Positions 1-64,000 of a stretch of DNA of 64,000 bases are shown here, one piece after another (positions within the stretch are counted from its first letter, which is position 1; each line of letters starts with the position of its first letter). The DNA is taken from the NCBI GenBank assembly GCA_046760805.1, contig JBHIEV010000001.1, forward strand, positions 130 through 64,129. The letters run 5' to 3'. The notes beneath the pieces were generated by a model. The model worked only from the letters and a program-made list of their open reading frames with translations. It did not search any database and was not told the origin of the DNA. This stretch comes from Candidatus Bathyarchaeia archaeon (GTDB taxonomy: Archaea; Thermoproteota; Bathyarchaeia; Bathyarchaeales; Bathyarchaeaceae). The position numbers were made by a program, and so were the translations under genes.

Positions 1-29
1 ACCTATTATCCTCCTAAAGAGAGCCTAAA

Positions 30-413
30 ATGTCTTTGAAATCGAAGCTCAAGATCGAAAACTCTGTGGTGCTAACGTTCTCGATTTTCTATGTAATTGT
101 AGGCGTGGCGATGATCTTCATCTTGGCGGCTTCGCATTTCATAGCACCACCCCACATTGGAGTATTAGCATTCCTCAGCTTCATCACAGCGTACGGTTTG
201 ATCCAGATGAGAAAGTGGGCTGTTCTGCTCACAACCGTTCTCTTCTTTCTGGGAGTAGCCTTTAGCGTGCCTGTGCTCTATTCCTCAATCAACAGCCAGC
301 CATTCTCTTCAAGCTTAGGAACCCTACTACTCAACTTGGCATTAATCGGCTACGTAGTTCTGTCGCTACTCGCCTTTGCGTATGTGGCGGCGAGAAGAGA
401 GAATTTTAAGTAA
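30..413 (+). CDS. small integral membrane protein, unknown function
   Basis: 127-aa ORF with about four long hydrophobic segments. No recognisable catalytic motif. Confidence 0.45.
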   Translation: MSLKSKLKIENSVVLTFSIFYVIVGVAMIFILAASHFIAPPHIGVLAFLSFITAYGLIQMRKWAVLLTTVLFFLGVAFSVPVLYSSINSQPFSSSLGTLLLNLALIGYVVLSLLAFAYVAARRENFK

Positions 414-435
414 GCTAGACTGTAATGCGTCTTTT

Positions 436-1683
436 TCAGAATTCGATTTCTGGTTTGAATAGCCACACTGAGACCTTGTCTCCAGCGTCAACAAACTGCT
501 GTTCCTCACTTATCTCGACAAAACCGTCAGCCCTTGCCAGCGTTGTTATGGCGCCGGATAATCCCAAAGCGACAGGCGAAGCTAGCAGCCTTCCAGATTT
601 GTCACGAGCGAGTTTCACCATGGTGAACGTTCGTCGACCCCTCGCAGAGAACATCCTCTTTTCGGCAAATGCCTCAACCATTGGAGTAGCTTTCTCATGT
701 GTTCCTGTCATGCGATATATCTGGGGGCGTACAAGTTGATAGAACATTGTTAGAGCGGACGTTGGGTGACCAGGCAGAGCGAAGGCAGGTTTCTCATTAA
801 TCATGGCTATCGTCGTTGGTTTCCCTGGCTTCACCGCAATTCCCGAGACAATCACTCCGGGCTTGCCCAACATGTCTAGCACTTGAGGAATAACGTCCTT
901 TGGTCCAACCGAAACTCCCCCTGAAGTAACCACCATATCTGCAAGGCTCAATGCCTTTTCGAGGGCCTTTTTGAGATGGTCAATATCGTCTTGGATTATG
1001 CCTAGGTTGATTGGTTGTCCCCCGCATTCCCGAATCGCGGCGCTTAGGGTGAAAGCGTTTATGTCGTAGATTTTTGCTGGTGGCAAAGGCTCTCTCTGTT
1101 CAACGATCTCGGCACCTGTGGAGATGACTGCCACTTTCGGTCGTTTGTACACGACGACTTGTGTTGTTCCCAGGGCTGCCAGAACGCCTATTTCTCGAGA
1201 GGAGATTCTCTGTCCTCTTCTCAGGACAATTTCGCCTTTCCTAATATCCGAGCCCGCCTTCATCACGTTTTCTCCTATCGACACCGGTCTACGTATAAGA
1301 ACGGCGTTATCATCTAGAATCGCATATTCCAGCATGACGACAGCATCTGCACCCTCAGGTAAAGGCGCTCCAGTCACTATCCCCGCGGTCATGTGATTCT
1401 CCACTGTGACGCTCGGAGTCTCACCGACGGCGACATGCCCACACAACTCCAACACCACGGGGCTATTCTCGTCCGCACCGAAGGTGTCCACTGCTCTCAC
1501 AGCGTAGCCATCGACTGTTGACCGATTGAAAGGTGGGACATCTATTGAAGCCGCAATATCTTCGGCGAGAACGCGACCATGCGCTTCAGGAAGGGAAACC
1601 TGCTCCATTCCAGTGGGCTTCAGTGAGAGACTATGTTTAAGAACCTCCCTAGCCTCACCGAGTGAGACCAATTTTCTAAACAT
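436..1683 (-). CDS. moeA: molybdopterin molybdenumtransferase MoeA, paralog 1
   Basis: 415 aa. MoeA N-domain signature PPFNRSTVDGYAV, MoCF-binding core TSGGVSVGPKD, C-terminal barrel. Confidence 0.9.
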   Translation of the reverse strand: MFRKLVSLGEAREVLKHSLSLKPTGMEQVSLPEAHGRVLAEDIAASIDVPPFNRSTVDGYAVRAVDTFGADENSPVVLELCGHVAVGETPSVTVENHMTAGIVTGAPLPEGADAVVMLEYAILDDNAVLIRRPVSIGENVMKAGSDIRKGEIVLRRGQRISSREIGVLAALGTTQVVVYKRPKVAVISTGAEIVEQREPLPPAKIYDINAFTLSAAIRECGGQPINLGIIQDDIDHLKKALEKALSLADMVVTSGGVSVGPKDVIPQVLDMLGKPGVIVSGIAVKPGKPTTIAMINEKPAFALPGHPTSALTMFYQLVRPQIYRMTGTHEKATPMVEAFAEKRMFSARGRRTFTMVKLARDKSGRLLASPVALGLSGAITTLARADGFVEISEEQQFVDAGDKVSVWLFKPEIEF

Positions 1684-1686
1684 TCT

Positions 1687-2931
1687 TTACGCCTCTATCC
1701 TGTCGAAGAGATGCACGGCCACAGTTTCTCCCTCGTCCAATCCCTGACGGCTTTCAGGAATCATAACGTATCCGTTCGCCTCAGTCATGGTGGATAGGGT
1801 GCCTGAGCCCTTAACCCTGACTGGTTCAGCCAAGAACTCGCCCTCTTTCTCGAAGACTCGAACCCTCAGGAAGGCTCTTCTCCCTAGCGTAGAGGGGACC
1901 TTTCGGGTCAATCTTGCCTTAACCATGGGTCTCGGCTCGCTTTCCACCCCCAACATCTGTTGAATAAGCTTTCGAGCGAAGACCTCAAAGCCCATCATAG
2001 CAGCCACAGGATTCCCAGACAATACAATGGCTGGCTTGCCTTGAACAATTGCCAATGCCGTGGGCATGGCTGGGCGCATAGCTATTCCATGCACAACCAC
2101 GCCAGGAGTTCCCATCCGATTTATAGCTGTAGGAACAAGATCATCACGACCTACACTTGTTCCTCCGGTCGTGATGAGCATGTCGGCTTTCCTCAATCCT
2201 TCACGGATCTTTGCATCTATCTCTGAAAGGTCATCTTTTGCTATGCCGAGGTCTATGGCTTCAGCACCGAGTTCCCAGCACATGCCTGAGAGGATTAATC
2301 GGTTCACGTCTATCACCTGATTCGTTTTAGCTTCACGACCTAAATCAACAAGCTCATCTCCAGTGGATAGAATTGCAACCTTAGGCTTTTCTACCACCTT
2401 AACGTGGGTCATCGCCAAAGCAGCCAACAAACCAATGTGCTGAGGCTTCAGTCGAGTCCCCGATTTCACAGCAATCTGTCCTTTATGCACATCCTCCCCC
2501 CTTTTAGAAACGTTTTCGCCTGGAGTGCTTGGGTTCCAAACTTCGATTTCATCCTTTTTTCGCTTAGTGTGCTCCAGCATAATCACGGTGTCAGCGCCTT
2601 CGGGAAGCGGATTGCCGGTCCATATCTCCCTCGCCTCTTTTTCGCCGATCTGCTCGTTTCTGGTTACTCTGAGCATTTTTGGGCTGAACTGGGATGCCTT
2701 GAAAGTGTCTTGCGCCCTTACAGCATAGCCGTCCACGGCAGAACGGTCGAAGGGAGGCAGATCGTGGTCTGCCACAACATCCTCAGCTGTCACCCGGCTT
2801 AAGGCTGTACGAATCTGAACCTGTTCAGGTTCCAGCCTTTTCGACTCAAGCTTCCCTAGAAAGATGGAGAGGGCGTCGTCGATGTTTGTCAGTTTTTGAA
2901 ATCCCTTGAGTCGGGCCAAGGTTTTTCCCAC
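1687..2931 (-). CDS. moeA: molybdopterin molybdenumtransferase MoeA, paralog 2
   Basis: 414 aa. PPFDRSAVDGYAV and TTGGTSVGRDD motifs. Lies 3 nt upstream of paralog 1 on the same strand. Confidence 0.9.
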   Translation of the reverse strand: MGKTLARLKGFQKLTNIDDALSIFLGKLESKRLEPEQVQIRTALSRVTAEDVVADHDLPPFDRSAVDGYAVRAQDTFKASQFSPKMLRVTRNEQIGEKEAREIWTGNPLPEGADTVIMLEHTKRKKDEIEVWNPSTPGENVSKRGEDVHKGQIAVKSGTRLKPQHIGLLAALAMTHVKVVEKPKVAILSTGDELVDLGREAKTNQVIDVNRLILSGMCWELGAEAIDLGIAKDDLSEIDAKIREGLRKADMLITTGGTSVGRDDLVPTAINRMGTPGVVVHGIAMRPAMPTALAIVQGKPAIVLSGNPVAAMMGFEVFARKLIQQMLGVESEPRPMVKARLTRKVPSTLGRRAFLRVRVFEKEGEFLAEPVRVKGSGTLSTMTEANGYVMIPESRQGLDEGETVAVHLFDRIEA

Positions 2932-3128
2932 CTAAGCAAGATAAGATACGAATATAAAGATACATCCCGCTTAACCTCATGCATGCATGCGAAGAGTTCT
3001 GCAACCGAGTTAGACCATGCCAGCCTCGAAAAGCTGGCTAAAATGCTCCGCATCCTCGGCTTCCCAACACAAACAAAAGTCTACCTCTTTTGAAAAATGA
3101 ACTTGACCCTACGTAATCGGCATGTACT

Positions 3129-3473
3129 TTAATCAGCGCTTTCTTCAATGAAATCTTTTAACACTTCTTTTACTGGCATCTCAAAAAGTTGACGCAGGCG
3201 GTCCAACAATTCTGTTCCCTTGTTCGTTATTGAATAGTGTTTTATGCGGCGTCTACCTCTCTGTGTCCACTCGCCAACTATGAAACTCCTTCTTTCGAGT
3301 TCATATAGGAGTGGGTATACAACTCCTGCGTGAAAATTTTGTCCAGTCAGTCTTTTCATTTCTTTGACAATCTTGTAGCCGGACATGGGCTTCTGGCTTA
3401 AAAGCCACAGAATAACGGCTCTGCTGAAGCCTCTCACAGTGGCTTTAATTAGGTCTCTTTCTACTTCAGCCAC
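3129..3473 (-). CDS. PadR-family winged-helix transcriptional regulator
   Basis: 114 aa. ILWLLSQKPMSGYKIVKEMKRLTG...VVYPLLYELERRSFI matches the PadR wHTH pattern. Confidence 0.8.
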   Translation of the reverse strand: MAEVERDLIKATVRGFSRAVILWLLSQKPMSGYKIVKEMKRLTGQNFHAGVVYPLLYELERRSFIVGEWTQRGRRRIKHYSITNKGTELLDRLRQLFEMPVKEVLKDFIEESAD

Positions 3474-3583
3474 TAGTTAAACCTCAAATGGCACTCCATC
3501 TTGACTATGTTCACATTCCTATTAACTTCTTTCCAAAAGAACGCTAAACAAAAGGTTGATATATCGAAAGTTAAAATATTGTC

Positions 3584-3934
3584 ATGGAGCTAGAGACTAT
3601 GGTCAAAGTTATCAATGCGTTTCTGCACGGTCTCGAGAGACCGCTTATACTTTGGCTTCTATCCCAAGGACCTAGGCACGGATACAGACTCATTGAGGAG
3701 CTTAAAAGATTAACGGGGCAGAAATCGAAGCCAGGTATGGTTTATCCCTTTCTTCACTGGTTAGAAGATGAAGGCTTTGCGGTGAGCGAATGGGTGAAGA
3801 GAAACGGACGCAACTTGAGGCGTTATCGTTTAACAGAGAAGGGAAAAGGTCTCCTTAGAAAAGTGCGCAATTTTTTCAACAAGCCAATTAGAAGGGTAAT
3901 CGCCGATTTGTTAAGTGAGCAAAAACAAAAATGA
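3584..3934 (+). CDS. PadR-family winged-helix transcriptional regulator (paralog, divergent)
   Basis: 116 aa. ILWLLSQGPRHGYRLIEELKRLTG...MVYPFLHWLEDEGFA. Clearly paralogous to 3129..3473. Confidence 0.8.
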   Translation: MELETMVKVINAFLHGLERPLILWLLSQGPRHGYRLIEELKRLTGQKSKPGMVYPFLHWLEDEGFAVSEWVKRNGRNLRRYRLTEKGKGLLRKVRNFFNKPIRRVIADLLSEQKQK

Positions 3935-3936
3935 GT

Positions 3937-4887
3937 TTACAAGCCAAGTGTTTTTCCCACTAGCACATAGGCCCCTACCACAATCATCAAAATGATTCCA
4001 TATTTCCTTGTGGATTCTTTTAGATTGACCCCATTTTCTGTCGATGGATTCTTGATTGTGGCTATATAATCCTTTACAATTAGTATGCAAAATGGGAGCG
4101 GCAGGAAAAATAGAAGAAAATAGCTGGAAGACCATAGGCCAAAAGCTACATAAATGAATGGCAAGAGACCAGTTATGAACGATAAAAATCCCATAAGGAT
4201 GATGCCTTGCTTTCTTCCATACTTAACAACAAAGGTTTGAATCCTCGTCTTACGGTCTGCTTCATAGTCTCCGAGCGCTTGCAGAAGGTGACCGCTAGAA
4301 TGAGCCAACATTAATGGAATGGCACTTATGAAAATGAGTGGGATACTGCTGTTTGAGTGGTGAGATGTGTTCGCTCCTATAAGAAACGGAAGTAGACCAG
4401 CACCTATGCCTGAAACAATGAAATCTATGACTGGCACAGTTTTGAGCCGAAAAGGCGGAACAGAATAGACAGTCCAAAGGGCAAGATAAACGAGAAACAA
4501 TAATAGAAGACTTACATCCACCAAAAATACTAAGAATAAGCATAAAATGATTAGCGAAAGGGAAAGGATTAACGCTGTTCGTGGCGCTATCTTTCCAGAC
4601 GCAACGGGTAGATTAGACTTGATTGTGTTCTCGCGGTCTTCTTTTCGGTCAAAGTACTGATTCAAAATAAAGATACCAGCTGTCGCAAAGGAGAAAGCAA
4701 ACAAGACAATAATGACACGCCCAAGGGCAGATAAACCTGGGAAAATGCTTCCAAAACCGAAACTAAAAATCCACCCGAGCCAACTCTCCACTCTTGTAAC
4801 TTTAAAGTACTCGTTGAGTACTTCATAGTGACAGATTGTTTCAAGAGCTTTCACTTGCCCTTTCTTCTCCTTGTCAGTTTTTCCCAA
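3937..4887 (-). CDS. UbiA-superfamily prenyltransferase, non-canonical subfamily
   Basis: 316 aa and polytopic. First Asp-rich motif NQYFDRKEDRE followed by LPVASGKI. YSVPPFRLK loop typical of UbiA enzymes. TTG start, so the start is uncertain. Confidence 0.75.
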   Translation of the reverse strand: MGKTDKEKKGQVKALETICHYEVLNEYFKVTRVESWLGWIFSFGFGSIFPGLSALGRVIIVLFAFSFATAGIFILNQYFDRKEDRENTIKSNLPVASGKIAPRTALILSLSLIILCLFLVFLVDVSLLLLFLVYLALWTVYSVPPFRLKTVPVIDFIVSGIGAGLLPFLIGANTSHHSNSSIPLIFISAIPLMLAHSSGHLLQALGDYEADRKTRIQTFVVKYGRKQGIILMGFLSFITGLLPFIYVAFGLWSSSYFLLFFLPLPFCILIVKDYIATIKNPSTENGVNLKESTRKYGIILMIVVGAYVLVGKTLGL

Positions 4888-5028
4888 AGTTTGTGCAATA
4901 TTTCAGGAAATGAGAAAAAGAGTGTTATGGCAACACCAATGAAAGAAGAGAGGGCAGACCTGATTTTGCGACTTACTGCGTCCATGCTTGAAACCGTCTT
5001 CTAAGCTAACTTGGCAGCGTTATCATAA

Positions 5029-5202
5029 CTATTTTGGAGTCTTTCCCTTTGTCTCTGACGGAACATAGTCGATTTTTCCCGTTACCGCTATGGCACCTAT
5101 CTCAGTGCCTCCAATTACGATTTTGAAACTAGTATCAACATTCCACGTTCTCTTTTTCGCCAACAAAATCTCTACTAGGTCTACAAGAGTTTTCTGTGTC
5201 AT
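5029..5202 (-). CDS. small hypothetical protein (57 aa), below the ORF-track cutoff
   Basis: Hand translation gives MTQKTLVDLVEILLAKKRTWNVDTSFKIVIGGTEIGAIAVTGKIDYVPSETKGKTPK. ATG start lies 34 nt from a palindromic TATA-like element. Upstream of UbiA on the same strand. Confidence 0.3.
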   Translation of the reverse strand: MTQKTLVDLVEILLAKKRTWNVDTSFKIVIGGTEIGAIAVTGKIDYVPSETKGKTPK

Positions 5203-5235
5203 GTGCTCACCACCAAAAGATAGATATGTATCGAG

Positions 5236-5243
5236 ATTTAAAT
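5236..5243. promoter_or_regulatory. palindromic TATA-like element ATTTAAAT between divergent genes
   Basis: Perfect palindrome. Lies 34 nt from the minus-strand ATG at 5202 and 40 nt from an in-frame GTG at 5283. Confidence 0.35.
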
Positions 5244-5282
5244 GTTTTGCAAATCATAATATCTCCACGTGAGGACTGTGCA

Positions 5283-6839
5283 GTGAAAGTCGTGCTCACA
5301 GCAGACAGAACCAATATGCTCAATCACAAAGTCTTCTTTCTGACTGGTTTTTTAGCCACCGTTCCGAGGGAGGTTATCCATCCAGTCGTCCGACCGATAT
5401 GTGAATCTGTGGTGTTCTCGAAACCACCCTCTAACGGGAGGGAGGCAACGCTTGCTCTATATGGGATGCGTAAGATTGAGGCGGCGCTTATTGAAGCTGA
5501 CGTTCCGGTGGAGGTTGTGCCTTGGAACAAGCTAGATGAGATCGATAAGGTGGATGTGTTTGGTGTATCCGCGATGGATCCTTTAGGTTGCGGACCAGCT
5601 ACGACCACGGCTAGAATGTTTCTGGGCGGGACGCCATATAACCGGTATTATTTCGAGAAGCTGATAGATAAACTGAGAGAGTTCCAAAAACCCATAATCG
5701 TTGGAGGATCCGGCGCTTGGCAATTCGAGGTGTTCCCCGAAGAGCAAGATAGACTTGGCATAGACTGCGTGTTAGTGGGTGACGGCGAAGAAGCGGCTCC
5801 GCAGGTCTTCAGAATGGCTACGACAGGAAACAAGTTGCCGAAAATAGTTCACAGTAGTCAACCTAGTCGCATACCTCTTATCAAGAAACCAGCTTATTGG
5901 GGGTTTGTCGAGGTGTCGAGGGGTTGTGACAGAGCATGTCAATTCTGTGATCCAGCGATGAAGAAGTTCCGGTGGATGTCCTTAGATCACATACTTGAAG
6001 AGGTCAAGGTTAACCTCAGGTTTCAGAACGGTGTTACATTACATTCTGAGGACGTTTTTCGCTACGGTTGTAGACATGGTGAATGGAAGCCAAATGGGAA
6101 GCTAATAAATTTGTTCAGGGCGGTGAGGCATGTTGGGGCAAGGTGGATCGTGATAACCCATGGCACACTAAGTTCTGCACACTCATCCCCAGAGCTAATC
6201 GGGGAGATGGCAAAACTCATGAAAACTAACCCTGAGGATTACGCCGGTGTCCAGGTGGGCTTGGAAACCGGATCAACCCGACTCATTGCAAAATACATGC
6301 GTGGCAAAGCCTTGCCCTACACTCCTGAAGAATGGCCCTCCATAGCGAGTCAAGCATTTGAACTGTTGACCGAGAATAGGATAATACCTGCCGCCACACT
6401 GATTATAGGGTTGCCCGGCGAAACCGCTGAGGATGTCGACCAGACAATAGAACTAGTAAAACAACTTGAAAAATACCCCAGCATGATAGTTCCGCTTGCA
6501 TTCGTGCCATTAGGCCTCTTAAGGAAACAACACTTCCCAAAGGAACTTAAGAGCGATGCTTACATAAAACTCTATTCAACCTGTGCCCGACACAACGCTT
6601 ACTGGACGAGAACTTTTTCACGCCACTGGCAAGGAAGGATGGCTCTAGGACCCGATTTCATAGCCCATATTGGTGCCATGCTGATGTGGAAGGGGGCAGA
6701 GGCCATGGAAGCACGCAGAAACGTGTCCCAACTACGCGTAGCCGCTTGGGCTACTCAGGAGACGGCACTATTTCTGGCACACAGAGCAGAGGCGACCATC
6801 AAGAACAACAAATGGGTGCTCGAGCTTGCAACACACTAA
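5283..6839 (+). CDS. radical SAM enzyme with N-terminal B12-binding-like (Rossmann) domain
   Basis: CxxxCxxC cluster motif GCDRACQFC. An N-terminal domain of about 200 aa precedes it (IIVGGSGAWQF...). The track ORF opens at 5196, but GTG 5283 (KVVLTADRT...) is preferred because the TATA-like element lies inside the longer ORF. Confidence 0.75.
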   Translation: MKVVLTADRTNMLNHKVFFLTGFLATVPREVIHPVVRPICESVVFSKPPSNGREATLALYGMRKIEAALIEADVPVEVVPWNKLDEIDKVDVFGVSAMDPLGCGPATTTARMFLGGTPYNRYYFEKLIDKLREFQKPIIVGGSGAWQFEVFPEEQDRLGIDCVLVGDGEEAAPQVFRMATTGNKLPKIVHSSQPSRIPLIKKPAYWGFVEVSRGCDRACQFCDPAMKKFRWMSLDHILEEVKVNLRFQNGVTLHSEDVFRYGCRHGEWKPNGKLINLFRAVRHVGARWIVITHGTLSSAHSSPELIGEMAKLMKTNPEDYAGVQVGLETGSTRLIAKYMRGKALPYTPEEWPSIASQAFELLTENRIIPAATLIIGLPGETAEDVDQTIELVKQLEKYPSMIVPLAFVPLGLLRKQHFPKELKSDAYIKLYSTCARHNAYWTRTFSRHWQGRMALGPDFIAHIGAMLMWKGAEAMEARRNVSQLRVAAWATQETALFLAHRAEATIKNNKWVLELATH

Positions 6840-7016
6840 CAATCCTCTCAAGGATAAGCGTGACTCTCTTGCCAATTCGTTTCATCTATCGATTGCTACG
6901 CCCAAAAACCCTGGAGATTATGTACGCGTTTATGGATGTGAGTAGTACGGTCCACTCAACCGCAACTTTTAAGATGAAAAACGTTTAGAATCAGGTTCAC
7001 TGTGGGATGAGGGCCC

Positions 7017-8534
7017 ATGCAGATAGGTTCCGTTGAAAACGCACTGCTCTCAGCAGTCAACCCGATATTAAAATCAGTCATTAAGAGGTTTGATGTTGAA
7101 TGTGAGCGGGATGGAAGCCTACTCGTAAACTCTCTAAAGCACTTTCTAGGTGAGGACGTTCAGTTTTGTAGAAGTTGCACCAGTTTGAGCCGTAGGATTG
7201 CGGACCCTTTTTACGAGGTCGGTAGCAGAATTCTCAGGGTTAACAAGAATTTTATGCGAAATATGTTTCTGGAGCAGGAATATGGTGAAGCTTGGTTAAA
7301 GGGCTTCGCGCTGATGATGAAGGGGATAAGAAAGTACGGAATAAGAGTTCCGTTTACGCCCGCCGGTCCTTTCCAGATTGTCTGGGATTTCACTTACCTC
7401 TGCAACCTCAGGTGCAAGCACTGCTACGAGGATGCAGGGGCTCGCTTACCTGAGCTATCGACAGATCAAGCCTACAAAGCCTTGGATGTCTTATCGAGGA
7501 TCGCTGGCGTCGGCCTCCCGTCCCTGTCCTTCTCGGGCGGAGAGCCCCTCATGAGGAAAGATTTCTTCGAGGTAGCAGCATACGCAAAGGAGAGAATACC
7601 TTACATAAGCATAGCAACGAACGGCACTCTGCTCACAAAAGATAACGTGGAGCGGCTTAGAGACGTGGGCATTGACTATGTCGAGATAAGCCTTGACGGG
7701 GCGAGTAGAGAGGTTCATGAAAACTTCAGAAGGGTTCCCGGCTGCTTCGAGAAGACAATGAATGGCATAAAAAATTGTGTAGATTCTGGTCTTGATACAT
7801 GTATTGCAGCGGTAGCTCACAGGCAGAATCTGAGCGAGATACCCAAGATAGTTGAACTTGCGGAGAAGTTGGGAACCAGATTCATGCACTTCAATTACAT
7901 ACCAACCGGAAGAGCAAAAGAACACGTAGAGCTTGACCTTGATCCAAAGGAGAGGCTCTCGCTCCTCGAGATGATTGGGAGAAAGACTGTTGGCCTTTAC
8001 ATGAGAGCGAAGGAAGAGGAGGAAGAGACCGGCAGAACAAACATCAAAACGGACAGGTTCTTCAGCACATGTCCTCAATTCGCAAGCGTGGTGAAGAGGC
8101 TTTCAGAGGAGATAGGAGAGAATTTTGCGGTTTCCGCTCACTACGCAGCGAAGAAAGGAGTTGAGAATGTCGCGAACTTTTTGGGTGGATGCGGAGCTGG
8201 AAGACTTTACATCGCTCTTGAGCCAAACGGAGACCTGAAGCCATGCGTCTTCTTCCCAACGAACAAAGAGACCGTGTTCGGCAACATTCTCGAAGACGAT
8301 TTTGAGGGACTCTGGGATAACAATGGGATGTTGTGGCAGTTGAGGACTAGAGAGAATCTTGAGAGCTACAGGATTGGTGGTAAGACTATCGGTTGTGGGA
8401 CCTGTGAGGATAAGAACATATGTGGTGGGTGCCGAGCCAGATCGTATGGTTACTTCAATGGGAGACTGACTTCAGCTGACATTGGATGTATTGAAAACGA
8501 AAAAGTATGGAAGAAGATAGCAGAGTCGATTTAG
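7017..8534 (+). CDS. radical SAM enzyme with SPASM/twitch-like C-terminal Cys cluster
   Basis: 505 aa. CNLRCKHCY radical-SAM motif. C-terminal CGTCEDKNICGGC cluster. About 110-aa N-terminal extension. Confidence 0.8.
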   Translation: MQIGSVENALLSAVNPILKSVIKRFDVECERDGSLLVNSLKHFLGEDVQFCRSCTSLSRRIADPFYEVGSRILRVNKNFMRNMFLEQEYGEAWLKGFALMMKGIRKYGIRVPFTPAGPFQIVWDFTYLCNLRCKHCYEDAGARLPELSTDQAYKALDVLSRIAGVGLPSLSFSGGEPLMRKDFFEVAAYAKERIPYISIATNGTLLTKDNVERLRDVGIDYVEISLDGASREVHENFRRVPGCFEKTMNGIKNCVDSGLDTCIAAVAHRQNLSEIPKIVELAEKLGTRFMHFNYIPTGRAKEHVELDLDPKERLSLLEMIGRKTVGLYMRAKEEEEETGRTNIKTDRFFSTCPQFASVVKRLSEEIGENFAVSAHYAAKKGVENVANFLGGCGAGRLYIALEPNGDLKPCVFFPTNKETVFGNILEDDFEGLWDNNGMLWQLRTRENLESYRIGGKTIGCGTCEDKNICGGCRARSYGYFNGRLTSADIGCIENEKVWKKIAESI

Positions 8535-8643
8535 TGAAGTCTGGATTTTTCAAGTTTTGCTCAACCAAAACGCAAAGAACCAAAAGTCGAAACATTCTTA
8601 AGCTGTTCTGTATTAAACTGTGCACTTAAAAGGGTGAAGGCTC

Positions 8644-9024
8644 ATGTCAAAACCGTTCTACATAAAATTTGAGATCCCTAAAGAAGTGGCAGATGCGGCC
8701 TATGAAGCCCTCCAGATAGCCACTCGATCTGGGCAAGTTCGTAGAGGTACAAACGAGACAACCAAGGCTGTCGAACGAGGCGAAGCGAAGCTCGTTGTCA
8801 TAGCCGAGGATGTGGATCCGCCGGAGGTGGTTGCTCATCTTCCCCTGCTTTGTGAGGAGAGAAAGATCCCATACGTCTTTGTGCCAAGCAAGAACAAAAT
8901 CGGGACTTCTTCTGGAATAGACGTCCCAGCTGCTTCCGCATGCATAGCTCAGGCTGGCGATGCAGCATCCTTGATAAAGGACATCTCGAGCCGTCTCGAG
9001 GAGTTGAGGAAGGGTAGTGGATGA
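8644..9024 (+). CDS. rpl7ae: ribosomal protein L7Ae (eL8), K-turn binding
   Basis: 126 aa. [38 protein letters not shown]. Confidence 0.95.
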
Positions 9025-9236
9025 GCGGAGAGGAAGAGGAGTTAACTCCCGCTGAGGTCATCCAGATTATTGGACGGACTGGAATCACTGGGGAGATAAT
9101 ACAAGTTCGAGTTCGAGTTCTTGAGGGTAGAGACAAGGGGCGCATCATAACAAGAAACGTGAAAGGACCAGTGCGAACAAATGATATTCTCATGCTCCGG
9201 GAGACGGAGAGGGAAGCCAAGAAACTCAGAAGATGA
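9021..9236 (+). CDS. rps28e: ribosomal protein S28e
   Basis: 71 aa. [28 protein letters not shown] overlap with rpl7ae. Confidence 0.95.
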
Positions 9237-9448
9237 TGGAGATAATGCTCGTGCCGAAGACACGACAGTGTTCTTTCTGCGGACACGATTTCCCGCCAGG
9301 CACTGGAATGATGTATGTAAGAAACGACGGGACTATTCTCTGGTTCTGTTCCAGCAAGTGCAGAAAAAGCTCTCTAAAGCTGAAGCGGGATTCACGCAAA
9401 GTTCGATGGACTAGGTATTATGGGAAGGAAGAGAAAGGGAAGGGTTAG
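9233..9448 (+). CDS. rpl24e: ribosomal protein L24e
   Basis: 71 aa. [31 protein letters not shown] zinc-ribbon signature. Confidence 0.95.
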
Positions 9449-9497
9449 CTGAGATTGCTTCTCTTTCTCTCGATCAAAAGACTGACAGGAGAGAGAG

Positions 9498-10151
9498 ATG
9501 AGGTTTATAATATTTGGTCCTCCTGGTGCGGGTAAAGGCACCTACGCTTCTATGTTAGCATCCAAACTCAAGATAGCCAAAATATCCACTGGCGACATAA
9601 TTCGAGACAAGGTAAGACGAAACACAGACCTTGGAAAGAGTATGGCCGACTTTGTAAAGAAGGGCGACTTGGTTCCTGATGAAATCGTTATCGAAATCCT
9701 AAAGAAAGAGATCAGCAAACCATTCAGCAAAAACGGATTCATCTTGGATGGATATCCGAGGACGATCAAACAGGCAAAGGCGCTAGATGGCATTGAAAGG
9801 ATCGATGCAGTTATTCGTCTGGTTGTTCCGGAATGGGTTATCATAGAGCGGCTGTCAAGCAGAAGGACATGCAAGAAATGCGGTGCCATATACAATGTGA
9901 AATATTTGAAGCCGAAGAAGGAGGGCGTCTGCGATGTATGTGGGGGTGAGCTTTTCCAGCGTGAAGACGACAAGCCAGAAGTCATTAGAGAACGGTTGAG
10001 GGTTTACGAAGTGCAGACTCAACCACTAATAAATTACTACATGGACAGGACGCCCTTCATAGATATCGAATGTAAATCGGTGGATATTCCACCGGAAACC
10101 ATAGTTAAAGAGATATTACGAGAATTGCAGAATAAAGATTTAATGAGGTAA
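9498..10151 (+). CDS. adk: adenylate kinase (long form with zinc lid)
   Basis: 217 aa. P-loop GPPGAGKGT. Lid CKKCG...CDVCGG. Confidence 0.9.
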   Translation: MRFIIFGPPGAGKGTYASMLASKLKIAKISTGDIIRDKVRRNTDLGKSMADFVKKGDLVPDEIVIEILKKEISKPFSKNGFILDGYPRTIKQAKALDGIERIDAVIRLVVPEWVIIERLSSRRTCKKCGAIYNVKYLKPKKEGVCDVCGGELFQREDDKPEVIRERLRVYEVQTQPLINYYMDRTPFIDIECKSVDIPPETIVKEILRELQNKDLMR

Positions 10152-10271
10152 TTATAGTACATCAGAGCAAGCGCGCATGTCTTTAGGAGCTTCAACCTCT
10201 TTCCTAAAGATTGACTCTCTGCAACTGTAGAGTTTCGTTAGGTTGATGTTTCGCTGTGTACCTAGTCTAAC

Positions 10272-10631
10272 TCATAGGACCAAGATCACAATTACTGCTA
10301 TAAGTGAGCAAGCTAATCCAAAAAGGAATGTTATGGCTGTGGTTGTCCAGAGCTTCTTCTTCGTTGGGTAAATGGTGTAAAAGAAGATGGAGAACGACGA
10401 TAGGAGAAACATTATTGAACCAAAAGAGAGCAGGAATCTGATTGTCAATGGTGCTCCAACTGCAACCTGCAAGGCTGTTAGGTTCAACGCTGCGAGTGTT
10501 CCTGGATATGAGGCGTGAACGATTGGTTTTATAAATCTCTCTTCAAATTCTTCTGTCAAGATAATCTCCACGAATGTTTTTTGATGTATCAGGCTATATT
10601 TATCTGCTTGGTCCTTTGAGCCAACATGCAT
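10272..10631 (-). CDS. small membrane protein, unknown function
   Basis: 119 aa. C-terminal half has 2-3 hydrophobic helices. Confidence 0.4.
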   Translation of the reverse strand: MHVGSKDQADKYSLIHQKTFVEIILTEEFEERFIKPIVHASYPGTLAALNLTALQVAVGAPLTIRFLLSFGSIMFLLSSFSIFFYTIYPTKKKLWTTTAITFLFGLACSLIAVIVILVL

Positions 10632-10918
10632 GCATTAAGGGATTACACTACATGCGCATTCCTCTCATTCAAGGTCACTCTTTAATCAACGCGTCTTAAC
10701 TAGTCATCAATCATTGTTAAAGACGTCCAGATCCGATAATAATATAGGAGTAGAAATCTGGCCACCACAAATGTAGAGTTAGTCCTCTCTTTTTCCTTCG
10801 CTAGAGCGCGAATACGTTGTAGAGTTTTGTTCGACATGCGGTAGAGCATAGAGAGCGCTGTGTTTGCAAGAGTTCAGGGGCAAATCTTAAGTTTGGAACG
10901 TGAATAAACAGATGAGAG

Positions 10919-11338
10919 GTGATATTGATGGCGAAGAAACTGGTCTTAAAGATCGATAAGCCTCATTTCGTTGTTAAGCTTCACGAAGACACACTTGAGG
11001 TGGACTTAAAGGAAGGAGTCAAGAAGGAGCTTGAAGATGCAGTTGAGGCGCATCCAATCCTCAGGGAAAGCTTGGGAGTCCTATTCCAAACCTTAGTCCC
11101 TTTAGATGTTGCGTTGTGGGACATAGACTCTGCAGAAGTTGATGACAAAGGCCGATTGAAAATAGTGATTCCACTACGAAGAGACATTACCATTCCCTTG
11201 GAAGCCAACGAATCCAAGAAACTTGCCGAGAAGTTAAACGAATTAATACCCGTCGCCAAACTGAAGGACGCCGAGCGTATGAAAGCATTAGAGGAAGCGG
11301 AGGAAAGAGCGAAACCAAGAATGAGACGGCCGATGTAA
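10919..11338 (+). CDS. hypothetical protein (acidic, Lys/Glu-rich C-terminus)
   Basis: 139-aa ORF. The antisense ORF looks like a shadow. No motif recognised. Confidence 0.4.
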   Translation: MILMAKKLVLKIDKPHFVVKLHEDTLEVDLKEGVKKELEDAVEAHPILRESLGVLFQTLVPLDVALWDIDSAEVDDKGRLKIVIPLRRDITIPLEANESKKLAEKLNELIPVAKLKDAERMKALEEAEERAKPRMRRPM

Positions 11339-11435
11339 CTCAAATCTATGTGCATGAACTCTTGAGTTGCTCGTACCTGTAGAGTATTAAAACTTCCTTT
11401 TCTTCTCAGTTTTTCCTTGAATACTAGGAATCTAA

Positions 11436-13184
11436 CTATCGATGAGCGAAGTAGGCTGTTAACTTCTCATCTAGGCTATCAACTCGGACGAAGCCGAAGC
11501 GTTCAAATTGAATGATCTCATCAGGACGGAGTCCCTTACAAGTATCCTCAGCGAAACCCCTTACCACAGAGGCATCAGGCATCACAACCTCACAGGGGAT
11601 ACCAGTATCTGTAGAAATCCAGTGGATCAAGGGAGCGGCGAGTCCTTTCGCCTCCTCGTAGGACCTGCTGTGGAAGACGGCCTCGATCAGTTTCTTTCCA
11701 ACTTTCTCAACCTGAAAGTTGAATAGCTCCATCAAACGCATCTTCGCTCCCTTTTTGAAGAGCTTCAAATCGTCTCTTGAAATCCACAGAGAGGCTTCTT
11801 CCTCCTTAGGCTCGATCTCAAAATGGCGAAATCCTCTCTCTGGCTGATCTGGATGCAATGGAATTCTAACTGAAAACGGACCGGGAACATTCCTTACACT
11901 AAGCTCTATCGGATTACGGACGAAGAAGTAACGATTCGCCAATGGGTCAATAATCTTGCGATTGTGGGCGTAGAGATTTTCCCAGCTTAGCACAACATCT
12001 GCAGTCTTAGGCCCTACGTCAACTATCAGACGCCGAATCGACTCTGGCGTTATTCCTCTCCTTCTCAAGGCTGCGAAGGTGGCGAGTCTCGGATCGTCCC
12101 AGTCCGTGAAGACGCCCTCTCTGACCCCTTCAACGATCTTTGATTTGCTAAGGGACGCGCCTTTTATCTTGAGTCTTCCGTAATGGATCGCCTCCGGATA
12201 CTTCCATCCAAAATGTTCGTACATGTATTCTTGCCTTCTCTGGTTTGTCAGGTGCTCCTTTCCGCGGATAACATGAGTTATGCCAAGAAGATGGTCATCG
12301 ATGCCACAAGCGAAGTTGTAGAGGGGCCAAACTCGATACTTACTGCCAACTCTAGTATGTGGATGTCGCTGTGGGTTGATGATTCTCAGCGCTGGCCAGT
12401 CTCTTATAGCAGGATTCGGATGGGTCAGGTCAGTCTTAATCCTTACGACGGCTTCTCCTTCCTTGTATGTTCCGCCGAGCATCTGTTTCCAACGGATAAG
12501 ATTCTCTTCTGGCGTAAGGTCTCTACAGGGGCACGGATGTTTAGCCAACACTCTTTCCCGAAATTCTTCAGGTTTACATGTACAAACGTAGGCGTTTCCT
12601 TCTTTGAGAATTTTCTCGGCGTGTTCATAATAAATGGGAAGTCTGTCGCTCTGAATGAACTCACCGTCCCATCTGCAACCAAGCCACGTGAGGTCTTCCC
12701 GTATGAGGTCGTAGAATTGTAACGCCGACTTCTTCAGTCTTGGATCGGTGTCCTCGAAGCGTAAGTAGAATAGGCCATCATACATTTTGGCGTACTCATG
12801 GCAGAGAATTATAGCCCTAGCTGAACCTAGGTGCAAGACGCAGTCGGGATTGGGCGCAAAGCGAGTTACAACTCGCTCGTATTTCTCAACATTCGGCAGA
12901 GGCGGGAGTTCTCTCTTCCTCTCTACTTTCTCCTCAAGCAGAATCTCAGGCCAGTTCTTCTCGATAATCTCTCTTTGTTGCTCTAGCGAAAGCTTGTTAA
13001 CCTCTTCAACCACCTCAGCGATCGCTGAGGCAATTTGTTTTACATTCCCTTTCAGATGTGGACGTTCAGAGAGGACCTTTCCGAGAACCGGTTGCACTCG
13101 AGCTTTCCCTTCATAGCTAATTGCGTTTAGAAGGGCGATTCTACGAATAAGCTCTCTGAGTTCGGCATTTTCATCCAAAGTCAA
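11436..13184 (-). CDS. gltX: glutamyl-tRNA synthetase, archaeal/eukaryal type
   Basis: 582 aa. HLGSAR (HIGH-like), RFEDTDP, LSKSK (KMSKS-like). Confidence 0.9.
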   Translation of the reverse strand: MTLDENAELRELIRRIALLNAISYEGKARVQPVLGKVLSERPHLKGNVKQIASAIAEVVEEVNKLSLEQQREIIEKNWPEILLEEKVERKRELPPLPNVEKYERVVTRFAPNPDCVLHLGSARAIILCHEYAKMYDGLFYLRFEDTDPRLKKSALQFYDLIREDLTWLGCRWDGEFIQSDRLPIYYEHAEKILKEGNAYVCTCKPEEFRERVLAKHPCPCRDLTPEENLIRWKQMLGGTYKEGEAVVRIKTDLTHPNPAIRDWPALRIINPQRHPHTRVGSKYRVWPLYNFACGIDDHLLGITHVIRGKEHLTNQRRQEYMYEHFGWKYPEAIHYGRLKIKGASLSKSKIVEGVREGVFTDWDDPRLATFAALRRRGITPESIRRLIVDVGPKTADVVLSWENLYAHNRKIIDPLANRYFFVRNPIELSVRNVPGPFSVRIPLHPDQPERGFRHFEIEPKEEEASLWISRDDLKLFKKGAKMRLMELFNFQVEKVGKKLIEAVFHSRSYEEAKGLAAPLIHWISTDTGIPCEVVMPDASVVRGFAEDTCKGLRPDEIIQFERFGFVRVDSLDEKLTAYFAHR

Positions 13185-13209
13185 GACATGCCACTAACTT
13201 AACAGCCAT

Positions 13210-14280
13210 TCAGATTTTTCTCTCAATCAAGTAGTCAGCAAAGGCCTTCAACTTTTCTTTAGCCTTTGAAGATGGAAAGAACTCAGCAACATCTCTCCAG
13301 CTCTCTCTCACTATTTTTCGTGCGTACTTCTTCGCGTACTCTATGGAGCCATAACTTTTGATTATGTTGATTGCTTCGTCTCGCAGTTCTTTGTCTGTTG
13401 TGTGCATATTTAGAATTTCCAGAAGCCTCTTTCTGTCTTTGGGCTCTGCCTTTTCCAGGGTATGGATCACCATCAGGGTTCTTTTTCCCTCGGTGATATC
13501 TTGGCCAAGTCCACCTTTCATTTCAGCGAACTCTTTGCTGACCAAGTCGAGAACGTCATCTTGAATTTGAAAAGCCACGCCAATGGACTCTGCAAACCTC
13601 CCGATTCTTTCAACTAAATCGCCATCAGCATCTGCTAGAACTGCGGCCATCTTTGCTGACATCCTTGCAAGGGTCCCAGTTTTGTTGATGCACATCTGGA
13701 GGTACTGTTTCTCATTGGCTGTCTCTGATCCCTTGTGCCATGTGATGTCGGTTGCCTGTCCAAAGCTTAGGTTTATCATCTCTTGTATGTAGATTTCGTA
13801 GATTTTATTGCGCTTGACCTCTGATACCTTGTCTTTGTTCCTGATTAAGCTCAACAGGGGCAAGTAATACATCGCGTTTCCCGTGTTTATTGCTATATCG
13901 AGACCAAACATTCTGTGGGTACAGGGCTTTCCTCTTCGATACTCAGAATCATCCTCAATATCGTCAATCATAATGGTGCCGTTGTGGATGACCTCCGGTA
14001 CAATGGCGAAGTCTACGAATTCTTTCGCGTTTCTACCAAGAGCCTCACAGATGAGAAGAAAGAGAGTTGGTCTCCATCTCTTACCGCCCCTGTCTAAAAA
14101 GTCCCATATGGGCTCGGCTACAGCTTTGTTCAAGGCCTCTAAGCTATATTCGTATCTTGGTGGGCCAAGTGTGAAAACTAGAGAATCCTTGTCGTACTTT
14201 CTTGGGATGTATTTCTCTATCGCTTCGTCGATGATAGGTGCTTTCTCTTCAAGGATCTTCTTGATGTTTATCTTCTTCAT
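13210..14280 (-). CDS. trans-polyprenyl (geranylgeranyl) diphosphate synthase, type-III-like
   Basis: 356 aa. FARM region HNGTIMIDDIEDDSEYRRGKP and SARM FQIQDDVLD. The FARM context resembles eukaryote-type GGPPS (HNASLLIDDIEDNSKLRRG). Confidence 0.85.
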   Translation of the reverse strand: MKKINIKKILEEKAPIIDEAIEKYIPRKYDKDSLVFTLGPPRYEYSLEALNKAVAEPIWDFLDRGGKRWRPTLFLLICEALGRNAKEFVDFAIVPEVIHNGTIMIDDIEDDSEYRRGKPCTHRMFGLDIAINTGNAMYYLPLLSLIRNKDKVSEVKRNKIYEIYIQEMINLSFGQATDITWHKGSETANEKQYLQMCINKTGTLARMSAKMAAVLADADGDLVERIGRFAESIGVAFQIQDDVLDLVSKEFAEMKGGLGQDITEGKRTLMVIHTLEKAEPKDRKRLLEILNMHTTDKELRDEAINIIKSYGSIEYAKKYARKIVRESWRDVAEFFPSSKAKEKLKAFADYLIERKI

Positions 14281-14309
14281 CGCATCACTTTCAGATTATT
14301 CTAAGTGAA

Positions 14310-15419
14310 TCACGTCTTTCTCCTTGCGTAAGTCTCGGGGTGGAAACCTCTCATTCTCAGCCACTCAGCTGTTTTTCCCGTTATCACCGCCGGAGTCACG
14401 CTCATTTTTTTAATGGAATCTGCTCCTACAAGAAACATAGCGTTTCTGAGTTCTTCAAGAATGTGTTGAAGTCTTTTCTTGACTGCCTTTTCACCTTTTG
14501 TAGCAGAAGGCAGGATCGGTAGAGATATGCTAGCCAAACTTCCACCTAGTGCCAAAGCCTTTGCAACATCAATGCCTGAGCGGACTCCTCCCGAAGCAAT
14601 GATGGGTAGCTTCACGGACTGAACAACTTCTACGAGGCTTGCCACAGTGGGTATGCCCCAATCCCAGAATGTTTGGCCTAGCCTTTGCCTGAGCTCGTCT
14701 TGATCTCTCTTGGCTCGATAGTATTCTACTGCAGCCCAGCTCGTTCCACCAGCCCCAGCCACGTCTATGCCTGAAACGCCAGCGGCTTGAAGCCGCTTCG
14801 CCTCCTCTGCTGCTATGCCTGCTCCGGTTTCTTTAACGATTACTGGAACATCGATTGCCTCAGCGATTTCGCCTATTTTGTTGAGGATGCCCTTATAGTC
14901 TGTTTCTCCCTCAAATTGAATAGTTTCTTGGAGCGGGTTTAGATGGATGGCTAAGGCATTGGCATCTATCATCTCAACAGCCCTTCGAGCTTCCTTGACG
15001 TTATAGCCCCTGACGAGTTGTGGGCCTCCGATGTTGGCTATGAGGAAGGCGGTGGGAGCCTCCTTTCTAGTGACCGTGAAGGTGCTCTCAAGCCTTGCGT
15101 CATCGATGGCTGCTCTCTGGCTTCCAACTCCCATTCCGAGCCCTAACTCTTCAACTGCTTCGGCGATGGCTTTGTTGATTCTCGTCGCTTCTAATACGCC
15201 TCCGGTCATTGCTCCAACTATGAGTGGAGCTGAGAATTTATGATTAAAAACAACTGTTGAGAGGTTGATTTTCTTACGTTTGATTTCTGGTAATGCTTTG
15301 TGTATGAGGTGTACGTCCTCGAATCCTGTTGTTATTTGTTTGGCTTGGACGCTCTTCCTAAGGCTTATCTTCAGGTGATCTGCCTTTCTTTCTTCGATTG
15401 GGCTGGGCAGTTCTTTCAC
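14310..15419 (-). CDS. fni: isopentenyl-diphosphate delta-isomerase, type 2 (FMN-dependent)
   Basis: 369 aa. ERKADHLKISL N-terminus, AMTGG, TIM-barrel FMN motifs. Confidence 0.9.
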   Translation of the reverse strand: MKELPSPIEERKADHLKISLRKSVQAKQITTGFEDVHLIHKALPEIKRKKINLSTVVFNHKFSAPLIVGAMTGGVLEATRINKAIAEAVEELGLGMGVGSQRAAIDDARLESTFTVTRKEAPTAFLIANIGGPQLVRGYNVKEARRAVEMIDANALAIHLNPLQETIQFEGETDYKGILNKIGEIAEAIDVPVIVKETGAGIAAEEAKRLQAAGVSGIDVAGAGGTSWAAVEYYRAKRDQDELRQRLGQTFWDWGIPTVASLVEVVQSVKLPIIASGGVRSGIDVAKALALGGSLASISLPILPSATKGEKAVKKRLQHILEELRNAMFLVGADSIKKMSVTPAVITGKTAEWLRMRGFHPETYARRKT

Positions 15420-16195
15420 TCTCTTTCTATTATGGTTCCAACCACTTTTTGTCCTTTAAGGGCTTTGTAAATGTTGTTGGGTTTAGTGGCATTAGCGATT
15501 GTCACGCGAATCCCCTGCTCGACAGCGGGTATCAGTTCCTTTATCTTTCCCATCATACCTCCTGTAACATCGGTGACCTTCGCTTTTTCAACCTTCTGCT
15601 GGAGTTTCTCCAACTCTTTTGCTGTTAGGCGCGGAATGAGTGTTGCTGAAGGATCTGTTTTCGGGTCAGCAGTGTGAAGACCATCCACATCGGCGCCTAT
15701 TATGATACGTTTGGCTTTCAGGCTTACTGCGAGATGGGAGATTAGCTGATCGCCTGATAAGATTGTGAAGCCGATGTCTGAGTCGAAGACGGCATCTCCA
15801 TAAAGAACTGGCAAAAAATCCTTTTGCAACATTTGAATAAGAGGTCTTTCTTCGAAACTCTCTATTCGACCTGACTTGGTGGTTATGCAAGAGGCTGGTG
15901 ACACGGCTATAGCTGGGATGTTGTGGTCTATTAGCGAGTCCACAACCAGCCTGTTCAGGACGGTCATTGTCTGATGTGTCTTTGAGAATCCCATGATCTG
16001 TGAAGAATCCGTGTATCCCTCATTTATCCCATATTGCTTGGCAATAGGGTGTCCGAAGGAGCCGCCTCCATGAACTAGAACAAGGGGGGTAATGTTTGCT
16101 CGTTTGATCTCTCCTGCGAGTCTCATGATTGCTCCTTTGTTTGGGGTAAATGGTTTCTTCTTCACCGTAATTGCGGATCCGCCGAGTTTTAGCAC
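15416..16195 (-). CDS. ipk: isopentenyl phosphate kinase
   Basis: 259 aa. Amino-acid-kinase fold with KLGGSAIT and LVHGGGSFGH. 4-nt overlap with fni. Confidence 0.85.
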   Translation of the reverse strand: MLKLGGSAITVKKKPFTPNKGAIMRLAGEIKRANITPLVLVHGGGSFGHPIAKQYGINEGYTDSSQIMGFSKTHQTMTVLNRLVVDSLIDHNIPAIAVSPASCITTKSGRIESFEERPLIQMLQKDFLPVLYGDAVFDSDIGFTILSGDQLISHLAVSLKAKRIIIGADVDGLHTADPKTDPSATLIPRLTAKELEKLQQKVEKAKVTDVTGGMMGKIKELIPAVEQGIRVTIANATKPNNIYKALKGQKVVGTIIERE

Positions 16196-16536
16196 TGTGG
16201 GCTTTCTCGGTCGAGTTATTTGTGGTTCCCTCGTTCAGACTTTCGGGGACTTTCTAGATAAATCTACCCACAGCTTCGCCAGTTTCTTCATCTCCTGAAG
16301 CCATTCCATTTCTTGCCTAGAACCGGATACGACATCTACTTGTTTTTGCTTAAAGTACAAGTGTAACGTTGGCGATTGTACACCCATAAAGAGTATTTTT
16401 CTCATAAGTCCACATGTTTTGCTTATCTTGAAGTATACGTAGATATTAATAAACTTCTTATGATTTCAGGCGGTCTCAGTTCTGAAGAGCAATAATAGTC
16501 GAATGACCAGTGTGAATATTCGATAGGAAGTATAGC

Positions 16537-16755
16537 ATGTCAGAATACTTCGAGAGGAAATCTTTTCCTGAACAGAAAGCGTTTAAGGGAAGATGTGTGG
16601 ACTGTCACGGATCTCTAGAGTTGTATGAGGTGGACTTCAAGAACAAATCAAAGATCCTTCTATGCAGGCGATGCGGTCTCCTACACCTTTATACAAAGTC
16701 CTTCCTTGGTGGATGGAAGCTCGTAAAAGCGAGAAAGATGTCCGAACCCCTCTAG
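16537..16755 (+). CDS. small zinc-ribbon protein
   Basis: 72 aa. CVDC...CRRC pairs. Only plus-strand gene inside the mevalonate cluster. Confidence 0.4.
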   Translation: MSEYFERKSFPEQKAFKGRCVDCHGSLELYEVDFKNKSKILLCRRCGLLHLYTKSFLGGWKLVKARKMSEPL

Positions 16756-16877
16756 AATCTCCTCTGACGAAACTCTTCTGTTCATGCCAGCGCTTCTCTT
16801 CTCTAGAAGTTTCTTTCTTGAATTCTCTTGTTGCTGTATGTGGTGCCAGCAGCTAGAACAGGCTGCTGAAGCATTCT

Positions 16878-17264
16878 TCACCTCTTTATTCTGACCACAT
16901 CATTCTCTAATCGAACAATGTCGCCTGTCTCTATTTTTGAAATATCGATATTGTCAATGCATGGTATTTCTGAGATTATTGCTCCCACGGCAACCACGGT
17001 TTCACACTCTTTATTTACGATCCCTGCGGGGGCTGTACCATTCTTCTTCATCCTGTAAAGAGTGTAGGATCCGACGGTTGACCCTTTGCCATTTGGGAAA
17101 ACCAGTATTTTGTCCTTCACATTCTTTCCCTGTAGTTCATGTCCCTTTTCTATAAGTACGCCTGTGTCTGGGGCCACTCCGCCGTAGAAGGATATTGGTT
17201 GTGAGGTGGTTAAGGCTTCTCCTTCCGCAATTCCCTTTGAGATGATTCTTCCTTTCAGCTCCAT
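16878..17264 (-). CDS. aconitase-X small (swivel, DUF126-type) subunit; putative phosphomevalonate dehydratase small subunit
   Basis: Start moved to MELKGRIISKGIAEGEAL... (ATG 17264, overlapping the upstream stop as ATGGAGCTGA). VFPNGKGSTVGSY motif. The longer track ORF to 17417 overlaps the large subunit. Confidence 0.7.
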   Translation of the reverse strand: MELKGRIISKGIAEGEALTTSQPISFYGGVAPDTGVLIEKGHELQGKNVKDKILVFPNGKGSTVGSYTLYRMKKNGTAPAGIVNKECETVVAVGAIISEIPCIDNIDISKIETGDIVRLENDVVRIKR

Positions 17265-18460
17265 TTTCCTCTCACCGCAGCCTCTATACACTCTTCTAGG
17301 CTTCCTAGTTTTGTTTTCATGTCGTTGTGTCTGGAATAGTAACAGCCTTTTGCAGAGGTTGTTGCAACGGACCTGAACCTTCCTTTTAATGGAGCCACTG
17401 CCATACAAGTGTCGCAAGCGAATTTTCCCCCAGCTTTTTCGATTGTTTCTGTGTAGCTTCGCTTGTCAGCGAGTTGTTTTGTTTGTCTTGATGTTGCCAC
17501 CCAGAATTCAGTGTTTGGAGATATTTTCTTACTTCTTAACAGTCCTGCTATTTTGGCGATTTCTTTGATGGATGAGTGAGGGCAGCCTATACAGACGAAA
17601 TCGATGGCTTCAACATCGTCATTAATGTTTTCGTATGCTTCTTTAAGGTCATTATCATCAATGGTGATCTTCTCTTTTGGAGGCTGATGTTTCTCGGATC
17701 CTGGGGTTATTCCCTTGATATAAAATAGTGGTTTCGAACCGTAGGTCACCACTGAGGCACAGAACGATTTCAACTCGTCCAAATCCGCATCTCTTATGCC
17801 CGTTATGTACGGGATTTTGTTTCCAATCTTTTTGCCAATACACCAGCCAAGAGCTCCCCAATCCGAGAATCTTTTCAATTTTGCCTTCACTTCTACATGA
17901 GTGTCTGGTACTCTGTTCTCTTCCAGATGAAGCCCATAGCATGGTGTTTTGCCAACGAAAGCTGCTGCAAGAGCTGATGGGCCTCCTTCCCTGTTTGTCA
18001 TTGCTCCAATGACCGAGTTTGCGAAAGTGACTGCGGAAGACTCGGACCAAGCGATGTGTTCCCCATATCTTGGGAGGTTGCCTATTAGGTAAGGTGTACA
18101 TGTGCAGGAGATGATTATGCCCATTCTCCTGAAAGCATCTATAACCAAGTTTTGTTTTTCTGCGAACTCTTCGGAGATTCCAAGTTTCTTCCAATCCTCC
18201 AAATCCATTCCAGCAGGGTTCAAAGTTGTAAGCACTTTGACTCTTCCATCTCTCGCCAGTTCATTTAGAAACTCTAGACCAGCATCTCCTAGGTTGTGAT
18301 AGGATACGCCTGCCACCTGAACAGAACCGACTTCTATGAGTTTTTCAGCACCGTAAATATTCCCTAGGGCAACAAGTATCTCCATCGATTTTTTTACTGC
18401 GTAACCTTCTTCTCCATCCAGCATTCTTTCTTCTTCTTTTGTGAGGTACATGGAGGTCAC
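17255..18460 (-). CDS. aconitase-X large (DUF521-type) subunit; putative phosphomevalonate dehydratase large subunit
   Basis: 401 aa. N-terminal LTKEEERMLDGEEGYAVKKSMEILVALG pattern and Cys-containing core typical of AcnX catalytic subunits. Confidence 0.75.
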   Translation of the reverse strand: MTSMYLTKEEERMLDGEEGYAVKKSMEILVALGNIYGAEKLIEVGSVQVAGVSYHNLGDAGLEFLNELARDGRVKVLTTLNPAGMDLEDWKKLGISEEFAEKQNLVIDAFRRMGIIISCTCTPYLIGNLPRYGEHIAWSESSAVTFANSVIGAMTNREGGPSALAAAFVGKTPCYGLHLEENRVPDTHVEVKAKLKRFSDWGALGWCIGKKIGNKIPYITGIRDADLDELKSFCASVVTYGSKPLFYIKGITPGSEKHQPPKEKITIDDNDLKEAYENINDDVEAIDFVCIGCPHSSIKEIAKIAGLLRSKKISPNTEFWVATSRQTKQLADKRSYTETIEKAGGKFACDTCMAVAPLKGRFRSVATTSAKGCYYSRHNDMKTKLGSLEECIEAAVRGKWS

Positions 18461-19764
18461 AGGAATCTGTTCAGATCAACTCTTCTGTACTCTTCCTTTT
18501 TGAAGCCCTTACCCGTTTCTTTGAATGGGATCGTCGCGTCCAACCCCATCTTACATGTTGTTGCTTTTTTTCCTTCAGTTAAATCTCCAGAGGGATCAAG
18601 GGAAGATCCTCTTTGGTTCGGCAGGATAATGGCGTCTTTGTCTGCTTGGAACCTTGTTGCAATGGCCCATTCAACGTCGTTTTGGTCATAGATGTTTATG
18701 TCGTCATCCACTACAACGCAATGTTTCAATGAGCTGTGACCCTCAAAAGCTGCTTTGATCGCTTTCTTCCCATCATCTGGTTTCTGCTTTGTTATTTGCA
18801 CCACCGCGTGGAGCCAGCTACAACCTCCAGGGGTTATGTAAACATCTTTACATTCACAGACTTTATTCACTTCATTGAAGATTGTTGGTTCTCTGGGCAT
18901 TCCCATCAAGAACTTATGTTCATTTCTTCCAGCAAGTATGGTTTGGTAAATTGGTTTCTCTCTATGAGTTATACAGTTGACTTCTATCACAGGTTGCTGT
19001 CTAACCTTGTCAACAATCCCTGTCAGATCTAAGAATGGTCCTTCTGGTGCTGTTTCTTTTGTTATCCTTCCTTCTAACACAATCTCGCAGTCTCTCGGAA
19101 CCTCAACATCGATGGTCTTACACTTCACCAATTCTGTTCTCTCCAACGCATTTGCCATTCCTAATTCATCAACCCCCTTTGGCAGAGATGTGGCAGCAGC
19201 GAGAAGAACAGCAGTCGAGTTGCCTATACACATCGCAATGTCAAGTTCGCCACCAGACTTTTTGAGGGCGGTGTCCGTTCCTCTCTCCTCAACAATTCTA
19301 GCTACGAACTTGTTCTTATCTAGCAGCATTAACCTGTGAAAGCATGTGTTTCTGCCCAACTCTGGGTCCTTTATTATCGCTATGGCAGATGCAATGTATT
19401 TTCCGCCGTCCTTTTCTGTGTACGTCATTATAGGCAGCTTTGTCAAATCAACATCTTTCTCAACTATCTCTTGGCATTCTCCCTTCTCCACAACATCTGG
19501 AGGAACAGGATTTTCTATGGCATTGGATAGCTTGTGCAGCAATTGCTCTTTCTTTATGTTCAGAGCTTTGGCAATCAGTTCTTTAGAAGAGACTAGGCCT
19601 GCTACAACGGGGATGCTTGATTCTCTCACTTTTTCAAAGAGCACAGGTTTCTCGCCGAGAGCATCTACAATCCCCGCCATCTCATACTCGGTTGACACTT
19701 CTTTTCTTATTCTTGTTAATTCTCCATTTTTGTCAAGTTGTTCCAGAAAACTTCTAAAACCCAA
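18457..19764 (-). CDS. UbiD-family decarboxylase; putative anhydromevalonate-phosphate decarboxylase
   Basis: 435 aa. FRSFLEQLDKNGELTRIRKEV N-terminus typical of UbiD. 4-nt overlap with the AcnX large subunit. Confidence 0.75.
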   Translation of the reverse strand: MGFRSFLEQLDKNGELTRIRKEVSTEYEMAGIVDALGEKPVLFEKVRESSIPVVAGLVSSKELIAKALNIKKEQLLHKLSNAIENPVPPDVVEKGECQEIVEKDVDLTKLPIMTYTEKDGGKYIASAIAIIKDPELGRNTCFHRLMLLDKNKFVARIVEERGTDTALKKSGGELDIAMCIGNSTAVLLAAATSLPKGVDELGMANALERTELVKCKTIDVEVPRDCEIVLEGRITKETAPEGPFLDLTGIVDKVRQQPVIEVNCITHREKPIYQTILAGRNEHKFLMGMPREPTIFNEVNKVCECKDVYITPGGCSWLHAVVQITKQKPDDGKKAIKAAFEGHSSLKHCVVVDDDINIYDQNDVEWAIATRFQADKDAIILPNQRGSSLDPSGDLTEGKKATTCKMGLDATIPFKETGKGFKKEEYRRVDLNRFL

Positions 19765-19815
19765 TCTTCTCCCTTCTATGAAGGTGATTTCTTATTTCTA
19801 ATAAGGCTGTTTTCT

Positions 19816-20781
19816 TTATATCTTTTGAATTCCGATCTTTGTTCTTAGTACTTTGAACCCCTCTTTTTCCATTGCTACTGCAACCGCCTCTTGCAGTTCT
19901 TTTCCCGGTGTTAACGCTACCATGCATCCTCCACCGCCACCACCAGTTAGTTTTGCCCCATACGCGCCTTGTTCTCGAGCTAAATTGACCAGATAATCCA
20001 ATTCTTTGCAGGAGACTTCGATTCCTTGCAGTAGGCCATGATTTTCGTTCATTAGCCTTCCAACTCTTAGTAAATCAAAATCTTCCAATGCTTTTCTCGC
20101 CTCGAATGCTAGGCGTTCTGCTTGATTGAACAATGGATCATATTTTTCTGGATTCTTTTTCTTTCTTGCTGCAACGCCTGCAACCATTTCTTTCGTGTCA
20201 GCGACGACTCCTGTGTTGCCTATGACAATTTCAACGGGCTTCCTTATGCTCAGTCTTTCAATTGTGTTTGGGCCTCCACTCAAATTCCTCCTGAACCAGA
20301 TTAGCCCTCCGTAGGTTGCTGCGGTGTTGTCGATGCCTGAGGGTGTTCCGGCGTAGGCTTTCTCTGCTTCATAAGCGATTTCGTTGATTTTTTCATCTGA
20401 CATCTTCATTTCAAACTCCTCTGCTATAGCCTTGGCGATTGCAACGCTGCTTGCTGCAGAAGCACCGATTCCGCTGAACCCTGGGAGGTTTCCTCCCAAC
20501 CAAATTTCTAATGATGCCTTCTCTAAGTCGATTCCCATACTTCTAAGCATTCTGTTAATTGACTCTTTTTGTTGGGTCTTCTTCTTTTCAGTGTAGCCTT
20601 TTGCGCTTTGTCTTTCATCCTTTATGGTAATTCCTTGTCCAATTTTTTTCACTTCTGCATCTGTTGTCAGGTCAATCGCAGAGACAATTCCTGGCACGCC
20701 GTGAACAACGAAATGTTCGCCGAACAGAATGACTTTTCCGAAACCAGAACCTCTTCCCATCGAAACCGCCTGAATAATCAA
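19816..20781 (-). CDS. mvk: mevalonate kinase
   Basis: 321 aa. GHMP kinase motifs GKVILFGEHFVVHG and PGFSGIGASAASSVA. Confidence 0.85.
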   Translation of the reverse strand: MIIQAVSMGRGSGFGKVILFGEHFVVHGVPGIVSAIDLTTDAEVKKIGQGITIKDERQSAKGYTEKKKTQQKESINRMLRSMGIDLEKASLEIWLGGNLPGFSGIGASAASSVAIAKAIAEEFEMKMSDEKINEIAYEAEKAYAGTPSGIDNTAATYGGLIWFRRNLSGGPNTIERLSIRKPVEIVIGNTGVVADTKEMVAGVAARKKKNPEKYDPLFNQAERLAFEARKALEDFDLLRVGRLMNENHGLLQGIEVSCKELDYLVNLAREQGAYGAKLTGGGGGGCMVALTPGKELQEAVAVAMEKEGFKVLRTKIGIQKI

Positions 20782-20869
20782 TCATTGCAGAATCCAAATA
20801 AATGGATTATGGAGGTGTTAAAACTGAAATCCTAAACGACGCTTCAGAAACAAAATGCTTACACGTCGT

Positions 20870-21721
20870 CTAACGCCTCATGAATGAGATGGAGGCATAG
20901 CCGACCACGGAAGAATAGTCATGGACGATATCGCCGCTAGTCTTGTAACACAACAACTTCGCTTTCGCGGCACCTAACAACTTCGCCGCCGTAATCAAAG
21001 CCACAACTGGACCATAGCCACACGTGGTAATTCCTCTAGACTCGACTGTGGAATAGTAAAGTTTCTCATCCATCTTTATTGCGGCATCAACAGCCAATCT
21101 ATCCTTTTGCTCAGCCCTTTCCTGAGGCTCGTAGTGTGTCATGTCTGTAGAGGCGATTACCAAGGCGTTCTTCTCAGACAAGGCTTTTGCAACAGCCTCC
21201 CCTACACCACGACTGGATTCTAAGTCTTGCATAAGAAAACAAATAGGCACAATCCTCAGCTTCTGGCCATAGAGGTATTGGAGAAATGGAAGCTGGACCT
21301 CGATTGAATGTTCAAACCTGTGGGCCGAATCGTCGATGTCTATGATGCTAGACTCCTGTACAATCTGTTTAGCCGTCTCAGAATCTATCTCTACGTCTCC
21401 GAGAGGAGTACGCCAGACCCCTTCATCCATCAGCGCAAGTGCGCTTCCGCGTCCAGTGTGATTAGGGCCGAAAATGACAGCTACATCGGGTCTACCGTCT
21501 ATTGCCAGACTGTAATATGAATGTGCAGCTATTGGTCCAGAGTACATATAACCTGCATGTGGGCAGACGAGCCCGACTATGCTTCGAGGGCCTTTCTCCA
21601 CAACCTTAGGAAGTTTTCCAGGTCCAAACTGGTGAGTGAAGCATTTCTCAATTTGAGATTTCAATGCTTCAGTGGTTCCCGCATAGAACATCCCTGCTTG
21701 GCATGGATGTCTAACCTTCAA
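20870..21721 (-). CDS. MEMO1 / AmmeMemoRadiSam-system protein B family
   Basis: 283 aa. [11 protein letters not shown]-terminus, HAGYMYSG, and His/Asp metal-site pattern. Confidence 0.8.
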
Positions 21722-22389
21722 CTCTCGTCCTCTTCTCTTGCCAACTTAACCTCGAAATCGTCGATTGATAGACCCATGTCCCCGTCAGGAGGAATTTCCC
21801 CCTTCTCTCTCAATATCTGTCTAGCAAGAAGCCAGTAAATCACGGCGAGGGCTCTTCTCCCCTTGTTGTTGGTGGGGATAACCATATCTATGTTGCGAAA
21901 CTCATTATCTGTGCTGCACAGAGCTATCACCGGTATCCCCACGGTTGAGGCTTCGCTAACTGCTTGTCCGTCTGCTCTGGGATCAGATACGATCACAACA
22001 TCTGGTTCAATGCGGTTCGGATATAGGGGGTTGGATAGTAACCCTGGGATGAAACGCCCAATGATAGGGCGGGCTCCAGTCACTTCGCAGAATCTTTCCA
22101 CTGGACTGCGTGCATATAACCTTGCAGCCACCGCCGCGATTTTGGGCGGCTCAAATCTGGCTAGGAATTTGGCTGCGATTCGTATGCGTTCATCGGTCTT
22201 CTGAATGTCTAGGACGTACAAACCGTCAGGTCTGACGCGGTAAATGAATGATTCTGCGTCCTTCGTTTTCATTCTTGTGCCGATGTGGATTCCAGCTGAC
22301 AGCAGGGTGTCTTGGGGCAGCAAGAGTTCTTCGCTCGGGACACTTGGAGCCTCGGCTTCTTCATTTTTTCTCTCTTCTTCCTCTGACAT
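21718..22389 (-). CDS. rps2: ribosomal protein S2 (uS2)
   Basis: 223 aa. [16 protein letters not shown]...[12 protein letters not shown]. Confidence 0.9.
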
Positions 22390-22400
22390 GTCTTATTTCC

Positions 22401-23651
22401 TCACAATTTGACAGCAGCCATCTCGGCTCTGTCACTAAGGGTCTCTTCTATTCGGATTAGTTCGTTGATTTTTGATATGCGTGTTCCTCCAATTACGCCC
22501 GTCTTGATTATGGGACAACGGAACGCTACAGCTAGGTGAGCTATATGGGGGTCGGTTGTTTCCCCGGAACGGTGAGACATGATTGTGGTGTATTGTGCTT
22601 TTTGAGCGAGTTGAGTGGTCTGCCAAGCGTCAGTCAGTGTTCCCACCTGATTGGTTTTTATGATTACGGCGTTCCCAGCACCCATTTTTGTTCCCTTCTT
22701 CAATCTCTTCATATTTGTCACAAAAAGGTCGTCGCCACAGACGAGACATTTTCTAGTCTTGTTCGTGAGTTCTACGAAACCTTCGAAGTCTTCTTCGTGG
22801 AAGGGATCCTCAATATAAACAAGGTTGTAGTCTTCGACTAGATGCAACACGAAATCCAGTTGCTCGCCAGAATCTCTTCTAACCCCGTCTCGATCGTACA
22901 CATAATACTTCTCTTTCGCTCTCCATAAGCTGGAAGCCGCTATGTCTAAGCCAACTCTGCACTCAACTCCAGATTCCTTAGAAACTGCCTCACATGCCTC
23001 TAGCATGATTTCCAGGGCTTCTTCGCTCTTCAAATTGGGAGCCCAGGCTCCCTCGTCTCCCCTTCCCCCAGTGAAGCTTTTATCTGCTTTTTGCAGAAGA
23101 GAGCCGGCCTTCTTGTGAACTGCCGTGTTTGCCTTAGCCGCCTCATGGAAGGAATTTGCTTGGAGCGGTAGAACCAAGAACTCCTGTATGTCTGGTGCAT
23201 TTCTGTGTGCGTGTTTTCCTCCGCCTAAGACGTTTCCTAGGGGGTGTGGGAGTTCATTTGCAAGATATCCCGCTAGGTATTCGAATAGTGGCATACCGTA
23301 GGAGGTTGCGGCGGCTTCAGCGGTGGCTAGGGAGATCGCATAGGCTGTGTTTCCACCTATGTTACTGAAGTTCGGGGTTCCATCGAGTTCGTGGAGAAGG
23401 AGGTCAATTTCCTCCTGTTCATCTGCGTTTCTGCCTATCAGTTCTGGGGCTATTAGGTCCTTGACTTTTATTATCGCTTGTTCCACTTCACCCTCTGGAT
23501 AGGCAACCACTTCAGCTTTTCCTTTACTTGCGCCTGTTGGTGCAGAGGCTCTTCCGAATCCTGCGACGGTTGTTACGTCAACCTCTAGGGTCTCTTCTCC
23601 TCTGCTGTTGAAGTTTCTTCTTGCAGTGACGTCCTCGATGACTGTGGACAC
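22401..23651 (-). CDS. eno: enolase
   Basis: 416 aa. NSRGEETLEVDV, SHRSGETTD, IKTGVIGGTR-type motifs. Confidence 0.95.
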   Translation of the reverse strand: MSTVIEDVTARRNFNSRGEETLEVDVTTVAGFGRASAPTGASKGKAEVVAYPEGEVEQAIIKVKDLIAPELIGRNADEQEEIDLLLHELDGTPNFSNIGGNTAYAISLATAEAAATSYGMPLFEYLAGYLANELPHPLGNVLGGGKHAHRNAPDIQEFLVLPLQANSFHEAAKANTAVHKKAGSLLQKADKSFTGGRGDEGAWAPNLKSEEALEIMLEACEAVSKESGVECRVGLDIAASSLWRAKEKYYVYDRDGVRRDSGEQLDFVLHLVEDYNLVYIEDPFHEEDFEGFVELTNKTRKCLVCGDDLFVTNMKRLKKGTKMGAGNAVIIKTNQVGTLTDAWQTTQLAQKAQYTTIMSHRSGETTDPHIAHLAVAFRCPIIKTGVIGGTRISKINELIRIEETLSDRAEMAAVKL

Positions 23652-23666
23652 GTTTACCCTCTCGTA

Positions 23667-23900
23667 CTATACTTGTCTCAGTTGCCTCTTCCTTCCGACT
23701 TCATAGAATTTGAGAACTTCGTCTATGATCTCCACGTGGGATAGGAGCATGCGTCGGCAGCAATATCGTGTTACTTCTAAACTGTCTAGGACTTTTTTGG
23801 GGTCCTCTCCTGCTTTCACTCTTGTTGCGAATTCTTCCCACTTGTCTCCGATCAGCTTGCCACAGGTGAAGCAGCGTACAGGTATGATTATTCTTGCCAA
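23667..23900 (-). CDS. rpoN: DNA-directed RNA polymerase subunit N (Rpb10 homolog)
   Basis: 77 aa. [14 protein letters not shown]...YCCRRML. Confidence 0.9.
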
Positions 23901-24005
23901 TCCCCCTTCCTACTGTTCATAAATCTCAAGAGTAATAAAATAAGTGAAAATGCGCTTTCTATCACGGAATCTCTTCTAAAACAAAACGACGACATCAGAT
24001 TTTAC

Positions 24006-24428
24006 CTATCTGTAGCTCTTCTGATCCCTAGCCCGTGCACTGGGCCCACCAAACTTCTTAGGCTCCTTCCGCCTTGGATCGCCAGATATCATAGATCGGT
24101 CGTACTCCGTGAAGGCAGTCTTAAGCTTGGCGCTCTTAGTCCATTTCAATAGAGCCCTAGCGAGAGCCATCCTTGAGGCCTCCGCTTGTCCCATGAAGCC
24201 TCCGCCAGAAACCTTTACGTCGATATCAATCTGCTTCAATGTCTCCTCGTCTGTTTGCAGGAGGGGCTCCATGATTTTGTCTCGGGCGATTTTGGGTTCA
24301 TAGATTTCGAGGGGAACGTTATTTACACGAATTCTTCCCTTTCCGCTTCTGACTGTTGCCCTGGCGATGGCGGTTTTCCGCTTTCCGCTTGTCAATAGGA
24401 TTCTTTCACGAGTAGGCATGTTATTCAC
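24006..24428 (-). CDS. rps9: ribosomal protein S9 (uS9)
   Basis: 140 aa. [23 protein letters not shown]-terminal KSYR. Confidence 0.9.
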
Positions 24429-24861
24429 CAGTTGAAGTCCATCCGATCTCCTTCGCTACTTTTCCAACGGTGATGTATGGGCATCTTAGCTTCTCCGCTC
24501 CAGCTTCAGGTATCGTCTGCATCTCTTTATCTTTAAGCTCTTCAGGCACATTAATGAATACTCTGAGTCTTCTGTAGGCTTGCTGTCCCTTTGGTTTCCT
24601 CCGCGGAAGCATTCCTCTTATGGTTCGGCGAACGATTTGTTCAGGCCTTCTGGGATGGAACGGTCCTTTTTTGGGATGTCCGATCTCAAGCTTTCTTTTA
24701 GTTTCCTTAATTCTGCTCAGTCTCTTCCCAGAAATGACCGATTTATCAGCATTCACGATTATGATGTTTTCTCCTTGGAGGAGGCGCTTGGCTATTGTGC
24801 TTGCCATCCTGCCGAGGACGAGTCCGTTTGCGTCGATCACTACAGTCTGCTCTGTGGTCAT
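24421..24861 (-). CDS. rpl13: ribosomal protein L13 (uL13)
   Basis: 146 aa. [23 protein letters not shown]. Confidence 0.9.
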
Positions 24862-24867
24862 CGGTTT

Positions 24868-25230
24868 TCACTCAATGATTCTTACGTTTTTGCCTTTTGG
24901 GTTTTTCTCCACCAGTTCTTGGATTGAGAGGCATTTTCCTTTGGATCCTAGGATTTTTGTCTCTGCTTGTTTGGAGAAGGCGAAGGCAGCCACTTTTATG
25001 GGATGGTCGATTTTTCCTGCGCCTAGGACTTTTCCTGGTACAGCCACTGTTTCTCCCTTTTCGGTGTGGCGGTTTAGTTGGCTTAGGTTTACGGTTGCGC
25101 GTCTCTGTCTTGAACGTGCTAGGCGGTCTGCTATGTCACGCCATATTCTTGCTTCGTTTTGTCGTGATTTCTTTTTTAGAGTTCGGATGAGCTTTATCAG
25201 TTCGGGGTTTGTTGTTTTGATCGTTTTCAT
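24868..25230 (-). CDS. rpl18e: ribosomal protein L18e (eL18)
   Basis: 120 aa. NPELIKLIRTLKKKSRQNEARIWRDIA. Confidence 0.9.
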   Translation of the reverse strand: MKTIKTTNPELIKLIRTLKKKSRQNEARIWRDIADRLARSRQRRATVNLSQLNRHTEKGETVAVPGKVLGAGKIDHPIKVAAFAFSKQAETKILGSKGKCLSIQELVEKNPKGKNVRIIE

Positions 25231-26042
25231 TTTTTTGCCGCCTTCAGTTCTTTGGTGAATTCCTGGGATTTTTTGTCGATTATGTTTGTGGCTTCCAGTA
25301 CGATTCTTTCGACTGGGAGGGCGCCTGTGGATTCGATGTCGAAAATGAAGGTTTGCTTATCTGCTTCTACCTTAATGGCAGGGGGTTCTTCTGGGCAGAC
25401 GTCAATGCAGTCCTGACATAGGGTGCATTCATTAATATTTCGGACTTCGATTTTTTTGTTGACTTTTGCGAGGACTCTTTTTGGGCAGATGTCCACACAT
25501 TTCCCGCAGGCATCGCATCTCTTCTTGTCTATCTCGATTTCTGCCATATACCTGTAGGCGCAGTTGGAGACCGGTTGCCATTTAGCGTGGTCTTTCCCTT
25601 TTCCAAGCCTTGCATACGCTTCAAGTTTTATCTTCTGTTCTGGTGCCAGTTTTGCAATTGGGATTTTTTCGCTGACTGGTATGATGTCTGGGTTTTCTGA
25701 GTTTAGATTTCTAGAATAAATCGTCGTTGTGTTTTCTGTGGCTTCAGCTTCAAGTGTTAATGCCACACGGCAGAGGTTGCATCCAAACTCGCTTTTGCAG
25801 GGGCATTCTTCTGGTAGGTTGTAGGTGTCTAGGTCGGTTTTGAGTGGGATGAGGCCTAGTCTGTGCGCAAGGGTTTCGTCGTGGAGCATGGAGGAGTTTT
25901 CTATGACGACGACCTCGTCAATGGCCATGGAGGGAACTTCAGAGAGCATGATTCTGCGTAGCGCGTTCATGAATGGGGTGTCCGCTCCTTTGATGATTAA
26001 CCTAGTGGTTGAGTCGGTCTTTTCAAGGATGCGAACCTCCAT
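25227..26042 (-). CDS. rpoD: DNA-directed RNA polymerase subunit D with ferredoxin-like 4Fe-4S domain
   Basis: 271 aa. Rpb3-like fold plus CDACGKCVDICP and CTLCQDCIDVCP cluster motifs. Confidence 0.9.
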   Translation of the reverse strand: MEVRILEKTDSTTRLIIKGADTPFMNALRRIMLSEVPSMAIDEVVVIENSSMLHDETLAHRLGLIPLKTDLDTYNLPEECPCKSEFGCNLCRVALTLEAEATENTTTIYSRNLNSENPDIIPVSEKIPIAKLAPEQKIKLEAYARLGKGKDHAKWQPVSNCAYRYMAEIEIDKKRCDACGKCVDICPKRVLAKVNKKIEVRNINECTLCQDCIDVCPEEPPAIKVEADKQTFIFDIESTGALPVERIVLEATNIIDKKSQEFTKELKAAKK

Positions 26043-26065
26043 GTTATTTGGTCACTCCAGTACAG

Positions 26066-26074
26066 TTTTTATAT
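26066..26074 (-). promoter_or_regulatory. TATA-like box (ATATAAAAA on the minus strand) upstream of rpoD
   Basis: Lies about 25-32 nt upstream of the rpoD ATG. An own promoter is expected because the upstream operon partner is displaced by the TA cassette. Confidence 0.35.
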
Positions 26075-26246
26075 GGGTGGTGGTGCGTGCTTTCCATAAG
26101 GAGAGAAAGGCATTATTTCAATGTTTTGCCTCTAAAACACTTAAAGAAGTCTCAATCAGATTCGTTTTCTGCCCGCTCGCATAGGATGTGGAAATGTTTT
26201 TATTTTGTTTGCGATTATTATCAATTGTAAACAGAGGTTCCGAGAA

Positions 26247-26567
26247 ATGCAGAAGACAATTGCAGCCCGCATACCTACCGAATTAGAAGAGGAGATAATC
26301 CGTTTTATGCACGAACAGGGTTTAGACAAGTCCCAAGCCATACGCCGAATACTTGAAATCGGCGTGAGCGAATGGAAGAAAAAGAGAGCAATAGAACTGT
26401 ACAGTTCAGAGAAGGTAACCCTCTGGAACGCCTCCCAGATCGCTGGCATGTCCCTCAGAGAGATGATTAATGAGCTAAATAGACTGAGAATAACGACTCA
26501 TGTAACAGCAAAAGACCTAGAAGAGGACATAGAAGCTGCAAAGAAAGCCGAAACCAGACAGCGGTAA
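26247..26567 (+). CDS. putative antitoxin, RHH N-terminus plus UPF0175-like domain
   Basis: MQKTIAARIPTELEEEIIRFM (ribbon-helix-helix-like) followed by AIELYSSEKVTLWNASQIAGMSLREMINEL (UPF0175 pattern). GAGGT lies about 12 nt upstream of ATG 26247. The track ORF opens at 26205. Confidence 0.65.
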   Translation: MQKTIAARIPTELEEEIIRFMHEQGLDKSQAIRRILEIGVSEWKKKRAIELYSSEKVTLWNASQIAGMSLREMINELNRLRITTHVTAKDLEEDIEAAKKAETRQR

Positions 26568-26579
26568 AAGGGTATAAGG

Positions 26580-27089
26580 TTGCAGAAACCCTTCATACTC
26601 AACGCCACACCCATCATATACCTTTGCAAGATAGGCCTGTCAAAGATCTTCACTGAGTTCTCAGAAGAAAAATATACCACACCAAAAGTGTTTGAAGAGG
26701 TAGTAGACAGAGGAAAAATCTCAGGTGCCCGAGACGCCTTCATTGCGGAAGAATTGATCCAACAATCAATGATAACGGTAAAAGACCCCAGTAACGTTGG
26801 CTTCATTAGGAGACTCTCGAGGATACCAGATCTTCACCCTGCTGAAATCCAGGTTCTCGCGCTGGCAAAAGAACTAGAAGGTATAGCCATAATAGACGAA
26901 AGCATTGCAAGAGAAGTCGCACGCATCTACAACATCGAAACCCATGGAACAGCCTACCTCCTATTAAGACTACTCCGTAGGGGAAGGCTCTCAAAGAAAC
27001 AGACCAGAAGGGCCATAGACGAAATGATCACAGCTGGATGGCGCCTAACCGCAGAAGAGTACGCCAAACTAACCAAAGAACTCGAATAG
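26580..27089 (+). CDS. putative PIN-like toxin (DUF3368-type nucleic-acid-binding protein)
   Basis: 169 aa. FILNATPIIYLCKIG...HPAEIQVLALAKELEGIAIIDESIAREVARIYNIETHGTAYLLL matches the DUF3368/PIN-like pattern that pairs with UPF0175. Confidence 0.65.
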   Translation: MQKPFILNATPIIYLCKIGLSKIFTEFSEEKYTTPKVFEEVVDRGKISGARDAFIAEELIQQSMITVKDPSNVGFIRRLSRIPDLHPAEIQVLALAKELEGIAIIDESIAREVARIYNIETHGTAYLLLRLLRRGRLSKKQTRRAIDEMITAGWRLTAEEYAKLTKELE

Positions 27090-27242
27090 CCACCGTTTAG
27101 ATTCCACGATCAGGAGGTTAAGAAGAAAGAAGACTTTCTAGAAGAGGCTATACTTGTCTCTCCTTGTCTCCGCACATTCGGAGCCTATCTGTTTCCTATA
27201 GAAGGCCTAGGTCCAGACGAGGCGCGTACACATGCACTCAGC

Positions 27243-27638
27243 CTAAATTCTACGACCTCTGCGTCCGCCCTTCCTGCGAGTCCCGTCATGGGGAACAGGA
27301 GTAACCTCTTCGATACGGCCGATTCGGAAGCCAGCTCTTGCCAATGCTCGTATAGCAGCTTGAGCACCGGCACCAGGCGTCCTTGCGCCAGATCCTCCGG
27401 GTGCACGAACCTTGATGTGTATGGCGTTCACTCCTCTATCCTTGGCGATTTCAGCTGCGTGAGCTGCAGCCCTCATAGCCGCGTAGGGTGAGGATTCTAG
27501 CCGATCTGCTTTGACAAACATGCCGCCCGAGGTTCTGGCGATGGTCTCTGCTCCTGAGATGTCTGTGATGTGTACGATTGTATTGTTATAGGAGCTGTAG
27601 ATGTGGACGACGGCCCATCTTTCGGACTTCTTGCTCAC
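27243..27638 (-). CDS. rps11: ribosomal protein S11 (uS11)
   Basis: 131 aa. [33 protein letters not shown]. Confidence 0.95.
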
Positions 27639-28177
27639 GAGGCTTCACCTTCGGTAGCGACACCAACGGACTTTCGTAGAAGATGGTTAGGGTTTGAGAG
27701 GGGGCTCGTAGGAGCATAACCTATCTTCGCTTCTTCATCTCTCAAAACCAGATAGTTGGGAGAAGAGATTCTTCTTCCTCCAATGGCGATATGGCCGTGG
27801 ACGATGAATTGGCGAGCTTGATGCATAGACTTGGCTAAGCCTTTTCGAAAGACGAGTGATTGGAGTCTTCTTTCTAATAGATTTTCTACTGTGAGATCAA
27901 AAACGTCATCCAACTTGGCGTCTTTGGGCAGCATTCCGAGACGATGTAGTCTGTTGAGAAGCTGTTTTTCTCGTTTAATTCTGTCCTTAGATGACATTCC
28001 CAGTAGGGATCTAGCTATTCCTCTAAACTTTGAGATCATGGTTCTGTTGCGCCAGAACTCTTTCTTGTTTCGAAGTCCATACTCACCGATCAATCTGAGT
28101 TCGGTTTGAATGGTGTCTGCTTGCCAGGGAAATCTTGGTGTGTCGTATTTTTTCCGTGGCTTCTTTGGATCTCCCAT
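27635..28177 (-). CDS. rps4: ribosomal protein S4 (uS4)
   Basis: 180 aa. [20 protein letters not shown]4 RNA-binding domain. Confidence 0.95.
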
Positions 28178-28178
28178 A

Positions 28179-28643
28179 TCAGACCGGCTTCCGTAGTTCG
28201 CGCTTTTTCTTGACGCCTACTGCCTTTCCTTTCCTTCCTGTTGTTCTTGTGCGTTGTCCCCGTACCTTCAGGCCGTAAGCGTGTCGGATACCTTTCCATG
28301 ACTTTACCTTTCTCATTTGGTCGATGTCGGTTTTCGTTTGGAGAACTAGGTCGGAACCAACTAAGTGAAGATCCTTACCCGTTTCGCGGTCTTTTGAGCG
28401 GTTGAGAAGCCAGTGGGGCACCTGATGTTTGGAGGGGTCCTGTATGACGTCTTCAATTCTTTTAACCTCTGCGTCTGAAAGAAAGCCGAGGCGATTTTCG
28501 GCGTCGACGCCGGCTTTTTCGGCGATGACTTTGGCTAGTCTGATTCCAACGCCCTTAATTTTAGTGAGGGCGTAATCCACTTTGAGGGTGCCGTCTAAGT
28601 CTGTGTCGGCTATTCGAATGATATGTTGGAACTCCTTGGGCAT
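28179..28643 (-). CDS. rps13: ribosomal protein S13 (uS13)
   Basis: 154 aa. FQHIIRIADTDLDGT...KGVGIRLA. Confidence 0.95.
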   Translation of the reverse strand: MPKEFQHIIRIADTDLDGTLKVDYALTKIKGVGIRLAKVIAEKAGVDAENRLGFLSDAEVKRIEDVIQDPSKHQVPHWLLNRSKDRETGKDLHLVGSDLVLQTKTDIDQMRKVKSWKGIRHAYGLKVRGQRTRTTGRKGKAVGVKKKRELRKPV

Positions 28644-28723
28644 CTTCTACCATCTACATCTTTTGAGAGCTAAACTACGGAATAAATCGTATTTTATTTA
28701 AACCTTCCTTTCCCTCTAGTGTT

Positions 28724-30394
28724 TCATTCTGTTGCGAATTTGCGGAGTTTCTCTTCGAAAATTGTCCTGCCTGGAAAGCCGAGTGACGATGCGTAGGTGT
28801 TGAAGTCCACTGCGTTCTTTCCGTTTTTGACTGCGAGTTCTTGGAGTTCCCTTAAAGCCTCTCCTGCCATAGAGTAGCATGGCGCATAGCCAACCATGGA
28901 AAGGAAGAAGAATGTCTGGTCGTAGATTTTCTTCTCGCTTATTCCTGTCTCTTTGCTCGCCCACGCGACAAAATCGGCCACACTCTGTTTTCCTATGTTG
29001 AGTCTGGAGTCGAAGATTGCGCGTAGAAACCTTACCATGCGCCATTGGAGCATGACATATTCGTTTTCTAGGATCATCGTTTCGTCGTCTCCGTCGCCTC
29101 TAAGGATTTCGAGTAGTCTCGTCTGATTTTTGTCGAGGTCTCGGCGTTTCACCAGCTTTTTGAGTAGATTGACGAATTCGAGTTCTCTGTAGAATGAGAT
29201 TCCGTCTGATATGGGGTAGGAGAGATAGGTGTCTATGATGTCTAGAGGTGAAGGCTTGGCTTCGAATGCGGTTGAAGAGTTTGAGTAGTTGACGCAGTGT
29301 CCGTATTCTTCGTGGAGAATGAGTTGCATGAGGTCTGGGACGCTTGTTGCAGGTGAGCGTTTCTCGTCTGTTGTGACGAAGAAGATGTTGAAGGGTTTGT
29401 CTGTTGTCATGTTTAGGGGTGACATGGCTGCACTTGGTATGAAGCTTACGAGATAGGGTGGGGTTTCCATGATTCTTGTGTCATACTTGGGTGTGATTCT
29501 TACAATGTTTTTGTGGAACACCTGTTGTGCTATGGTTCTCAGATTCTTGACGAATTGGAGCACTTGAGACTTGGGCACGTTGCGTCTCCTAGTTATCTCT
29601 TCCCCAACCTTCTGAACGTCTGGGGGAACCCCATATTTCGCAGCCAATTTTGTTGTGGTTTCAATCAGTTTCGGTTGCCAGGTTCTCATCCATTTGAGAA
29701 CTTTCTTCTCGATCTCTTCAGCGGTTTCTGGGTAGTCGAACTGATCCTTCAGAATTCTTGGATAGATGGTTTTGTGACCTAAATTTCCGCCGTGTTTCTG
29801 GAGGATTGGAAAGACTTCTGTGAAATCGCCTTCCTTGATTCCCTCTACTGCGAAGGTTTTGAGGTAATCTTCTGCTTCTTTCAGGACTTTTTCAAGTTCG
29901 AGTTTGAGGGGCTGGTCTTTCGTCTCGGTTTTTATTGTGTTTACGATGCCTATGAGTCCGTCTGTCTTTTGTTTGGTTAATATTTTGACCTCGATTGGCC
30001 ATTTTCTTCTTGAGAGCCATGTGCGTGCCTGTTTCAGTGCCTCACAGGTGCAGGATGCGAGGGTTTTCATGTGTGTAAGATTGATTCCTTCTTTGACTAG
30101 GTGGTAGAAGAAGGCGTCGGTTGCGTCTGAGGGTACTCTATAGGGCTCGTAGAAGGTGATTTCCATGTAGATTGAATTTAAGAATTTTGTTTGGCCTTTA
30201 TCTTTTGTCTTCTTTTTGAGGTTCTCTATTCTCTTTTTGATCTTTTCAATCTTCTCTTCTGATGGTATGAGAATCTTGCCGGCGTATTCTTCGAGGCCTT
30301 GGGTGTAGGCTGTGCGGGGAAACGCTTCCTTCCAGACCTCGAATATCTCTCTTTCGATTGGCTTCATCTTCTTTAGAAGCGGGTTAATTCCCAA
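28724..30394 (-). CDS. hypothetical 556-aa protein, possibly a DUF885-like metallopeptidase fold
   Basis: Single candidate metal motif LHEEYGHCVNY (HExxGH). Length and helical Lys/Glu-rich N-half resemble DUF885 proteins. Weak call. Confidence 0.35.
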   Translation of the reverse strand: MGINPLLKKMKPIEREIFEVWKEAFPRTAYTQGLEEYAGKILIPSEEKIEKIKKRIENLKKKTKDKGQTKFLNSIYMEITFYEPYRVPSDATDAFFYHLVKEGINLTHMKTLASCTCEALKQARTWLSRRKWPIEVKILTKQKTDGLIGIVNTIKTETKDQPLKLELEKVLKEAEDYLKTFAVEGIKEGDFTEVFPILQKHGGNLGHKTIYPRILKDQFDYPETAEEIEKKVLKWMRTWQPKLIETTTKLAAKYGVPPDVQKVGEEITRRRNVPKSQVLQFVKNLRTIAQQVFHKNIVRITPKYDTRIMETPPYLVSFIPSAAMSPLNMTTDKPFNIFFVTTDEKRSPATSVPDLMQLILHEEYGHCVNYSNSSTAFEAKPSPLDIIDTYLSYPISDGISFYRELEFVNLLKKLVKRRDLDKNQTRLLEILRGDGDDETMILENEYVMLQWRMVRFLRAIFDSRLNIGKQSVADFVAWASKETGISEKKIYDQTFFFLSMVGYAPCYSMAGEALRELQELAVKNGKNAVDFNTYASSLGFPGRTIFEEKLRKFATE

Positions 30395-30585
30395 ATTTTG
30401 AATCCTCGTGTCCTTTGTATGCTTCAGTTACTATTTAAATCGCACTTTGCGGAGGCGATGTTGCTCTTGAGTTGCAGTGGGTTTATTATGTGGGCGAAGA
30501 AAGATAGAAAGAAGGACCGTTGAGGTTGAGACGAGTTTCCAGAGTGATGAGAGTGGCGTGTTGAGCTATGTGAGGGGTGTAGGTC

Positions 30586-31581
30586 TTGTTTCCCATTCAT
30601 GATGAGAATAGGCCTACGATTAGGCCTTACGTGAATTATGGTCTTTTGTTGATTAATACAGTGGTCTTCTTTTTCTTTCTTTTCCAGGGATGGGGAGCTC
30701 TGGGAAACGGAATCATGGTTTTCGGATCTACCCCAAGCGATATTGTCCAAGGAAGGAATCTATGGACGCTCTTCACTAGCATGTTCATGCACGCTGATAT
30801 TATGCATCTTTTTGGAAATATGATCTATCTTTGGGTTTTCGGGGATAATATTGAGGATGCTCTCGGTCATGCGAAATATCTCATTTTCTATCTGTTGGGT
30901 GGCTTAGCCGCTAGTTTCGTTCATATAGCTTCTGTGTTTGCGTCTCTGCCGCTCTTGATACGTGTACCACGGTATTTGAACCCCGCTGGAATACCATCCG
31001 TCGGGGCTTCTGGAGCGATCTCTGCTGTTCTGGGAGCCTACATACTCCTTTATCCGAGGGCGAGAATTAGAACGATAGTTTTCTATTTTCTTATTCAGAT
31101 TGTGACTGTGCCCGCGCTTTACTATTTGGGGTTCTGGTTTTTCTATCAGCTGTTGATGGGTTTCTTCTCTCTGACTGGGTTGTCTTCGGGGGTGGCTTTC
31201 TGGGCTCACATTGGTGGCTTTGTGGCTGGATTGGTTATAGTGAAGGTTTTTGGGGTGAGGCCTAGGCCGAGGCGGGGCGGTACAGTTAGAAGGGAGCCAG
31301 TCAGGCCTTTGTATGTAAGTCCTGAGTTCAGGTCTCCCCTCGTGGATGTTGTGGTGGAAGGGGATAGGGTGCGGGTTGTGGCTGAGTTGCCTGGGGTGGA
31401 GGAAGAGGATGTGGAGGTTAGGGTGGCTGGTCGGGAGGTGGTGATTTTGGCTGAGCGTGGGGAGATAGGGTATTATAAGCGGGTTTTGTTGCCTTTTATG
31501 GTGTCTCCTCAGGTTGAGTATTTCGATTTTAAGAATGGGGTGCTGAGCTTCGTGCTCTACAGAAGCGTGTGGAGCATCTGA
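30586..31581 (+). CDS. rhomboid-family intramembrane serine protease fused to a C-terminal Hsp20/alpha-crystallin-like domain
   Basis: Rhomboid motifs HADIMHLFGNM, GASGAISAVLGAY (GxSG) and HIGGFVAG. C-terminal roughly 85 aa PLVDVVVEGDRVRVVAELPGVEEEDVEVRVAG...YKRVLLPF...NGVLSFVL matches the ACD pattern. TTG start. Confidence 0.8.
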   Translation: MFPIHDENRPTIRPYVNYGLLLINTVVFFFFLFQGWGALGNGIMVFGSTPSDIVQGRNLWTLFTSMFMHADIMHLFGNMIYLWVFGDNIEDALGHAKYLIFYLLGGLAASFVHIASVFASLPLLIRVPRYLNPAGIPSVGASGAISAVLGAYILLYPRARIRTIVFYFLIQIVTVPALYYLGFWFFYQLLMGFFSLTGLSSGVAFWAHIGGFVAGLVIVKVFGVRPRPRRGGTVRREPVRPLYVSPEFRSPLVDVVVEGDRVRVVAELPGVEEEDVEVRVAGREVVILAERGEIGYYKRVLLPFMVSPQVEYFDFKNGVLSFVLYRSVWSI

Positions 31582-31642
31582 TGGGGCGCTATAGTGCAGA
31601 TGCCAGATTTCGTGTTTTGCGCAGACTGGGCTCTGATTTAGG

Positions 31643-32848
31643 TTACTTCTTGCTTATTGTGAGGGACTCGAGGTCTCTTGGATAATATGTTATAATCTCT
31701 GCTCCGTCTTGGGTTATGACGACGGTGTCTGAGTGTCTGAATCCTGCGTATCCTGGTTTGTATATGCCTGGTTCGCAGCTGAAGACCATGCCTGGCTTCA
31801 TGATGGTGTCGTCGCCTATGTCTAGCCATGGTGGTTCGTGTCCTTCTAGGCCTAGTCCGTGGCCTGTGTGGTGTCTTATGAGGTCTTTGTAGCCCGCTTT
31901 TTCGATGGCCTTTCTTGCTGCCTTATCGACGTCGCTGCACTTTGCTCCTGGCTTATATGCTTCTAGGGCAGCATTCTGAGCCTTGAGCATAGCTTCGAAG
32001 AATCTTCTCTGTTTTTCGGTTGGTTCTCCTATGATCATGGTTCTTTCGAGTTCGCTGCTGTATCCGCCTATGTCTGCTCCTGCTCCGGTTATGACTATGT
32101 CTCCTTCTCTGATGGTTCTTTTGGTGCTGATTGCGTGGGGTATGGCTGACATTGGGCCGACTTGTCCTCTGAAGCCTGCAGCTGCTGGGCATAGTCCTCG
32201 TTTGCACGGTTCGTATTCTGGGCCTAGAGCTTTCTTCATGATCATTGATGCCTCGTAGGAGGCTGTTATTGCTATGTCAGCGTCCCATAAGCCGGGTTCC
32301 GTGTATTCTTGGAGGAGTGTGTGTGCTAGGTTTGCCCATTTGGCGCTTTCTTTGAGGAGTTCGATTTCCTCTTTTGATTTTATTATTCGCATTTTTTCGA
32401 CTATGTCTTTTGCTTCTATGAATTTGGTTTTGGGTAGTTTTTCTGTTATTGATGGTCCTTTGTAGCCCCATATCCCTGCTGCTCCTGCTGGGTTGTCTAT
32501 GCCTATTTTCTTCTTTTCTAGTTCCAGCTCTTTTAGGAATGTGGCGAAGTGGTCGATGGGATGTTTTTCTCCGGGGTAGTCTGGGTAGGTTTTGATGTTT
32601 TTTATTAGAGTGGTTTTGAGTGGGATGTGGTCTTTTTCTAGGTGGGGTCCCATGAAGGTTATTTCTTGCTCTAGGGGGATGATGAGTGCGGCTGGTCTTT
32701 CTGTTGGGATGTAGGAGTAGCCTGTGAGGTAGAGGAAGCTTGTGCCGCTGGTCAGGTATAGTGCGTCTAGTTTTCTCTTGGCCAGTTCGTTCCTAACCTT
32801 CTCGATTCTTCCCTTGTATTCTTTCTCGCTGATGGCTATTTTTGTCAT
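31643..32848 (-). CDS. M24-family Xaa-Pro peptidase (creatinase/prolidase fold)
   Basis: HHTGHGLGLEGHEPP and FSCEPGIY motifs. Start moved to MTKIAISEKEY (ATG 32848). The track ORF runs to 32905. Confidence 0.85.
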   Translation of the reverse strand: MTKIAISEKEYKGRIEKVRNELAKRKLDALYLTSGTSFLYLTGYSYIPTERPAALIIPLEQEITFMGPHLEKDHIPLKTTLIKNIKTYPDYPGEKHPIDHFATFLKELELEKKKIGIDNPAGAAGIWGYKGPSITEKLPKTKFIEAKDIVEKMRIIKSKEEIELLKESAKWANLAHTLLQEYTEPGLWDADIAITASYEASMIMKKALGPEYEPCKRGLCPAAAGFRGQVGPMSAIPHAISTKRTIREGDIVITGAGADIGGYSSELERTMIIGEPTEKQRRFFEAMLKAQNAALEAYKPGAKCSDVDKAARKAIEKAGYKDLIRHHTGHGLGLEGHEPPWLDIGDDTIMKPGMVFSCEPGIYKPGYAGFRHSDTVVITQDGAEIITYYPRDLESLTISKK

Positions 32849-32915
32849 AGAAACGCATCTCACTCTATATGGTTGAGTATCACTCATTTTTATGGTTGTA
32901 GGCATAAAGATTTAG

Positions 32916-32945
32916 TGGCGCCCAGGGATTGGATCCAAACCTACG
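32916..32945. repeat. degenerate tRNA-3'-half-like fragment (TGGCGCC...GGATCCAAACC)
   Basis: Resembles the minus-strand tRNA-Ser 3' end (TGGCGCCGGGAATGGGATTCGAACC) with indels. Does not fold as an intact T-arm. Confidence 0.3.
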
Positions 32946-32969
32946 TTTAAATCCTTGTTCTAGGACTTG

Positions 32970-33248
32970 ATGAAAGATGGCGAAAGATGGCTTAGTGTGG
33001 AAGAAAAAGCCTTAAGACTGTGGTTTGATCCTGAAGGGGGCCTTCTCGAAATAGGACAGACAAGACCTGCGAAAGGATTTTTCAGAGATGTTGGCAACGA
33101 TATATTCGTTAGGGTGGATCATGAGGGACATATAACGGGCTTCGTCGTGCTCAATGCGACTAAAAGAATGGCAAGAATAAGAGAGGTAAAGCTTCCTGTG
33201 AAAGCAACTTTTTCTAGAGCAGAAGAACGAAACATCCCAACTTCTTAA
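32970..33248 (+). CDS. DUF2283-like small protein
   Basis: LRLWFDPEGGLLEIG...VRVDHEGHITGFVVLNA matches the DUF2283 pattern. The true start may be the internal GTG (EEKALRLWF...). Confidence 0.5.
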   Translation: MKDGERWLSVEEKALRLWFDPEGGLLEIGQTRPAKGFFRDVGNDIFVRVDHEGHITGFVVLNATKRMARIREVKLPVKATFSRAEERNIPTS

Positions 33249-33260
33249 GAAATAACCGAC

Positions 33261-33271
33261 TTTGGTGCCGG
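33261..33271. repeat. partial copy of the tRNA-Ser 3' end (tttggtgccgg, 10/11 match)
   Basis: Matches tttggcgccgg with one mismatch. The downstream AGGTTCACA also resembles the AGGTTTACA that follows the 33498 copy. Confidence 0.4.
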
Positions 33272-33497
33272 TTTAGGTTCACACATAGTTTATAATCCAT
33301 TCAATTTTTTATCGAATGTTCTGTCTTCCAGCCAAGTGCACATCACCATCTCGAACTTTCCCTTGAACGCGATTAAATGCCAAAGCGTGCATTGTTCCAT
33401 TCTATTGATTCTAACCAAGTGAAAACCGCTCATAAATTGGTACGACGTAATTGTGAGGCCCCCCGCGTAACCTGGGGTTTAAACGTAGTTTGAGTAG

Positions 33498-33512
33498 TTT
33501 GGCGCCGGGAAT
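33498..33512. repeat. 15-bp exact direct repeat of the tRNA-Ser 3' end (att-like)
   Basis: tttggcgccgggaat is identical to 34086..34100, which covers CCA, discriminator, 3' acceptor strand and 2 nt of the T-stem of the minus-strand tRNA. Confidence 0.7.
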
Positions 33513-33602
33513 CAGGTTTACATCCCGGTTTGAATTCTCGGCGAATCTAAAATCCTAGAACGTAAGCTTTCAGTAAGTATTTTATGTTCAGCGCTGAAGA
33601 AG

Positions 33603-33860
33603 ATGTATGGAATAGGAATGGCAGTTGACTACACAGAGCATGCGACATTTCGGATGAGGCAGAGAACAATATCAAAAGCCAATGTTGAGGTCGCCATTCG
33701 AAACCCGGGTGTCAGTTTTATTACGCATTTTGGTAGATCTGTTGCATTCAAGAAGTACTGTGACAAGTTTCTCAAGGTAGTTTACGAAAAGAGCAACGAT
33801 AAAATAACATTGTTGCAGTTTATTGGACGAGGAGACTGCAGCGAAGATGATAAGAGTTGA
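33603..33860 (+). CDS. DUF4258-family putative toxin
   Basis: 85 aa. YTEHATFRMRQRTISKANVEVAI matches the DUF4258 N-terminal pattern. Confidence 0.6.
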   Translation: MYGIGMAVDYTEHATFRMRQRTISKANVEVAIRNPGVSFITHFGRSVAFKKYCDKFLKVVYEKSNDKITLLQFIGRGDCSEDDKS

Positions 33861-34065
33861 GTACGACTCAAAGGCTGACGCAATGTATATCTGGCTTAGG
33901 AAAGCCAGATATGAAATTAGCGAAGAGCTTGCGGAAAACGTTATCATAGATCTTGACAAACGTGGGCGCATAATTGGGATAGAGATCCTTGATGTATCGA
34001 AAAACTTGGGAAAGCAACTGGTGAACAAGATACTAACTACGGAAAAGTTGGCTGTAACGGGTTAA
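33847..34065 (+). CDS. DUF2283-family putative antitoxin
   Basis: MIRVEYDSKADAMYIWL...DLDKRGRIIGIEILDVSK. ATG 33847 overlaps the upstream stop (ATGATAAGAGTTGA). Confidence 0.65.
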   Translation: MIRVEYDSKADAMYIWLRKARYEISEELAENVIIDLDKRGRIIGIEILDVSKNLGKQLVNKILTTEKLAVTG

Positions 34066-34087
34066 CTTGATTGAAGGAACCATATTT

Positions 34088-34175
34088 TGGCGCCGGGAAT
34101 GGGATTCGAACCCATGCGGTCCAACGGGACCACAGGCTCTCAAGGCCTGCGCATTATCCACTCTGCCATCCCGGC
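34088..34175 (-). tRNA. tRNA-Ser (anticodon UGA), CCA encoded
   Basis: Hand-folded cloverleaf. Acceptor GCCGGGA/TCCCGGC, anticodon stem CAGGC/GCCTG with loop CTTGAGA, long variable arm GGTCC-CGTT-GGACC, T-arm ATGGG-TTCGAAT-CCCAT, discriminator G, then CCA. Confidence 0.9.
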
Positions 34176-34198
34176 ATGATTTCACTGACTACGCTTTG

Positions 34199-34212
34199 TC
34201 TTAAACCTTTTT
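34199..34212 (-). promoter_or_regulatory. BRE/TATA-like element (AAAAAGGTTTAAGA on the minus strand) for tRNA-Ser
   Basis: TTTAAGA is centred about 27 nt upstream of the tRNA 5' end and is preceded by a purine-rich tract. Confidence 0.45.
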
Positions 34213-34383
34213 ACCTTCCAGCGAATGATGAGGGATGATTTATGGGGGTAAAAGACAGTGAAATTTATTCTAAAGATGGTCGCAGAAATGTTGGTCAATT
34301 CTTCAGCTTTGCGCGTGCGGGGTATATGATAATTTTCTATGATTAGTTTCTGGAGTTTTGGTCTAGAAAACCTTAAAAACATT

Positions 34384-34397
34384 CAGATATATATCTG
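34384..34397. promoter_or_regulatory. 14-bp perfect palindrome CAGATATATATCTG (TATA-like)
   Basis: Ends 26 nt upstream of the TTG start at 34423. Consistent with a promoter for a near-leaderless transcript. Confidence 0.4.
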
Positions 34398-34422
34398 TTA
34401 AATACTCTTCGGAAGTGGGTTC

Positions 34423-34689
34423 TTGCAGAGAAGTCGATGGGACATTATGGCGAGGGTTCTATTTGTTGCGAAGTGCCCTGAGTCAAAGACTCACCTTATG
34501 TATGGGGCTAATCTCAGCTTCAGGCAGCTTGAGAAGTATCTGGAGTTTCTTCTTGATAGGGACCTTTTGAGAGTATCAGAGAGCGAGAGTAAGAATCCAA
34601 AGTTGTACATAATCACAGAGAAGGGTCTATCTTTTCTTAAGGCCTATCATGAATTGAAAGAGATTATTGGAGAGAAGAAGCGTTCCTAG
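34423..34689 (+). CDS. small winged-helix protein (COG3432-like archaeal regulator)
   Basis: 88 aa. THLMYGANLSFRQLEKYLEFLLDRDLL...ITEKGLSFLKAY. Paralogous to 35748..36110. Confidence 0.55.
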   Translation: MQRSRWDIMARVLFVAKCPESKTHLMYGANLSFRQLEKYLEFLLDRDLLRVSESESKNPKLYIITEKGLSFLKAYHELKEIIGEKKRS

Positions 34690-34901
34690 CACGTTTGGTC
34701 TTCGTTGAGGAATTTCATCAGTGAAGGTGTGACCTTCACCTTTTCATGTTTGGGATCATAATCTATGAAGTTGTAATTGGTTAAGAATTCGAGAATCTTG
34801 TTGGTTTGGGATTGTGGTAGTTTCGTCTTCTTGATAATGTCCTCTAGGGTGTGCCACTGATCGTCTTTTATTAGGCTTACGACTTCGTCGATTTCCCGCA
34901 A
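34686..34901 (-). CDS. small winged-helix-like protein
   Basis: 71 aa. WHTLEDIIKKTKLPQSQTNKILEFLTNYNFIDYD resembles a wHTH recognition unit. Confidence 0.45.
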   Translation of the reverse strand: MREIDEVVSLIKDDQWHTLEDIIKKTKLPQSQTNKILEFLTNYNFIDYDPKHEKVKVTPSLMKFLNEDQTC

Positions 34902-34983
34902 GGTTGTCAGATCCTTTTGAGAGCATTTCTAGTTGTGGAAATAAAGGCTTTGTGAAATTTCCTTTTATAACAAAGCGGGTTGT

Positions 34984-35187
34984 CTTCTAGAAGAATAGAG
35001 AAGAGTTATAGAACACTGTTCTTGAAGTTAGTGTTTTGGCAGTTTATAGATTTGAAGTATAGAAGAATTGTATGAAATTCTAGAAAAAAGGCACATATCT
35101 TCTGCCTAGAAGAACTCTTCTGAGTTCTTAAATATGTGAAGAGGTTAACTAGGCTAAAGATCGTGTCTGAGCTTCTCGAAGAGAAGC
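34984..35187. promoter_or_regulatory. cluster of CTTCT/AGAAG-based palindromes in a divergent intergenic region (candidate operators)
   Basis: Five palindromes: CTTCTAGAAG (34984-34993), TTCTAGAA (35078-35085), AGAAGA-AC-TCTTCT (35108-35121), AGAACTC-TTCT-GAGTTCT (35111-35128) and GCTTCTC-GAA-GAGAAGC (35171-35187). Confidence 0.45.
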
Positions 35188-35221
35188 GAGTGTACTTATC
35201 CGCTCCCGATCATGGAGGGAT

Positions 35222-35626
35222 TTGATAGTGGATGGTAGAGAATGGAGAGAGTTCGTGGATAGTCTGAGAGCTTGTTGGAGGCTTTTGTGGCAGCATAGGA
35301 TAGATGATAGAGTGAGGGCTGAGGGCATTGCCAGTGAGGATTACGATTTGTTGTTTGTTGATAAGGGAACTGTTATAGTGGCTACTAGGGATTATAAGCC
35401 TCCTAATTTCAGGGAGATTTTGGAGCAGCATGCGGAGGATAGGCAAGCAGGTAGGGTTGAGGATCCAAATCCTGTCGTGGGTGGTTGGGGAAAGTTTGTG
35501 CGGGAGGTCATAGGTAGGCAAGAGAGGTTTACGAAGGGTGGTAGGCTGATTCCTTCTGAGCCTGAGAAAAAGAAGCAACAGCTTAAGAAAGGTGGGAAGG
35601 GCTGGCTTCACGTTAGAATGAGATGA
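35222..35626 (+). CDS. hypothetical protein (Arg/Trp-rich, basic C-terminus)
   Basis: 134-aa ORF. Preferred over the antisense 154-aa ORF, which is low-complexity Pro/Thr/Leu. No motif recognised. Confidence 0.35.
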   Translation: MIVDGREWREFVDSLRACWRLLWQHRIDDRVRAEGIASEDYDLLFVDKGTVIVATRDYKPPNFREILEQHAEDRQAGRVEDPNPVVGGWGKFVREVIGRQERFTKGGRLIPSEPEKKKQQLKKGGKGWLHVRMR

Positions 35627-35747
35627 ATGGTTGTTCTTCTTTTCGATTTTTGGCTGTGTGTGCTTTGTGTACAAGAATTGGTGAGTTTTAGTTATTTTTT
35701 TGTTGTTTTTGTGCTTGTTGTTGCTGGACGATTTGGTGTGGTTGTGG

Positions 35748-36110
35748 ATGGGTAGGTATAGGAGTAGGATGGAGATTGTTGCTGATATTCTATCTGTGGC
35801 TAGAGGTGGGGCTAAGAAGACGCAGATTATGTATCAGGCGAATTTGAGTTATAAGCTTTTGACTAGTTATTTGAAGTATGTTATTGATGTGGGGTTGGTG
35901 GGGATGGAGGATGGGGACATTTATCAGCTTACGGATAAGGGCTCGGATTTCCTTCAGGAGTTTAAGAGTTATTTTGAGCGTCGTGTGGAGGTTGAGGAGG
36001 AGTTGAGTAACGTACAAGATGAAAGGAAGCTGTTGGTGAATAGGTTTCTCAATGCGGGGAGGATGGGTGCTGGTTCGAAAAATCCGGCTGGCAAGAAGGG
36101 TGAGAAATAA
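35748..36110 (+). CDS. winged-helix protein (COG3432-like), paralog of 34423..34689
   Basis: RMEIVADILSVARGGAKKTQIMYQANLSYKLLTSYLKYVIDVGLV...LTDKGSDFLQEF. The start is placed at an internal ATG because the track ORF's first 16 codons are low-complexity. Confidence 0.55.
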   Translation: MGRYRSRMEIVADILSVARGGAKKTQIMYQANLSYKLLTSYLKYVIDVGLVGMEDGDIYQLTDKGSDFLQEFKSYFERRVEVEEELSNVQDERKLLVNRFLNAGRMGAGSKNPAGKKGEK

Positions 36111-36308
36111 GGAGGAGTGTGAGATGAATGATTCACAGTTTTCCCACGTTTTTGCCTCTCATCCGCAGTATAAGGAAAGAAAGGCCTAGATTAGGCTGAC
36201 AAGCCTAGCGTGTTATTTGACAAATTCGCGTACATTTTAGGAATTTAGGGACAAGGCAGCGCTCGTGCTTAAAAGAACTTATATAATTTCTTGTTCAGTC
36301 TTTAGGTT

Positions 36309-36647
36309 ATGCTCAAGATACATGAGGAGATGCTGGAAGGATTTAAGAGGTTAGATGCTACCGTCTTGGTCTACGGGTCCGTGGCCAAGGGGAGATCCAG
36401 AATAGATTCGGATATTGATGTAGCTGTGATAACGGAGAATCCAGAGGTGAAAGAGGAAGCTGAAAGACTTGCCGATGAGGTGTTGTTGGAACATGGAAGG
36501 GTTGTGAGTATAGTGTACTTCTCACCAGAAAGGTTCAAAAAGATGGTTGATAGGCCTTTCATTCGTGATGTTTTGAGTGGAGAGGTTTTGCATGATAGAG
36601 GAGACTTCATTAAAGGAGTTAGTAGAGGAAGAGCTTCAATCAGCTAA
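36309..36647 (+). CDS. minimal nucleotidyltransferase (MNT), HEPN-partner antitoxin type
   Basis: 112 aa. VLVYGSVAKGRSRIDSDIDVAV (GS...DxD NTase motif). Confidence 0.8.
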   Translation: MLKIHEEMLEGFKRLDATVLVYGSVAKGRSRIDSDIDVAVITENPEVKEEAERLADEVLLEHGRVVSIVYFSPERFKKMVDRPFIRDVLSGEVLHDRGDFIKGVSRGRASIS

Positions 36648-37001
36648 CGAAAGGATTGAGGCTGCAGAAATACTGTTGAAAAGGGACAAACTGGTAGATG
36701 CCGTTAACAGGATCTACTACGGAATTTCCATGCTGCTAAAGCCGTCCTGAATTCGCTGGGAAGGGATACTAAAACTCACTCTGGATTGATCTCGGAATTC
36801 GGGTTGCACGTGGTAAAACCAGGCTTGATGAAGAAAGAATTTGCTAGGATACTGCGTCGGAGTTTTGAGGCTAGAGAGACAGGGAACTATGTGATTGGAG
36901 CCGAATTCGGGAAGAAAGAAGTTGAGAACATGTTAAATGATGCAAAACTTTTCATCAAGGAAGCTCGAAGACTGACCAAAGAACGGTTGAAGAAGTATTA
37001 G
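36592..37001 (+). pseudogene. HEPN-domain gene disrupted by a 1-nt frameshift
   Basis: Frame 1 from ATG 36592 reads MIEETSLKELVEEELQSANERIEAAEILLKRDKLVDAVNRIYYGI, then stops at 36748. The HEPN sequence continues in the frame one nucleotide back as FHAAKAVLNSLGRDTKTHSGLISEFGLHVVK..., ending at 37001. The junction is the T-run at 36725-36727 (GGAATTTCCATG versus expected GGAATTTTCCATG). Confidence 0.7.
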
Positions 37002-37327
37002 TGTTCTTCATTTGCACTGGCCTGAGCAGGTTTGCTGTGGCCAACCGGGCGCACGGTGCCGTGGCTTTAGGAGCCGTTTTATTTTGTGTTATGGGATGGT
37101 TTGGAAGCCTGTGTCTTTGAAGTGTTCGTGGAAGGTGAAGACTTGGGTGACGCTGTGTTTTTCCATGGCTTTGGACGCTTAGGTAGGGTTTTTGTCATCA
37201 GCGTTGTAGTAGGTTATGAGGGTGGGCGTGTTTAGACAGGTATTTGATTTTTTCCGTTAATAAACGATCAGAATTGGCTAGCTGAAGACGATGCAGAAAT
37301 GAGGTTTAGTGTGGAAGGTGATATGAG

Positions 37328-37843
37328 TTGGATGGTGTCTCTGGTTTGAGGGGCGGGGTTGTTCTGCTTCTTCTATTTGTTCTTCTGTGGTCTGGTTTTG
37401 TGTTTGGTGTTGGAGCGGTGGATGAGGAGGGGGCTGTGTCCGCTGTTGAGGGGGCTGAGGGGAATGTGGTTGAGGCTTATGGTGTTGTTTTGGAGGCTGA
37501 GAAGGCTGGGGCTAATGTTTCGAGTTTGCTGGATAGGTTGGATGTGGCTGCAGAGTATTTGGCTGTGGCGTGGATGTGTTTGAGACTTGGGGACTCTGAT
37601 GGTGCTGTTGGTAACGCTAGTCTTTGTGTTGAGGCTTTGGATGGAATAGCTGGCGATGCTGCAGTTTTGAGGGAGAAGGCCATCAAGGAACGGGGAGAGC
37701 GCAATTGGATCACTATCAGCGGGTCTGTTGTGGGTGTGGTCTTGGTTCTCTGTGGAAGCTGGTTTGGTTGGGCTTCTTTTAAAAAGCGTTACTATAGGCG
37801 GGTTTTAGAGATGAAGCCGGAGGTGGCTGAGGGTGAATCTTGA
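37328..37843 (+). CDS. membrane-anchored secreted protein (signal peptide, Ala/Glu-rich helical domain, C-terminal TM)
   Basis: 171 aa. N-terminal hydrophobic segment VVLLLLFVLLWSGFVFG. C-terminal TM followed by KKRYYRRV. TTG start. Confidence 0.4.
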   Translation: MDGVSGLRGGVVLLLLFVLLWSGFVFGVGAVDEEGAVSAVEGAEGNVVEAYGVVLEAEKAGANVSSLLDRLDVAAEYLAVAWMCLRLGDSDGAVGNASLCVEALDGIAGDAAVLREKAIKERGERNWITISGSVVGVVLVLCGSWFGWASFKKRYYRRVLEMKPEVAEGES

Positions 37844-38432
37844 GGATTATCGCACTCTGTTTATGTCTGTGGTCTTGGTTTCAGTGTTAGTTGCTGCTTT
37901 TCCCGGGCTTGGTGTGGTTGTTCCTTTTCCTAGTGGTGGGGAGAGGTTCTCTGAATTCTGGCTTTTGGGTCCTATGGGTATGGCTGAGGGTTATCCCTTC
38001 AATGTAAGGGCTGGAGAGATGCAGGGTCCAGTTTTTCTTGGTGTTGGTAATCATATGGGCAGTTCGCAGTATTACATGGCTTACGTTAAGTTTCGCAATC
38101 AGTCTCAGTCTCTTCCTAATGCTACAGTTAGTGAGCCTAGTCCTTTGCCTCCTCTGTACGAGTTTCGATTTTTCTTGGCGGATGGTGGAGTATGGGAAAG
38201 GGCTCTTTCCTTTGCTATTGAAGATGCCCAGTTTGAAGGCGATTCTTTGCTAGTGGATTACTTATCAATCAATAATGTAGTTTTTTCTGTTAACGCCTCT
38301 ACAAAATGGAGTTCAGAGTATCGTGGGTCTTATTTTCAGTTGTTTTTTGAGCTGTGGCGCTATGACAGTAGCTCGCAACATTTTCATTTTGATAATCGCT
38401 TTGTGGGAATCTGGCTAAACATGACTGGTTAG
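37833..38432 (+). CDS. secreted/anchored protein, DUF1616-like ectodomain
   Basis: 199 aa. N-terminal TM, then FSEFWLLGPMGMAEGYPFNVRAGE...VGNHMGSSQYYMAYVKF resembles DUF1616 archaeal proteins. Four N-x-S/T sequons. 11-nt overlap with the upstream gene. Confidence 0.45.
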   Translation: MNLEDYRTLFMSVVLVSVLVAAFPGLGVVVPFPSGGERFSEFWLLGPMGMAEGYPFNVRAGEMQGPVFLGVGNHMGSSQYYMAYVKFRNQSQSLPNATVSEPSPLPPLYEFRFFLADGGVWERALSFAIEDAQFEGDSLLVDYLSINNVVFSVNASTKWSSEYRGSYFQLFFELWRYDSSSQHFHFDNRFVGIWLNMTG

Positions 38433-38526
38433 CATTCGCTCTTTATGAGAACTTGATGGATAAGCATGCATGCACAAGGATGCAATTACGTTATGAATCG
38501 CTGTTTTAGGAAAGAGAGGAGGGAGA

Positions 38527-38760
38527 GTGTTGAAAGGCGAGATTGAGGGAGAAAGTAGACTGCAACAACCATTAGCCAGAGGTGTATTTGTTCTGGAAAT
38601 CGAGGAAGAGGGCAAAATTGAGAAGCTGAAGTTTGAAGAGGGGCAGATATGTTGGGAAGGGTTCAGGGAGGTTAATGGGAAGTTGATTCGTGGCGTCCCC
38701 AAAATGTGTTCAAAGGATTGTCTGAAGTACTGCCGCCATGAAGGTTGCGACTTTTTGTAG
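38527..38760 (+). CDS. small Cys-rich hypothetical protein
   Basis: 77 aa, preceded by GGAGGGAG. C-terminal CSKDCLKYCRHEGC. Codon style matches neighbouring plus-strand genes. The antisense ORF looks like a shadow. Confidence 0.35.
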   Translation: MLKGEIEGESRLQQPLARGVFVLEIEEEGKIEKLKFEEGQICWEGFREVNGKLIRGVPKMCSKDCLKYCRHEGCDFL

Positions 38761-38802
38761 AAAAGTAGTTCGAAGTTGCCTCAACCGATTCTTCTTAGAT
38801 AG

Positions 38803-39846
38803 TTGGTTGATTACTCTTTGAAGGACAGGGCCGCTATGTCTGCCATTGAAATGTTGACTGAGCGCGGAAAGTTAGTGGATGATTTCTTGTTAAAGATGCT
38901 GAGGCTTGGTGCATCAGATGAGTTGTACAAGATTGCTGAGCATCAGGTTGTTTCAGGTGGGAAGCGAGCTAGGCCTGCGATGACGATTTTGTGTTGTGAA
39001 GCGGTTGGTGGAGATATCAAGGTTGCAATACCTGCTGCGGCGGGTATCGAGTTGATTCATAATTATACTCTAATATTTGATGATGTTATTGATCACTCTG
39101 ATCTCAGAAGAGGGTATCCAACAGTCAGGGCATTGTATGGGGATGTGATGTCCTTCTTGGTTGGGATGCATTATCGGGAGGCGATCTTTGAGGCGGTTAG
39201 ACGGTCTGTTCGGTCAAGGCGGATAGAGATGTTGCTCAGTTGGACGATTAGGAGGATTATTGAGGGGGAGAGGTTAGATGTGTTATTTGAGCAGGCTGGA
39301 CGAGACTCTGAGTATATTAGCAGAATGATGTACCGCGATATTTCTGAGGATGATTATCTGCGAATGATTGAGGCCAAAACGGCGGTGCTTTTTGAGGCGG
39401 CATGTGAAGCAGGAGGCATTGTGGGCGGTGGAAAACCTACGCAGATAGATGCTTTGTCAAGGTATGGGTTGAGTTGTGGGGTTGCCTTCCAGATTCAAGA
39501 TGACATTTTAGATGTTGTTGGAGAGACTGAGAGATTGGGCAAAGAGGCTGGGAAGGATATTAGGGAGCATAAGCTTGGAAACATAACGGTTCTTTACAGC
39601 TTGGAGGAACTCTCTAAGAACAGCAGAGATAAGTTGCTGATGATGCTTAGCTCTCCCGAGTTGAGTGACTCTCAAGTGAGCGAAGCTGTTGAAATCGTGC
39701 TTTCCACAAATGCTTTGAAGCGTGCAGAGGAGACTTCGAGGGAGTACATCGCCAAGGCGAAGTCGGGGCTGAAAGTCCTGCCTGAGTCGGAAGCTAAGAG
39801 TATGCTCATGAGCGTTGCGGATTTTGTTGTGGAACGAAGTTTCTAA
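38803..39846 (+). CDS. trans-polyprenyl diphosphate synthase, type-I (archaeal GGPPS/FPPS-like)
   Basis: 347 aa. FARM IHNYTLIFDDVIDHSDLRRGYPT (aromatic Tyr at -5). SARM FQIQDDILD. Confidence 0.85.
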   Translation: MVDYSLKDRAAMSAIEMLTERGKLVDDFLLKMLRLGASDELYKIAEHQVVSGGKRARPAMTILCCEAVGGDIKVAIPAAAGIELIHNYTLIFDDVIDHSDLRRGYPTVRALYGDVMSFLVGMHYREAIFEAVRRSVRSRRIEMLLSWTIRRIIEGERLDVLFEQAGRDSEYISRMMYRDISEDDYLRMIEAKTAVLFEAACEAGGIVGGGKPTQIDALSRYGLSCGVAFQIQDDILDVVGETERLGKEAGKDIREHKLGNITVLYSLEELSKNSRDKLLMMLSSPELSDSQVSEAVEIVLSTNALKRAEETSREYIAKAKSGLKVLPESEAKSMLMSVADFVVERSF

Positions 39847-39940
39847 GCATTACATGCAATTAGAGACTAGAAAAGTGAGCGGAGTCTTCCATAGGTCGTT
39901 AAATACGGCAGGCAACTAATTCTCTTGCTAAAAAAACGAG

Positions 39941-42247
39941 GTGAAAGAAAATTTGAAAACACGTTACCTTATAGTGTTGATCTTCGCGTGTCTATTGGCA
40001 ATATCAGTTTATCCTGTTGTTTCGATGGCAGAGGATGCACAGAGTCAAGAGGTCTCTGTTGGTCCGGGGAAAGAAAGGTTATGGAACGATCTTCCGGAGG
40101 AGCCAATTGGCACCCCGCAAGGCGGGCACGTGCCACCTTTAGGCTACGAGATAGCCCCAGAATTGCTGGAGAAGTTGAAGAGCCAAGAGTTCGTTCACGT
40201 CGATGACTTGCCGACAGTAGAAGAGGACCCGGTAGTCTCAACTTTGGAGCCAGAGTCCCTAGCGCCCAGTCTTCACGATGACTTTGAAGGGCTCGACGAC
40301 TTGAATCAGCCAGATGGGTATCTTCACAAGCCGCCTGATCCTCATATTGCGGCTGGCTTGAACCACATTGGGGTTATGGTTAACTCGGAGTTTGCCTTCT
40401 ACACGAAAACTGGAACCTTTGTCTTTGAGCGTAGCTTCCAAAACTGGTGGAGCACTGGATCTGACCTACCCTTCGATCCGCGTATAGCCTACGACCATCA
40501 CGCTGACCGTTGGCTGATGGTTTGCCTGGTAAAAGGGGCTGAGCCTACGTCTCAGTACCTTCTGTCTGTGTCGAAGGGCTCTAACCCTACGGGAGGGTGG
40601 TGGAATTGGAAACTCAATGGTGGTCTTTACTATGGTGGTTCGAATACATGGGCTGACTACCCGGATCTTGGATTTGATGGTATTGCGCCTGCATCGGACG
40701 GAGCGATTTACATCAGCTCCAACCAGTTTACTTGGGGTGGTAGCTTCAAGACTGCAATGCTTAATGTTTTGCCGAAATCTAAGCTCTATAGCGGTTCTGG
40801 GTTTACTTATTGGAGACTTTGGGGCCGGACGAATAACGATGGGTCAATGGCCTTCACATTGAGAACGGCGTGGACTCATGGGAATCCGGGCAAGGAGTTT
40901 CTCATTAACAGCAAGTCTGGTGGATGGAACAAGGTTACACTTTGGAATGTTGTTCCCGACTTCACGAGTGGTCCTACTTGGACGAGGCAGGCTACGATAA
41001 CTATAGGAACCTATAGTCCGCCGCCGAACGCGAAACAGAAGGGTGGAACTGCTGAACTTGATACGATTGACAACAGGATCTACAACTGCATGTATCGGAA
41101 TGGACATCTGTACGCGGCTTTCACAGAGGCTTACAATTGGGGTAGCGGAACAGTCGCGGCGCTTCGCTATTTCAAGATTAACACGGGCACCAACGGCCTT
41201 GTGCTAAATGTGAGATTTGGGTCGGACGGGTACTATTACTGGTTCCCAGCGATCTACACGGATATGTCGGATAACATTGTTATTGTTTTTGCGCGGAGCA
41301 GTTCGACGGAGTATGCTGGAATACGCTATACTGGTCGTAAGACGACAGATACGTCTACGCAGGCCAGTGCTTTGCTGAAGGCTGGAGAGACCTACATTAC
41401 AGGCTATCGATGGGGCGACTACTTTGGCATCGCAAGAGACCCGGTGAATGGCGACAAAGTATGGATCTACGGTGAATGGGCTAAGGATTGTGCGGGTGTC
41501 TCCTCAACTTGGGACTGGGGCACCTGGGTAGGTAAGGTGAGCTTTTGGCCCGTTGGACATCAGCCGATCTATTCCTTCCGTATGAGTCCTTTTGGTGACA
41601 TAATTCACATACACAATGATGGGCAGCTGCTTCATGGAACCGACAATTACGATGGTGGTAGTGGAAGTTACCACAATGCGCCGGTTCTGGGATGGTTCGA
41701 TGGCGATGATTTCTACATGTTTATTGACTGGCTCAAGTCTGACTATGGTGGTTCTCTGTACTATGAGTTGGCGATGATTGTTGGCAAGATCTCAACGCAG
41801 AAAGGAAGCTTGTACAGAACGACGGACGGAAAATCTTGGACAGGCCCAACAGCAGTGACGCTTGTCCTAGCCACGCCTGCTGAACCGTTGACATTAGGAC
41901 CAAGCTTGGCGTCAGCGTCAACAATCGAACCAAAGGGCTGGCCGCCGACCTATCACTTCAGGGTCAGTCCCTTCGTTGATGTGTTGCATGTTCACTTGGA
42001 TGGAGCTGTGATTCATGGAGTCGACAACGCCACAGGCTTCTACAGCAATCAGCCGGTTCTCGGCACCTACAAAGGAGACGATTTCTACATGGCTGTTGAC
42101 GGAACGAAGGATGACAATGGCAATCCCATGTCCATTGAGATGATACTGCTTGTGGGGCACATATCAACAAAAAGCGGAAGTGCCTACGCGACAAGAGACG
42201 GAATGTCATGGGATGGACCAACGGCAGTCACGCTGATCCCAGTATAG
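39941..42247 (+). CDS. large secreted protein with tandemly duplicated C-terminal domain
   Basis: 768 aa. Signal peptide (the start may be TTG 39953, which lies behind GAGGTGA). Central region has PPDPHIAAGLNHIGVMVN...DPRIAYDHHADRWLMV, a pattern seen in uncharacterised propeller-like exoproteins. Two roughly 100-aa C-terminal repeats. Confidence 0.6.
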   Translation: MKENLKTRYLIVLIFACLLAISVYPVVSMAEDAQSQEVSVGPGKERLWNDLPEEPIGTPQGGHVPPLGYEIAPELLEKLKSQEFVHVDDLPTVEEDPVVSTLEPESLAPSLHDDFEGLDDLNQPDGYLHKPPDPHIAAGLNHIGVMVNSEFAFYTKTGTFVFERSFQNWWSTGSDLPFDPRIAYDHHADRWLMVCLVKGAEPTSQYLLSVSKGSNPTGGWWNWKLNGGLYYGGSNTWADYPDLGFDGIAPASDGAIYISSNQFTWGGSFKTAMLNVLPKSKLYSGSGFTYWRLWGRTNNDGSMAFTLRTAWTHGNPGKEFLINSKSGGWNKVTLWNVVPDFTSGPTWTRQATITIGTYSPPPNAKQKGGTAELDTIDNRIYNCMYRNGHLYAAFTEAYNWGSGTVAALRYFKINTGTNGLVLNVRFGSDGYYYWFPAIYTDMSDNIVIVFARSSSTEYAGIRYTGRKTTDTSTQASALLKAGETYITGYRWGDYFGIARDPVNGDKVWIYGEWAKDCAGVSSTWDWGTWVGKVSFWPVGHQPIYSFRMSPFGDIIHIHNDGQLLHGTDNYDGGSGSYHNAPVLGWFDGDDFYMFIDWLKSDYGGSLYYELAMIVGKISTQKGSLYRTTDGKSWTGPTAVTLVLATPAEPLTLGPSLASASTIEPKGWPPTYHFRVSPFVDVLHVHLDGAVIHGVDNATGFYSNQPVLGTYKGDDFYMAVDGTKDDNGNPMSIEMILLVGHISTKSGSAYATRDGMSWDGPTAVTLIPV
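41558..42244 (+). repeat. intragenic tandem duplication of a roughly 100-aa domain
   Basis: Copy 1 starts at 41558 and copy 2 at 41939, separated by a roughly 25-aa Ala/Pro/Ser/Leu linker. HQPIYSFRMSPFGDIIHIHNDGQLLHGTDN...TDGKSWTGPTAVTLV aligns with WPPTYHFRVSPFVDVLHVHLDGAVIHGVDN...RDGMSWDGPTAVTLI. Confidence 0.75.
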
Positions 42248-42264
42248 TCGGTACAGCGTAGCTA

Positions 42265-42284
42265 GAGGAGAAAACCTTCTCCTC
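42265..42284 (+). terminator. hairpin GAGGAGAA-AACC-TTCTCCTC downstream of the 768-aa gene
   Basis: Perfect 8-bp stem and 4-nt loop, 18 nt after the stop, followed by T-containing sequence. Archaeal terminators do not require hairpins, so its function is uncertain. Confidence 0.3.
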
Positions 42285-42521
42285 ATTCCCCAATATTCTT
42301 TGAGATAGAAGAAAACGGGATATACCTTACGTTGCTACAGAGATGATGCTTCAATTTCAATCAACATCGATGAGGGAATATGACTGAAGGGCTTTCGGGC
42401 ATGGCTACTCGTAGGATTTCTCCTAATCTCACCGTTCCTTGCTATTCTTGTTTCTGCTAGTCATGCTTTCTCTGTTACTGGGCGGGGAGTTCTATTAGAA
42501 AGTGCGGGGATACGTGTTGTT

Positions 42522-43715
42522 TTGGATGATGTTGAGCTTTACTTTAACGCTTCCAACGGTGGGGAGATAACTGAATATTATGATGTTTCGGTTGATCCTA
42601 ATCGTTCAAGGAACTTGGTGAATCTGGGGTGGAAGCCCTATTATAATCTTCTTCCTTTGTTTTCGTCTTTGTTTTATAAGCCCGGGTATCCTGATTTGGT
42701 TTTCTCGACTGGCGGAGACGCCGGGGCTCGGCTGTGGTTGTTGGGCAACACCAGCGAATATGTGATTTTGCAGTCTTCTTCAAGGATTGTGAATCGGGTG
42801 GGTCAGGTTGCGAAAGATGTTTCTGGTAATGCAATCTATGTGAATTCCACGTGGATTATACATGACAATGGGCTTGTTTCAGTTGAGAGGACTTTTTATG
42901 TTCCGAGGTATGTGACCATTCCTCCCGGGTGGAGGTGGTATCCATTTTACGTGACTAGAAGAGCTGGCTTCACTCCTAACGCCACTTTCTACATGTTCAA
43001 CACGACGTACGGCTTTTCCTCGGTTGTTAATGAAACAACATATAAGGACATATTCAGTCTGTTTCCCATTCTCTATGGCGATACGAGAGACGTCTTTGGG
43101 GTCGCTTTTCCCTTCTTTAACGCTAGCCTGGGTGGGGATGGGGCGCATAACATTCTTGTTGCCTACAAGTATGATGAACTTGTGAGTGTGGATGAGTGGC
43201 GGGCTGATAACTATCACAGCAATAAGAATAGTGTGACGGAAGGCGGTGCGGTACACGAGTTCAGTGAAGCCATGCAGGTTTCCACTCACACTTATCATGC
43301 AGTATTGAATTTTACGCATCAACCTACAGATGAGGAAAGCGTTCAGAGTTTTGCAGGCTATTATGCTGAGAACGCAGAGATGGCTTTGGTGATGGAATGT
43401 TCAGTGACAACGAACAAAGACCTATACCAGCCTGGAGATGACTATGCCTTCTATGGTTCTGGACTAGCATATTATAATCTGACAGAGCTTGAAGCAAGGC
43501 TTACCGTCAAAGATGGCTCGAACAGGCTTATCTATAGACAAGACTATGGACCAGCTAATATCATGGCTGGGCAGGTCTTCAATCTAACGTTACTTGAGGG
43601 AACTGTTGGATTGGATGCTGTTCCAGGTAACTACACAGTCTCGCTTCAGATATCATCTCCATTTGGAATAGTAATAGCTTCAAGCAGTAGGATGATCACA
43701 GTGAGCGAATCCTGA
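42522..43715 (+). CDS. sequon-rich secreted glycoprotein candidate (N-terminus apparently frameshifted)
   Basis: 397-aa track ORF (TTG). 12 N-x-S/T sequons by hand count. 46 in-frame upstream codons encode a signal-peptide-like LKGFRAWLLVGFLLISPFLAILVSASHA with no start codon. See finding. Confidence 0.5.
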   Translation: MDDVELYFNASNGGEITEYYDVSVDPNRSRNLVNLGWKPYYNLLPLFSSLFYKPGYPDLVFSTGGDAGARLWLLGNTSEYVILQSSSRIVNRVGQVAKDVSGNAIYVNSTWIIHDNGLVSVERTFYVPRYVTIPPGWRWYPFYVTRRAGFTPNATFYMFNTTYGFSSVVNETTYKDIFSLFPILYGDTRDVFGVAFPFFNASLGGDGAHNILVAYKYDELVSVDEWRADNYHSNKNSVTEGGAVHEFSEAMQVSTHTYHAVLNFTHQPTDEESVQSFAGYYAENAEMALVMECSVTTNKDLYQPGDDYAFYGSGLAYYNLTELEARLTVKDGSNRLIYRQDYGPANIMAGQVFNLTLLEGTVGLDAVPGNYTVSLQISSPFGIVIASSSRMITVSES

Positions 43716-43858
43716 GGCGTTTTGAGTGCATTTCTATTCTAGAAGAATTCTTTGAATGTTATAGACAAGGTTCTTCGATGTTTCACAAGTTATTTCATCT
43801 CTAAATTGCCAGATAGTGATCAGAAAGAGGAAACTGGAGCGTTCGATGGGTCGCTAAC

Positions 43859-44557
43859 ATGGTTTATTCTAGAAACAATACTACAATAATAGTTCCTGCT
43901 CTCAATGAAAGCAGATCAATTTCTAGGCTTCTTGATGAGCTGAAGCAGAATGGAGACAACCATATTGTGGTTATTGATGGTAACTCGGTCGACGGAACAG
44001 CTGAAGTTGCGGAAAAATCGGGGGCTACAGTTATCCTGCAGCGTGGTAGCGGAAAAGGTGCGGCCTTACGCCAAGCTTTTACTCATAGTGTTGTTGACGG
44101 TGAGATAGTTGTGGTGATGGATGCGGATGGATCTATGGATCCTAAGGAGGTACCTTTGTTCATCAGCGCCATAGAGGAGGGTGCAGATTTGGTCAAAGGC
44201 TCTCGTTTTCTTTCTTGGGGCCGTTCAGAAGATTTGAATCTTATCCGGAGAATCGGAAATCTGTTCTTTCTTTGTTTGGTAAATTGGTTATGGTCCACGA
44301 AATACACAGATTTGTGTTATGGTTTCGGGGCATTCAGGAAAAATGCTCTGAAAAAGTTGTGTCCCCATTTGAAGTCCTCAGACTTTGAGATCGAAACCGA
44401 GATCTGCATAAAGGCCAAGGAACTTGGACTGAACATTGTTGAGGTACCAAGCATTGAGTTCAAGAGGCGCCATGGTAAGTCTAACCTAAACATTTTTCGG
44501 GATGGATGGAAGATCATCAAAACGATATTTCGAGAGTTCCTGCAGAAATACCAGTGA
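43859..44557 (+). CDS. GT2 glycosyltransferase, dolichyl/polyprenyl-phosphate sugar synthase-like
   Basis: 232 aa. IIVPALNES, VIDGNSVDGT, VVMDADGSMDP (DxD). Soluble DPM1-like size. Confidence 0.85.
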   Translation: MVYSRNNTTIIVPALNESRSISRLLDELKQNGDNHIVVIDGNSVDGTAEVAEKSGATVILQRGSGKGAALRQAFTHSVVDGEIVVVMDADGSMDPKEVPLFISAIEEGADLVKGSRFLSWGRSEDLNLIRRIGNLFFLCLVNWLWSTKYTDLCYGFGAFRKNALKKLCPHLKSSDFEIETEICIKAKELGLNIVEVPSIEFKRRHGKSNLNIFRDGWKIIKTIFREFLQKYQ

Positions 44558-44611
44558 AGATTCTGTGGGGAGCTAGTAAAGATTTCTGCATATGTTATTT
44601 GGTGTTGTCAT

Positions 44612-45469
44612 TTGCCAGATTTAGTGACTGTTTCGATAATAGGCTCAGGAGTAGTTGGCGCCGCTACTGGAAAGGGTTTTGCCAAGCTTGGTTATAATGT
44701 CCTTTTCTATGACATAGATAGGGTGAAGTTGAAGAAGCTTAGTTCTGAAGGATATGAAGTATGTCGAAATGTATTGGATGCTGTCACACCTGCGTCCTTG
44801 TCTTTTGTTTGTGTCCAGACGCCTAGTATTAGCGGTGAGGTTGATCTTTCTTTTGTGGAAAGGGCGATCATTTCAATAGGTAAGGCTTTGAGAAAGAAGC
44901 AGAACTACCATGTGGTTGTTATTCGCAGTACGCTTTTGCCTGGAACTACGAGAACCATATTGCTGCCAACTTTACAAAGGTTCGCTAACTCTAAGTGTTT
45001 TGGGCTTTGCTACAATCCAGAGTTCCTTAGGCAAGCAAGTTCGCTGGAGGACTTTCTGAACCCTAGTAGGATAGTAATTGGTGAATTGGACAAGAAGTCT
45101 GGCGATAGATTAGCGGAGCTTTACGGCCCCTTGGATGCACCGACGATAAGAACAGATTTTGATACTGCAGAAATGATAAAGCATGCCTCTAATGCTTTTC
45201 TTGCCACGAAGATTTCCTTTTTCAATGAAATACACAATGTTTGTCAACAATTGGGAGTTAATGACAAGACCGTGAGCAAGGCTGTCTCTCTTGACCCGCG
45301 TATTGGTGAATATGGAGTTGTGGGCGGTCGGCCATTTTTGGGCAGTTGCTTGCCCAAGGATGTAGTTACGTTTGCCGATTTTGTTGAGAGATTGGGTGTA
45401 AATCCTGATATTCTCAGAGTTGTACTTGAAATAAACTCTAACATGCTTAAGCAATCGAAAAAACGCTGA
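44612..45469 (+). CDS. UDP-glucose/GDP-mannose dehydrogenase family protein lacking the C-terminal domain
   Basis: 285 aa. Rossmann IIGSGVVGAATG, CYNPEFLRQ, catalytic-Cys region GGRPFLGSCLPKD. The ORF ends right after the central domain. Confidence 0.7.
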   Translation: MPDLVTVSIIGSGVVGAATGKGFAKLGYNVLFYDIDRVKLKKLSSEGYEVCRNVLDAVTPASLSFVCVQTPSISGEVDLSFVERAIISIGKALRKKQNYHVVVIRSTLLPGTTRTILLPTLQRFANSKCFGLCYNPEFLRQASSLEDFLNPSRIVIGELDKKSGDRLAELYGPLDAPTIRTDFDTAEMIKHASNAFLATKISFFNEIHNVCQQLGVNDKTVSKAVSLDPRIGEYGVVGGRPFLGSCLPKDVVTFADFVERLGVNPDILRVVLEINSNMLKQSKKR

Positions 45470-45503
45470 AAAGTGAGCGCCACGGCTGTAGGAAGTACGC
45501 CTA

Positions 45504-46463
45504 ATGATGGATACAATGGAAGATAAGACAGTTTTAATCACGGGCGGTGCAGGCTTTATTGGTTCCTGGTTGTCTGAAGCCTTGGTGAAAAAAGGGGCTT
45601 TTGTAAGGGTTCTAGACAACTTCCAAAGTGGATCCGAGAAAAACTTGGCTCACATTATGGGCTCAGTAGAGCTTATGAAAGGAGATGTTAGAGATTATGA
45701 AACGGTTAGGACGGCGGTCAAAGGAGCAGATTTCATTTTCCATTTGGCTGCAAATGCAAGCGTGCCGAACTCCACGAAAGACCCAGAATATGATTTCAAT
45801 TCAAACGCTATTGGAACTTTCAACGTTCTGAAAGCTGCGTCAGATTCAAACAAAAGGCCCATTGTATTATATGCCTCGTCAGCTGCAGTCTATGGCGAAG
45901 CTGCGTATGTGCCCATTGACGAATCACATTCCCTGAGGCCTGCATCTTTCTACGGAGCAAGCAAGTTATGTGGCGAAGCATATTGTCGGGCCTTCCGCAA
46001 CATACTGAGGACGAAAGTTGTAGTCCTCAGGATTTTCAACACGTATGGACCCAGGCAACCTAGGTATGTAATGTATGATCTACTAAAGAAACTGTCAAGA
46101 GACCAGAAAAACCTTGAAGTCTTAGGAACAGGCAAGCAGAAAAGGGATTTTATCTATGTAACAGATTGCGTTAACGCTATAACTTCTGCAGCTCTCAACA
46201 CGAAGGCCTTGGGTGAGGTACTAAACATAGGCACTGGCAGAGGTGTGAGCATCGAACAACTGGTTCAACTTGTTCTCGACAAGCTAAACCTTGATGGGAA
46301 AACCGAGGTCCACTACACAAAACAGTCTTGGAAAGGTGATGTACAAACCCTTGTAGCGGATGTTTCCAAATTGAGAACTTTGTTGAACTATGAGCCGCAG
46401 GTGTCACTAGAAAACGGCTTTTCTTCGCTACTTGAGTGGTTCAGGACGGCTCAGGCGTCATAG
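45504..46463 (+). CDS. NAD-dependent nucleotide-sugar epimerase/dehydratase (SDR)
   Basis: 319 aa. VLITGGAGFIGSWL, SSAAVYG, YGASK catalytic motif. Confidence 0.85.
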   Translation: MMDTMEDKTVLITGGAGFIGSWLSEALVKKGAFVRVLDNFQSGSEKNLAHIMGSVELMKGDVRDYETVRTAVKGADFIFHLAANASVPNSTKDPEYDFNSNAIGTFNVLKAASDSNKRPIVLYASSAAVYGEAAYVPIDESHSLRPASFYGASKLCGEAYCRAFRNILRTKVVVLRIFNTYGPRQPRYVMYDLLKKLSRDQKNLEVLGTGKQKRDFIYVTDCVNAITSAALNTKALGEVLNIGTGRGVSIEQLVQLVLDKLNLDGKTEVHYTKQSWKGDVQTLVADVSKLRTLLNYEPQVSLENGFSSLLEWFRTAQAS

Positions 46464-46475
46464 AGTTGGTTATCT

Positions 46476-47600
46476 TTGGAGTTATTGGCACAACTCATTC
46501 TTCTCATCAATCTCATTCTCCTCGCAGGATATGCGGTTGTATTTTTCTTAATGATGCGATATGGTTGCAGAGAAACCTTAATCAACAGAGATGAAGATTA
46601 CACCCCAAGAGTCTCTATAGTGATACCCACTTTCAACGAAGAGGACATAATAGAAAAGAGAATCAGAAACATTCTAGCGATGGACTACCCAAGAGACAAG
46701 ATAGAGATAGTTTTCATTGATAATTCTTCAGACAGAACACCTGGCATCATCAAAGGTTACCAAAAGGTGTATCCCTTCATAAAACTGCTAAGACAGGAAA
46801 AACCAGGCTTTAACAATGCTTTAAATCAAGGGTATTCGATAGCCAAAGGAGACATAGTTATTAAATCTGATTGTGATGCTTTCCCGGAACCCTCTGCCTT
46901 GCGAGCAGCTGTCTCGAATTTCGCGGACAAGAAAGTTGGCGCTGTAGGTGGGGTTCACAAAATCCTGTCAAAGTCCGAAAAATCCCTTGAGAGGAAGTTC
47001 AGAGGAATTCAGTACAGAGTGCAGCAGATGGAAAGTTACTTTCACTCATCGCTCTTTTGCCACGGTTCCTTTGGAGCGTATCGCAAAAGCCTTATACCAA
47101 AATTGGGAGAGAGCATCACAGCTGATGATTGTGAACTTGTAATAAACGTTGTAAAGAATGGCTACCGCGCCATTTTTGATTCTGACGTGAAATCTCTCGA
47201 ATGGTATCCCGAAAACTTCTGGGATAGACGTAAGCAAAGGGACAGAAGAGCAGCTGGGGTCATGAGAGTGATTCTAAGTAACTTGGCGATGTTTTTCAAT
47301 CCACGATACGGTGCCTTTGGGTTCATAAGTCTGCCCTTATATTTCTTCATACTAATACTTTCACCGATACTGCTTCTTGTTGATGTGGCTTTACTAACGT
47401 CATACTTTGCGATACACCAGCCCTTGCTTTTATTGATCATTCCCGCGATAATCCTTGTTCTTGCTTGGCGATCAGTTACAGCAAGGGCCGCAATGGATAC
47501 ATATATTGGCTGTTTCCTAGGGATGTTCAAGATTTTTACTAGAAACAAGGTATGGGGAAAGGGTTTGCAGAAGAAGAGTAGAAAGGAACTCTCCCAATAG
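46476..47600 (+). CDS. membrane-embedded GT2 glycosyltransferase (processive-synthase-like topology)
   Basis: 374 aa. N-terminal TM, VSIVIPTFNEE, DNSSDRT, KSDCDA. C-terminal cluster of TM helices. Confidence 0.8.
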   Translation: MELLAQLILLINLILLAGYAVVFFLMMRYGCRETLINRDEDYTPRVSIVIPTFNEEDIIEKRIRNILAMDYPRDKIEIVFIDNSSDRTPGIIKGYQKVYPFIKLLRQEKPGFNNALNQGYSIAKGDIVIKSDCDAFPEPSALRAAVSNFADKKVGAVGGVHKILSKSEKSLERKFRGIQYRVQQMESYFHSSLFCHGSFGAYRKSLIPKLGESITADDCELVINVVKNGYRAIFDSDVKSLEWYPENFWDRRKQRDRRAAGVMRVILSNLAMFFNPRYGAFGFISLPLYFFILILSPILLLVDVALLTSYFAIHQPLLLLIIPAIILVLAWRSVTARAAMDTYIGCFLGMFKIFTRNKVWGKGLQKKSRKELSQ

Positions 47601-47655
47601 GGGCCTGCGAACATTAACTCTACCCTTTCTGAGATGTGACTAAGGCGAAATTGAG

Positions 47656-48831
47656 TTGTCCATCGCTGATGTTGTAGTCGTTGGGGCGGGTCCTGCTGGT
47701 TCCAGTGTTGCAAAAGTGATTGGAAGCGCCGGTTTTGATGTAGAGTTAATAGAACAAAGAAAGCCTTGCCAAACAAAAGTATGTGGTGGTGTTATTTCCG
47801 CAAAGCTTGCAAGAGAATTATTGTTTGAGAAGAATATTATCGAAAAATTCGTATCTCACGAAGTTTTGCATTTCCCGTGGGGGAAGAAAATTCGGCGATT
47901 TCATCATGCAACAGTAAAACGACAAACTTTTGATACACTTCTTGCTGACAATGCTGCAAGATGTGGAGCAAATATAAACCATGAAACCAAGGCAACTGAT
48001 GCTGCAAGAAAAGGGGACGTTGTGCAGGTTTCTCTAAAAAGTCGGAAAGATAAGAAGACCCGGTCTATATCCTGTAAAATGATCGTTTTTGCTGATGGGC
48101 CTTTCACTCTTGGCACAAAATTGTTCCCTACCCTTGGATTCAAAGGAACCCCAAACAACCTAGCAATAGCAGCGAGATACGAGCTGGAATGGGAAGAAAA
48201 CAACATGAACCATCTGGAGCTTTTCTTCGGCCACGATATTTCGCCATGGGGCTTTGGATGGATTTTCCCTAGGAAAGACTCATTAAATGTGGGAGTTGGC
48301 TGTCGCCTGTCCACGCTAAGACGATTCGGAATCAGGATCACAGAAACCTTGGATAATTTCATCAAAGATAAGGCAGTTTCTTCTGAAACGCTCATAGATA
48401 AGAAGGTTCTACACTTTGGAGCTGCAATGCTTCCGCTGGCCCCAGCTGAAAGAATATATGGTCCTTCCAGTCTGGTCGTTGGTGATGCTGCCGGAATGGT
48501 TGATCCTTTAGGTGGATATGGCATAGACAATGCAGTCTTTGCGGGACGACTGGCTGGCCACATAGCCGTTGAAGCTCTGCAGAAAGGAGATTTTTCTGAG
48601 AATTTTTTGTCCAGATACCAGACTCTCTGGAAACAATCCTCCGCTTATTCGATAATTAAGAGGAACTATCGAATAGCGAGAGCTTTGTATCCTTTTTTGA
48701 GAATCGACAAGAACCTTATAGCGAAAATCGAATACCTTCTTCACTATGGCCTAGAATCAGTTCGACATGTTGATGTCATTCTGTATCCAATGTTCAGCAA
48801 GAGGGGAATGTCCAGCTTCAGTACGGATTGA
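47656..48831 (+). CDS. geranylgeranyl-reductase-family FAD-dependent oxidoreductase
   Basis: 391 aa. VVVVGAGPAGSSVA, KVCGGVIS, VVGDAAGMVDPLGGYGIDNA. Confidence 0.8.
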   Translation: MSIADVVVVGAGPAGSSVAKVIGSAGFDVELIEQRKPCQTKVCGGVISAKLARELLFEKNIIEKFVSHEVLHFPWGKKIRRFHHATVKRQTFDTLLADNAARCGANINHETKATDAARKGDVVQVSLKSRKDKKTRSISCKMIVFADGPFTLGTKLFPTLGFKGTPNNLAIAARYELEWEENNMNHLELFFGHDISPWGFGWIFPRKDSLNVGVGCRLSTLRRFGIRITETLDNFIKDKAVSSETLIDKKVLHFGAAMLPLAPAERIYGPSSLVVGDAAGMVDPLGGYGIDNAVFAGRLAGHIAVEALQKGDFSENFLSRYQTLWKQSSAYSIIKRNYRIARALYPFLRIDKNLIAKIEYLLHYGLESVRHVDVILYPMFSKRGMSSFSTD

Positions 48832-48836
48832 TTAAA

Positions 48837-50069
48837 ATGAAATATGATATCGGTATTGTAGGCGCTGGGATGGCTGGTCTTTCAACGGCTCTATATATAT
48901 GTTCCAGAACGGATGCAACCGTACTGATGGTGGACAAAAAGAAGATTGGTGACCCTACAAAGTCTTCACCTTTCACCTTTCCTGATATTGTCGAGAATTA
49001 TAATCTGCAGGGTGCTGTGATTCAAGGCTACACGAAATTCACTTTCAGAAGCCCGCAAGGCGTGTCATCCTCTTTTGAATTTGATAAACCCGCCTTTGTG
49101 ACATTTGACTATGAAAAGGCATGCGACATTTTACTTCGTCGGATAAAAAAAGAGGGTAACGTTGAGATATATGAAAGTATTAGTGTGCTGAGTTTCGAAC
49201 TTGGTAAACCTTCCAACAATAAGGGAAATCGGATTCTGATGCTTGAGGATGGTACAAAGTCTTCTGTTGATGTCTTAGTTGATTCATCTGGAAGTGCTTT
49301 CTTAGGGGCAGAAACGCTTGGTCAACAGTTACCTCCTTTATATAGCCACGCTTATGGCGAAGTTTTGAGAGGCTGTAGTGTCGAAGATCCTAGTGAAATG
49401 CATATACTTTCAGGTCGAAAATATGGAAACGGCGGCGGTTGGTTCTACCCGATGGATACGCAAACAGCTCGATATGGCTTCGCAACTGTAACGAGATCAA
49501 GGCATTATCCTAAGAAGATCGTTAAAGCTAATTTCGGCCGTGCTTGTAAAGATTTCTCCCCTTACAGTGAGATGGTACAAGACGCAGAGACATTAAGACC
49601 GGAATTCGGAACTATCCCCATAGGCCCGCTCAAAAATTTCGTTTTCGATCGTCTATTGATCGTTGGAGACGCCGCCGGCCAAGCAACACCTTGGTATTGC
49701 GAAGGTATAAGACCTGCTCTTGAAGGCGGCAAGATTTGTGGGAAAGTCATAGCGAGGGCATATGAGCAAAGAGATTACAGTCGAAAAGTTTTGGGCGAGT
49801 ACCAGAGAGAATGGGATGCCTTAAACAGATACAGGTATTCGATGGCGATGAGAAGAAGCACTTTTCAGTGGTTCAGGAGGCAGGAATTCTGGGACAGTGG
49901 TGTCAAAAAAACAGCCTTGTTTGAGCCCAGCGAGTTAATTTCCACGATTAGGTATGGCGAGAGAAGTGGCATTGCTCGCCCCGCCTTTTTTCCTTTGTTG
50001 ATCCGAGATTTCTCCTACAACATTAGGTGTCTAATATTGCAGGCGATTTTTGGGACCACAAGTGCATAG
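48837..50069 (+). CDS. geranylgeranyl-reductase-like FAD-dependent oxidoreductase, divergent paralog
   Basis: MKYDIGIVGAGMAGLSTA, LIVGDAAGQATPWYCEGIRPA. The track ORF opens at TTG 48828, but ATG 48837 is preferred. Confidence 0.7.
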   Translation: MKYDIGIVGAGMAGLSTALYICSRTDATVLMVDKKKIGDPTKSSPFTFPDIVENYNLQGAVIQGYTKFTFRSPQGVSSSFEFDKPAFVTFDYEKACDILLRRIKKEGNVEIYESISVLSFELGKPSNNKGNRILMLEDGTKSSVDVLVDSSGSAFLGAETLGQQLPPLYSHAYGEVLRGCSVEDPSEMHILSGRKYGNGGGWFYPMDTQTARYGFATVTRSRHYPKKIVKANFGRACKDFSPYSEMVQDAETLRPEFGTIPIGPLKNFVFDRLLIVGDAAGQATPWYCEGIRPALEGGKICGKVIARAYEQRDYSRKVLGEYQREWDALNRYRYSMAMRRSTFQWFRRQEFWDSGVKKTALFEPSELISTIRYGERSGIARPAFFPLLIRDFSYNIRCLILQAIFGTTSA

Positions 50070-50158
50070 AAAGGATCGTGACAGATACGTGTTTAAAGGT
50101 CTGTGATGACAAGGCACCTAGTTTTTGTGCATTGAACAAACTATAGACGATTCTAGGA

Positions 50159-51043
50159 GTGAGTCATATGCACTCTGCACTCCAATATCTTTCAAGTATG
50201 CTACAATTCTTCGATGTGGGCGCGCAACAGAAGTGGATAGGCGCAGCAATTCTCGGGTTTGCCTTGGCTCTGCCCCAAGAAAATACGTCAATTCTTAAGG
50301 CCTTACTGTTTCTGTTTGGACTGGTTCCAGTTCTGAGCTACATAATGTCAATAAACGACTGTTTTGATGTTGAAATAGACAAGTTGAAGGAAGAATACAC
50401 AGGCAAACAGAGGATCGTGGGTGTCATCATTTCAAGAGATGTGGCGTTAGGACTTTCTGGTTTTGTTCTTGTGATTGGATTAATGTTTTCATGGTATGTC
50501 TCCATCTCTTTTTTCCAAATAGCGTTGCTAATGGCGTTTATCGGAACAATCTACTCTGTACCACCTTTAAGGCTTAAAATGAAATATCCCTATTCTACGT
50601 CATTACTATTCATAGGTGATTTCTTACCTTTCTTGGCTGGAATCTCTGTACTCAGCTTCATAGACTGGTCAGTTGTCGTTATGTCCTCATCTTTCAGTTT
50701 CATCGCGTTAGTTCACAGGTTCCAACATGAAATTGACTATTTTGAAGTTGACCTTGAAACGGGAAAGAAGACCATCGCTGTTGTAAACGGTGTTAGGGTT
50801 ACTCGGATGCTACGTAATATCTGCATATTTGTCGGGATAATCGAGTTTCTGGTTTTCATCCTTCTAGGTTGGTTCTCTCCCTCCTTTTTGTTTCTGTTCC
50901 TTGCTTATCTTGTCCTTTGTGTTGAATATTCAATCTGGCTAGATCATCTGCCCTTGCGTCTCCAGAATGTCATAAGCCCAGTTCTAATGTTTTCTGGTTT
51001 TCTTTTCTTTTTCCTCGTGGCAGTTGTTCGCCTGATTGCTTGA
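50159..51043 (+). CDS. UbiA-superfamily prenyltransferase (second, divergent)
   Basis: 294 aa and polytopic. NDCFDVEIDK (NDxxDxxxD) and YSVPPLRLK motifs. Confidence 0.75.
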   Translation: MSHMHSALQYLSSMLQFFDVGAQQKWIGAAILGFALALPQENTSILKALLFLFGLVPVLSYIMSINDCFDVEIDKLKEEYTGKQRIVGVIISRDVALGLSGFVLVIGLMFSWYVSISFFQIALLMAFIGTIYSVPPLRLKMKYPYSTSLLFIGDFLPFLAGISVLSFIDWSVVVMSSSFSFIALVHRFQHEIDYFEVDLETGKKTIAVVNGVRVTRMLRNICIFVGIIEFLVFILLGWFSPSFLFLFLAYLVLCVEYSIWLDHLPLRLQNVISPVLMFSGFLFFFLVAVVRLIA

Positions 51044-51057
51044 TAAGCTAAACAGGA

Positions 51058-51924
51058 ATGGCTGAGAAGATGCTAAATGGATTTCTACACGAGCAAGAAA
51101 GCCTTGTACACAAAACCTTACTCATGCATAACATTAGGGTAAATGGCTATCCTGCATTGGTGTACTGTCATGGTCTTAGTTCGTCGAGATATATAGAGTA
51201 TGAAATGGCGTTAAGGTATTTGCATTTGAAAAAAAATGAGGAAGTTCTTGACTTAGGATGTGGACACTCACTTCTTCCGTCGCTGTTAAGACGAAGGGGT
51301 GTTCAAGTTCTTGCCCTGGATGTAACTAGAGACTCTGTTGTCTGGCAGGCAAGAATAGGCGACAAAAGTGAGAAACAATTGAAATCAGCGATTTTGTCAA
51401 GCATAGGAAAACTCCCTTTCAAAGATAATTCGATCTCGAAGATAACCGTAATTTCCGTTTTGGAACACATATTAGATGATATGGAGGCCGCAAAAGAGAT
51501 CGGCAGAGTTTTGGGCCCCAAAGGCGTCTGCGTGGTCAGCGTTCCAGTGGTTTCGGGAGACACAACTCTGCTAGATGCTGGATGGACAGTATGTTTGCCT
51601 CGTTATCTGAAACATCTCCCCGTTTCGACCCTAGAGACTTTCTTCAAGAGATTCGAAGTTGACAGGGGAGACAACTTTTTGTTTCGACAGTACTGTATTG
51701 ATGATGTTTTCAAAAGAATAGTTGAACCAGCGGGCTGTGTCCTAGAAGATTGGGTTGTTTATGAAAGCGCGTTGGCCAATGTTTTTTACCACACAATTAT
51801 TCCGATTGGAGTGTTAAGTCTATTGGAATATGTTTTGGCAGGAAAATACATGAATAAGGGAAAGATGCCGAGGGATTGCGGCGGAATAATTTTGAAATTG
51901 AGAAAGAGAGACTCCACCTTTTAG
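51058..51924 (+). CDS. class I SAM-dependent methyltransferase
   Basis: 288 aa. VLDLGCGHS motif I and an acidic residue after beta-2 (LALDV). Confidence 0.7.
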   Translation: MAEKMLNGFLHEQESLVHKTLLMHNIRVNGYPALVYCHGLSSSRYIEYEMALRYLHLKKNEEVLDLGCGHSLLPSLLRRRGVQVLALDVTRDSVVWQARIGDKSEKQLKSAILSSIGKLPFKDNSISKITVISVLEHILDDMEAAKEIGRVLGPKGVCVVSVPVVSGDTTLLDAGWTVCLPRYLKHLPVSTLETFFKRFEVDRGDNFLFRQYCIDDVFKRIVEPAGCVLEDWVVYESALANVFYHTIIPIGVLSLLEYVLAGKYMNKGKMPRDCGGIILKLRKRDSTF

Positions 51925-51992
51925 ACCAGTAGCTTCTAATACCGTCTTCAACCGAGTTACGACTTCAGATAGGCGGATTATCTATAGTTAAT

Positions 51993-52955
51993 GTGCTTAA
52001 GTATGGAGAGAAACTATTGCAGCCTTTAGTTACCATTGTTGTTTGCACCAAAAATAGACCCCAAATCCTTCGTCAGTGTTTATCCTCCATATACCTGACC
52101 AGATATTCCCGGAAAGAGTGTCTTCTTGTTGACAGCAGTCACGGTAACTTCGCTAAGCAAGTGGCTAAAATGGCCAAATCCTACGCTTTTCGATACATGT
52201 ATCAAGCAGAAAGAGGAGTTAGTGCAGCAAAGAATCTTGCGATCACGAGAGCGAATGGCGATATTTTATGCTTTACCGACGACGACTGTGTTGTTGGTGA
52301 AAATTGGGTTGAAAACCTTATCAGAAACTACAATAGTCCCGAAGTGAAGTGTGTAACTGGACGCACAATCCCTGAAGCAAGAGACACAGTGATCGAGAAG
52401 TTTTTCACCCATGACAAGGGATTGAAAAGGTGCGAATTCATGTCAGGCCAAGAGGAGAGCCTGTTCCGCATGCTTCGGCGTGTGGTTCCATACCTGATGT
52501 CTACTGTATCCTTGCAGGGTATTGCTCCAGTACCATGGTGCATAGGTGTTGGAAACAACTGTTCATTTCGGAAAGACGTATTCGAATCAATCGAACTTTT
52601 TGATGAAGGCCTAGGGGCCGGGAGCCCAAAAAAGGGAGGCGAAGATCTTGATGTTTTCTATAGAATCTATCAGGCTGGATTCAAACTAATCTATGAGCCT
52701 AACGCTGTTGTCTATCATGTGAATCAGCGCGATTCCGGAAGTATTCTGATGAACTATGGAAAGGGAGGGGGACATTTCATGTTAAAACATTTTCATGATC
52801 CGTATATAGCACTTCAATTTCTCGGTAGGTTTGTGAATGTTGGCCAGATCTTATTTAGAACACTGTTGGGCAGAGATAAGAAAGGCTGTCATTTTCAATT
52901 AAAATATCTGAACGGTCTATTTTCTAGCATAATGGATTCCAGTTTCCATCTATGA
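51993..52955 (+). CDS. GT2 glycosyltransferase
   Basis: 320 aa. VTIVVCTKNRP, CFTDDDCVV (DxD region). Confidence 0.8.
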   Translation: MLKYGEKLLQPLVTIVVCTKNRPQILRQCLSSIYLTRYSRKECLLVDSSHGNFAKQVAKMAKSYAFRYMYQAERGVSAAKNLAITRANGDILCFTDDDCVVGENWVENLIRNYNSPEVKCVTGRTIPEARDTVIEKFFTHDKGLKRCEFMSGQEESLFRMLRRVVPYLMSTVSLQGIAPVPWCIGVGNNCSFRKDVFESIELFDEGLGAGSPKKGGEDLDVFYRIYQAGFKLIYEPNAVVYHVNQRDSGSILMNYGKGGGHFMLKHFHDPYIALQFLGRFVNVGQILFRTLLGRDKKGCHFQLKYLNGLFSSIMDSSFHL

Positions 52956-52970
52956 AAGGCGTAGGCCCCA

Positions 52971-54257
52971 ATGAAAGAAAATGGGTTGAAAATCGTCTTT
53001 CTCATGCCCAGGTTTTCGGTTCCCTTCCCAGGCGCCTGTTGGAAGAGAATTGGATACATTGCCTCATATTTTTCAAAGGCGAAACAACGTGTCAGAATAG
53101 TTGCTAGTGCAGAGCTAGGTTGGCATCGAAAAAAGTTTAGTATTCACGGAGTTAACGTCCTGAATCTATTGCCACCTACAAATCAAAAATTTCGACCTAT
53201 AAGATACATTATGGCATTCTTAAGTTGTATATACACCACAACGTTACTGACTTTTTTCGGAGGTGATGTTGTCATACTTTCGCTTCCGCAAGGCGGGTCA
53301 GAAAGTATAATATACATTTTCGGAACTTTTGCTGCATGTAGAATTTTGGGAAAAAGAATAGTATTCGACTACAGAGACGAATGGGAGAATTATCTCCTTA
53401 ACATGGCCAAGTCTGGCATAACACGGTTTCTTTGTAAAGTTTTGAAGGATATTGCGATGATGCTTTACATCAAAAGTGACTTAACGGTAGCGGTAACGCC
53501 TTCGTATTGCGAATATCTTAGAAGAAATGGGGTGCGGAGAGTCTGCTTCATACCGAACGGAGCCGATGTAGTGTTATTTCGCCCTCTCAACAAGGAAGAG
53601 ACAAGAGCTAGAATGAAGTTGCCACCCAGATGGTTTATTGTTCTATATTCAGCGGGTATGCACGTCGCCCCGTATTATAGTCCTGAAGTCCTGCTTAAGG
53701 CATTCAAAGAGTTTGTCATGACAGGAAAGAGGAGCAATGTCAGATTAGTCTTGTTTGGAGGTTCAGAAAAGATCCAACAATTGTTGAGACTTGCGGATAT
53801 GATGGGGCTGTCAAATAAAGTCGTTTATCTTGGCGTGAAGAAGAGCGATCAAGAAATCATTGAAGTCATAGCAAGTTCAGATGTCGCTGTTATACCCTAT
53901 GGCGATAAACCGTTATACAAGGGCGCCTATCCATTAAGATTTTTTGAATATCTGGCTTGCGGAATTCCTGTAATAGCTTCAGGATTTGCGGATTCATTGT
54001 TGGCAAAAATCATAAACAGCTATCAGGTGGGCTTGGTTGTCCCTCCAACGGACGAAGGCAGACTTACCGAAGCCCTAGAAAAAATGTATCTTGACAAAGA
54101 ATTTAGGGAAGAGGCTGGTCGCCGTGGCAGAGTCCTTGTTGAGAAGCAGTTCGACAAGAACAAACTTGCGGCAGATTATTTGAAGCTATTGAATCCATCA
54201 GCAAAAACAATATCCAGCCATAGTATCGATATGGTTTCCGTTGTAAGCGATAATTGA
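52971..54257 (+). CDS. GT4 (GT-B fold) glycosyltransferase
   Basis: 428 aa. C-terminal EYLACGIPVIAS-type motif typical of GT1/GT4. Confidence 0.8.
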   Translation: MKENGLKIVFLMPRFSVPFPGACWKRIGYIASYFSKAKQRVRIVASAELGWHRKKFSIHGVNVLNLLPPTNQKFRPIRYIMAFLSCIYTTTLLTFFGGDVVILSLPQGGSESIIYIFGTFAACRILGKRIVFDYRDEWENYLLNMAKSGITRFLCKVLKDIAMMLYIKSDLTVAVTPSYCEYLRRNGVRRVCFIPNGADVVLFRPLNKEETRARMKLPPRWFIVLYSAGMHVAPYYSPEVLLKAFKEFVMTGKRSNVRLVLFGGSEKIQQLLRLADMMGLSNKVVYLGVKKSDQEIIEVIASSDVAVIPYGDKPLYKGAYPLRFFEYLACGIPVIASGFADSLLAKIINSYQVGLVVPPTDEGRLTEALEKMYLDKEFREEAGRRGRVLVEKQFDKNKLAADYLKLLNPSAKTISSHSIDMVSVVSDN

Positions 54258-54303
54258 ATGCAAGCTGAAATGCTGTCAAGACGCAAAGATGGAGTGAAAG
54301 CAA

Positions 54304-56004
54304 TTGAACGATGTAACACGTATAATGCAAAGGGTTCGCTTTAAGCTTTTTTGGGTAATAGCATTAGCGGCGATTTCGCTTGCACTAACCACTCTATTAT
54401 TCACTCATGTCACTCACTTTGAAGTCGATGATTGGGGATTGCTGTCAAAACTTCCAGTAATATTCTGGGTGGGCTTATTGTCCTTAGGCTTGCTTCTTTA
54501 CCCTGCACAAAAACATAAGAATCGCATGATCTGTCTTTCGGTATTATTCATCTTGTTTTTGTTCTGGGTTCCCCAACTTATCAAAGATTACGGCGCGGAG
54601 TTTCATCATGCGTACTATTTTTCTTCGGAGGCCAAGCTACTTACATCCAAGGGACATTTGGTGACAAATCCTAATGATCCGCTAATAAGATATCAGAATT
54701 GGCCTTTTTTCTTGTATCTTGAGGCCATCATGATTGAGGTGATGGGTATGCCTCCGTTGATCCTAACCGATCTTTTCCAACTCATTAATATAGGTCTCTT
54801 TGCGTTGCTTGCGTTTTTGATTTTTAGACTCAAGCTTGGAACAACTAATTCACTTTTTGCTGTTATATGGTTCCTAACCGGTTTCTGGATGGGGCAAAAC
54901 TATTTCTCTCCTCAGAGCATGTCATATGTGCTATATCTCATGGTCTTTTTCCTGATAGTCAAACAGCTTTATTACACGACCCAAATAAAGGGCAGAACTA
55001 TAAGACTTCTCGTTTTCTTTTTGTTTAGCACCACCGTTTTTTCTCATCAACTTACGCCAATTGTGATTATCTCGGCATTGGTTGCTATATCCTTGTTTAA
55101 AACTCTATCGCGTAGATTCAGCACGCAGGTATCTTCAACTGTAACCCTAGCAACATGTGCCCTTTTTATTACGATTCAAGCAACATATATGATCTATATT
55201 GCGTATCCAGTTCTAGACGTCATTGGTCAAATTCTTCGTGAACGTATTTTCTTATCCGAGATATCTCCTGCGTTAACATGGGCATCCCGTACGTTTACGT
55301 TTGGTTCAACCTATGAAATAATCAGCGCGCTTAGCAGCAGAGCTATCGTGACAATTAATCTCATCTTCTTTGCTTTTGGCGTAAGTGCGCGTTTTTTTGG
55401 CAGAAAAGCGAGGAAAACTAGATCCAACAATCTTTTTTGGATTGCATGGATTGGAGGAGTCGGATTTTTTGGTTTATTTGCGAGTTATGGAATTGAACCG
55501 CATATACGTGCTTATATGTTCGCTTTGGTGCCTCTTAGCTACATTAACATCAGTTTCTTGATCAAGAAGCCCAAAATTCTATGCACAGTTTTGTTAATAC
55601 TATTGTTTTTTCACTTCCCAGCGCACTATTCCAAAGACTCTTGGTATGCAGTGACATCAACTGAAATGGCCGGCACAAAATTTTTTGCCGAGAAGACTCC
55701 CCAAAGCGCTCTTTATTACTACACGCAAGAGTCTCCAACCTTGTGGTATCAAGACCCAACCAGAGTGGCAACCATTGGTTACATAATGTACGACCCTCAA
55801 AAGTTTTACGCAGGATCTTTCAACGCCTCACTCTTCAGAGAAGAGACACAGGATGCTGACTATTTCTTACTATCGAGTTCTCAGAAGAACTTCTTTTTCT
55901 ACTATTTTGGATCATATCCTTTTGAGAAACTTCATCTTGATGTATACAACAACCGTCTGTATAACAACGAACGTTTCCTGATATATGGAAAAATAAAGGA
56001 TTAG
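54304..56004 (+). CDS. polytopic membrane protein, GT-C-like candidate (lipid-linked-sugar glycosyltransferase or polymerase)
   Basis: 566 aa with more than 10 hydrophobic helices. Acidic motif HFEVDDWG immediately after TM1. Soluble C-terminal domain of about 130 aa. No WWDYG motif seen. Confidence 0.4.
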   Translation: MNDVTRIMQRVRFKLFWVIALAAISLALTTLLFTHVTHFEVDDWGLLSKLPVIFWVGLLSLGLLLYPAQKHKNRMICLSVLFILFLFWVPQLIKDYGAEFHHAYYFSSEAKLLTSKGHLVTNPNDPLIRYQNWPFFLYLEAIMIEVMGMPPLILTDLFQLINIGLFALLAFLIFRLKLGTTNSLFAVIWFLTGFWMGQNYFSPQSMSYVLYLMVFFLIVKQLYYTTQIKGRTIRLLVFFLFSTTVFSHQLTPIVIISALVAISLFKTLSRRFSTQVSSTVTLATCALFITIQATYMIYIAYPVLDVIGQILRERIFLSEISPALTWASRTFTFGSTYEIISALSSRAIVTINLIFFAFGVSARFFGRKARKTRSNNLFWIAWIGGVGFFGLFASYGIEPHIRAYMFALVPLSYINISFLIKKPKILCTVLLILLFFHFPAHYSKDSWYAVTSTEMAGTKFFAEKTPQSALYYYTQESPTLWYQDPTRVATIGYIMYDPQKFYAGSFNASLFREETQDADYFLLSSSQKNFFFYYFGSYPFEKLHLDVYNNRLYNNERFLIYGKIKD

Positions 56005-56063
56005 TTACCGTTCATCCAAGCTTTGAATTCGCCTGACGCTATATGATGTGAGAGGTTACATCC

Positions 56064-57455
56064 TTGAGGGTTTTCCTTATCAACCCCCGGCCGTCATCAC
56101 AATTTGAAACTTTCCTTCCTGTAAAGGACTCTCTTCCGCCTTTAGGGCTGGCGTTTCTTGGTTCTTCATTAGAGAAGGCAGGGCATGAAGTCAACATTTT
56201 CGACAATTATCTCTTTCGAGTTCCAATTGTAGAGGTAATAAAACGTGCAGGCAAGTTTAATGCTGATATTATAGGAATAACATGTATGTCGATGAGCTTT
56301 TCAGAAGTAAAAAAAACTGTGAGCGCCATAAAAGATGTTTTTCAAGTTCCAGTTGTAATGGGGGGGCCTCATGCAACTTTAAGGCCAGCACAAACGTTGC
56401 TTAAGACACGCGCAGATATTGTAGTTCGCGGCGAAGGAGAGCTTTCCTTTAATAGGTTGATAGATTGTTTGGAGAAGAAGAGGAATCTTACACAACTTCG
56501 GGGAATCTCATATAGGGAAAATGGCAAGATTATACATAATCCTCCGCAAGCTTTGATAAAGAACTTAGATAAGTTACCACCTCCAGCATGGCATTTACTT
56601 CCTATGAAAGATTATCCGAGAAAAAGTGAGCTTTTGAATCTCTATCCATTGGATTCGCACAATACCTCTAGAGGATGTCCGTTCTTTTGCGCCTTCTGTT
56701 CGGTTCGTAATCTTTGGGGTAGGACTTTTCGTTCTTTTAGCCCGGAAAGAATGGTTGAAGACGTAAAATTTCTGATGGAAAAGTTCGGAACGAAAGGTAT
56801 TTACTTTCGTGAGGATAATTTCACGGTAAGCAAGAAAAGAGTTTTCAAGTTTTGCAACCTAATCAAAAAGGATAAACTTGACTTTAGATGGATTTGCGAG
56901 TCAAGAGTTGACTTGGTGGATTTTGAGATTTTGACCACTATGAAAAAGGCTGGTTGCGATTACATATGGTTTGGTGTCGAAAGCGCATCTCCCAGAATTC
57001 TGCAATACATAAACAAAGGAATAACAGTTGAAAAAACGATAAAAGCTTTCCAACTGTGTAAGCGGGTTGGAATACGGACTGGAGCTTCCCTAATGGTCGG
57101 CATTCCTCAAGAAACAATAAACGAGGTGCAAAAGACATTAAAGCTAAGAGTGAAGCTTTTCCAAGATTTTGGCTCAGATGTATGGGTGAATATATTTTCA
57201 GGGATACCGGGCAGCCTTCTTTATGATTCCATTGTTCAAAAGGGTTGGTTCAAAAATATGGATGAGAGTGGAATCTGCGAAGTAGTAACACCAGAGTTTG
57301 ATAAAGAAATGCTTATAAGAATTGTAAATAGCTCAAATGCGGAAATGGCACTAAAGCCTCGCTTTATCTTGAGAAAACTAAGAAATGTTAAGAGTTTAAA
57401 AGAACTCACTTCGCTTCAAAGAGCCTTCCTTCACTTATTAAAGTTCAGAAGATGA
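56064..57455 (+). CDS. class-B (B12-binding domain) radical SAM enzyme
   Basis: 463 aa. N-terminal B12-like domain (DIIGITCMSM...VVMGGPHAT). SRGCPFFCAFCSV cluster motif. TTG start. Confidence 0.85.
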   Translation: MRVFLINPRPSSQFETFLPVKDSLPPLGLAFLGSSLEKAGHEVNIFDNYLFRVPIVEVIKRAGKFNADIIGITCMSMSFSEVKKTVSAIKDVFQVPVVMGGPHATLRPAQTLLKTRADIVVRGEGELSFNRLIDCLEKKRNLTQLRGISYRENGKIIHNPPQALIKNLDKLPPPAWHLLPMKDYPRKSELLNLYPLDSHNTSRGCPFFCAFCSVRNLWGRTFRSFSPERMVEDVKFLMEKFGTKGIYFREDNFTVSKKRVFKFCNLIKKDKLDFRWICESRVDLVDFEILTTMKKAGCDYIWFGVESASPRILQYINKGITVEKTIKAFQLCKRVGIRTGASLMVGIPQETINEVQKTLKLRVKLFQDFGSDVWVNIFSGIPGSLLYDSIVQKGWFKNMDESGICEVVTPEFDKEMLIRIVNSSNAEMALKPRFILRKLRNVKSLKELTSLQRAFLHLLKFRR

Positions 57456-57555
57456 GTGGCCGAACAATGTGTTAAAAATGCAAACTGTGCTATAAATAAC
57501 AAATTAGAAAATAAAAACCAAGAGGCTATACAGTCACGCTTCAAACTGCCGCGTT

Positions 57556-58185
57556 TCAGGTTGCTCTTGCGTCTTTTTCATTGGTTCCAATACGCGCGGT
57601 CTTAAATTCAAAAAATAATCCTATACTTAGCATAATGAGGGAAACGGACATCCCCGTACCATATACCAATGGTTCGGAGACCTTTATTTGAGGGAATTCG
57701 ACACCCCATCTCAAGGTCATCCTTACGTATACCATGTTCAATAATCTGGTTAGCCATATTCCAATAAAAGAGCATATCAGCAAAAAATTCCTGTATGAGG
57801 AAGATAACAAAAACATTATCATGCCTATAGAGATAACATATGCAGTTTCATAAATTGGAAAGTATGAAGTGAAGCCCAAGAGACCAGGCAAATAAAAGAA
57901 AGCATGGGGAGCAACAAGAATTATTGGGGGAATACCCCAAAATCTTCTTTTGGTCTTAACTAGAGCAAGTGATCCAAGTGTAATAAACGCAAGACCTTCC
58001 ATATAACTGGCTATAATTATGGAAAAATCATATGAAACCGCACCTATCATACTGGCTGAGAAAAAAGTTGCAAAAGCTAAGGCATCCCATCGTTTTGAAA
58101 CGCCATAAGCATAGATTGACATAGCAATGCCAATGAGTGATGGTACGCCTAGGGAGAGCATCAGGTTTTCTGGGGTAATTATCAT
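57556..58185 (-). CDS. polytopic membrane protein, unknown function
   Basis: Start moved to MIITPENLMLSLG (ATG 58185). About 6 hydrophobic helices. The upstream part of the track ORF is basic and low-complexity. Confidence 0.4.
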   Translation of the reverse strand: MIITPENLMLSLGVPSLIGIAMSIYAYGVSKRWDALAFATFFSASMIGAVSYDFSIIIASYMEGLAFITLGSLALVKTKRRFWGIPPIILVAPHAFFYLPGLLGFTSYFPIYETAYVISIGMIMFLLSSSYRNFLLICSFIGIWLTRLLNMVYVRMTLRWGVEFPQIKVSEPLVYGTGMSVSLIMLSIGLFFEFKTARIGTNEKDARAT

Positions 58186-58652
58186 TTCGACACTTCCAAA
58201 GTACTTTTCCAAGTGTTTTAGTTTCGGAACTAAAAAGAGTTTTGTTTGGAAACTAGCGAACGGTGAACATAATTTGTGCGAACGTAAATTGGCGGATCTA
58301 CTAGGACCTCGCTTTTTGCCATTTCCAAACTCGGGCGCACAGACATGGAGAAGAAACGTAAGGGATCGCTCTCTCATGAGTAATTTAGATGCAGCCACGA
58401 ATTAGTTTATGTCCCAAAGATTTGCTTGTCTCCCCTCTTGCGCTCAAACTCGCTGACCGTTACAAAGTTCACGGTTCTTGCAGTTTCCCGTCAAAAAAAT
58501 GCTTAAACTCGCATTAAGCCCGCATTTGAAGTCAACGAATATCGAACGCAATTCAGACGTTTAGTGCGTTCTTTCAGGAATGCCTTCACTTGAGAAAGAG
58601 CTCTCCGTGGCAAATGAGGGTTAGTAATAAGCTCATGGGAAGTATGGGTAGA

Positions 58653-59774
58653 ATGAGAACGTTGGTTGCCGCCAGTGGTCTGGGACATATAAAAAGAGGT
58701 GTTGAAACTTGGGCGCAGGAATTAGCGTACGCTCTTCGAAATAACGTTTCTGTTATTCTATGCAAAGGAGGAGGCACTAGAGAGTCGAACATTGAGTACG
58801 TGCTTCCATGCATCAAAAGAAATTCCGTGATTCTTGGTGGAAAATTTAGCCCGATTCCATGGGGCGCCCGGGTCAGAATAGAAGAATCAACTTTTTCCTT
58901 TTCTCTCGCTACGATAGTCAGGGCATTGAACCCAGACGTAGTACATGTTTCACAATTCTTTCACTCGTTGTTCGACCTAAAAAAGAGAAAATTAATCAAA
59001 TCAAAGATTGTTTTCGCAAATGGAGTAGGTATTCCCATACATTCGCTCGCACGCATGGACTACTTGTATGTCCAGCAACTTGCTCCTTACTACATAGAAG
59101 AAGCGAGAGAGCAAGGAATCAACGTACAGAAGTGGTTCACGATTCCACCGTTCGTGAATACTCAAAAGTTTAGTCCTAGAATAAGAACATGTCTACGGGA
59201 AACATTAGGGATTCCAAGAGATGCTTTTGTTGCTCTATGCGTAAGTGCTATTAAGCGTAAGCAGAAGCGCGTGGATTGGTTGATTAGAGAAGTGGGTAAG
59301 TTGAAGAATGATTTCAGGAAAGAAGCCTTCCTCGTTGTCGTTGGGGAAACAGAGAATGAAACGTCTTCTATCGTAAGCCAGGGTAGAGAGCTCTTGAAAA
59401 ACCACATAATATTTCTTTCAAGCCTTCCGGATGAAGCTATGCCTGAGGTTTATGCCCTTGCGGACCTATTTGTATTAGCATCATGTTCCGAGCCTTTTGG
59501 ATTAGTTTTTCTAGAAGCCATGGCTTCTGGGAAGCCTGTTATCGGTCATAGTTTTCCCGTTACTGAATGGATAATAGGAGATGCAGGCGAAACCGTTGAC
59601 ATGACAAGGGAGGGACAGTTAGCAAAAGCCATAGAACGCTACATTATGGACGAGGATCTGAGGGAGGAAAAGGGAAGGAAGGGTAGAGAAAGGGTCGAGA
59701 AAATGTTCTCGCTAGATCAGATAGTCAAACAAACAATTTCCATGTACAACCATATTACCGCCGTTGAGAATTGA
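58653..59774 (+). CDS. GT4 (GT-B fold) glycosyltransferase
   Basis: MRTLVAASGLGHIKRGVE... and EPFGLVFLEAMASGKPVIG (E-x7-E region). Start chosen at an internal ATG. The track ORF opens at 58590. Confidence 0.8.
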   Translation: MRTLVAASGLGHIKRGVETWAQELAYALRNNVSVILCKGGGTRESNIEYVLPCIKRNSVILGGKFSPIPWGARVRIEESTFSFSLATIVRALNPDVVHVSQFFHSLFDLKKRKLIKSKIVFANGVGIPIHSLARMDYLYVQQLAPYYIEEAREQGINVQKWFTIPPFVNTQKFSPRIRTCLRETLGIPRDAFVALCVSAIKRKQKRVDWLIREVGKLKNDFRKEAFLVVVGETENETSSIVSQGRELLKNHIIFLSSLPDEAMPEVYALADLFVLASCSEPFGLVFLEAMASGKPVIGHSFPVTEWIIGDAGETVDMTREGQLAKAIERYIMDEDLREEKGRKGRERVEKMFSLDQIVKQTISMYNHITAVEN

Positions 59775-60051
59775 GTGTCTAATATACTATTACTCATTTG
59801 CTTTCTAACTGCTGTATTCAGCTTATCCGTGCCATGTGCGCGCATTCTTCTGTATGAAGGTGCACTAATTTGTCTTCTCCTTTTACCTACCGAAAAGCTA
59901 CAACTGCATCAGGCCCTTTGTTCAGGTCAGCAATCATGGCGGGGATATCTGCGCGAGCACTGAAAAGAGTCCCATGAGCGCAATGTTATAAGTGTCTGGA
60001 GTTTCCTATGGCTTTTGCCTTTGAAGAGGTTGCGCGTGCTGGCTATTTCAC

Positions 60052-61107
60052 TTATGGGAACAGGGCCATGGCTGGTTTAGGTCTCAGGTCTGGGTAGAGT
60101 CCCTTTAATCCAAATCCGCCTTCTCCGCTTGGCTGGTCATCTAACCACTGCCACATGATGTAGCCGAAGATGTTGTGTTCTTTTATGATGTGTAGCATGT
60201 TGGCAAAGTAGTCATATTGGAGTTGTTCTGTTTCACGCGTTGTCCTGGTGATTCCAGGTATCTTATACGGTGTATTCCCATAATCTGAACGTTCATATTT
60301 CCAGTAGTACCAAGTTGGAAAACCGATTTCTCCTATGAGGATAGGTTTCCCGAATTGTTCTAAATCCGTAAGCTTTGTGTCGAGTATTTCCCATGGCAAC
60401 CTAGGTTCCGGACTTGTCGCCCATTCGCCGAACTGGTAAACATGATAGCTTATTATATCTAATGCCTCGTGGAAGATCGGGATTTGGGTAAATTCATCGA
60501 AACCCACGGTTACTGGAAGAGTTGATTTAGATTTAACGTAGTTAATAACATCCTTAAAGTCTTGATAATGTTCAGGTTTGATGTAGGGTTCACTTATAAT
60601 CTCCCAAGCGAGGATTCTAGGGTCAGAGCCATACCGATTCAAAACAGGGTTTAACGCATTTTCCCATTCAGCCACAGTAATATAGTCAAACGGATCGCAT
60701 TGCCAAGGTGGCGCATCTATAGGTACTGGAAGTACGATGACAGCTTTGAGGTCATACTTGTTTACCGTAGAGAGCCACTCCTCTGAAATGAGCCAAGGCC
60801 ACCAAGCCCACGTTCTAATTGTATTGAACCCATGAGTCTGCATATTTTTCAGTTCATTTTCAAAAGCAGTTCGATTGTTAGCTACGGTTGATAGCATCAG
60901 GTGTGCTCCTCTAATAGTTGTCACTCGCGAGTCTTTCTGCAGATACCCTTGTTCGAGGATAGACCGTAGTCTTTCCACTTCTTGTTGAAATTTAGACATG
61001 TCAATCATTCCCTTCGATGGAATCTGCTGAGTATCCATCAGGCTCAGAGATGCCGAAGAGATCAATAAACTAACGACTACGAGAAGTACCGGAATCGAAA
61101 CACACAT
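60052..61107 (-). CDS. secreted clan GH-A-like (TIM-barrel) glycoside hydrolase
   Basis: Start at MCVSIPVLLVVVSLLISSASLS (signal peptide, ATG 61107). Candidate acid/base ILAWEIISEPY and nucleophile ILIGEIGFP strands spaced as in GH5-like enzymes. Family not assignable by eye. Confidence 0.55.
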   Translation of the reverse strand: MCVSIPVLLVVVSLLISSASLSLMDTQQIPSKGMIDMSKFQQEVERLRSILEQGYLQKDSRVTTIRGAHLMLSTVANNRTAFENELKNMQTHGFNTIRTWAWWPWLISEEWLSTVNKYDLKAVIVLPVPIDAPPWQCDPFDYITVAEWENALNPVLNRYGSDPRILAWEIISEPYIKPEHYQDFKDVINYVKSKSTLPVTVGFDEFTQIPIFHEALDIISYHVYQFGEWATSPEPRLPWEILDTKLTDLEQFGKPILIGEIGFPTWYYWKYERSDYGNTPYKIPGITRTTRETEQLQYDYFANMLHIIKEHNIFGYIMWQWLDDQPSGEGGFGLKGLYPDLRPKPAMALFP

Positions 61108-61472
61108 ATGTTTAACTTCCTTCCAAACTACAACGTGGCACTTCTTCAAAAAATCACGGAATAACCAAGATTTCGCAGGCACACGCGAGAGAATAAGAAA
61201 AGCGTGAGAAATCTTTCTTCGAGTTCTTAAGAGGTGTCCTGCAAATGCATCAGATCTAAGAGGAGTACCATCTGTCAATCCCAGACACACCCTTTCGCGA
61301 ATGCTACCCATGATCAGGATTAACCATGCATGCGTGCAGTAAATATTGTATCGTACTACATAATAAACCTTCTCGTTGGACGCGCGTAGGTTCGTCAGTT
61401 ATTCTGCAGCATGCATATTCAAGGAAAAATATTAAGTGCAACATGCTTTCCAAGAAAAAGAAGTGAAATGAT

Positions 61473-63179
61473 TTGACTGAGTATCTCAAGTCGAGGATTA
61501 TCGTGATTTTTCTATGTTTCATGATCTTATCTGGAAGTCTTATTCAGGCGGCAAGAAACTCAGCTCAGGAGCTTGTATTAACCATCAGTTGCACTGCTAG
61601 AGAAGCTCGTGTATATGACCTTTTCATAATCTTCGGCTTCATAAGGGTCAATAATAATCTTCTCGCTGGAGTTCCTATCGAAATCCAGATACAAACAAAC
61701 GAGTCGGGTTGGACGACGATTTATGAAGAAGTTACTGGAGATGAGGGAGGATACTATGTAGAAGGAAGAGTTTCTCCGGAACTACCTCCTGGAGAACACA
61801 ATCTTCGTTCTGTTGCACTGAATCCGTATGTTACAAGTGCTCTGTTAGCTTTCAAGATAGGTGAGAAGTATGTTCCCGCGAGAAACACTCATATCATGGA
61901 CATTCCTACCTTGGATGATGAATACAAGTTTTCATTTGCTACAATTCTGGAACCTGATGGGAAAGTTCTACGAAGACCTCCGTTTACACGTACAAACACA
62001 TGGTTGTTCTTTGCCTCCGCTGAAACTTCGGATAAGAACCATAGTCTATTCCTAATTGGGGGATTCGATGCAGGCTTCACTTGGGATCCTGATGGTTACA
62101 CAGGCGGCTTTCGGGTAATATTCGATGAGGGGACTGAGCAGGGTTATTCGCTTCCAGGTCCATTTTACTTCACGGAGCACCCTCCTCCACCAGCGCCTGA
62201 TCTCCCAACGATCCATAACAAACTGGGTAGTGACTATGTCTGCTTTCAATCTTACGATGAAGAAAATTTCATCTATTATGTCACTATAATCGAGAAAGAT
62301 GGTTTTGAGATAGAAATGAAGATAACTCCAACAGGGGCTCCGTTTTGGATTGCAAGAAAACTAGAAAATCTGCTTTGGATGTACCTTCATGCTACTTTTG
62401 GCTACCCCTCGAGCAATATAGAATATTGGGGTGCTTTTGTTGTGTTGGGTGAATTAACTGCAACAGTGAAGACCTCTCAAAGCTCTGAGGAACTCATATT
62501 TGTAGGGTCGTGTGCAATCGATCGTGAATGGCATGCAACAGCAGACACGTCTCCACATCAACACCACAAGAATGATATACCGCAAGCCTACACCGCTGGT
62601 CCTTACCTCTTTAGTGAAGAAGTTTCATTGGCAACATGGGAATCACATGATCCATTCAGAAAACAGATTTACTCCCAAAGTGGGATTGTACATGTCGAAT
62701 CTCTTAACAAGACCTTTAGATTTGACAATTTCTCGATCAGTGATGATGCCCCGAACGAACTATATCCGACGAAGTATTTCCTCCAGGGCGGCTTTGAAAC
62801 ATCGGGATATGTTGACTTGGAAGCCGAAGTGATTACCTTTATGTATGAATGGGGAGATGGAAAGAATGAAGTATTCTTACGCCCCATTGTGTCGTGGAAT
62901 GGTTTGATAACACTGCCAAATGGTACTGAAGTATCCATAAACAACGCGTCAGGGATCGGTGAGCAGTTTAGAATACAACTGTTAACTGGCGATGTAGATG
63001 GCGATGACATAGTTAATACTACAGACATAGGATTAGTCGCGGAAGCTTTTGGTACATCAGTTGCAGAGCCTGAATATAACCTTGAATTCGACTTAAGACG
63101 CGACCGTATCATAGACATCTTCGACATAGTTACAATCGCAGTCAACTATGGCAAAAAAGCCACCACGAACATAGATTAA
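61473..63179 (+). CDS. secreted protein with C-terminal dockerin module
   Basis: 568 aa with a signal peptide. The body of about 500 aa is uncharacterised. C-terminal dockerin module, see 62979..63176. Confidence 0.6.
   Translation: MTEYLKSRIIVIFLCFMILSGSLIQAARNSAQELVLTISCTAREARVYDLFIIFGFIRVNNNLLAGVPIEIQIQTNESGWTTIYEEVTGDEGGYYVEGRVSPELPPGEHNLRSVALNPYVTSALLAFKIGEKYVPARNTHIMDIPTLDDEYKFSFATILEPDGKVLRRPPFTRTNTWLFFASAETSDKNHSLFLIGGFDAGFTWDPDGYTGGFRVIFDEGTEQGYSLPGPFYFTEHPPPPAPDLPTIHNKLGSDYVCFQSYDEENFIYYVTIIEKDGFEIEMKITPTGAPFWIARKLENLLWMYLHATFGYPSSNIEYWGAFVVLGELTATVKTSQSSEELIFVGSCAIDREWHATADTSPHQHHKNDIPQAYTAGPYLFSEEVSLATWESHDPFRKQIYSQSGIVHVESLNKTFRFDNFSISDDAPNELYPTKYFLQGGFETSGYVDLEAEVITFMYEWGDGKNEVFLRPIVSWNGLITLPNGTEVSINNASGIGEQFRIQLLTGDVDGDDIVNTTDIGLVAEAFGTSVAEPEYNLEFDLRRDRIIDIFDIVTIAVNYGKKATTNID
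62979..63176 (+). other. dockerin-like module (two EF-hand-like Ca-binding repeats)
   Basis: GDVDGDDIVNTTDIGLVAEAFG and FDLRRDRIIDIFDIVTIAVNYG fit the duplicated D-x-D/N-x-D-x-x-I-x-x-x-D plus helix pattern. The second loop is partly degenerate. Confidence 0.6.
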
Positions 63180-63217
63180 CCATTATTGGTCGCACCACAA
63201 GTGGAGTATAAGAAAGG

Positions 63218-64000
63218 TTGGAATACGCTCAAGCACTAAAAACATCTTTGCTAATACTACTTTTGATCACCTTGGCTGAACAGGTTGATGCTGACTCTCC
63301 TGCTGTAGTTGGAGTTATTCCAAGCGAAGTCATTGTGCAGAATGTTGGTGAAGTGTTTTCTGTAAACATAACAATAACAAACGTCGATAATCTTTTTGGT
63401 TATGAGGTGAAGATATTTTATAATAGTACGCAACTAAACGCCTTATGGGTTTCATTGCCCTCTAACCATTTCTTGAGACCATCCAAGGATGATATGCTCT
63501 ACGTCATAAAGAACACTACTCACAATGCATATAATGCTACCCACAAATTCATATGGTTCGCCTGTACACTCTTAAGTCCAGAAACCGAACGAAGCGGAAG
63601 CGGAGTCTTGCTAACGATCTATTTTAACGCAACAGCAAATGGAGGGCCATACCCACTGACACCAGCATATCCTGGGTACACCTATCCTGCCAAACTTTCT
63701 AATCCCGAAGCATCTCAGATACCTTGCACATCGACCCCTTCCCAAATCACTGTAGTACCAGAGTTTCCACCAGTAGATACTACGCCACCTACTATTTCCA
63801 TTCTGTCTCCAGAAAACAAAACGTATCTTGTAAGCGATGTCTCCTTAACCTTTACTGTGAACGAATCAACCTCTTGGATTGGCTACAGCTTAGACAATCA
63901 AAACAATATAACTATTAGCGGCAACACTACCCTAGTCAACCTGTCCGATGAGAAATATACTATAAAAGTTTATGCCAATGATACAGCGGGAAACATGGGG
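63218..64000 (+). CDS. secreted cohesin-domain protein (3' end runs off the window)
   Basis: Not in the ORF track. Hand translation from TTG 63218 gives EYAQALKTSLLILLLITLAEQVDADSPAVVGVIPSEVIVQNVGEVFSVNITITNVDNLFGYEVKIFYNSTQLNAL...GSGVLLTIYFNATANG, a cohesin-like pattern at about 63302-63760. It is followed by an Ig-like region with many sequons. In frame through 64000. Confidence 0.6.
   Translation, partial: MEYAQALKTSLLILLLITLAEQVDADSPAVVGVIPSEVIVQNVGEVFSVNITITNVDNLFGYEVKIFYNSTQLNALWVSLPSNHFLRPSKDDMLYVIKNTTHNAYNATHKFIWFACTLLSPETERSGSGVLLTIYFNATANGGPYPLTPAYPGYTYPAKLSNPEASQIPCTSTPSQITVVPEFPPVDTTPPTISILSPENKTYLVSDVSLTFTVNESTSWIGYSLDNQNNITISGNTTLVNLSDEKYTIKVYANDTAGNMG

Follow-up and report, generated by a model that had tools for sequence, protein, structure and literature searches.

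A stack of small integrase-less cassettes, probably integrated serially at the 3' end of a tRNA-Ser(UGA) gene of an uncultured Bathyarchaeia archaeon

Introduction

In the genome of an uncultured Bathyarchaeia archaeon, 1182 nt separate the gene of tRNA-Ser(UGA) from the gene of an M24 peptidase, and this interval of the window (the whole 64-kb stretch of DNA analysed here) contains sequences resembling the 3' end of the tRNA, with small genes between them. The question raised by the locus is how the repeats and the genes came to be there. The original prediction, made from the sequence of the window, interpreted the segments as scars of larger mobile elements integrated one after another, from which little had survived apart from genes of toxin-antitoxin (TA) type.

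Several known systems can be compared with such a locus. Integration sublocations in tRNA genes were reportedly described by Williams in 2002, and 'gene capture' of integrated elements in Sulfolobus chromosomes is said to have been described by She, Peng and Garrett in 2001. Other systems include tDNA genomic islands and tandem island arrays, recognised by the Islander principle (PMC4383910), bacterial cis-mobilizable elements (CIMEs), which have lost the integration and transfer genes and kept attL and attR (PMC6323972), and integron gene-cassette arrays, which have been reported in Archaea too (PMC9668308).

Results

Layout of the locus and empty sites in related genomes

The features of the locus are listed in Table 1. 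On the 5' side of the tRNA gene, only wHTH proteins and an NTase/HEPN pair are encoded (ORFs, Pfam), and an Rfam scan of positions 32000-35500 at E<=10 revealed no RNA besides the tRNA. In agreement with the original prediction, no integrase was found in the tRNA-peptidase interval, where the Pfam search revealed just three small ORFs with DUF4258/DUF2283 matches; a tblastn search with the integrase of locus L069, the sole integrase found at such an array elsewhere and the only recombinase query used on the window, gave no match anywhere in the 64 kb.

Table 1. Features of the tRNA-peptidase interval and their positions in the window.
Feature	Position	Strand	Evidence or sequence	Reading
tRNA-Ser(UGA) gene	34088-34175	-	ARAGORN; Rfam RF00005, 61.6 bits	docking site; CCA encoded in the gene
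Proximal core copy	34086-34100		last 13 nt of the tRNA gene and 2 flanking nt	
Cassette 1	33498-34085		between exact cores, no recombinase	DUF4258 toxin and DUF2283 antitoxin (putative)
DUF2283 gene	33847-34065	+	Pfam PF10049, 69 bits (33823-34065)	putative antitoxin gene, intact, 72 aa from ATG
DUF4258 gene	33618-33860	+	Pfam PF14076, 28.5 bits (33603-33860)	putative toxin gene, degenerate
Arm A	33513-33546	+	CAGGTTTACATCCCGGTTTGAATTCTCGGCGAAT; R1 33.8 bits, E=1.5e-9	conserved cassette-end sequence
Core A	33498-33512	+	exact 15-nt direct repeat (reverse complement of ATTCCCGGCGCCAAA)	distal, attR-type boundary of cassette 1
Orphan segment ('cassette 2' position)	33299-33497 (33261-33497 with site B)			no recognisable gene or RNA
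Site B	33261-33298	+	core TTTGGTGCCGG (33261-33271) and arm TTTAGGTTCACACATAGTTTATAATCC; R1 match 33263-33312; alignment of sites	decayed core and arm
Cassette 3	32916-33260			lone second-type DUF2283 antitoxin (putative)
Second-type DUF2283 gene	32970-33248	+	weak Pfam match, 21 bits (cutoff 23; ORF 32967-33248)	
Site C	32916-32957	+	TGGCGCC(CA)GGGA and TTGGATCCAAACCTACGTTTAAATCCTTG; R1 11 bits; alignment of sites	core and arm, read as oldest
M24 peptidase gene	31643-32905	-	Pfam	conserved host gene; outer limit of the array

The peptidase gene was used as a synteny anchor for the related loci L001-L036. The comparison with related genomes that the original prediction had proposed was informative: two Bathyarchaeota chromosomes, L002 and L003, contain the same tRNA gene directly before the same peptidase gene, with gaps of 105 nt (L002; tRNA 9808-9895, peptidase ATG 10001) and 182 nt (L003; tRNA 9731-9818, peptidase ATG 10001), so the window contains about 1.1 kb of extra DNA. 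The tRNA gene of the window is 96.7% identical to that of L002 and 87% identical to that of L003, 40 nt of promoter included, and positions 32922-34084 have no counterpart in either chromosome (blastn); the homology of the window to related genomes ends at 32915-32921. Relative to these two empty sites, the interval carries an insertion. None of the 28 metagenome loci anchored on the peptidase gene contains the tRNA, and additional alleles, empty or occupied, could therefore not be obtained from them; the tRNA is also missing at that position in L001 and L009-L011, which are the closest relatives when ranked by peptidase identity.

Core repeats and the conserved arm

The 3' end repeat of the tRNA, TTTGGCGCCGGGAAT, occurs exactly twice in the window, in the proximal copy and in core A, 573 bp away, as had been claimed; the chance of a second exact 15-mer in the window is about 1e-4 by our own estimate. 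The original prediction also pointed to a resemblance between the flanks of two of the copies (AGGTTTACA and AGGTTCACA), which is real, but belongs to a conserved arm of about 30 nt, TAGGTTTA-N6-GGTTTAAATTCTCGG.

A sequence-only model of the sites, R1, which was composed of nine core-and-arm sites from other genomes and contained no sequence of the window, was used to search the whole window with filters off. In addition to site A, the search revealed site C (E=0.021, rank 2) and site B (7.8 bits, E=0.22, rank 4); both matches have the correct strand, are located at gene boundaries and lie inside the 600 nt from the peptidase gene to copy A, a placement whose chance probability is below 1e-5 by our own estimate. 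The rank-3 match at 11216-11260 on the minus strand (match 11216-11243), a core with two mismatches and half an arm, was considered as a fourth site and ruled out; it lies within a conserved protein-coding gene and encodes the EKLNELIPxAK motif of its product. Since this spurious match has a comparable score, the case for B and C is made by position and score together and not by the score alone. No R1 matches were found in empty-site and unrelated loci.

The two weaker copies were predicted correctly in part. The identity of 10/11 claimed for copy B was confirmed, but the copy alone is not significant, with a local-alignment score of 17 against a mean of 18.4 after shuffling. Moreover, CGACTTTGGTGC of site B is common to the end of the cassette in locus L048, and TGGTGC of copy B is also present at the right end of this cassette, which is of the same DUF2283 type, so copy B is partly inherited with the cassette and is not purely a mutated tRNA-Ser end. 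The degenerate tRNA-like fragment reported at 32916-32945 (copy C) was recovered by R1, and its local-alignment score of 22 is about 1.5 sd over the shuffle mean; its CCA, by contrast, falls in CCACTAAATCTTTATG, a promoter-flank sequence common to L002 and L003, which both have the tRNA upstream. Site C adjoins a conserved peptidase promoter box at 32903-32915; L001, L009 and L011 also have the 13-nt core of this box (CTAAATCTTTATG) in the region preceding the peptidase gene, and 12 of its 13 nt are present in L012 (TAAATCTTTATG). The spacer of 90-170 nt found in L002 and L003 is missing between the CCA of site C and the box, and a further deletion must therefore be assumed. The predicted decay with distance from the tRNA holds for the tRNA core (15/15 in A, 10/11 in B and a 2-nt insertion in C), but not for the arm-inclusive R1 scores, where C exceeds B against the order of distance.

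Two other interpretations of the repeats were considered and dropped. Copy A matches the 5' acceptor strand of the tRNA and its upstream flank (CATCCCGG...), as a 'mini-tRNA', a tRNA gene with its body deleted, would do, but CATCYCGG/AACTCGG belongs to the arm even at tRNA-Leu targets, which show no such complementarity. Inspection of the cassette ends showed that they are not inverted repeats, which speaks against terminal inverted repeats and a transposon-type target duplication. A 7-bp hairpin formed by core and arm was noticed by inspection in Ser-type sites; it is absent in Leu-type sites.

Cassette genes and their decay

The gene pair of cassette 1 was predicted correctly at 33603-34065, and both of its genes have Pfam matches. 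The DUF4258 gene contains a frameshift caused by a 1-nt deletion between 33809 and 33810, as indicated by DNA and protein alignments with five homologues, and the conserved C-terminus ITVVTVYWTRR... is replaced by ITLLQFIGRGDCSEDDKS. The DUF2283 gene overlaps the end of the DUF4258 gene by 14 nt and stops 20 nt before the core and 22 nt before the tRNA 3' end; its product has 571 homologues, the best 120 of which, in Bathyarchaeia, show 81-100% identity. A TATA-like box, AGTAAGTATTTTATG, kept in all copies of cassette 1, lies 5' of the DUF4258 gene at 33572-33586 and is a putative promoter.

The lone gene of cassette 3 was likewise predicted as DUF2283-like. Its Pfam match is below the cutoff, but its 35 homologues (64-91% identity) are annotated as DUF2283, and their starts align with GTG 32997. 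In loci L044-L049, the second-type DUF2283 gene is preceded by an overlapping gene of 106-111 aa with a weak match to PBECR2 nuclease (E=1.4e-4 in L044); in cassette 3 this toxin partner is missing, and about 15 nt of the 3' end of its gene are left (homology from 32982; blastn). The claim that the segments contain only TA-type genes thus applies to two of the three. Neither a Pfam match nor a homologue was found for the sole ORF of the orphan segment (33290-33433, minus strand, 47 aa), the segment at 33299-33497 gave no DNA match in a comparison with 76 loci, and no structured RNA was detected in it (folding z-scores +0.97 and +2.1).

Adjacent or overlapping small genes, one of which encodes a toxin-family domain, are typical of type II TA systems with RelE/Barnase-like RNase toxins. 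The likeness extends to the location in mobile or variable regions, to the position of the DUF4258 or PBECR2-like gene upstream of its DUF2283 partner and to the loss of the toxin first; the difference is that the toxin and antitoxin roles in both pairs are putative here. A search of the library used found no paper linking DUF4258 with DUF2283 and nothing useful on either, searches by sequence revealed no relative with a solved structure, and exact-protein look-ups returned no record of the TA proteins encoded in the window. The original prediction regarded these genes as addiction modules outliving their elements. The antitoxins do persist, but the toxin genes have decayed, by a frameshift in cassette 1 and by deletion in cassette 3, which makes the locus a clear example of the decay of toxin genes with antitoxins retained in putative TA pairs.

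The same unit in other Bathyarchaeia

The unit composed of core, arm and DUF4258/DUF2283 genes was also found in other Bathyarchaeia, beside tRNA-Ser(UGA) (L039, core TTGGCGCCGGGGA), beside tRNA-Ser(CGA) (L061, with inserts, core TGGCGCCGGGGAA) and in an array at tRNA-Leu(GAG) (L064/L065, core TGGTGCGGGGGGT), and the core agrees with the local tRNA at each of these outside occurrences. The arm is present in L039, L061, L042, L064, L050 and L074; the genomic contexts outside the window in which it occurs together with the cassette number at least six and involve three different tRNA genes. The left end of cassette 1 (core and arm) is the same in five other contexts, namely L039, L061 and the tRNA-Leu array variants L064, L065 and L069, while decayed arms were found at this cassette in L063 and in the reference bin BA1 (L074). 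The distance from the stop codon to the right end is 16-21 nt in the window, L039, L042 and L063, and 44 nt in L061. Some internal boundaries consist of the arm with no core, as in L064, where the arm and not a tRNA end follows the DUF2283 gene of cassette 1; this suggests composite units or decay.

Different TA cassettes occur at the same kind of site. In BA1, a Ser-type core and arm (22.9 bits, E=1e-6) are followed by a 49-aa/PIN pair and then by tRNA-Ser(CGA), and a decayed DUF4258/DUF2283 cassette is located farther out; in L064, an 89-aa gene and a GNAT gene come after the core and arm. Strain variants of the tRNA-Leu array illustrate how such arrays grow: L065 has tRNA-Leu directly after the array, L064 and L066 have another arm-type cassette added, and L068-L070 have an intact 6-kb element with an integrase added. 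Together with the att-type orientation of the repeats in the window, this agrees with the repeated integration at the tRNA proposed originally.

The recurrence of the ends bears on whether the segments are chance remains of viruses or plasmids that were once large and encoded an integrase, were shrunk by deletion and kept TA genes because these are addictive, as the scars of the original prediction implied. The intact integrase element of L068-L070 lies in the same kind of array, other Bathyarchaeia (L003, L004 and L021) have integrase fragments close to the peptidase gene, the orphan segment looks like debris, and the loss of the toxin gene of cassette 3 demonstrates that deletions occur at the locus. 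Independent deletions, however, would not reproduce the ends of cassette 1 across contexts at three tRNA genes, the same arm is found on different TA cassettes, and the integrase element actually observed (L069) has another att architecture, its core being longer (about 30 nt) and the arm absent. An origin from random leftovers is therefore considered unlikely; the recurrent association of arm and cassette implies discrete units with fixed ends, and the segments of the window look like integrase-less cassettes of this kind and not like random debris.

No integrase was found beside the tRNA in L039, L061 and L074. DNA-pattern and protein scans of IMG/VR viral contigs found neither the cassette nor the arm, and a viral origin of the cassettes has no support from these scans. 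The DNA identity of the cassettes to copies elsewhere (77-86%) is like that of housekeeping genes, which indicates that the cassettes are not recent arrivals; for the same reason, their distribution could be largely vertical and the activity possibly ancient.

Discussion

Proposed mechanism and its alternatives

The 1.18 kb between the tRNA and the peptidase gene are probably a stack of three small integrase-less cassettes, integrated serially at the 3' end of tRNA-Ser(UGA) by site-specific recombination. The target would comprise the 3' strand of the acceptor, the discriminator and the CCA, at the very 3' end of the tRNA gene, together with the next 1-3 nt. An incoming unit would bring a core of 11-15 nt matching the tRNA end with the adjoining arm, and its integration would restore the tRNA and leave the core and arm at the far end of the unit; a later integration would displace the earlier unit outward, and the captured cargo would then decay. 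As later units would displace earlier ones, the predicted order from the tRNA, from the youngest to the oldest, is cassette 1, the orphan segment and cassette 3. A circular or excised form of cassette 1 is predicted to have the junction GGAACCATA-TTTGGCGCCGGGAAT-CAGGTTTACATCC, and an allele free of cassette 1 the sequence GTTTGAGTAG-TTTGGCGCCGGGAAT-GGGATTCGAACC. The cassettes may have been moved by a tyrosine-type recombinase, acting in trans or since lost, with the arm as its putative binding arm; no recombinase could be assigned to the arm-type cassettes.

The arm might instead be mainly regulatory, a BRE/TATA promoter or an operator of small operons, with its position at tRNA ends being secondary, which appears very improbable. 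The most conserved block, GGTTTAAAT, does resemble an archaeal TATA box, and TTTAAAA of the L064 arm precedes a possible start codon by about 30 nt, as TTTAAAT of site C precedes ATG 32970 by 24 nt, but a conserved TATA-like box separate from the arm lies nearer the genes of cassette 1, and arms also precede units with genes on the opposite strand (the 116/101/RAMA genes of L064; L042). In addition, a tRNA 3' core, intact or as a remnant, always directly adjoins the arm, whose orientation with respect to the tRNA never changes, and no more strong matches to it are present in the window or in unrelated loci. The arm with its TTTAAAT box could be a promoter, or a promoter as well.

Least probable of all is the absence of any integration, with an ancestral, vertically inherited association of cassette and tRNA, rearranged flanks, loss of the segment in L002 and L003 and chance resemblance at B and C: the cassettes and the genomes have diverged to a similar extent, each of B and C is weak by itself, a spurious match of similar score exists, and the lack of the tRNA in L001 and L009-L011 shows that rearrangements happen at the locus, but an exact 15-nt direct repeat brackets cassette 1, the core co-varies with the adjacent tRNA (Ser versus Leu), L061 and BA1 carry different cassettes at one and the same site, and the expected 600 nt contain two R1 matches at gene boundaries, both on the expected strand.

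Comparison with known systems

Serial cassette integration, the preferred reading, makes the locus a familiar kind of integration hot spot with unusually small cargo. As in tDNA islands, the element lies 3' of the tRNA gene, the tRNA is restored, and a displaced 3' fragment, here in the correct orientation and 573 nt downstream (end to start), marks the far end; serial integration builds up arrays whose older units lie farther out, the core spans the asymmetric 3' end of the tRNA gene, and empty sites exist in related genomes. The Islander definition also includes an integrase inside the island; none of the three units contains one, so Islander filters would reject them all. Further differences are the size of the units (0.2-0.6 kb versus several kb), the identity block of just 11-15 nt and the presence of one conserved arm on cassettes with different cargo.

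CIMEs likewise have no integrase or transfer genes, have att-type repeats at a tRNA-linked site and occur in tandem with integrase-bearing elements (compare L068-L070). Cassette 1 shares the lack of such genes and has both att sites, while sites B and C are decayed; unlike CIMEs, the cassettes have an archaeal host and a cargo of one TA pair, and their mobilisation is only proposed. Neither a conjugative nor any other partner element with the arm was found. Should the cassettes be mobilised in trans, they would represent an archaeal equivalent of the bacterial integrase-less hitchhiker elements and would offer a route to the recombinase responsible. In Sulfolobus gene capture, elements are similarly trapped at archaeal tRNA genes and decay, leaving direct repeats and captured genes, but partitioned halves of an SSV-type integrase stay there, whereas no integrase fragment and uniform unit ends were found here.

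The resemblance to integrons includes small cassettes with one to three genes each, frequently of TA type, stacked one way at a fixed docking site, each with a short conserved sequence resembling a recombination site. Here, in contrast, the docking site is a tRNA 3' end, and the genes occur in either orientation with their own promoters. No gene of an IntI-type recombinase is present beside the docking site in the window, L039, L061 or L074, and inspection did not reveal attC sites (imperfect inverted repeats R''-L''...L'-R', 57-141 nt, hairpin), the arm being non-palindromic and about 30 nt long. A more general proposal is speculative and rather doubtful: Bathyarchaeia might have an integron-analogous system of cassette capture docking at the 3' ends of class II tRNA genes (Ser, Leu), in which TA and defence cassettes of 0.3-2 kb with a core and an arm of about 30 nt would be inserted, stacked and exchanged by a recombinase encoded neither in the cassettes nor beside the site, e.g., a host Xer-type or unrecognised enzyme.

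The cassette family is modestly new within a known kind of feature, and the present analysis places an integration hot spot and its cassettes in Bathyarchaeia, an abundant uncultured lineage with poorly known mobile elements. The tRNA 3' core combined with the arm can be used as a search key, and TA cassettes were found with it in several genomes, the reference bin BA1 among them.

The tRNA-Ser(UGA) gene and the exact copy of its 3′ end

The copies of the tRNA-Ser(UGA) 3′ end described in the original prediction were confirmed, and their interpretation as traces of serial integration is largely supported by empty sites and stacking variants in other genomes, with the refinement that the supposed flank of the copies is a conserved arm of ~30 nt beside the tRNA-derived core. 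In the whole window there are just two exact occurrences of the 15-mer TTTGGCGCCGGGAAT, at 34086-34100 and 33498-33512; its reverse complement spans the final two bases of the T-stem, the acceptor 3′ strand, the discriminator, CCA and 2 nt beyond. In local alignment of the interval with the tRNA, the copy at 33498 (copy A) scored 31 and was the only one clearly set apart from the shuffles (18.4 ± 2.3, mean and sd).

Features of the tRNA-Ser(UGA) array and its surroundings in the window
Feature	Position	Strand	Remarks
M24 peptidase gene	31643-32905	minus	
Cassette 3, beginning with copy C	32916-33260		
DUF2283	32967-33248		sub-threshold Pfam match
Middle segment, beginning with copy B	33261-33497		
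Cassette 1, beginning with copy A	33498-34085		
DUF4258	33603-33860		Pfam
DUF2283	33823-34065		Pfam
tRNA-Ser(UGA)	34088-34175	minus	sole tRNA in window; Rfam 61.6 bits; CCA encoded

A conserved arm with target-specific cores

The DUF2283 protein of cassette 1 has 571 homologues at E <= 1e-5 (the best 120 of the 571 at 81-100% identity), and the contexts of relatives were looked up. Loci L037-L041 have a different neighbourhood (DUF3096 gene, thiolase), yet contain the cassette 1 block in identical order: core TTGGCGCCGGGGA, arm AATAGGTTTACATCTCGGTTTAAATTCTCGG, TATA-like box, DUF4258, DUF2283 and tRNA-Ser(UGA) on the opposite strand. The block also adjoins a tRNA-Ser(CGA) with inserts in the anticodon loop and T-loop (L061, a 2.2-Mb contig), and in L051-L073, all strain variants of a single locus, it is the outermost unit of an array at tRNA-Leu(GAG), where the arm is preceded by TGGTGCGGGGGGT, the 3′ end of that tRNA-Leu. 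The flank similarity of copies A and B noticed originally is real, but its recurrence in all these loci indicates a conserved arm, which has a TATA-like box of its own and may double as a promoter. The core before the arm changes with the target tRNA (Ser versus Leu contexts), as predicted by integration at different tRNA genes; copy A is therefore not a tRNA gene that has lost its body, a reading considered at first.

In the variant L053/L068, the core and first arm bases of cassette 1 are absent, and the arm is directly preceded by an IS110-family transposase gene (344-1408). A 17-nt inverted repeat in the window (32938-32954 and 33475-33491, 88% complementary) connects the arm of copy C (AACCTACGTTTAAATCC) to the stretch immediately to the left of core A (GGGTTTAAACGTAGTTT); a palindromic TTTAAA box is present in each. 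The tRNA-Ser(CGA) genes beside cassettes in L061 (5265-5400, minus strand) and L074 (6037-6205, minus strand) contain ~25 nt extra after the anticodon and ~21 nt inside the T-loop (GGGATTT[TCAGGAGG..CCTCCC]TTTGAACCC), probably archaeal introns at canonical and non-canonical positions; ARAGORN called neither gene, nor did the Rfam scan at E<=1 call that of L061.

Empty sites and the peptidase side

The M24 peptidase of this uncultured member of the Bathyarchaeia shares 86% identity with its counterpart in a Bathyarchaeia MAG and 78-80% with those encoded by CP070826 (locus L002) and CP070749 (L003), closed Bathyarchaeota MAG chromosomes. The distance from the tRNA-Ser(UGA) end to the peptidase start is 105 nt in L002 and 182 nt in L003 versus 1182 nt in the window, and blastn homology between the window and L003 ends at 32921 and restarts at 34085-34214 (tRNA and promoter). 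Both loci are empty sites, so that the polymorphism sought in related genomes exists. The nearest relatives as judged from the peptidase (L001, L009-L011), as well as 19 metagenome loci, have no copy of the tRNA here, which places the gene at a break in synteny.

Copy C directly abuts a probable promoter of the peptidase gene, the upstream 13-mer CTAAATCTTTATG (reverse complement CATAAAGATTTAG, window 32903-32915), which is also present in L001, L002, L003, L009 and L011 and, at 12/13 nt, in L012. For L001, L009-L011 and the majority of more distantly related loci, the peptidase alignment sets in only at residue 14-22, and MVKISISEKEY, which is conserved, is the beginning of the L001 ORF, so the true start may be the ATG at 32848, not 32905; L002 and L003 align from residue 1.

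Sites B and C

The decayed copies B (33261) and C (32916) are weak by local-alignment score (17 and 22, respectively, against the same shuffles). A sequence-only model was built from nine aligned core+arm sites of other genomes; with filters off, its search of the whole window recovered A (33.8 bits, E=1.5e-9), C (32916-32957; 11 bits, E=0.021, the CCA being part of a promoter-flank sequence common to L002 and L003) and B (33263-33312; 7.8 bits, E=0.22, TGGTGC also being present at the right end of the corresponding cassette type in L048). B and C are unconvincing on score alone; their joint occurrence by chance, on the right strand, within 600 nt and both at gene boundaries, is very unlikely. 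An alignment was made of all eleven core+arm sites.

A model match of similar strength beside a 2-mismatch core (11216-11243, minus strand) was rejected as coincidental. The stretch 11216-11260 (minus strand; TTTGGCGACGGGTAT, then TAATTCGTTTAACTTCTCGG) resembles a Ser-type core and half arm, but it encodes the conserved EKLNELIPxAK motif of a conserved 139-aa protein (ORF 10919-11338, plus strand; 88 homologues).

Stacking in other genomes

The tRNA-Leu locus has three strain variants with a common outer array part, which is followed directly by tRNA-Leu in L065, by one more core+arm unit, which contains an 89-aa gene and a GNAT gene, and then a further arm in L064, L066, L067 and L072, and by a 30-nt displaced tRNA fragment and then a 6-kb element in L068-L070. 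This element contains small ORFs, a 600-aa protein and a tyrosine integrase (PF00589; L069 7479-8504, minus strand, also in L068 and L070) whose ORF starts inside tRNA-Leu(UAG), with the variable arm, T-arm and acceptor encoding residues MPQGCVGSNPTP. The element regenerates tRNA-Leu(UAG), whereas the element-free variant has tRNA-Leu(GAG) at the corresponding place, which suggests recombination between two Leu isoacceptor sites with a common 3′ end. The order in BA1 (L074, LIHJ01000089) is a Ser-type core+arm (22.9 bits, E=1e-6), a 49-aa/PIN pair and tRNA-Ser(CGA), with a decayed DUF4258/DUF2283 cassette further out. Thus, one docking site receives different cassettes, and older ones are displaced outward and decay.

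Cassette cargo and its decay

Pfam agrees with the gene content proposed originally, a DUF4258/DUF2283 pair and a DUF2283-like gene. The cassette 1 genes, for a putative toxin (DUF4258) and a putative antitoxin (DUF2283), overlap. Compared with five homologues, the window's DUF4258 gene lacks 1 nt between 33809 and 33810, a deletion that rewrites the conserved C-terminus, and it also has several non-conservative changes. In L042 a 19-nt deletion affects the gene, and in BA1 it is broken, while the putative antitoxin is intact in every copy compared. The DUF2283-type gene of cassette 3 has 35 homologues; in L044-L049 such a gene overlaps with a preceding one that encodes 106-111 aa and weakly matches PBECR2 (Barnase/EndoU/RelE-like nuclease). 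In the window no more than ~15 nt of this partner are left, so the DUF2283-type gene encodes an orphan putative antitoxin. Searches of the middle segment (33299-33497) found no gene, homologue or RNA structure.

In L042 (6240-6940), what comes after the DUF4258/DUF2283 cassette is a tRNA-Ser reduced to its 3′ 45 nt, then an RHH-type pair encoded on the opposite strand and a full Ser core+arm with an arm identical to that of L039, an order at odds with a simple stack; the contig ends 1.3 kb further on.

Relation to known elements

No recombinase tied to the arm was found, the only integrase element seen having a different, longer core and no arm, and IMG/VR scans for cassette and arm found nothing. 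At the DNA level the cassettes are 77-86% identical between genomes, much as housekeeping genes are, so the integration events may be old and the distribution partly vertical.

The feature belongs to a known kind of element. The archaeal parallel is the 'gene capture' reported for Sulfolobus. The anatomy is like that of tDNA islands and tandem arrays (PMC4383910), but the cassettes here are without integrases; among named categories the bacterial CIME comes closest, with its att sites kept and its integration genes lost (PMC6323972). The likeness to integrons (PMC9668308) is superficial, as the array has neither an adjacent integrase nor attC-type sites.

The 5′ side of the tRNA (34423-37001) is also island-like. 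It encodes two HTH_45 winged-helix proteins and a small wHTH protein, and an NTP_transf_2 gene together with the HEPN domain after it, which is divided between two ORFs (36577-36750 and 36786-37001), looks like a second, decaying TA pair; none of this content is in common with L002 or L003.

What the first reader, a model, noticed from the sequence alone, without database searches (positions are those of the whole stretch)
47656..51924. Embedded isoprenoid module: two GGR-family reductases, a UbiA prenyltransferase and a methyltransferase
The sequence shows the following.
- Two tandem flavin reductases sit 5 nt apart if ATG 48837 is used. One is GGR-canonical (KVCGGVIS, GDAAGMVDP). The other is divergent.
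- They are followed by a UbiA enzyme (NDCFDVEIDK) and a class-I methyltransferase.

Established knowledge gives three comparisons. GGR paralogs saturate archaeal membrane lipids and dolichol. UbiA-family members include DGGGP synthase, MenA/UbiA quinone prenyltransferases and decaprenyl-phosphate phosphoribosyltransferase. UbiE/MenG-type methyltransferases finish quinones.

Three hypotheses follow:
1. A dolichol-like carrier is saturated and charged for the flanking GTs.
2. A UbiA enzyme acts as a polyprenyl-phosphate (phospho)sugar transferase.
3. A partly saturated prenylquinone pathway has been captured in a glycan island.

None can be decided by eye.
Basis: partly seen in the sequence, partly recalled or inferred. 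Interest (0 to 1): 0.62.

Follow-up and report, generated by a model that had tools for sequence, protein, structure and literature searches.

The report
Accessory isoprenoid-lipid module in surface-glycan island
Four adjacent genes in a Bathyarchaeia genome belong to a conserved, uncharacterised gene cluster that seems to make a special isoprenoid lipid for cell-surface sugars and glycoproteins; they are not the housekeeping membrane-lipid genes and not a quinone pathway.

Summary
Four + strand genes encode a canonical geranylgeranyl-reductase (GGR1, 47656-48831), a divergent GGR-like flavoprotein (GGR2, 48837-50069), a UbiA-family enzyme (50159-51043) and a class-I methyltransferase (51058-51924). 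They lie in a Bathyarchaeia glycan island.

The four genes are not the conserved unit. In 13 of 15 related loci the UbiA clade co-occurs with GGR2 and with a secreted, sequon-rich ~440-aa protein (window 42390-43715). A short-chain prenyl-diphosphate synthase (38803-39846) is often present too. GGR1 occurs in only 5 loci, and the methyltransferase is not conserved.

- **UbiA:** a small, separate clade (18 representatives among 1.84 billion). It is nearest to AfUbiA, chlorophyll synthase and DGGGP synthase, and farthest from the phosphoribosyltransferase Rv3806c. It passes no curated subfamily cut-off.
- **GGR2:** lacks the catalytic Cys47 of GGRs in 0 of 46 sequences.
- **Bacterial relatives:** all three GGR2 relatives examined also sit beside or within 8 kb of a UbiA gene, in glycan clusters.

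Best reading (confidence 0.5): a dedicated prenyl-transfer and prenyl-modification module makes the lipid anchor or carrier for the island's glycoconjugate. The acceptor and product are unknown. Housekeeping and quinone readings are rejected, and the phosphoribosyl-transferase reading is disfavoured.

The parts
47656..48831 (+). GGR1: canonical geranylgeranyl-reductase-family flavoprotein (accessory; found in about one third of related clusters)
   Evidence: TIGR02032 194 bits (cut-off 158.8) and PF22578 GGR_cat. The Cys of the CGG motif, PWGFGWIFP, RQTFD and GDAAG are all present. Best solved relative is TaGGR 3oz2, 90 bits. Only about 9 relatives reach >=48% identity, and several share contigs with GGR2 relatives.
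48837..50069 (+). GGR2: divergent GGR-like FAD protein that lacks the catalytic cysteine (conserved core partner of UbiA)
   Evidence: TIGR02032 82 bits, below cut-off; PF05834 29.5 bits. GxGxxG, GGGWFYP and VGDAAGQA are invariant. The Cys47 column is never Cys in 46 sequences. It lies within 10 kb of UbiA in 13 of 15 archaeal loci and within 8 kb of a UbiA gene in 3 of 3 bacterial loci (directly adjacent in two).
50159..51043 (+). UbiA-superfamily intramembrane transferase of a small, unassigned Bathyarchaeia clade (NCBI start at ATG 50168)
   Evidence: PF01040 88 bits. Invariant N66 D67 xx D70 xxx D74, Y132..R138.K140, and H190 E191 x6 D198. There are 18 representatives at E<1e-30, then a gap. 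The AF2 model has pLDDT 93.6, and its best fold match is AfUbiA.
51058..51924 (+). Class-I SAM methyltransferase (variable accessory gene, probably glycan tailoring)
   Evidence: Methyltransf_11 E 1e-13. No curated family passes; the best hits are DVU1556/MftM/UbiG-like at 34-41 bits. No orthologue passed the synteny thresholds in any related locus.
38803..39846 (+). Island-encoded trans short-chain prenyl-diphosphate synthase (IdsA/GGPPS-like), the probable prenyl donor supplier
   Evidence: PF00348 E 7e-59; IdsA_Meth 259 bits. It is 60-70% identical to synthases in 6 related clusters, and in most of them lies directly upstream of the secreted protein. It is only 27% identical to the second synthase in the mevalonate operon. 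The FARM has Tyr at position -5.
42390..43715 (+). Conserved secreted, N-glycosylation-sequon-rich ~440-aa protein ('sec440'), the best-conserved partner of GGR2/UbiA; its 5' end carries a 1-nt frame problem
   Evidence: 45-69% identical in 13 of 15 loci. Homologues have signal peptides. It has 30 sequons per 1000 aa against 0-13 in its neighbours, and 6 sequon columns are conserved. No Pfam or PDB match. The in-frame signal peptide runs from 42390, while ATG 42380 is out of frame.
43859..44557 (+). Small GT2, AglJ / dolichyl-phosphate-hexose-synthase-like
   Evidence: TIGR04182 AglJ 171 bits and NF041391 92 bits, both below cut-off. Homologues occur in 5 related loci.
44612..46463 (+). Nucleotide-sugar dehydrogenase (short AglM-like form) and NAD-dependent epimerase/dehydratase
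   Evidence: TIGR03026 238 bits, above cut-off; PF16363/PF01370.
46476..47600 (+). Membrane-bound GT2 (GT2/GT21-type with C-terminal TM helices), directly upstream of GGR1
   Evidence: PF00535, PF13506. TM segments are predicted. Homologues lie directly upstream of UbiA in L087, L088 and the bacterial locus L092.
51993..54257 (+). GT2 (MftF/AglG-like) and GT4
54304..56004 (+). 566-aa polytopic membrane protein (10 or more hydrophobic segments) of unknown family; GT-C-like role is only a guess
   Evidence: No Pfam or NCBIfam hit. Hydrophobicity scan.
56064..57455 (+). B12-binding radical SAM enzyme
   Evidence: PF02310 plus PF04055. The nearest models are ApyD, BchE, HpnJ and lipid B12-rSAM, all below cut-off. 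Homologues occur in L001, L087, L089 and the bacterial loci L092 and L173.
35700..38432 (+). Left border genes conserved with the cluster: HTH_45 regulator, a 171-aa membrane protein and a DUF1616 protein
   Evidence: PF14947, PF07760. They are syntenic in L090 at 41%, 42% and 57% identity.

Best explanation
The four genes are part of an accessory cell-surface biogenesis island of about 28 kb, on one strand from about 35.7 kb to the contig end. The island is conserved in a subgroup of Bathyarchaeia.

Proposed mechanism, with its basis:
1. The island's own short-chain trans-prenyl-diphosphate synthase supplies a C20-type prenyl diphosphate. The gene's presence and conservation are shown; the chain length is inferred from the FARM residues.
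2. The UbiA-clade enzyme transfers that prenyl group to a polar acceptor, most likely onto an oxygen as its nearest relatives do (AfUbiA-like enzymes, chlorophyll synthase, DGGGP synthase). This is inferred, and the acceptor is unknown.
3. GGR1 is a complete GGR and saturates double bonds of the chain (inferred from intact motifs).
4. GGR2 keeps FAD binding and the isoprenoid-clamping Trp but lacks the catalytic Cys. It performs a second, conserved flavin-dependent step on the same lipid. The chemistry is unknown.
5. The product is the membrane lipid on which, or to which, the flanking Agl-like glycosyltransferases, methyltransferase and B12-radical-SAM enzyme build or attach a glycan. That glycan belongs with the co-encoded secreted glycoprotein. 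This step is inferred from gene context only.
For: - **Conserved context.** GGR2 and the secreted sequon-rich protein lie within 10 kb of the UbiA clade in 13 of 15 independent loci. The synthase is present in 7. L096 has a compact run of synthase, sec440, GGR2 and UbiA, with GGR2 and UbiA overlapping by 14 nt.
- **Bacterial counterparts.** Bacterial GGR2 relatives (31-35% identical) in Anaerolineae, Actinomycetota and a third bacterium lie next to or within 8 kb of a UbiA gene. These sit in clusters with GT2/GT21, B12-rSAM and a Wzx flippase. One also has a prenyl-diphosphate synthase and a DXS-NUDIX fusion, which suggests dedicated precursor supply.
- **UbiA placement.** By profile the nearest solved sequences are AfUbiA (60 bits), chlorophyll synthase (59.5) and DGGGP synthase (44). 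By fold the order is AfUbiA TM 0.68-0.72, then DGGGPS 0.61, then Rv3806c 0.58. The 119 nearest outgroup representatives are PRK12884-type, ChlG/BchG, DGGGPS and HPT. None is a quinone prenyltransferase.
- **UbiA active site.** Both acidic motifs are retained, with ND changed to HE in the second one. This fits two-metal binding of a prenyl diphosphate (PMC10994848, PMC9385802).
- **GGR motifs.** GGR1 has every GGR motif. GGR2 keeps the Trp that positions the isoprenoid methyl group (PMC9385802).
- **Flanking GTs.** They are AglJ-, AglG- and AglM-like.
- **Duplicate genes.** A second synthase sits in the mevalonate operon at 13210-14280, and a second UbiA at 3937-4887.
- **Established precedent.** UbiA plus GGR pairs recur: ChlG/ChlP, DGGGPS/GGR, MenA/MenJ.
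Against: - No product, acceptor or activity is known. Everything rests on homology and gene context.
- The bacterial UbiA partners are not the closest relatives of the archaeal clade (42-51 bits on its profile, below 150 other outgroups). The cross-domain parallel therefore rests on GGR2, not on UbiA orthology.
- GGR2 lacks the residue that is essential in SaGGR, so it may not be a reductase at all.
- The island synthase could also be the cell's general GGPP synthase. The mevalonate-operon paralogue has Gly at FARM position -5.
- The rest of the genome could not be searched, so a separate DGGGP synthase and lipid GGR are inferred, not shown.
- The methyltransferase and GGR1 are not conserved with the core.
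Confidence: 0.5

Rival explanations
1. Polyprenyl-phosphate phospho-sugar transferase system. The UbiA enzyme would act like Rv3806c/PPPRS and load a phosphopentose from PRPP onto a polyprenyl phosphate. The lipid-linked sugar would then be flipped and used outside the cell by a GT-C-type enzyme. The GGR-like proteins would tailor the carrier or the sugar.
For: - The UbiA gene sits in a glycan island with an unassigned 566-aa polytopic membrane protein.
- In bacterial locus L173 the UbiA gene is followed by a MOP/Wzx flippase, and a PMT_2 (GT-C) gene is nearby.
- No classical phosphoglycosyl transferase was seen in the bacterial clusters.
- Three-component pentofuranose systems are widespread (PMC11127046).
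Against: - No NCBIfam DPPRS model hits at E<=0.01.
- Rv3806c gives no hit at E<=10 with the clade profile, while AfUbiA, ChlG and DGGGPS all hit.
- Rv3806c is the most distant UbiA-fold structure (TM 0.58, 12% identity).
- The second acidic motif is retained, which Rv3806c does not need (PMC10994848).
- The position matching Tyr70 of Rv3806c is Gln or Met.
- No HAD or PAP2 phosphatase was annotated in the island.
- A trans-prenyl-diphosphate synthase is part of the conserved operon, which fits a prenyl-diphosphate donor.
Confidence: 0.12
2. Dolichol or polyprenol carrier tailoring. GGR1 and GGR2 would saturate the dolichol phosphate used by the Agl-like GTs for N-glycosylation of the co-encoded glycoprotein. 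The UbiA enzyme would do something unrelated or auxiliary.
For: - AglJ-, AglG- and AglM-like genes flank the module, and the co-encoded protein is sequon-rich.
- GGR paralogues have been linked to polyprenol saturation, and most remain uncharacterised (PMC10821996).
Against: - Neither the window nor the related loci hold a cis-prenyltransferase.
- The clustered synthase is a trans short-chain type.
- The tight, conserved GGR2-UbiA pairing, with overlapping genes and bacterial counterparts, has no explanation under this reading.
Confidence: 0.15
3. UbiA-type terpene synthase or terpenoid glycoside pathway. The UbiA enzyme would ionise the prenyl diphosphate and cyclise or hydrate it without a separate acceptor. 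GGR2 (lycopene-cyclase-like) would modify the terpene and the GTs would glycosylate it.
For: - GGR2 passes the Pfam Lycopene_cycl gathering score (29.5 bits against 23.4).
- A squalene-hopene-cyclase-like protein lies next to UbiA in L004.
- A GT1 (CrtX-type family) and DXS are present in the bacterial clusters.
Against: - There are no phytoene synthase or desaturase genes.
- GGR2 scores far higher on the GGR superfamily model (82 bits).
- The clade's nearest relatives are transferases.
- The association with secreted glycoproteins and sorting-signal proteins suggests envelope biogenesis rather than a free metabolite.
Confidence: 0.07
4. Housekeeping archaeol genes. The UbiA enzyme would be the cell's DGGGP synthase and GGR1 its membrane-lipid reductase.
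For: - DGGGP synthase is among the nearest named families, and the fold match is good.
- GGR1 has every GGR motif.
- The rest of the genome could not be inspected.
Against: - DGGGPS equivalogs score 25-26 bits against cut-offs of 296-353.
- The clade has only 18 representatives among 1.84 billion proteins, and only one among 185,579 species genomes.
- It always lies in variable glycan clusters.
- GGR1 orthologues (about 9) are far fewer than GGR2 orthologues (about 55), so most lineages with the cluster lack GGR1.
- Bacteria carry the analogous pair.
- A second UbiA gene lies in the same window.
Confidence: 0.03
5. Partly saturated prenylquinone pathway.
For: The combination of UbiA, a GGR-like reductase and a methyltransferase formally resembles MenA/MenJ/MenG. 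There are weak MenA and UbiE hits.
Against: - MenA models score 17-20 bits against cut-offs of 102-264.
- UbiE/MenG models are below cut-off.
- None of the 119 nearest UbiA outgroups is a quinone prenyltransferase.
- The methyltransferase is not conserved with the core.
- The island has no ring-forming quinone genes. The UbiD homologue at 18457-19764 belongs to the mevalonate operon.
Confidence: 0.03

Closest known systems
Chlorophyll synthase ChlG/BchG with geranylgeranyl reductase ChlP/BchP
   Same: A UbiA-family O-prenyltransferase is paired with a GGR-family flavoprotein acting on the same C20 chain. ChlG/BchG are the best named NCBIfam hits and one of the two best solved-sequence hits.
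   Different: The scores are far below cut-off (48 bits against 212). There are no tetrapyrrole genes. The host is a non-phototrophic archaeon. The second motif has HE instead of ND. The partner GGR2 lacks the catalytic Cys.
Archaeal DGGGP synthase plus lipid GGR (archaeol pathway)
   Same: Same two enzyme superfamilies and the same predicted order of reactions, prenyl ether formation followed by saturation. The fold match is TM 0.61-0.63.
   Different: It fails the DGGGPS equivalog cut-offs. The clade is rare and restricted to glycan islands. No GGGP synthase lies in the cluster. Analogous pairs occur in bacteria.
AfUbiA (PDB 4TQ3), the Archaeoglobus fulgidus UbiA homologue
   Same: It is the closest solved structure and sequence (60 bits; TM 0.68-0.72). 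It shares the unusual loop without the Arg-Pro of the usual RPxxSG segment.
   Different: Identity is only 18-19%. I do not know of an assigned physiological substrate for AfUbiA (my own recollection, not checked here), so it gives no functional assignment.
Rv3806c / PPPRS three-component pentofuranose glycosylation systems (PMC10994848, PMC11127046)
   Same: A UbiA-fold enzyme sits inside a glycan locus, together with flippase-type and large polytopic membrane proteins.
   Different: It is the most distant UbiA-fold match, with no sequence-level hit. No phosphoribose phosphatase is present. The cluster carries a prenyl-diphosphate synthase and GGR-like proteins instead.
Haloferax-type Agl N-glycosylation pathway
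   Same: The flanking genes resemble AglJ, AglG and AglM, and a sequon-rich secreted protein is co-encoded.
   Different: All scores are below the equivalog cut-offs. No AglB/STT3 lies in the window. Agl clusters are not known to contain a UbiA/GGR/prenyl-synthase module (my own knowledge).
Exosortase/archaeosortase protein-sorting systems (PEP-CTERM/XrtA loci; ArtA-dependent lipid anchoring)
   Same: In relatives the gene directly upstream of UbiA encodes a protein ending in (V/I)PEF(P/T)S, then a TM helix, then a basic tail. Two loci carry an exosortase/archaeosortase-family protein. The GT4s hit the XrtA-system 'stp2' model best, and Asn-synthase-like genes occur.
   Different: No such sorting-signal protein or sortase was found in this window, and the contig ends 150 nt after it. 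A link between sortases and a UbiA module has not been described, as far as my literature searches show.

Membership tests
UbiA superfamily (intramembrane prenyl/phosphoribosyl transferases) | Pfam PF01040 above the gathering score | tested here: met
   88 bits against 34.2.
UbiA superfamily (intramembrane prenyl/phosphoribosyl transferases) | Motif 1 N-D-x-x-D-x-x-x-D and motif 2 Y-x5-(K/R) | tested here: met
   N66, D67, D70, D74, Y132, R138 and K140 are invariant in 36 sequences.
UbiA superfamily (intramembrane prenyl/phosphoribosyl transferases) | Second Asp-rich motif (motif 3) | tested here: inconclusive
   H190-E191-x6-D198-x2-T-G-K-K-T is invariant. It lines up with ChlG's N-D-x6-D-x3-G, but ND has become HE. 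The acidic character is kept, while the canonical DxxxD is not.
UbiA superfamily (intramembrane prenyl/phosphoribosyl transferases) | Nine-helix UbiA fold | tested here: met
   AF2 pLDDT 93.6, pTM 0.91. Foldseek probability 1.00 to 4tq3, 6m31, 8djk, 4od5 and 8j8j.
DGGGP synthase (housekeeping archaeol synthesis) | Passes a curated DGGGPS equivalog model | tested here: not met
   PRK12883 26 bits against 353; PRK12882 25 bits against 296.
DGGGP synthase (housekeeping archaeol synthesis) | Motif 3 with the Asp cluster D180/D183/D187 (MjDGGGPS numbering; PMC9385802) | tested here: not met
   The clade has H-E-x6-D.
DGGGP synthase (housekeeping archaeol synthesis) | Present throughout the archaeal lineage as a single essential gene | tested here: not met
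   Only 18 representatives at E<1e-30 among 1.84 billion, and one locus among 185,579 species genomes. Whether this genome has another DGGGPS could not be checked.
Decaprenyl/polyprenyl-phosphate phosphoribosyltransferase (Rv3806c, PPPRS) | Sequence relationship to Rv3806c or the DPPRS models | tested here: not met
   No DPPRS model hits at E<=0.01. There is no 8j8j hit at E<=10 with the clade profile. By contrast, the window's other UbiA (3937-4887) does hit both.
Decaprenyl/polyprenyl-phosphate phosphoribosyltransferase (Rv3806c, PPPRS) | PRPP-contact residue Tyr70 (three residues before the motif-1 Asn) | tested here: not met
   The clade has Gln or Met at that position. This rests on motif-anchored alignment only and is weak.
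Decaprenyl/polyprenyl-phosphate phosphoribosyltransferase (Rv3806c, PPPRS) | Companion phosphoribose phosphatase (HAD or PAP2), flippase and GT-C | tested here: inconclusive
   No HAD or PAP2 was found among the island genes scanned. A 566-aa polytopic protein of unknown family is present. The bacterial analogues have Wzx and PMT_2.
Decaprenyl/polyprenyl-phosphate phosphoribosyltransferase (Rv3806c, PPPRS) | Uses PRPP and polyprenyl phosphate as substrates | not testable with these tools
   This needs an enzyme assay.
MenA/UbiA/COQ2 quinone prenyltransferases | Passes a curated model, or is nearest to this family | tested here: not met
   MenA models score 17-20 bits against 102-264. None of the 119 nearest outgroups matches these families at E<=1e-20.
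Geranylgeranyl reductase family (GGR1) | TIGR02032 above cut-off and the GGR catalytic domain | tested here: met
   194 bits against 158.8; PF22578 43 bits against 27.
Geranylgeranyl reductase family (GGR1) | Cys47, PxxYxWxFP and RxxFD motifs (PMC10821996) | tested here: met
   KVCGG, PWGFGWIFP and RQTFD are present.
Core membrane-lipid DGGGPL reductase (GGR1) | Passes an equivalog model and is present in all related lineages | tested here: not met
   111 bits against cut-offs of 580-780. There are about 9 relatives at >=48% identity, against about 55 for GGR2 at >=50%. GGR1 is present in 5 of 15 clusters.
Geranylgeranyl reductase family (GGR2) | TIGR02032 above cut-off, or the GGR_cat domain | tested here: not met
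   82 bits against 158.8, and no PF22578 hit.
Geranylgeranyl reductase family (GGR2) | Catalytic Cys47 | tested here: not met
   0 of 46 GGR2-type sequences have Cys in that column, against 24 of 24 GGR1-type sequences. It is replaced by a P-x-T-F motif.
Geranylgeranyl reductase family (GGR2) | FAD-binding GxGxxG, GDAAG, and the Trp of the WxFP clamp | tested here: met
   G9/G11/G14, G277-D278-A-A-G281 and W202 (GGGWFYP) are invariant.
Flavin-dependent halogenases (GGR2) | Invariant catalytic Lys and the WxWxIP motif | tested here: not met
   PltA is the best PDB profile hit (77 bits), but the family has no invariant Lys and has GGGWFYP instead of WxWxIP.
Lycopene cyclase family PF05834 (GGR2) | Pfam gathering score and a carotenoid gene context | tested here: inconclusive
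   29.5 bits against 23.4, over nearly the full length. The GGR superfamily model scores higher, and no CrtB or CrtI is nearby.
UbiE/MenG quinone methyltransferases | PF01209 or TIGR01934 above cut-off | tested here: not met
   19.2 bits against 20.1; 29 bits against 158.
Exosortase/archaeosortase sorting system | Sortase-family protein and C-terminal sorting-signal substrates in the locus | tested here: not met
   None was found in the window. Relatives do have them: PEF-type tails directly upstream of UbiA in L001, L003, L086, L095, L097 and L099, and just after GGR2 in L090. TIGR04178 scores 66 bits in L001, with a 40% homologue in L100.

The most novel reading that the evidence does not exclude
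The synthase, UbiA and GGR2 core makes a previously undescribed class of isoprenoid lipid. This would not be dolichol, archaeol or a quinone. It would serve as a dedicated carrier or as the covalent membrane anchor for surface glycoproteins. Candidate recipients are the conserved secreted sequon-rich protein and the PEF-CTERM-type archaeosortase substrates whose genes directly precede UbiA, often overlapping it, in sister clusters. Related machinery built around the Cys-less GGR2 family would be shared with anaerobic Chloroflexota and Actinomycetota.
Probability: 0.27. Interest if true: 0.85.

Novelty: new variant of a known kind. Interest (0 to 1): 0.6.

Why it matters
Bathyarchaeia are among the most abundant uncultured archaea in sediments, and their envelope and lipid biochemistry are almost unknown. 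This locus gives a concrete, testable gene set for an accessory isoprenoid lipid tied to surface glycans:
- a novel UbiA clade;
- a whole family of GGR-like flavoproteins without the catalytic cysteine;
- a dedicated prenyl-diphosphate synthase;
- a conserved secreted glycoprotein.

If the product is a new lipid carrier or a protein or glycan anchor, three things would follow. It would add a new branch to UbiA-superfamily chemistry. It would assign a function to one group of the many uncharacterised archaeal GGR paralogues. It might also bear on what lipid archaeosortase-type systems attach to their substrates. The related bacterial clusters suggest the chemistry is not confined to Archaea.

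Tried and rejected
- **Exact-sequence look-up of the UbiA protein with the GTG start** found nothing, because the public gene model starts at ATG 50168.
- **The genome-contig scan** returned only one true clade member. The other 79 loci were distant bacterial UbiA genes without a GGR2 neighbour, so they gave no context.
- **AlphaFold on the secreted 440-aa protein as a single sequence** failed (pLDDT 33.8). Homologues from fetched loci may not be submitted, so no fold search was run on it.
- **Profile searches of the secreted protein and of the 367-aa unknown** against PDB and Pfam found nothing.
- **Halogenase reading of GGR2** (top PDB hit PltA) was rejected for lack of an invariant Lys.
- **Orthology of the bacterial and archaeal UbiA partners** was tested and not found.
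- **tRNA and Rfam scans** found only a tRNA-Ser at 34088-34175.
- **Literature searches** found no paper on this cluster.
- **A moenomycin-like phosphoglycolipid analogy** was considered, based on the B12-rSAM, the Asn-synthase-like amidotransferase in L003/L086 and the UDP-sugar dehydrogenase plus epimerase. It stays an untested idea because no MoeO5-type enzyme is present.
- **Whole-genome check.** I could not test whether the rest of this genome has a separate DGGGP synthase or GGR, because all homology-search quotas were used.

Full report
**1. What is in the sequence**

The window comes from a Candidatus Bathyarchaeia metagenome-assembled genome. Its UbiA, GGR1 and GGR2 proteins are 100% identical to NCBI proteins of that name, on a 64,150-nt contig. 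From about 35.7 kb to the end of the window nearly all genes lie on the + strand. The four reported ORFs are real.
- **GGR1 (47656-48831)** passes the GGR superfamily model and the GGR catalytic-domain Pfam.
- **GGR2** starts either at TTG 48828, with a 4-nt overlap, or at ATG 48837, 5 nt after the GGR1 stop. It reaches only 82 bits on the same model, whose cut-off is 158.8.
- **The UbiA protein (50159-51043)** has NDCFDVEIDK and a clear PF01040 match.
- **The last gene (51058-51924)** is a generic class-I methyltransferase. It does not reach the UbiE/MenG thresholds.

**2. Surroundings in the window**

Upstream of the four genes lie:
- an HTH_45 regulator, a small membrane protein and a DUF1616 protein;
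- an IdsA/GGPPS-like trans-prenyl-diphosphate synthase (38803-39846);
- a 768-aa secreted protein and a secreted ~440-aa protein (42390-43715);
- an AglJ-like GT2, a short AglM-like nucleotide-sugar dehydrogenase and an epimerase;
- a membrane-bound GT2.

Downstream lie an MftF/AglG-like GT2, a GT4, a 566-aa polytopic membrane protein without any family match, a B12-binding radical SAM enzyme, another GT4 and a dockerin-bearing secreted protein.

The left half of the window is housekeeping: ribosomal proteins, enolase and GluRS. It also holds a complete archaeal mevalonate and isoprenoid operon. This contains a second IdsA-like synthase (13210-14280), type-2 IDI, isopentenyl-phosphate kinase, an aconitase-X-like protein, a UbiD-family decarboxylase and mevalonate kinase. 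A second UbiA-family gene lies at 3937-4887. The window therefore holds duplicates of two of the island's enzyme types. The two synthases are only 27% identical.

**3. The UbiA protein is a separate small clade**

A word-indexed search of 5.8 billion proteins found 38 close relatives (38-78% identity) and then a jump to E about 1e-6. An exhaustive profile search of 1.84 billion representatives found 18 at E<1e-30. Full-length members score 186-419 bits, followed by a continuum that begins at 103 bits. Only one of 185,579 species genomes carries a member.

Neither the window protein nor the ten nearest outgroups pass any curated NCBIfam cut-off. Among the 119 nearest outgroup representatives, the recognisable families were:
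- PRK12884-type archaeal prenyltransferases (30);
- ChlG/BchG (17 and 13);
- DGGGP synthase models (11 and 8);
- homogentisate phytyltransferase (3);
- a single DPPRS-like protein.

No MenA, UbiA or COQ2 type appears. With the clade profile, the solved sequences that match are AfUbiA (60 bits), chlorophyll synthase (59.5) and MjDGGGPS (44). Rv3806c does not match even at E<=10.

A confident AlphaFold model (pLDDT 93.6) ranks the structures as follows:
- AfUbiA: TM 0.68-0.72;
- ApUbiA, UBIAD1 and DGGGPS: about 0.61-0.64;
- Rv3806c: 0.58, at 12% identity.

Thirty-six clade members keep N66-D67-x2-D70-x3-D74, Y132/R138/K140 and H190-E191-x6-D198-x2-TGKKT. The last motif lines up with the ND-x6-D-x3-G of chlorophyll synthase, with ND replaced by HE. 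The acidic second site is kept. UbiA prenyltransferases need it for a second Mg2+, whereas Rv3806c does not (PMC10994848; PMC9385802). The clade thus sits in the O-prenylating sector of the superfamily but belongs to no named family.

**4. The conserved unit is not the four genes**

I fetched 15 independent clade loci with flanks and compared them with the window by BLAST. The counts within 10 kb of UbiA are:

| Gene | Loci (of 15) | Identity to window |
|---|---|---|
| GGR2 homologue | 13 | 51-55% typical, 32-36% in the deeper branch |
| Secreted ~440-aa protein | the same 13 | 45-69% |
| Island synthase | 7 | 60-70% |
| True GGR1-type gene | 5 | - |
| Methyltransferase | 0 | none passed the thresholds |

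L096 has a compact run of synthase, secreted protein, GGR2 and UbiA, with a 14-nt overlap between GGR2 and UbiA. L090 lies on a 1.9-Mb contig. It reproduces the window's island from the HTH_45 and DUF1616 border through synthase, secreted protein, GGR1, GGR2 (with the same 4-nt overlap), methyltransferase and GT4s to UbiA.

Six loci that lack GGR1 carry, right after GGR2, a 365-372-aa protein with no detectable family. This gives a roughly complementary distribution.

**5. GGR1 and GGR2**

GGR1 has every hallmark listed for archaeal GGRs: GxGxxG, the Cys47 equivalent in KVCGG, PWGFGWIFP, RQTFD and GDAAG (PMC10821996). Its closest solved relative is TaGGR.

Only about nine database proteins are >=48% identical to GGR1. 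After them comes a drop to <=42% among more than 5,000 GGR-family proteins. Several of those nine share contig lengths with GGR2 relatives. About 55 GGR2 relatives exist at >=50% identity, so most lineages with the cluster lack a GGR1 orthologue. GGR1 therefore cannot be their essential membrane-lipid reductase. This last step is inference.

GGR2 defines its own family. FAD-binding motifs and the Trp of the WxFP clamp are invariant (GGGWFYP). The Cys47 column, however, is never Cys in 46 sequences, against 24 of 24 in GGR1-type proteins. A P-x-T-F motif takes its place. Cys47 is reported as essential in the Sulfolobus enzyme (PMC10821996). The Trp and Phe of the clamp position the isoprenoid methyl group (PMC9385802).

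The GGR2 profile is about equally distant from pyrrole halogenases (77 bits) and GGRs (59-66 bits). There is no invariant lysine, so it is not a halogenase. An isoprenoid substrate is plausible, but its chemistry is open.

**6. Cross-domain parallel**

I looked up three second-tier GGR2 relatives (31-35% identical). In all three bacterial loci they lie close to a UbiA gene: directly downstream in the Anaerolineae and Actinomycetota loci, and within 8 kb in a third bacterium that carries RecA. The clusters also contain:
- several GT2 and GT21-like enzymes;
- a B12-radical SAM enzyme;
- a Wzx-type flippase;
- a PEP-utilising, rifampin-phosphotransferase-like kinase.

In single cases they also hold a prenyl-diphosphate synthase, a DXS-NUDIX fusion, a second GGR-like gene and a PMT_2 (GT-C) gene.

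The bacterial UbiA partners are not the nearest relatives of the archaeal clade. They score 42-51 bits on its profile, ranks 155-157 of 157. What is shared is the GGR2 family and its pairing with some UbiA enzyme. None of about 150 loci with other distant UbiA genes had a GGR2 neighbour.

**7. The surface-protein connection**

The ~440-aa protein has a signal peptide in homologues. In the window the signal peptide is in frame from 42390, but the ATG at 42380 is out of frame. The protein carries 20-36 N-x-S/T sequons per 1000 residues, against 0-13 for most neighbours, and six sequon columns are conserved. It is therefore very likely an N-glycoprotein, although this is inference.

In six sister loci (L001, L003, L086, L095, L097, L099) the gene immediately upstream of UbiA, often overlapping it, encodes a member of one conserved family. 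In L090 the family member lies just after GGR2. These proteins end in (V/I)PEF(P/T)S, then a hydrophobic helix, then a basic tail. This is a PEF(G)-CTERM-like sorting signal (TIGR04296 23.5 bits, cut-off 25). Two loci also encode an exosortase/archaeosortase-family protein (TIGR04178 66 bits). None of these is present in the window, whose contig ends 150 nt beyond it.

**8. Interpretation**

The simplest model that uses all conserved parts is a dedicated prenyl-transfer and prenyl-modification module. The island synthase would supply the prenyl diphosphate. The UbiA enzyme would attach it to a polar acceptor. GGR1 would saturate the chain. GGR2 would perform a second flavin step. The resulting lipid would serve the island's glycan and glycoprotein machinery as anchor or carrier.

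The shown steps are gene identity, conservation, motif status and family placement. The inferred steps are chain length, O-prenylation, the acceptor, the order of reactions and the role of the lipid. I put this model at 0.5.

The rivals are:
- the phosphoribosyl-transferase, three-component reading (0.12);
- dolichol tailoring with an unexplained UbiA (0.15);
- a terpene synthase or terpenoid glycoside pathway (0.07);
- housekeeping genes (0.03);
- a quinone pathway (0.03).

**9. Novelty**

UbiA plus GGR pairs are a known theme. This one combines several unusual features:
- an unassigned UbiA clade;
- a GGR-like family that lacks the catalytic cysteine;
- a dedicated synthase;
- a conserved secreted glycoprotein inside an Agl-like, exosortase-like island;
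- counterparts in anaerobic bacteria.

I found no paper describing it. I rate it a new variant of a known kind, with moderate to high interest. The upside is a real but unproven possibility of a new lipid carrier or anchor class.

Noticed in passing
window 42380-42521: The conserved secreted ~440-aa protein gene has a frame problem at its 5' end. The signal peptide is in frame from 42390. The only ATG (42380) is in the +1 frame, and an in-frame TGA sits at 42381-42383. This points to a 1-nt assembly indel, a real frameshift, or a CTG 42384 start.
   Followed up: partly
window 3937-4887 (-), with 5196-6839 (+) and 7017-8534 (+): A second UbiA-family gene (PF01040 112 bits) lies next to two radical SAM genes, one B12-like and one SPASM-type. 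Unlike the island UbiA, it hits DPPRS models (73 bits, below cut-off) and Rv3806c (28.6 bits). Its function is unassigned, and it could be the organism's DGGGP synthase or something else.
   Followed up: partly
window 13210-20781 (-): This is a complete archaeal mevalonate and isoprenoid operon. It holds an IdsA-like synthase (13210-14280), type-2 IDI, isopentenyl-phosphate kinase, an aconitase-X-like protein, a UbiD-family decarboxylase and mevalonate kinase. The operon's synthase has Gly at FARM position -5, where the island synthase has Tyr. It is therefore unsettled which one makes GGPP for membrane lipids.
   Followed up: partly
L001 9891-9983, L003 9891-10004, L086 9824-9958, L095 9867-9980, L097/L099 9873-9986, L090 13801-13929: One conserved family of secreted (partly PKD-domain) proteins ends in (V/I)PEF(P/T)S, then a TM helix, then a basic tail. 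This is a PEF(G)-CTERM-like archaeosortase signal. The family is encoded immediately upstream of, and often overlapping, the UbiA gene. It is absent from the window.
   Followed up: partly
L001 11710-13824; L100 18892-20865: A 704-aa exosortase/archaeosortase-family protein (TIGR04178 66 bits) lies 1 kb downstream of UbiA in L001. A 40% identical homologue is present in L100.
   Followed up: partly
L001 2160-3263, L003 3827-4930, L086 3917-5023, L089 6334-7431, L097 6366-7484: A highly conserved 365-372-aa protein with no Pfam or PDB match follows GGR2 in the loci that lack a GGR1-type gene. This gives a roughly complementary distribution with GGR1. It has no homologue in the window.
   Followed up: partly
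L092 9227-17224; L173 7428-10004; L091 12102-13859: The bacterial UbiA/GGR2 clusters carry a PPDK_N/PEP-utilizer (rifampin-phosphotransferase-like) kinase next to GGR2. In L092 there is also a DXS fused to a NUDIX domain. This hints at phosphorylation of the lipid and at dedicated isoprenoid precursor supply.
   Followed up: no
L004 12137-13843: A 568-aa protein with squalene-hopene-cyclase and prenyltransferase repeats lies two genes downstream of UbiA in one related locus. The PEF-type proteins give faint, non-significant squalene-cyclase N-terminal hits.
   Followed up: no
window 44612-45469: The nucleotide-sugar dehydrogenase is a short form (285 aa) without the C-terminal UDP-binding domain. 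Relatives have similar short forms of 299-316 aa, so it is probably not a truncation artefact.
   Followed up: no
window 34000-40000 and 34088-34175 (-): A tRNA-Ser(TGA) sits just left of the island. The next 6 kb show an unusually strong positive GC skew (+0.31 to +0.40), and G+C drops to 0.39-0.42 further into the island. This may mark the border of a variable region.
   Followed up: no
window 54304-56004 and 57556-58398 (-): Two polytopic membrane proteins (566 aa and 280 aa) have no match in Pfam or NCBIfam. Large unassigned polytopic proteins also recur in related clusters but are not detectably homologous to each other.
   Followed up: no
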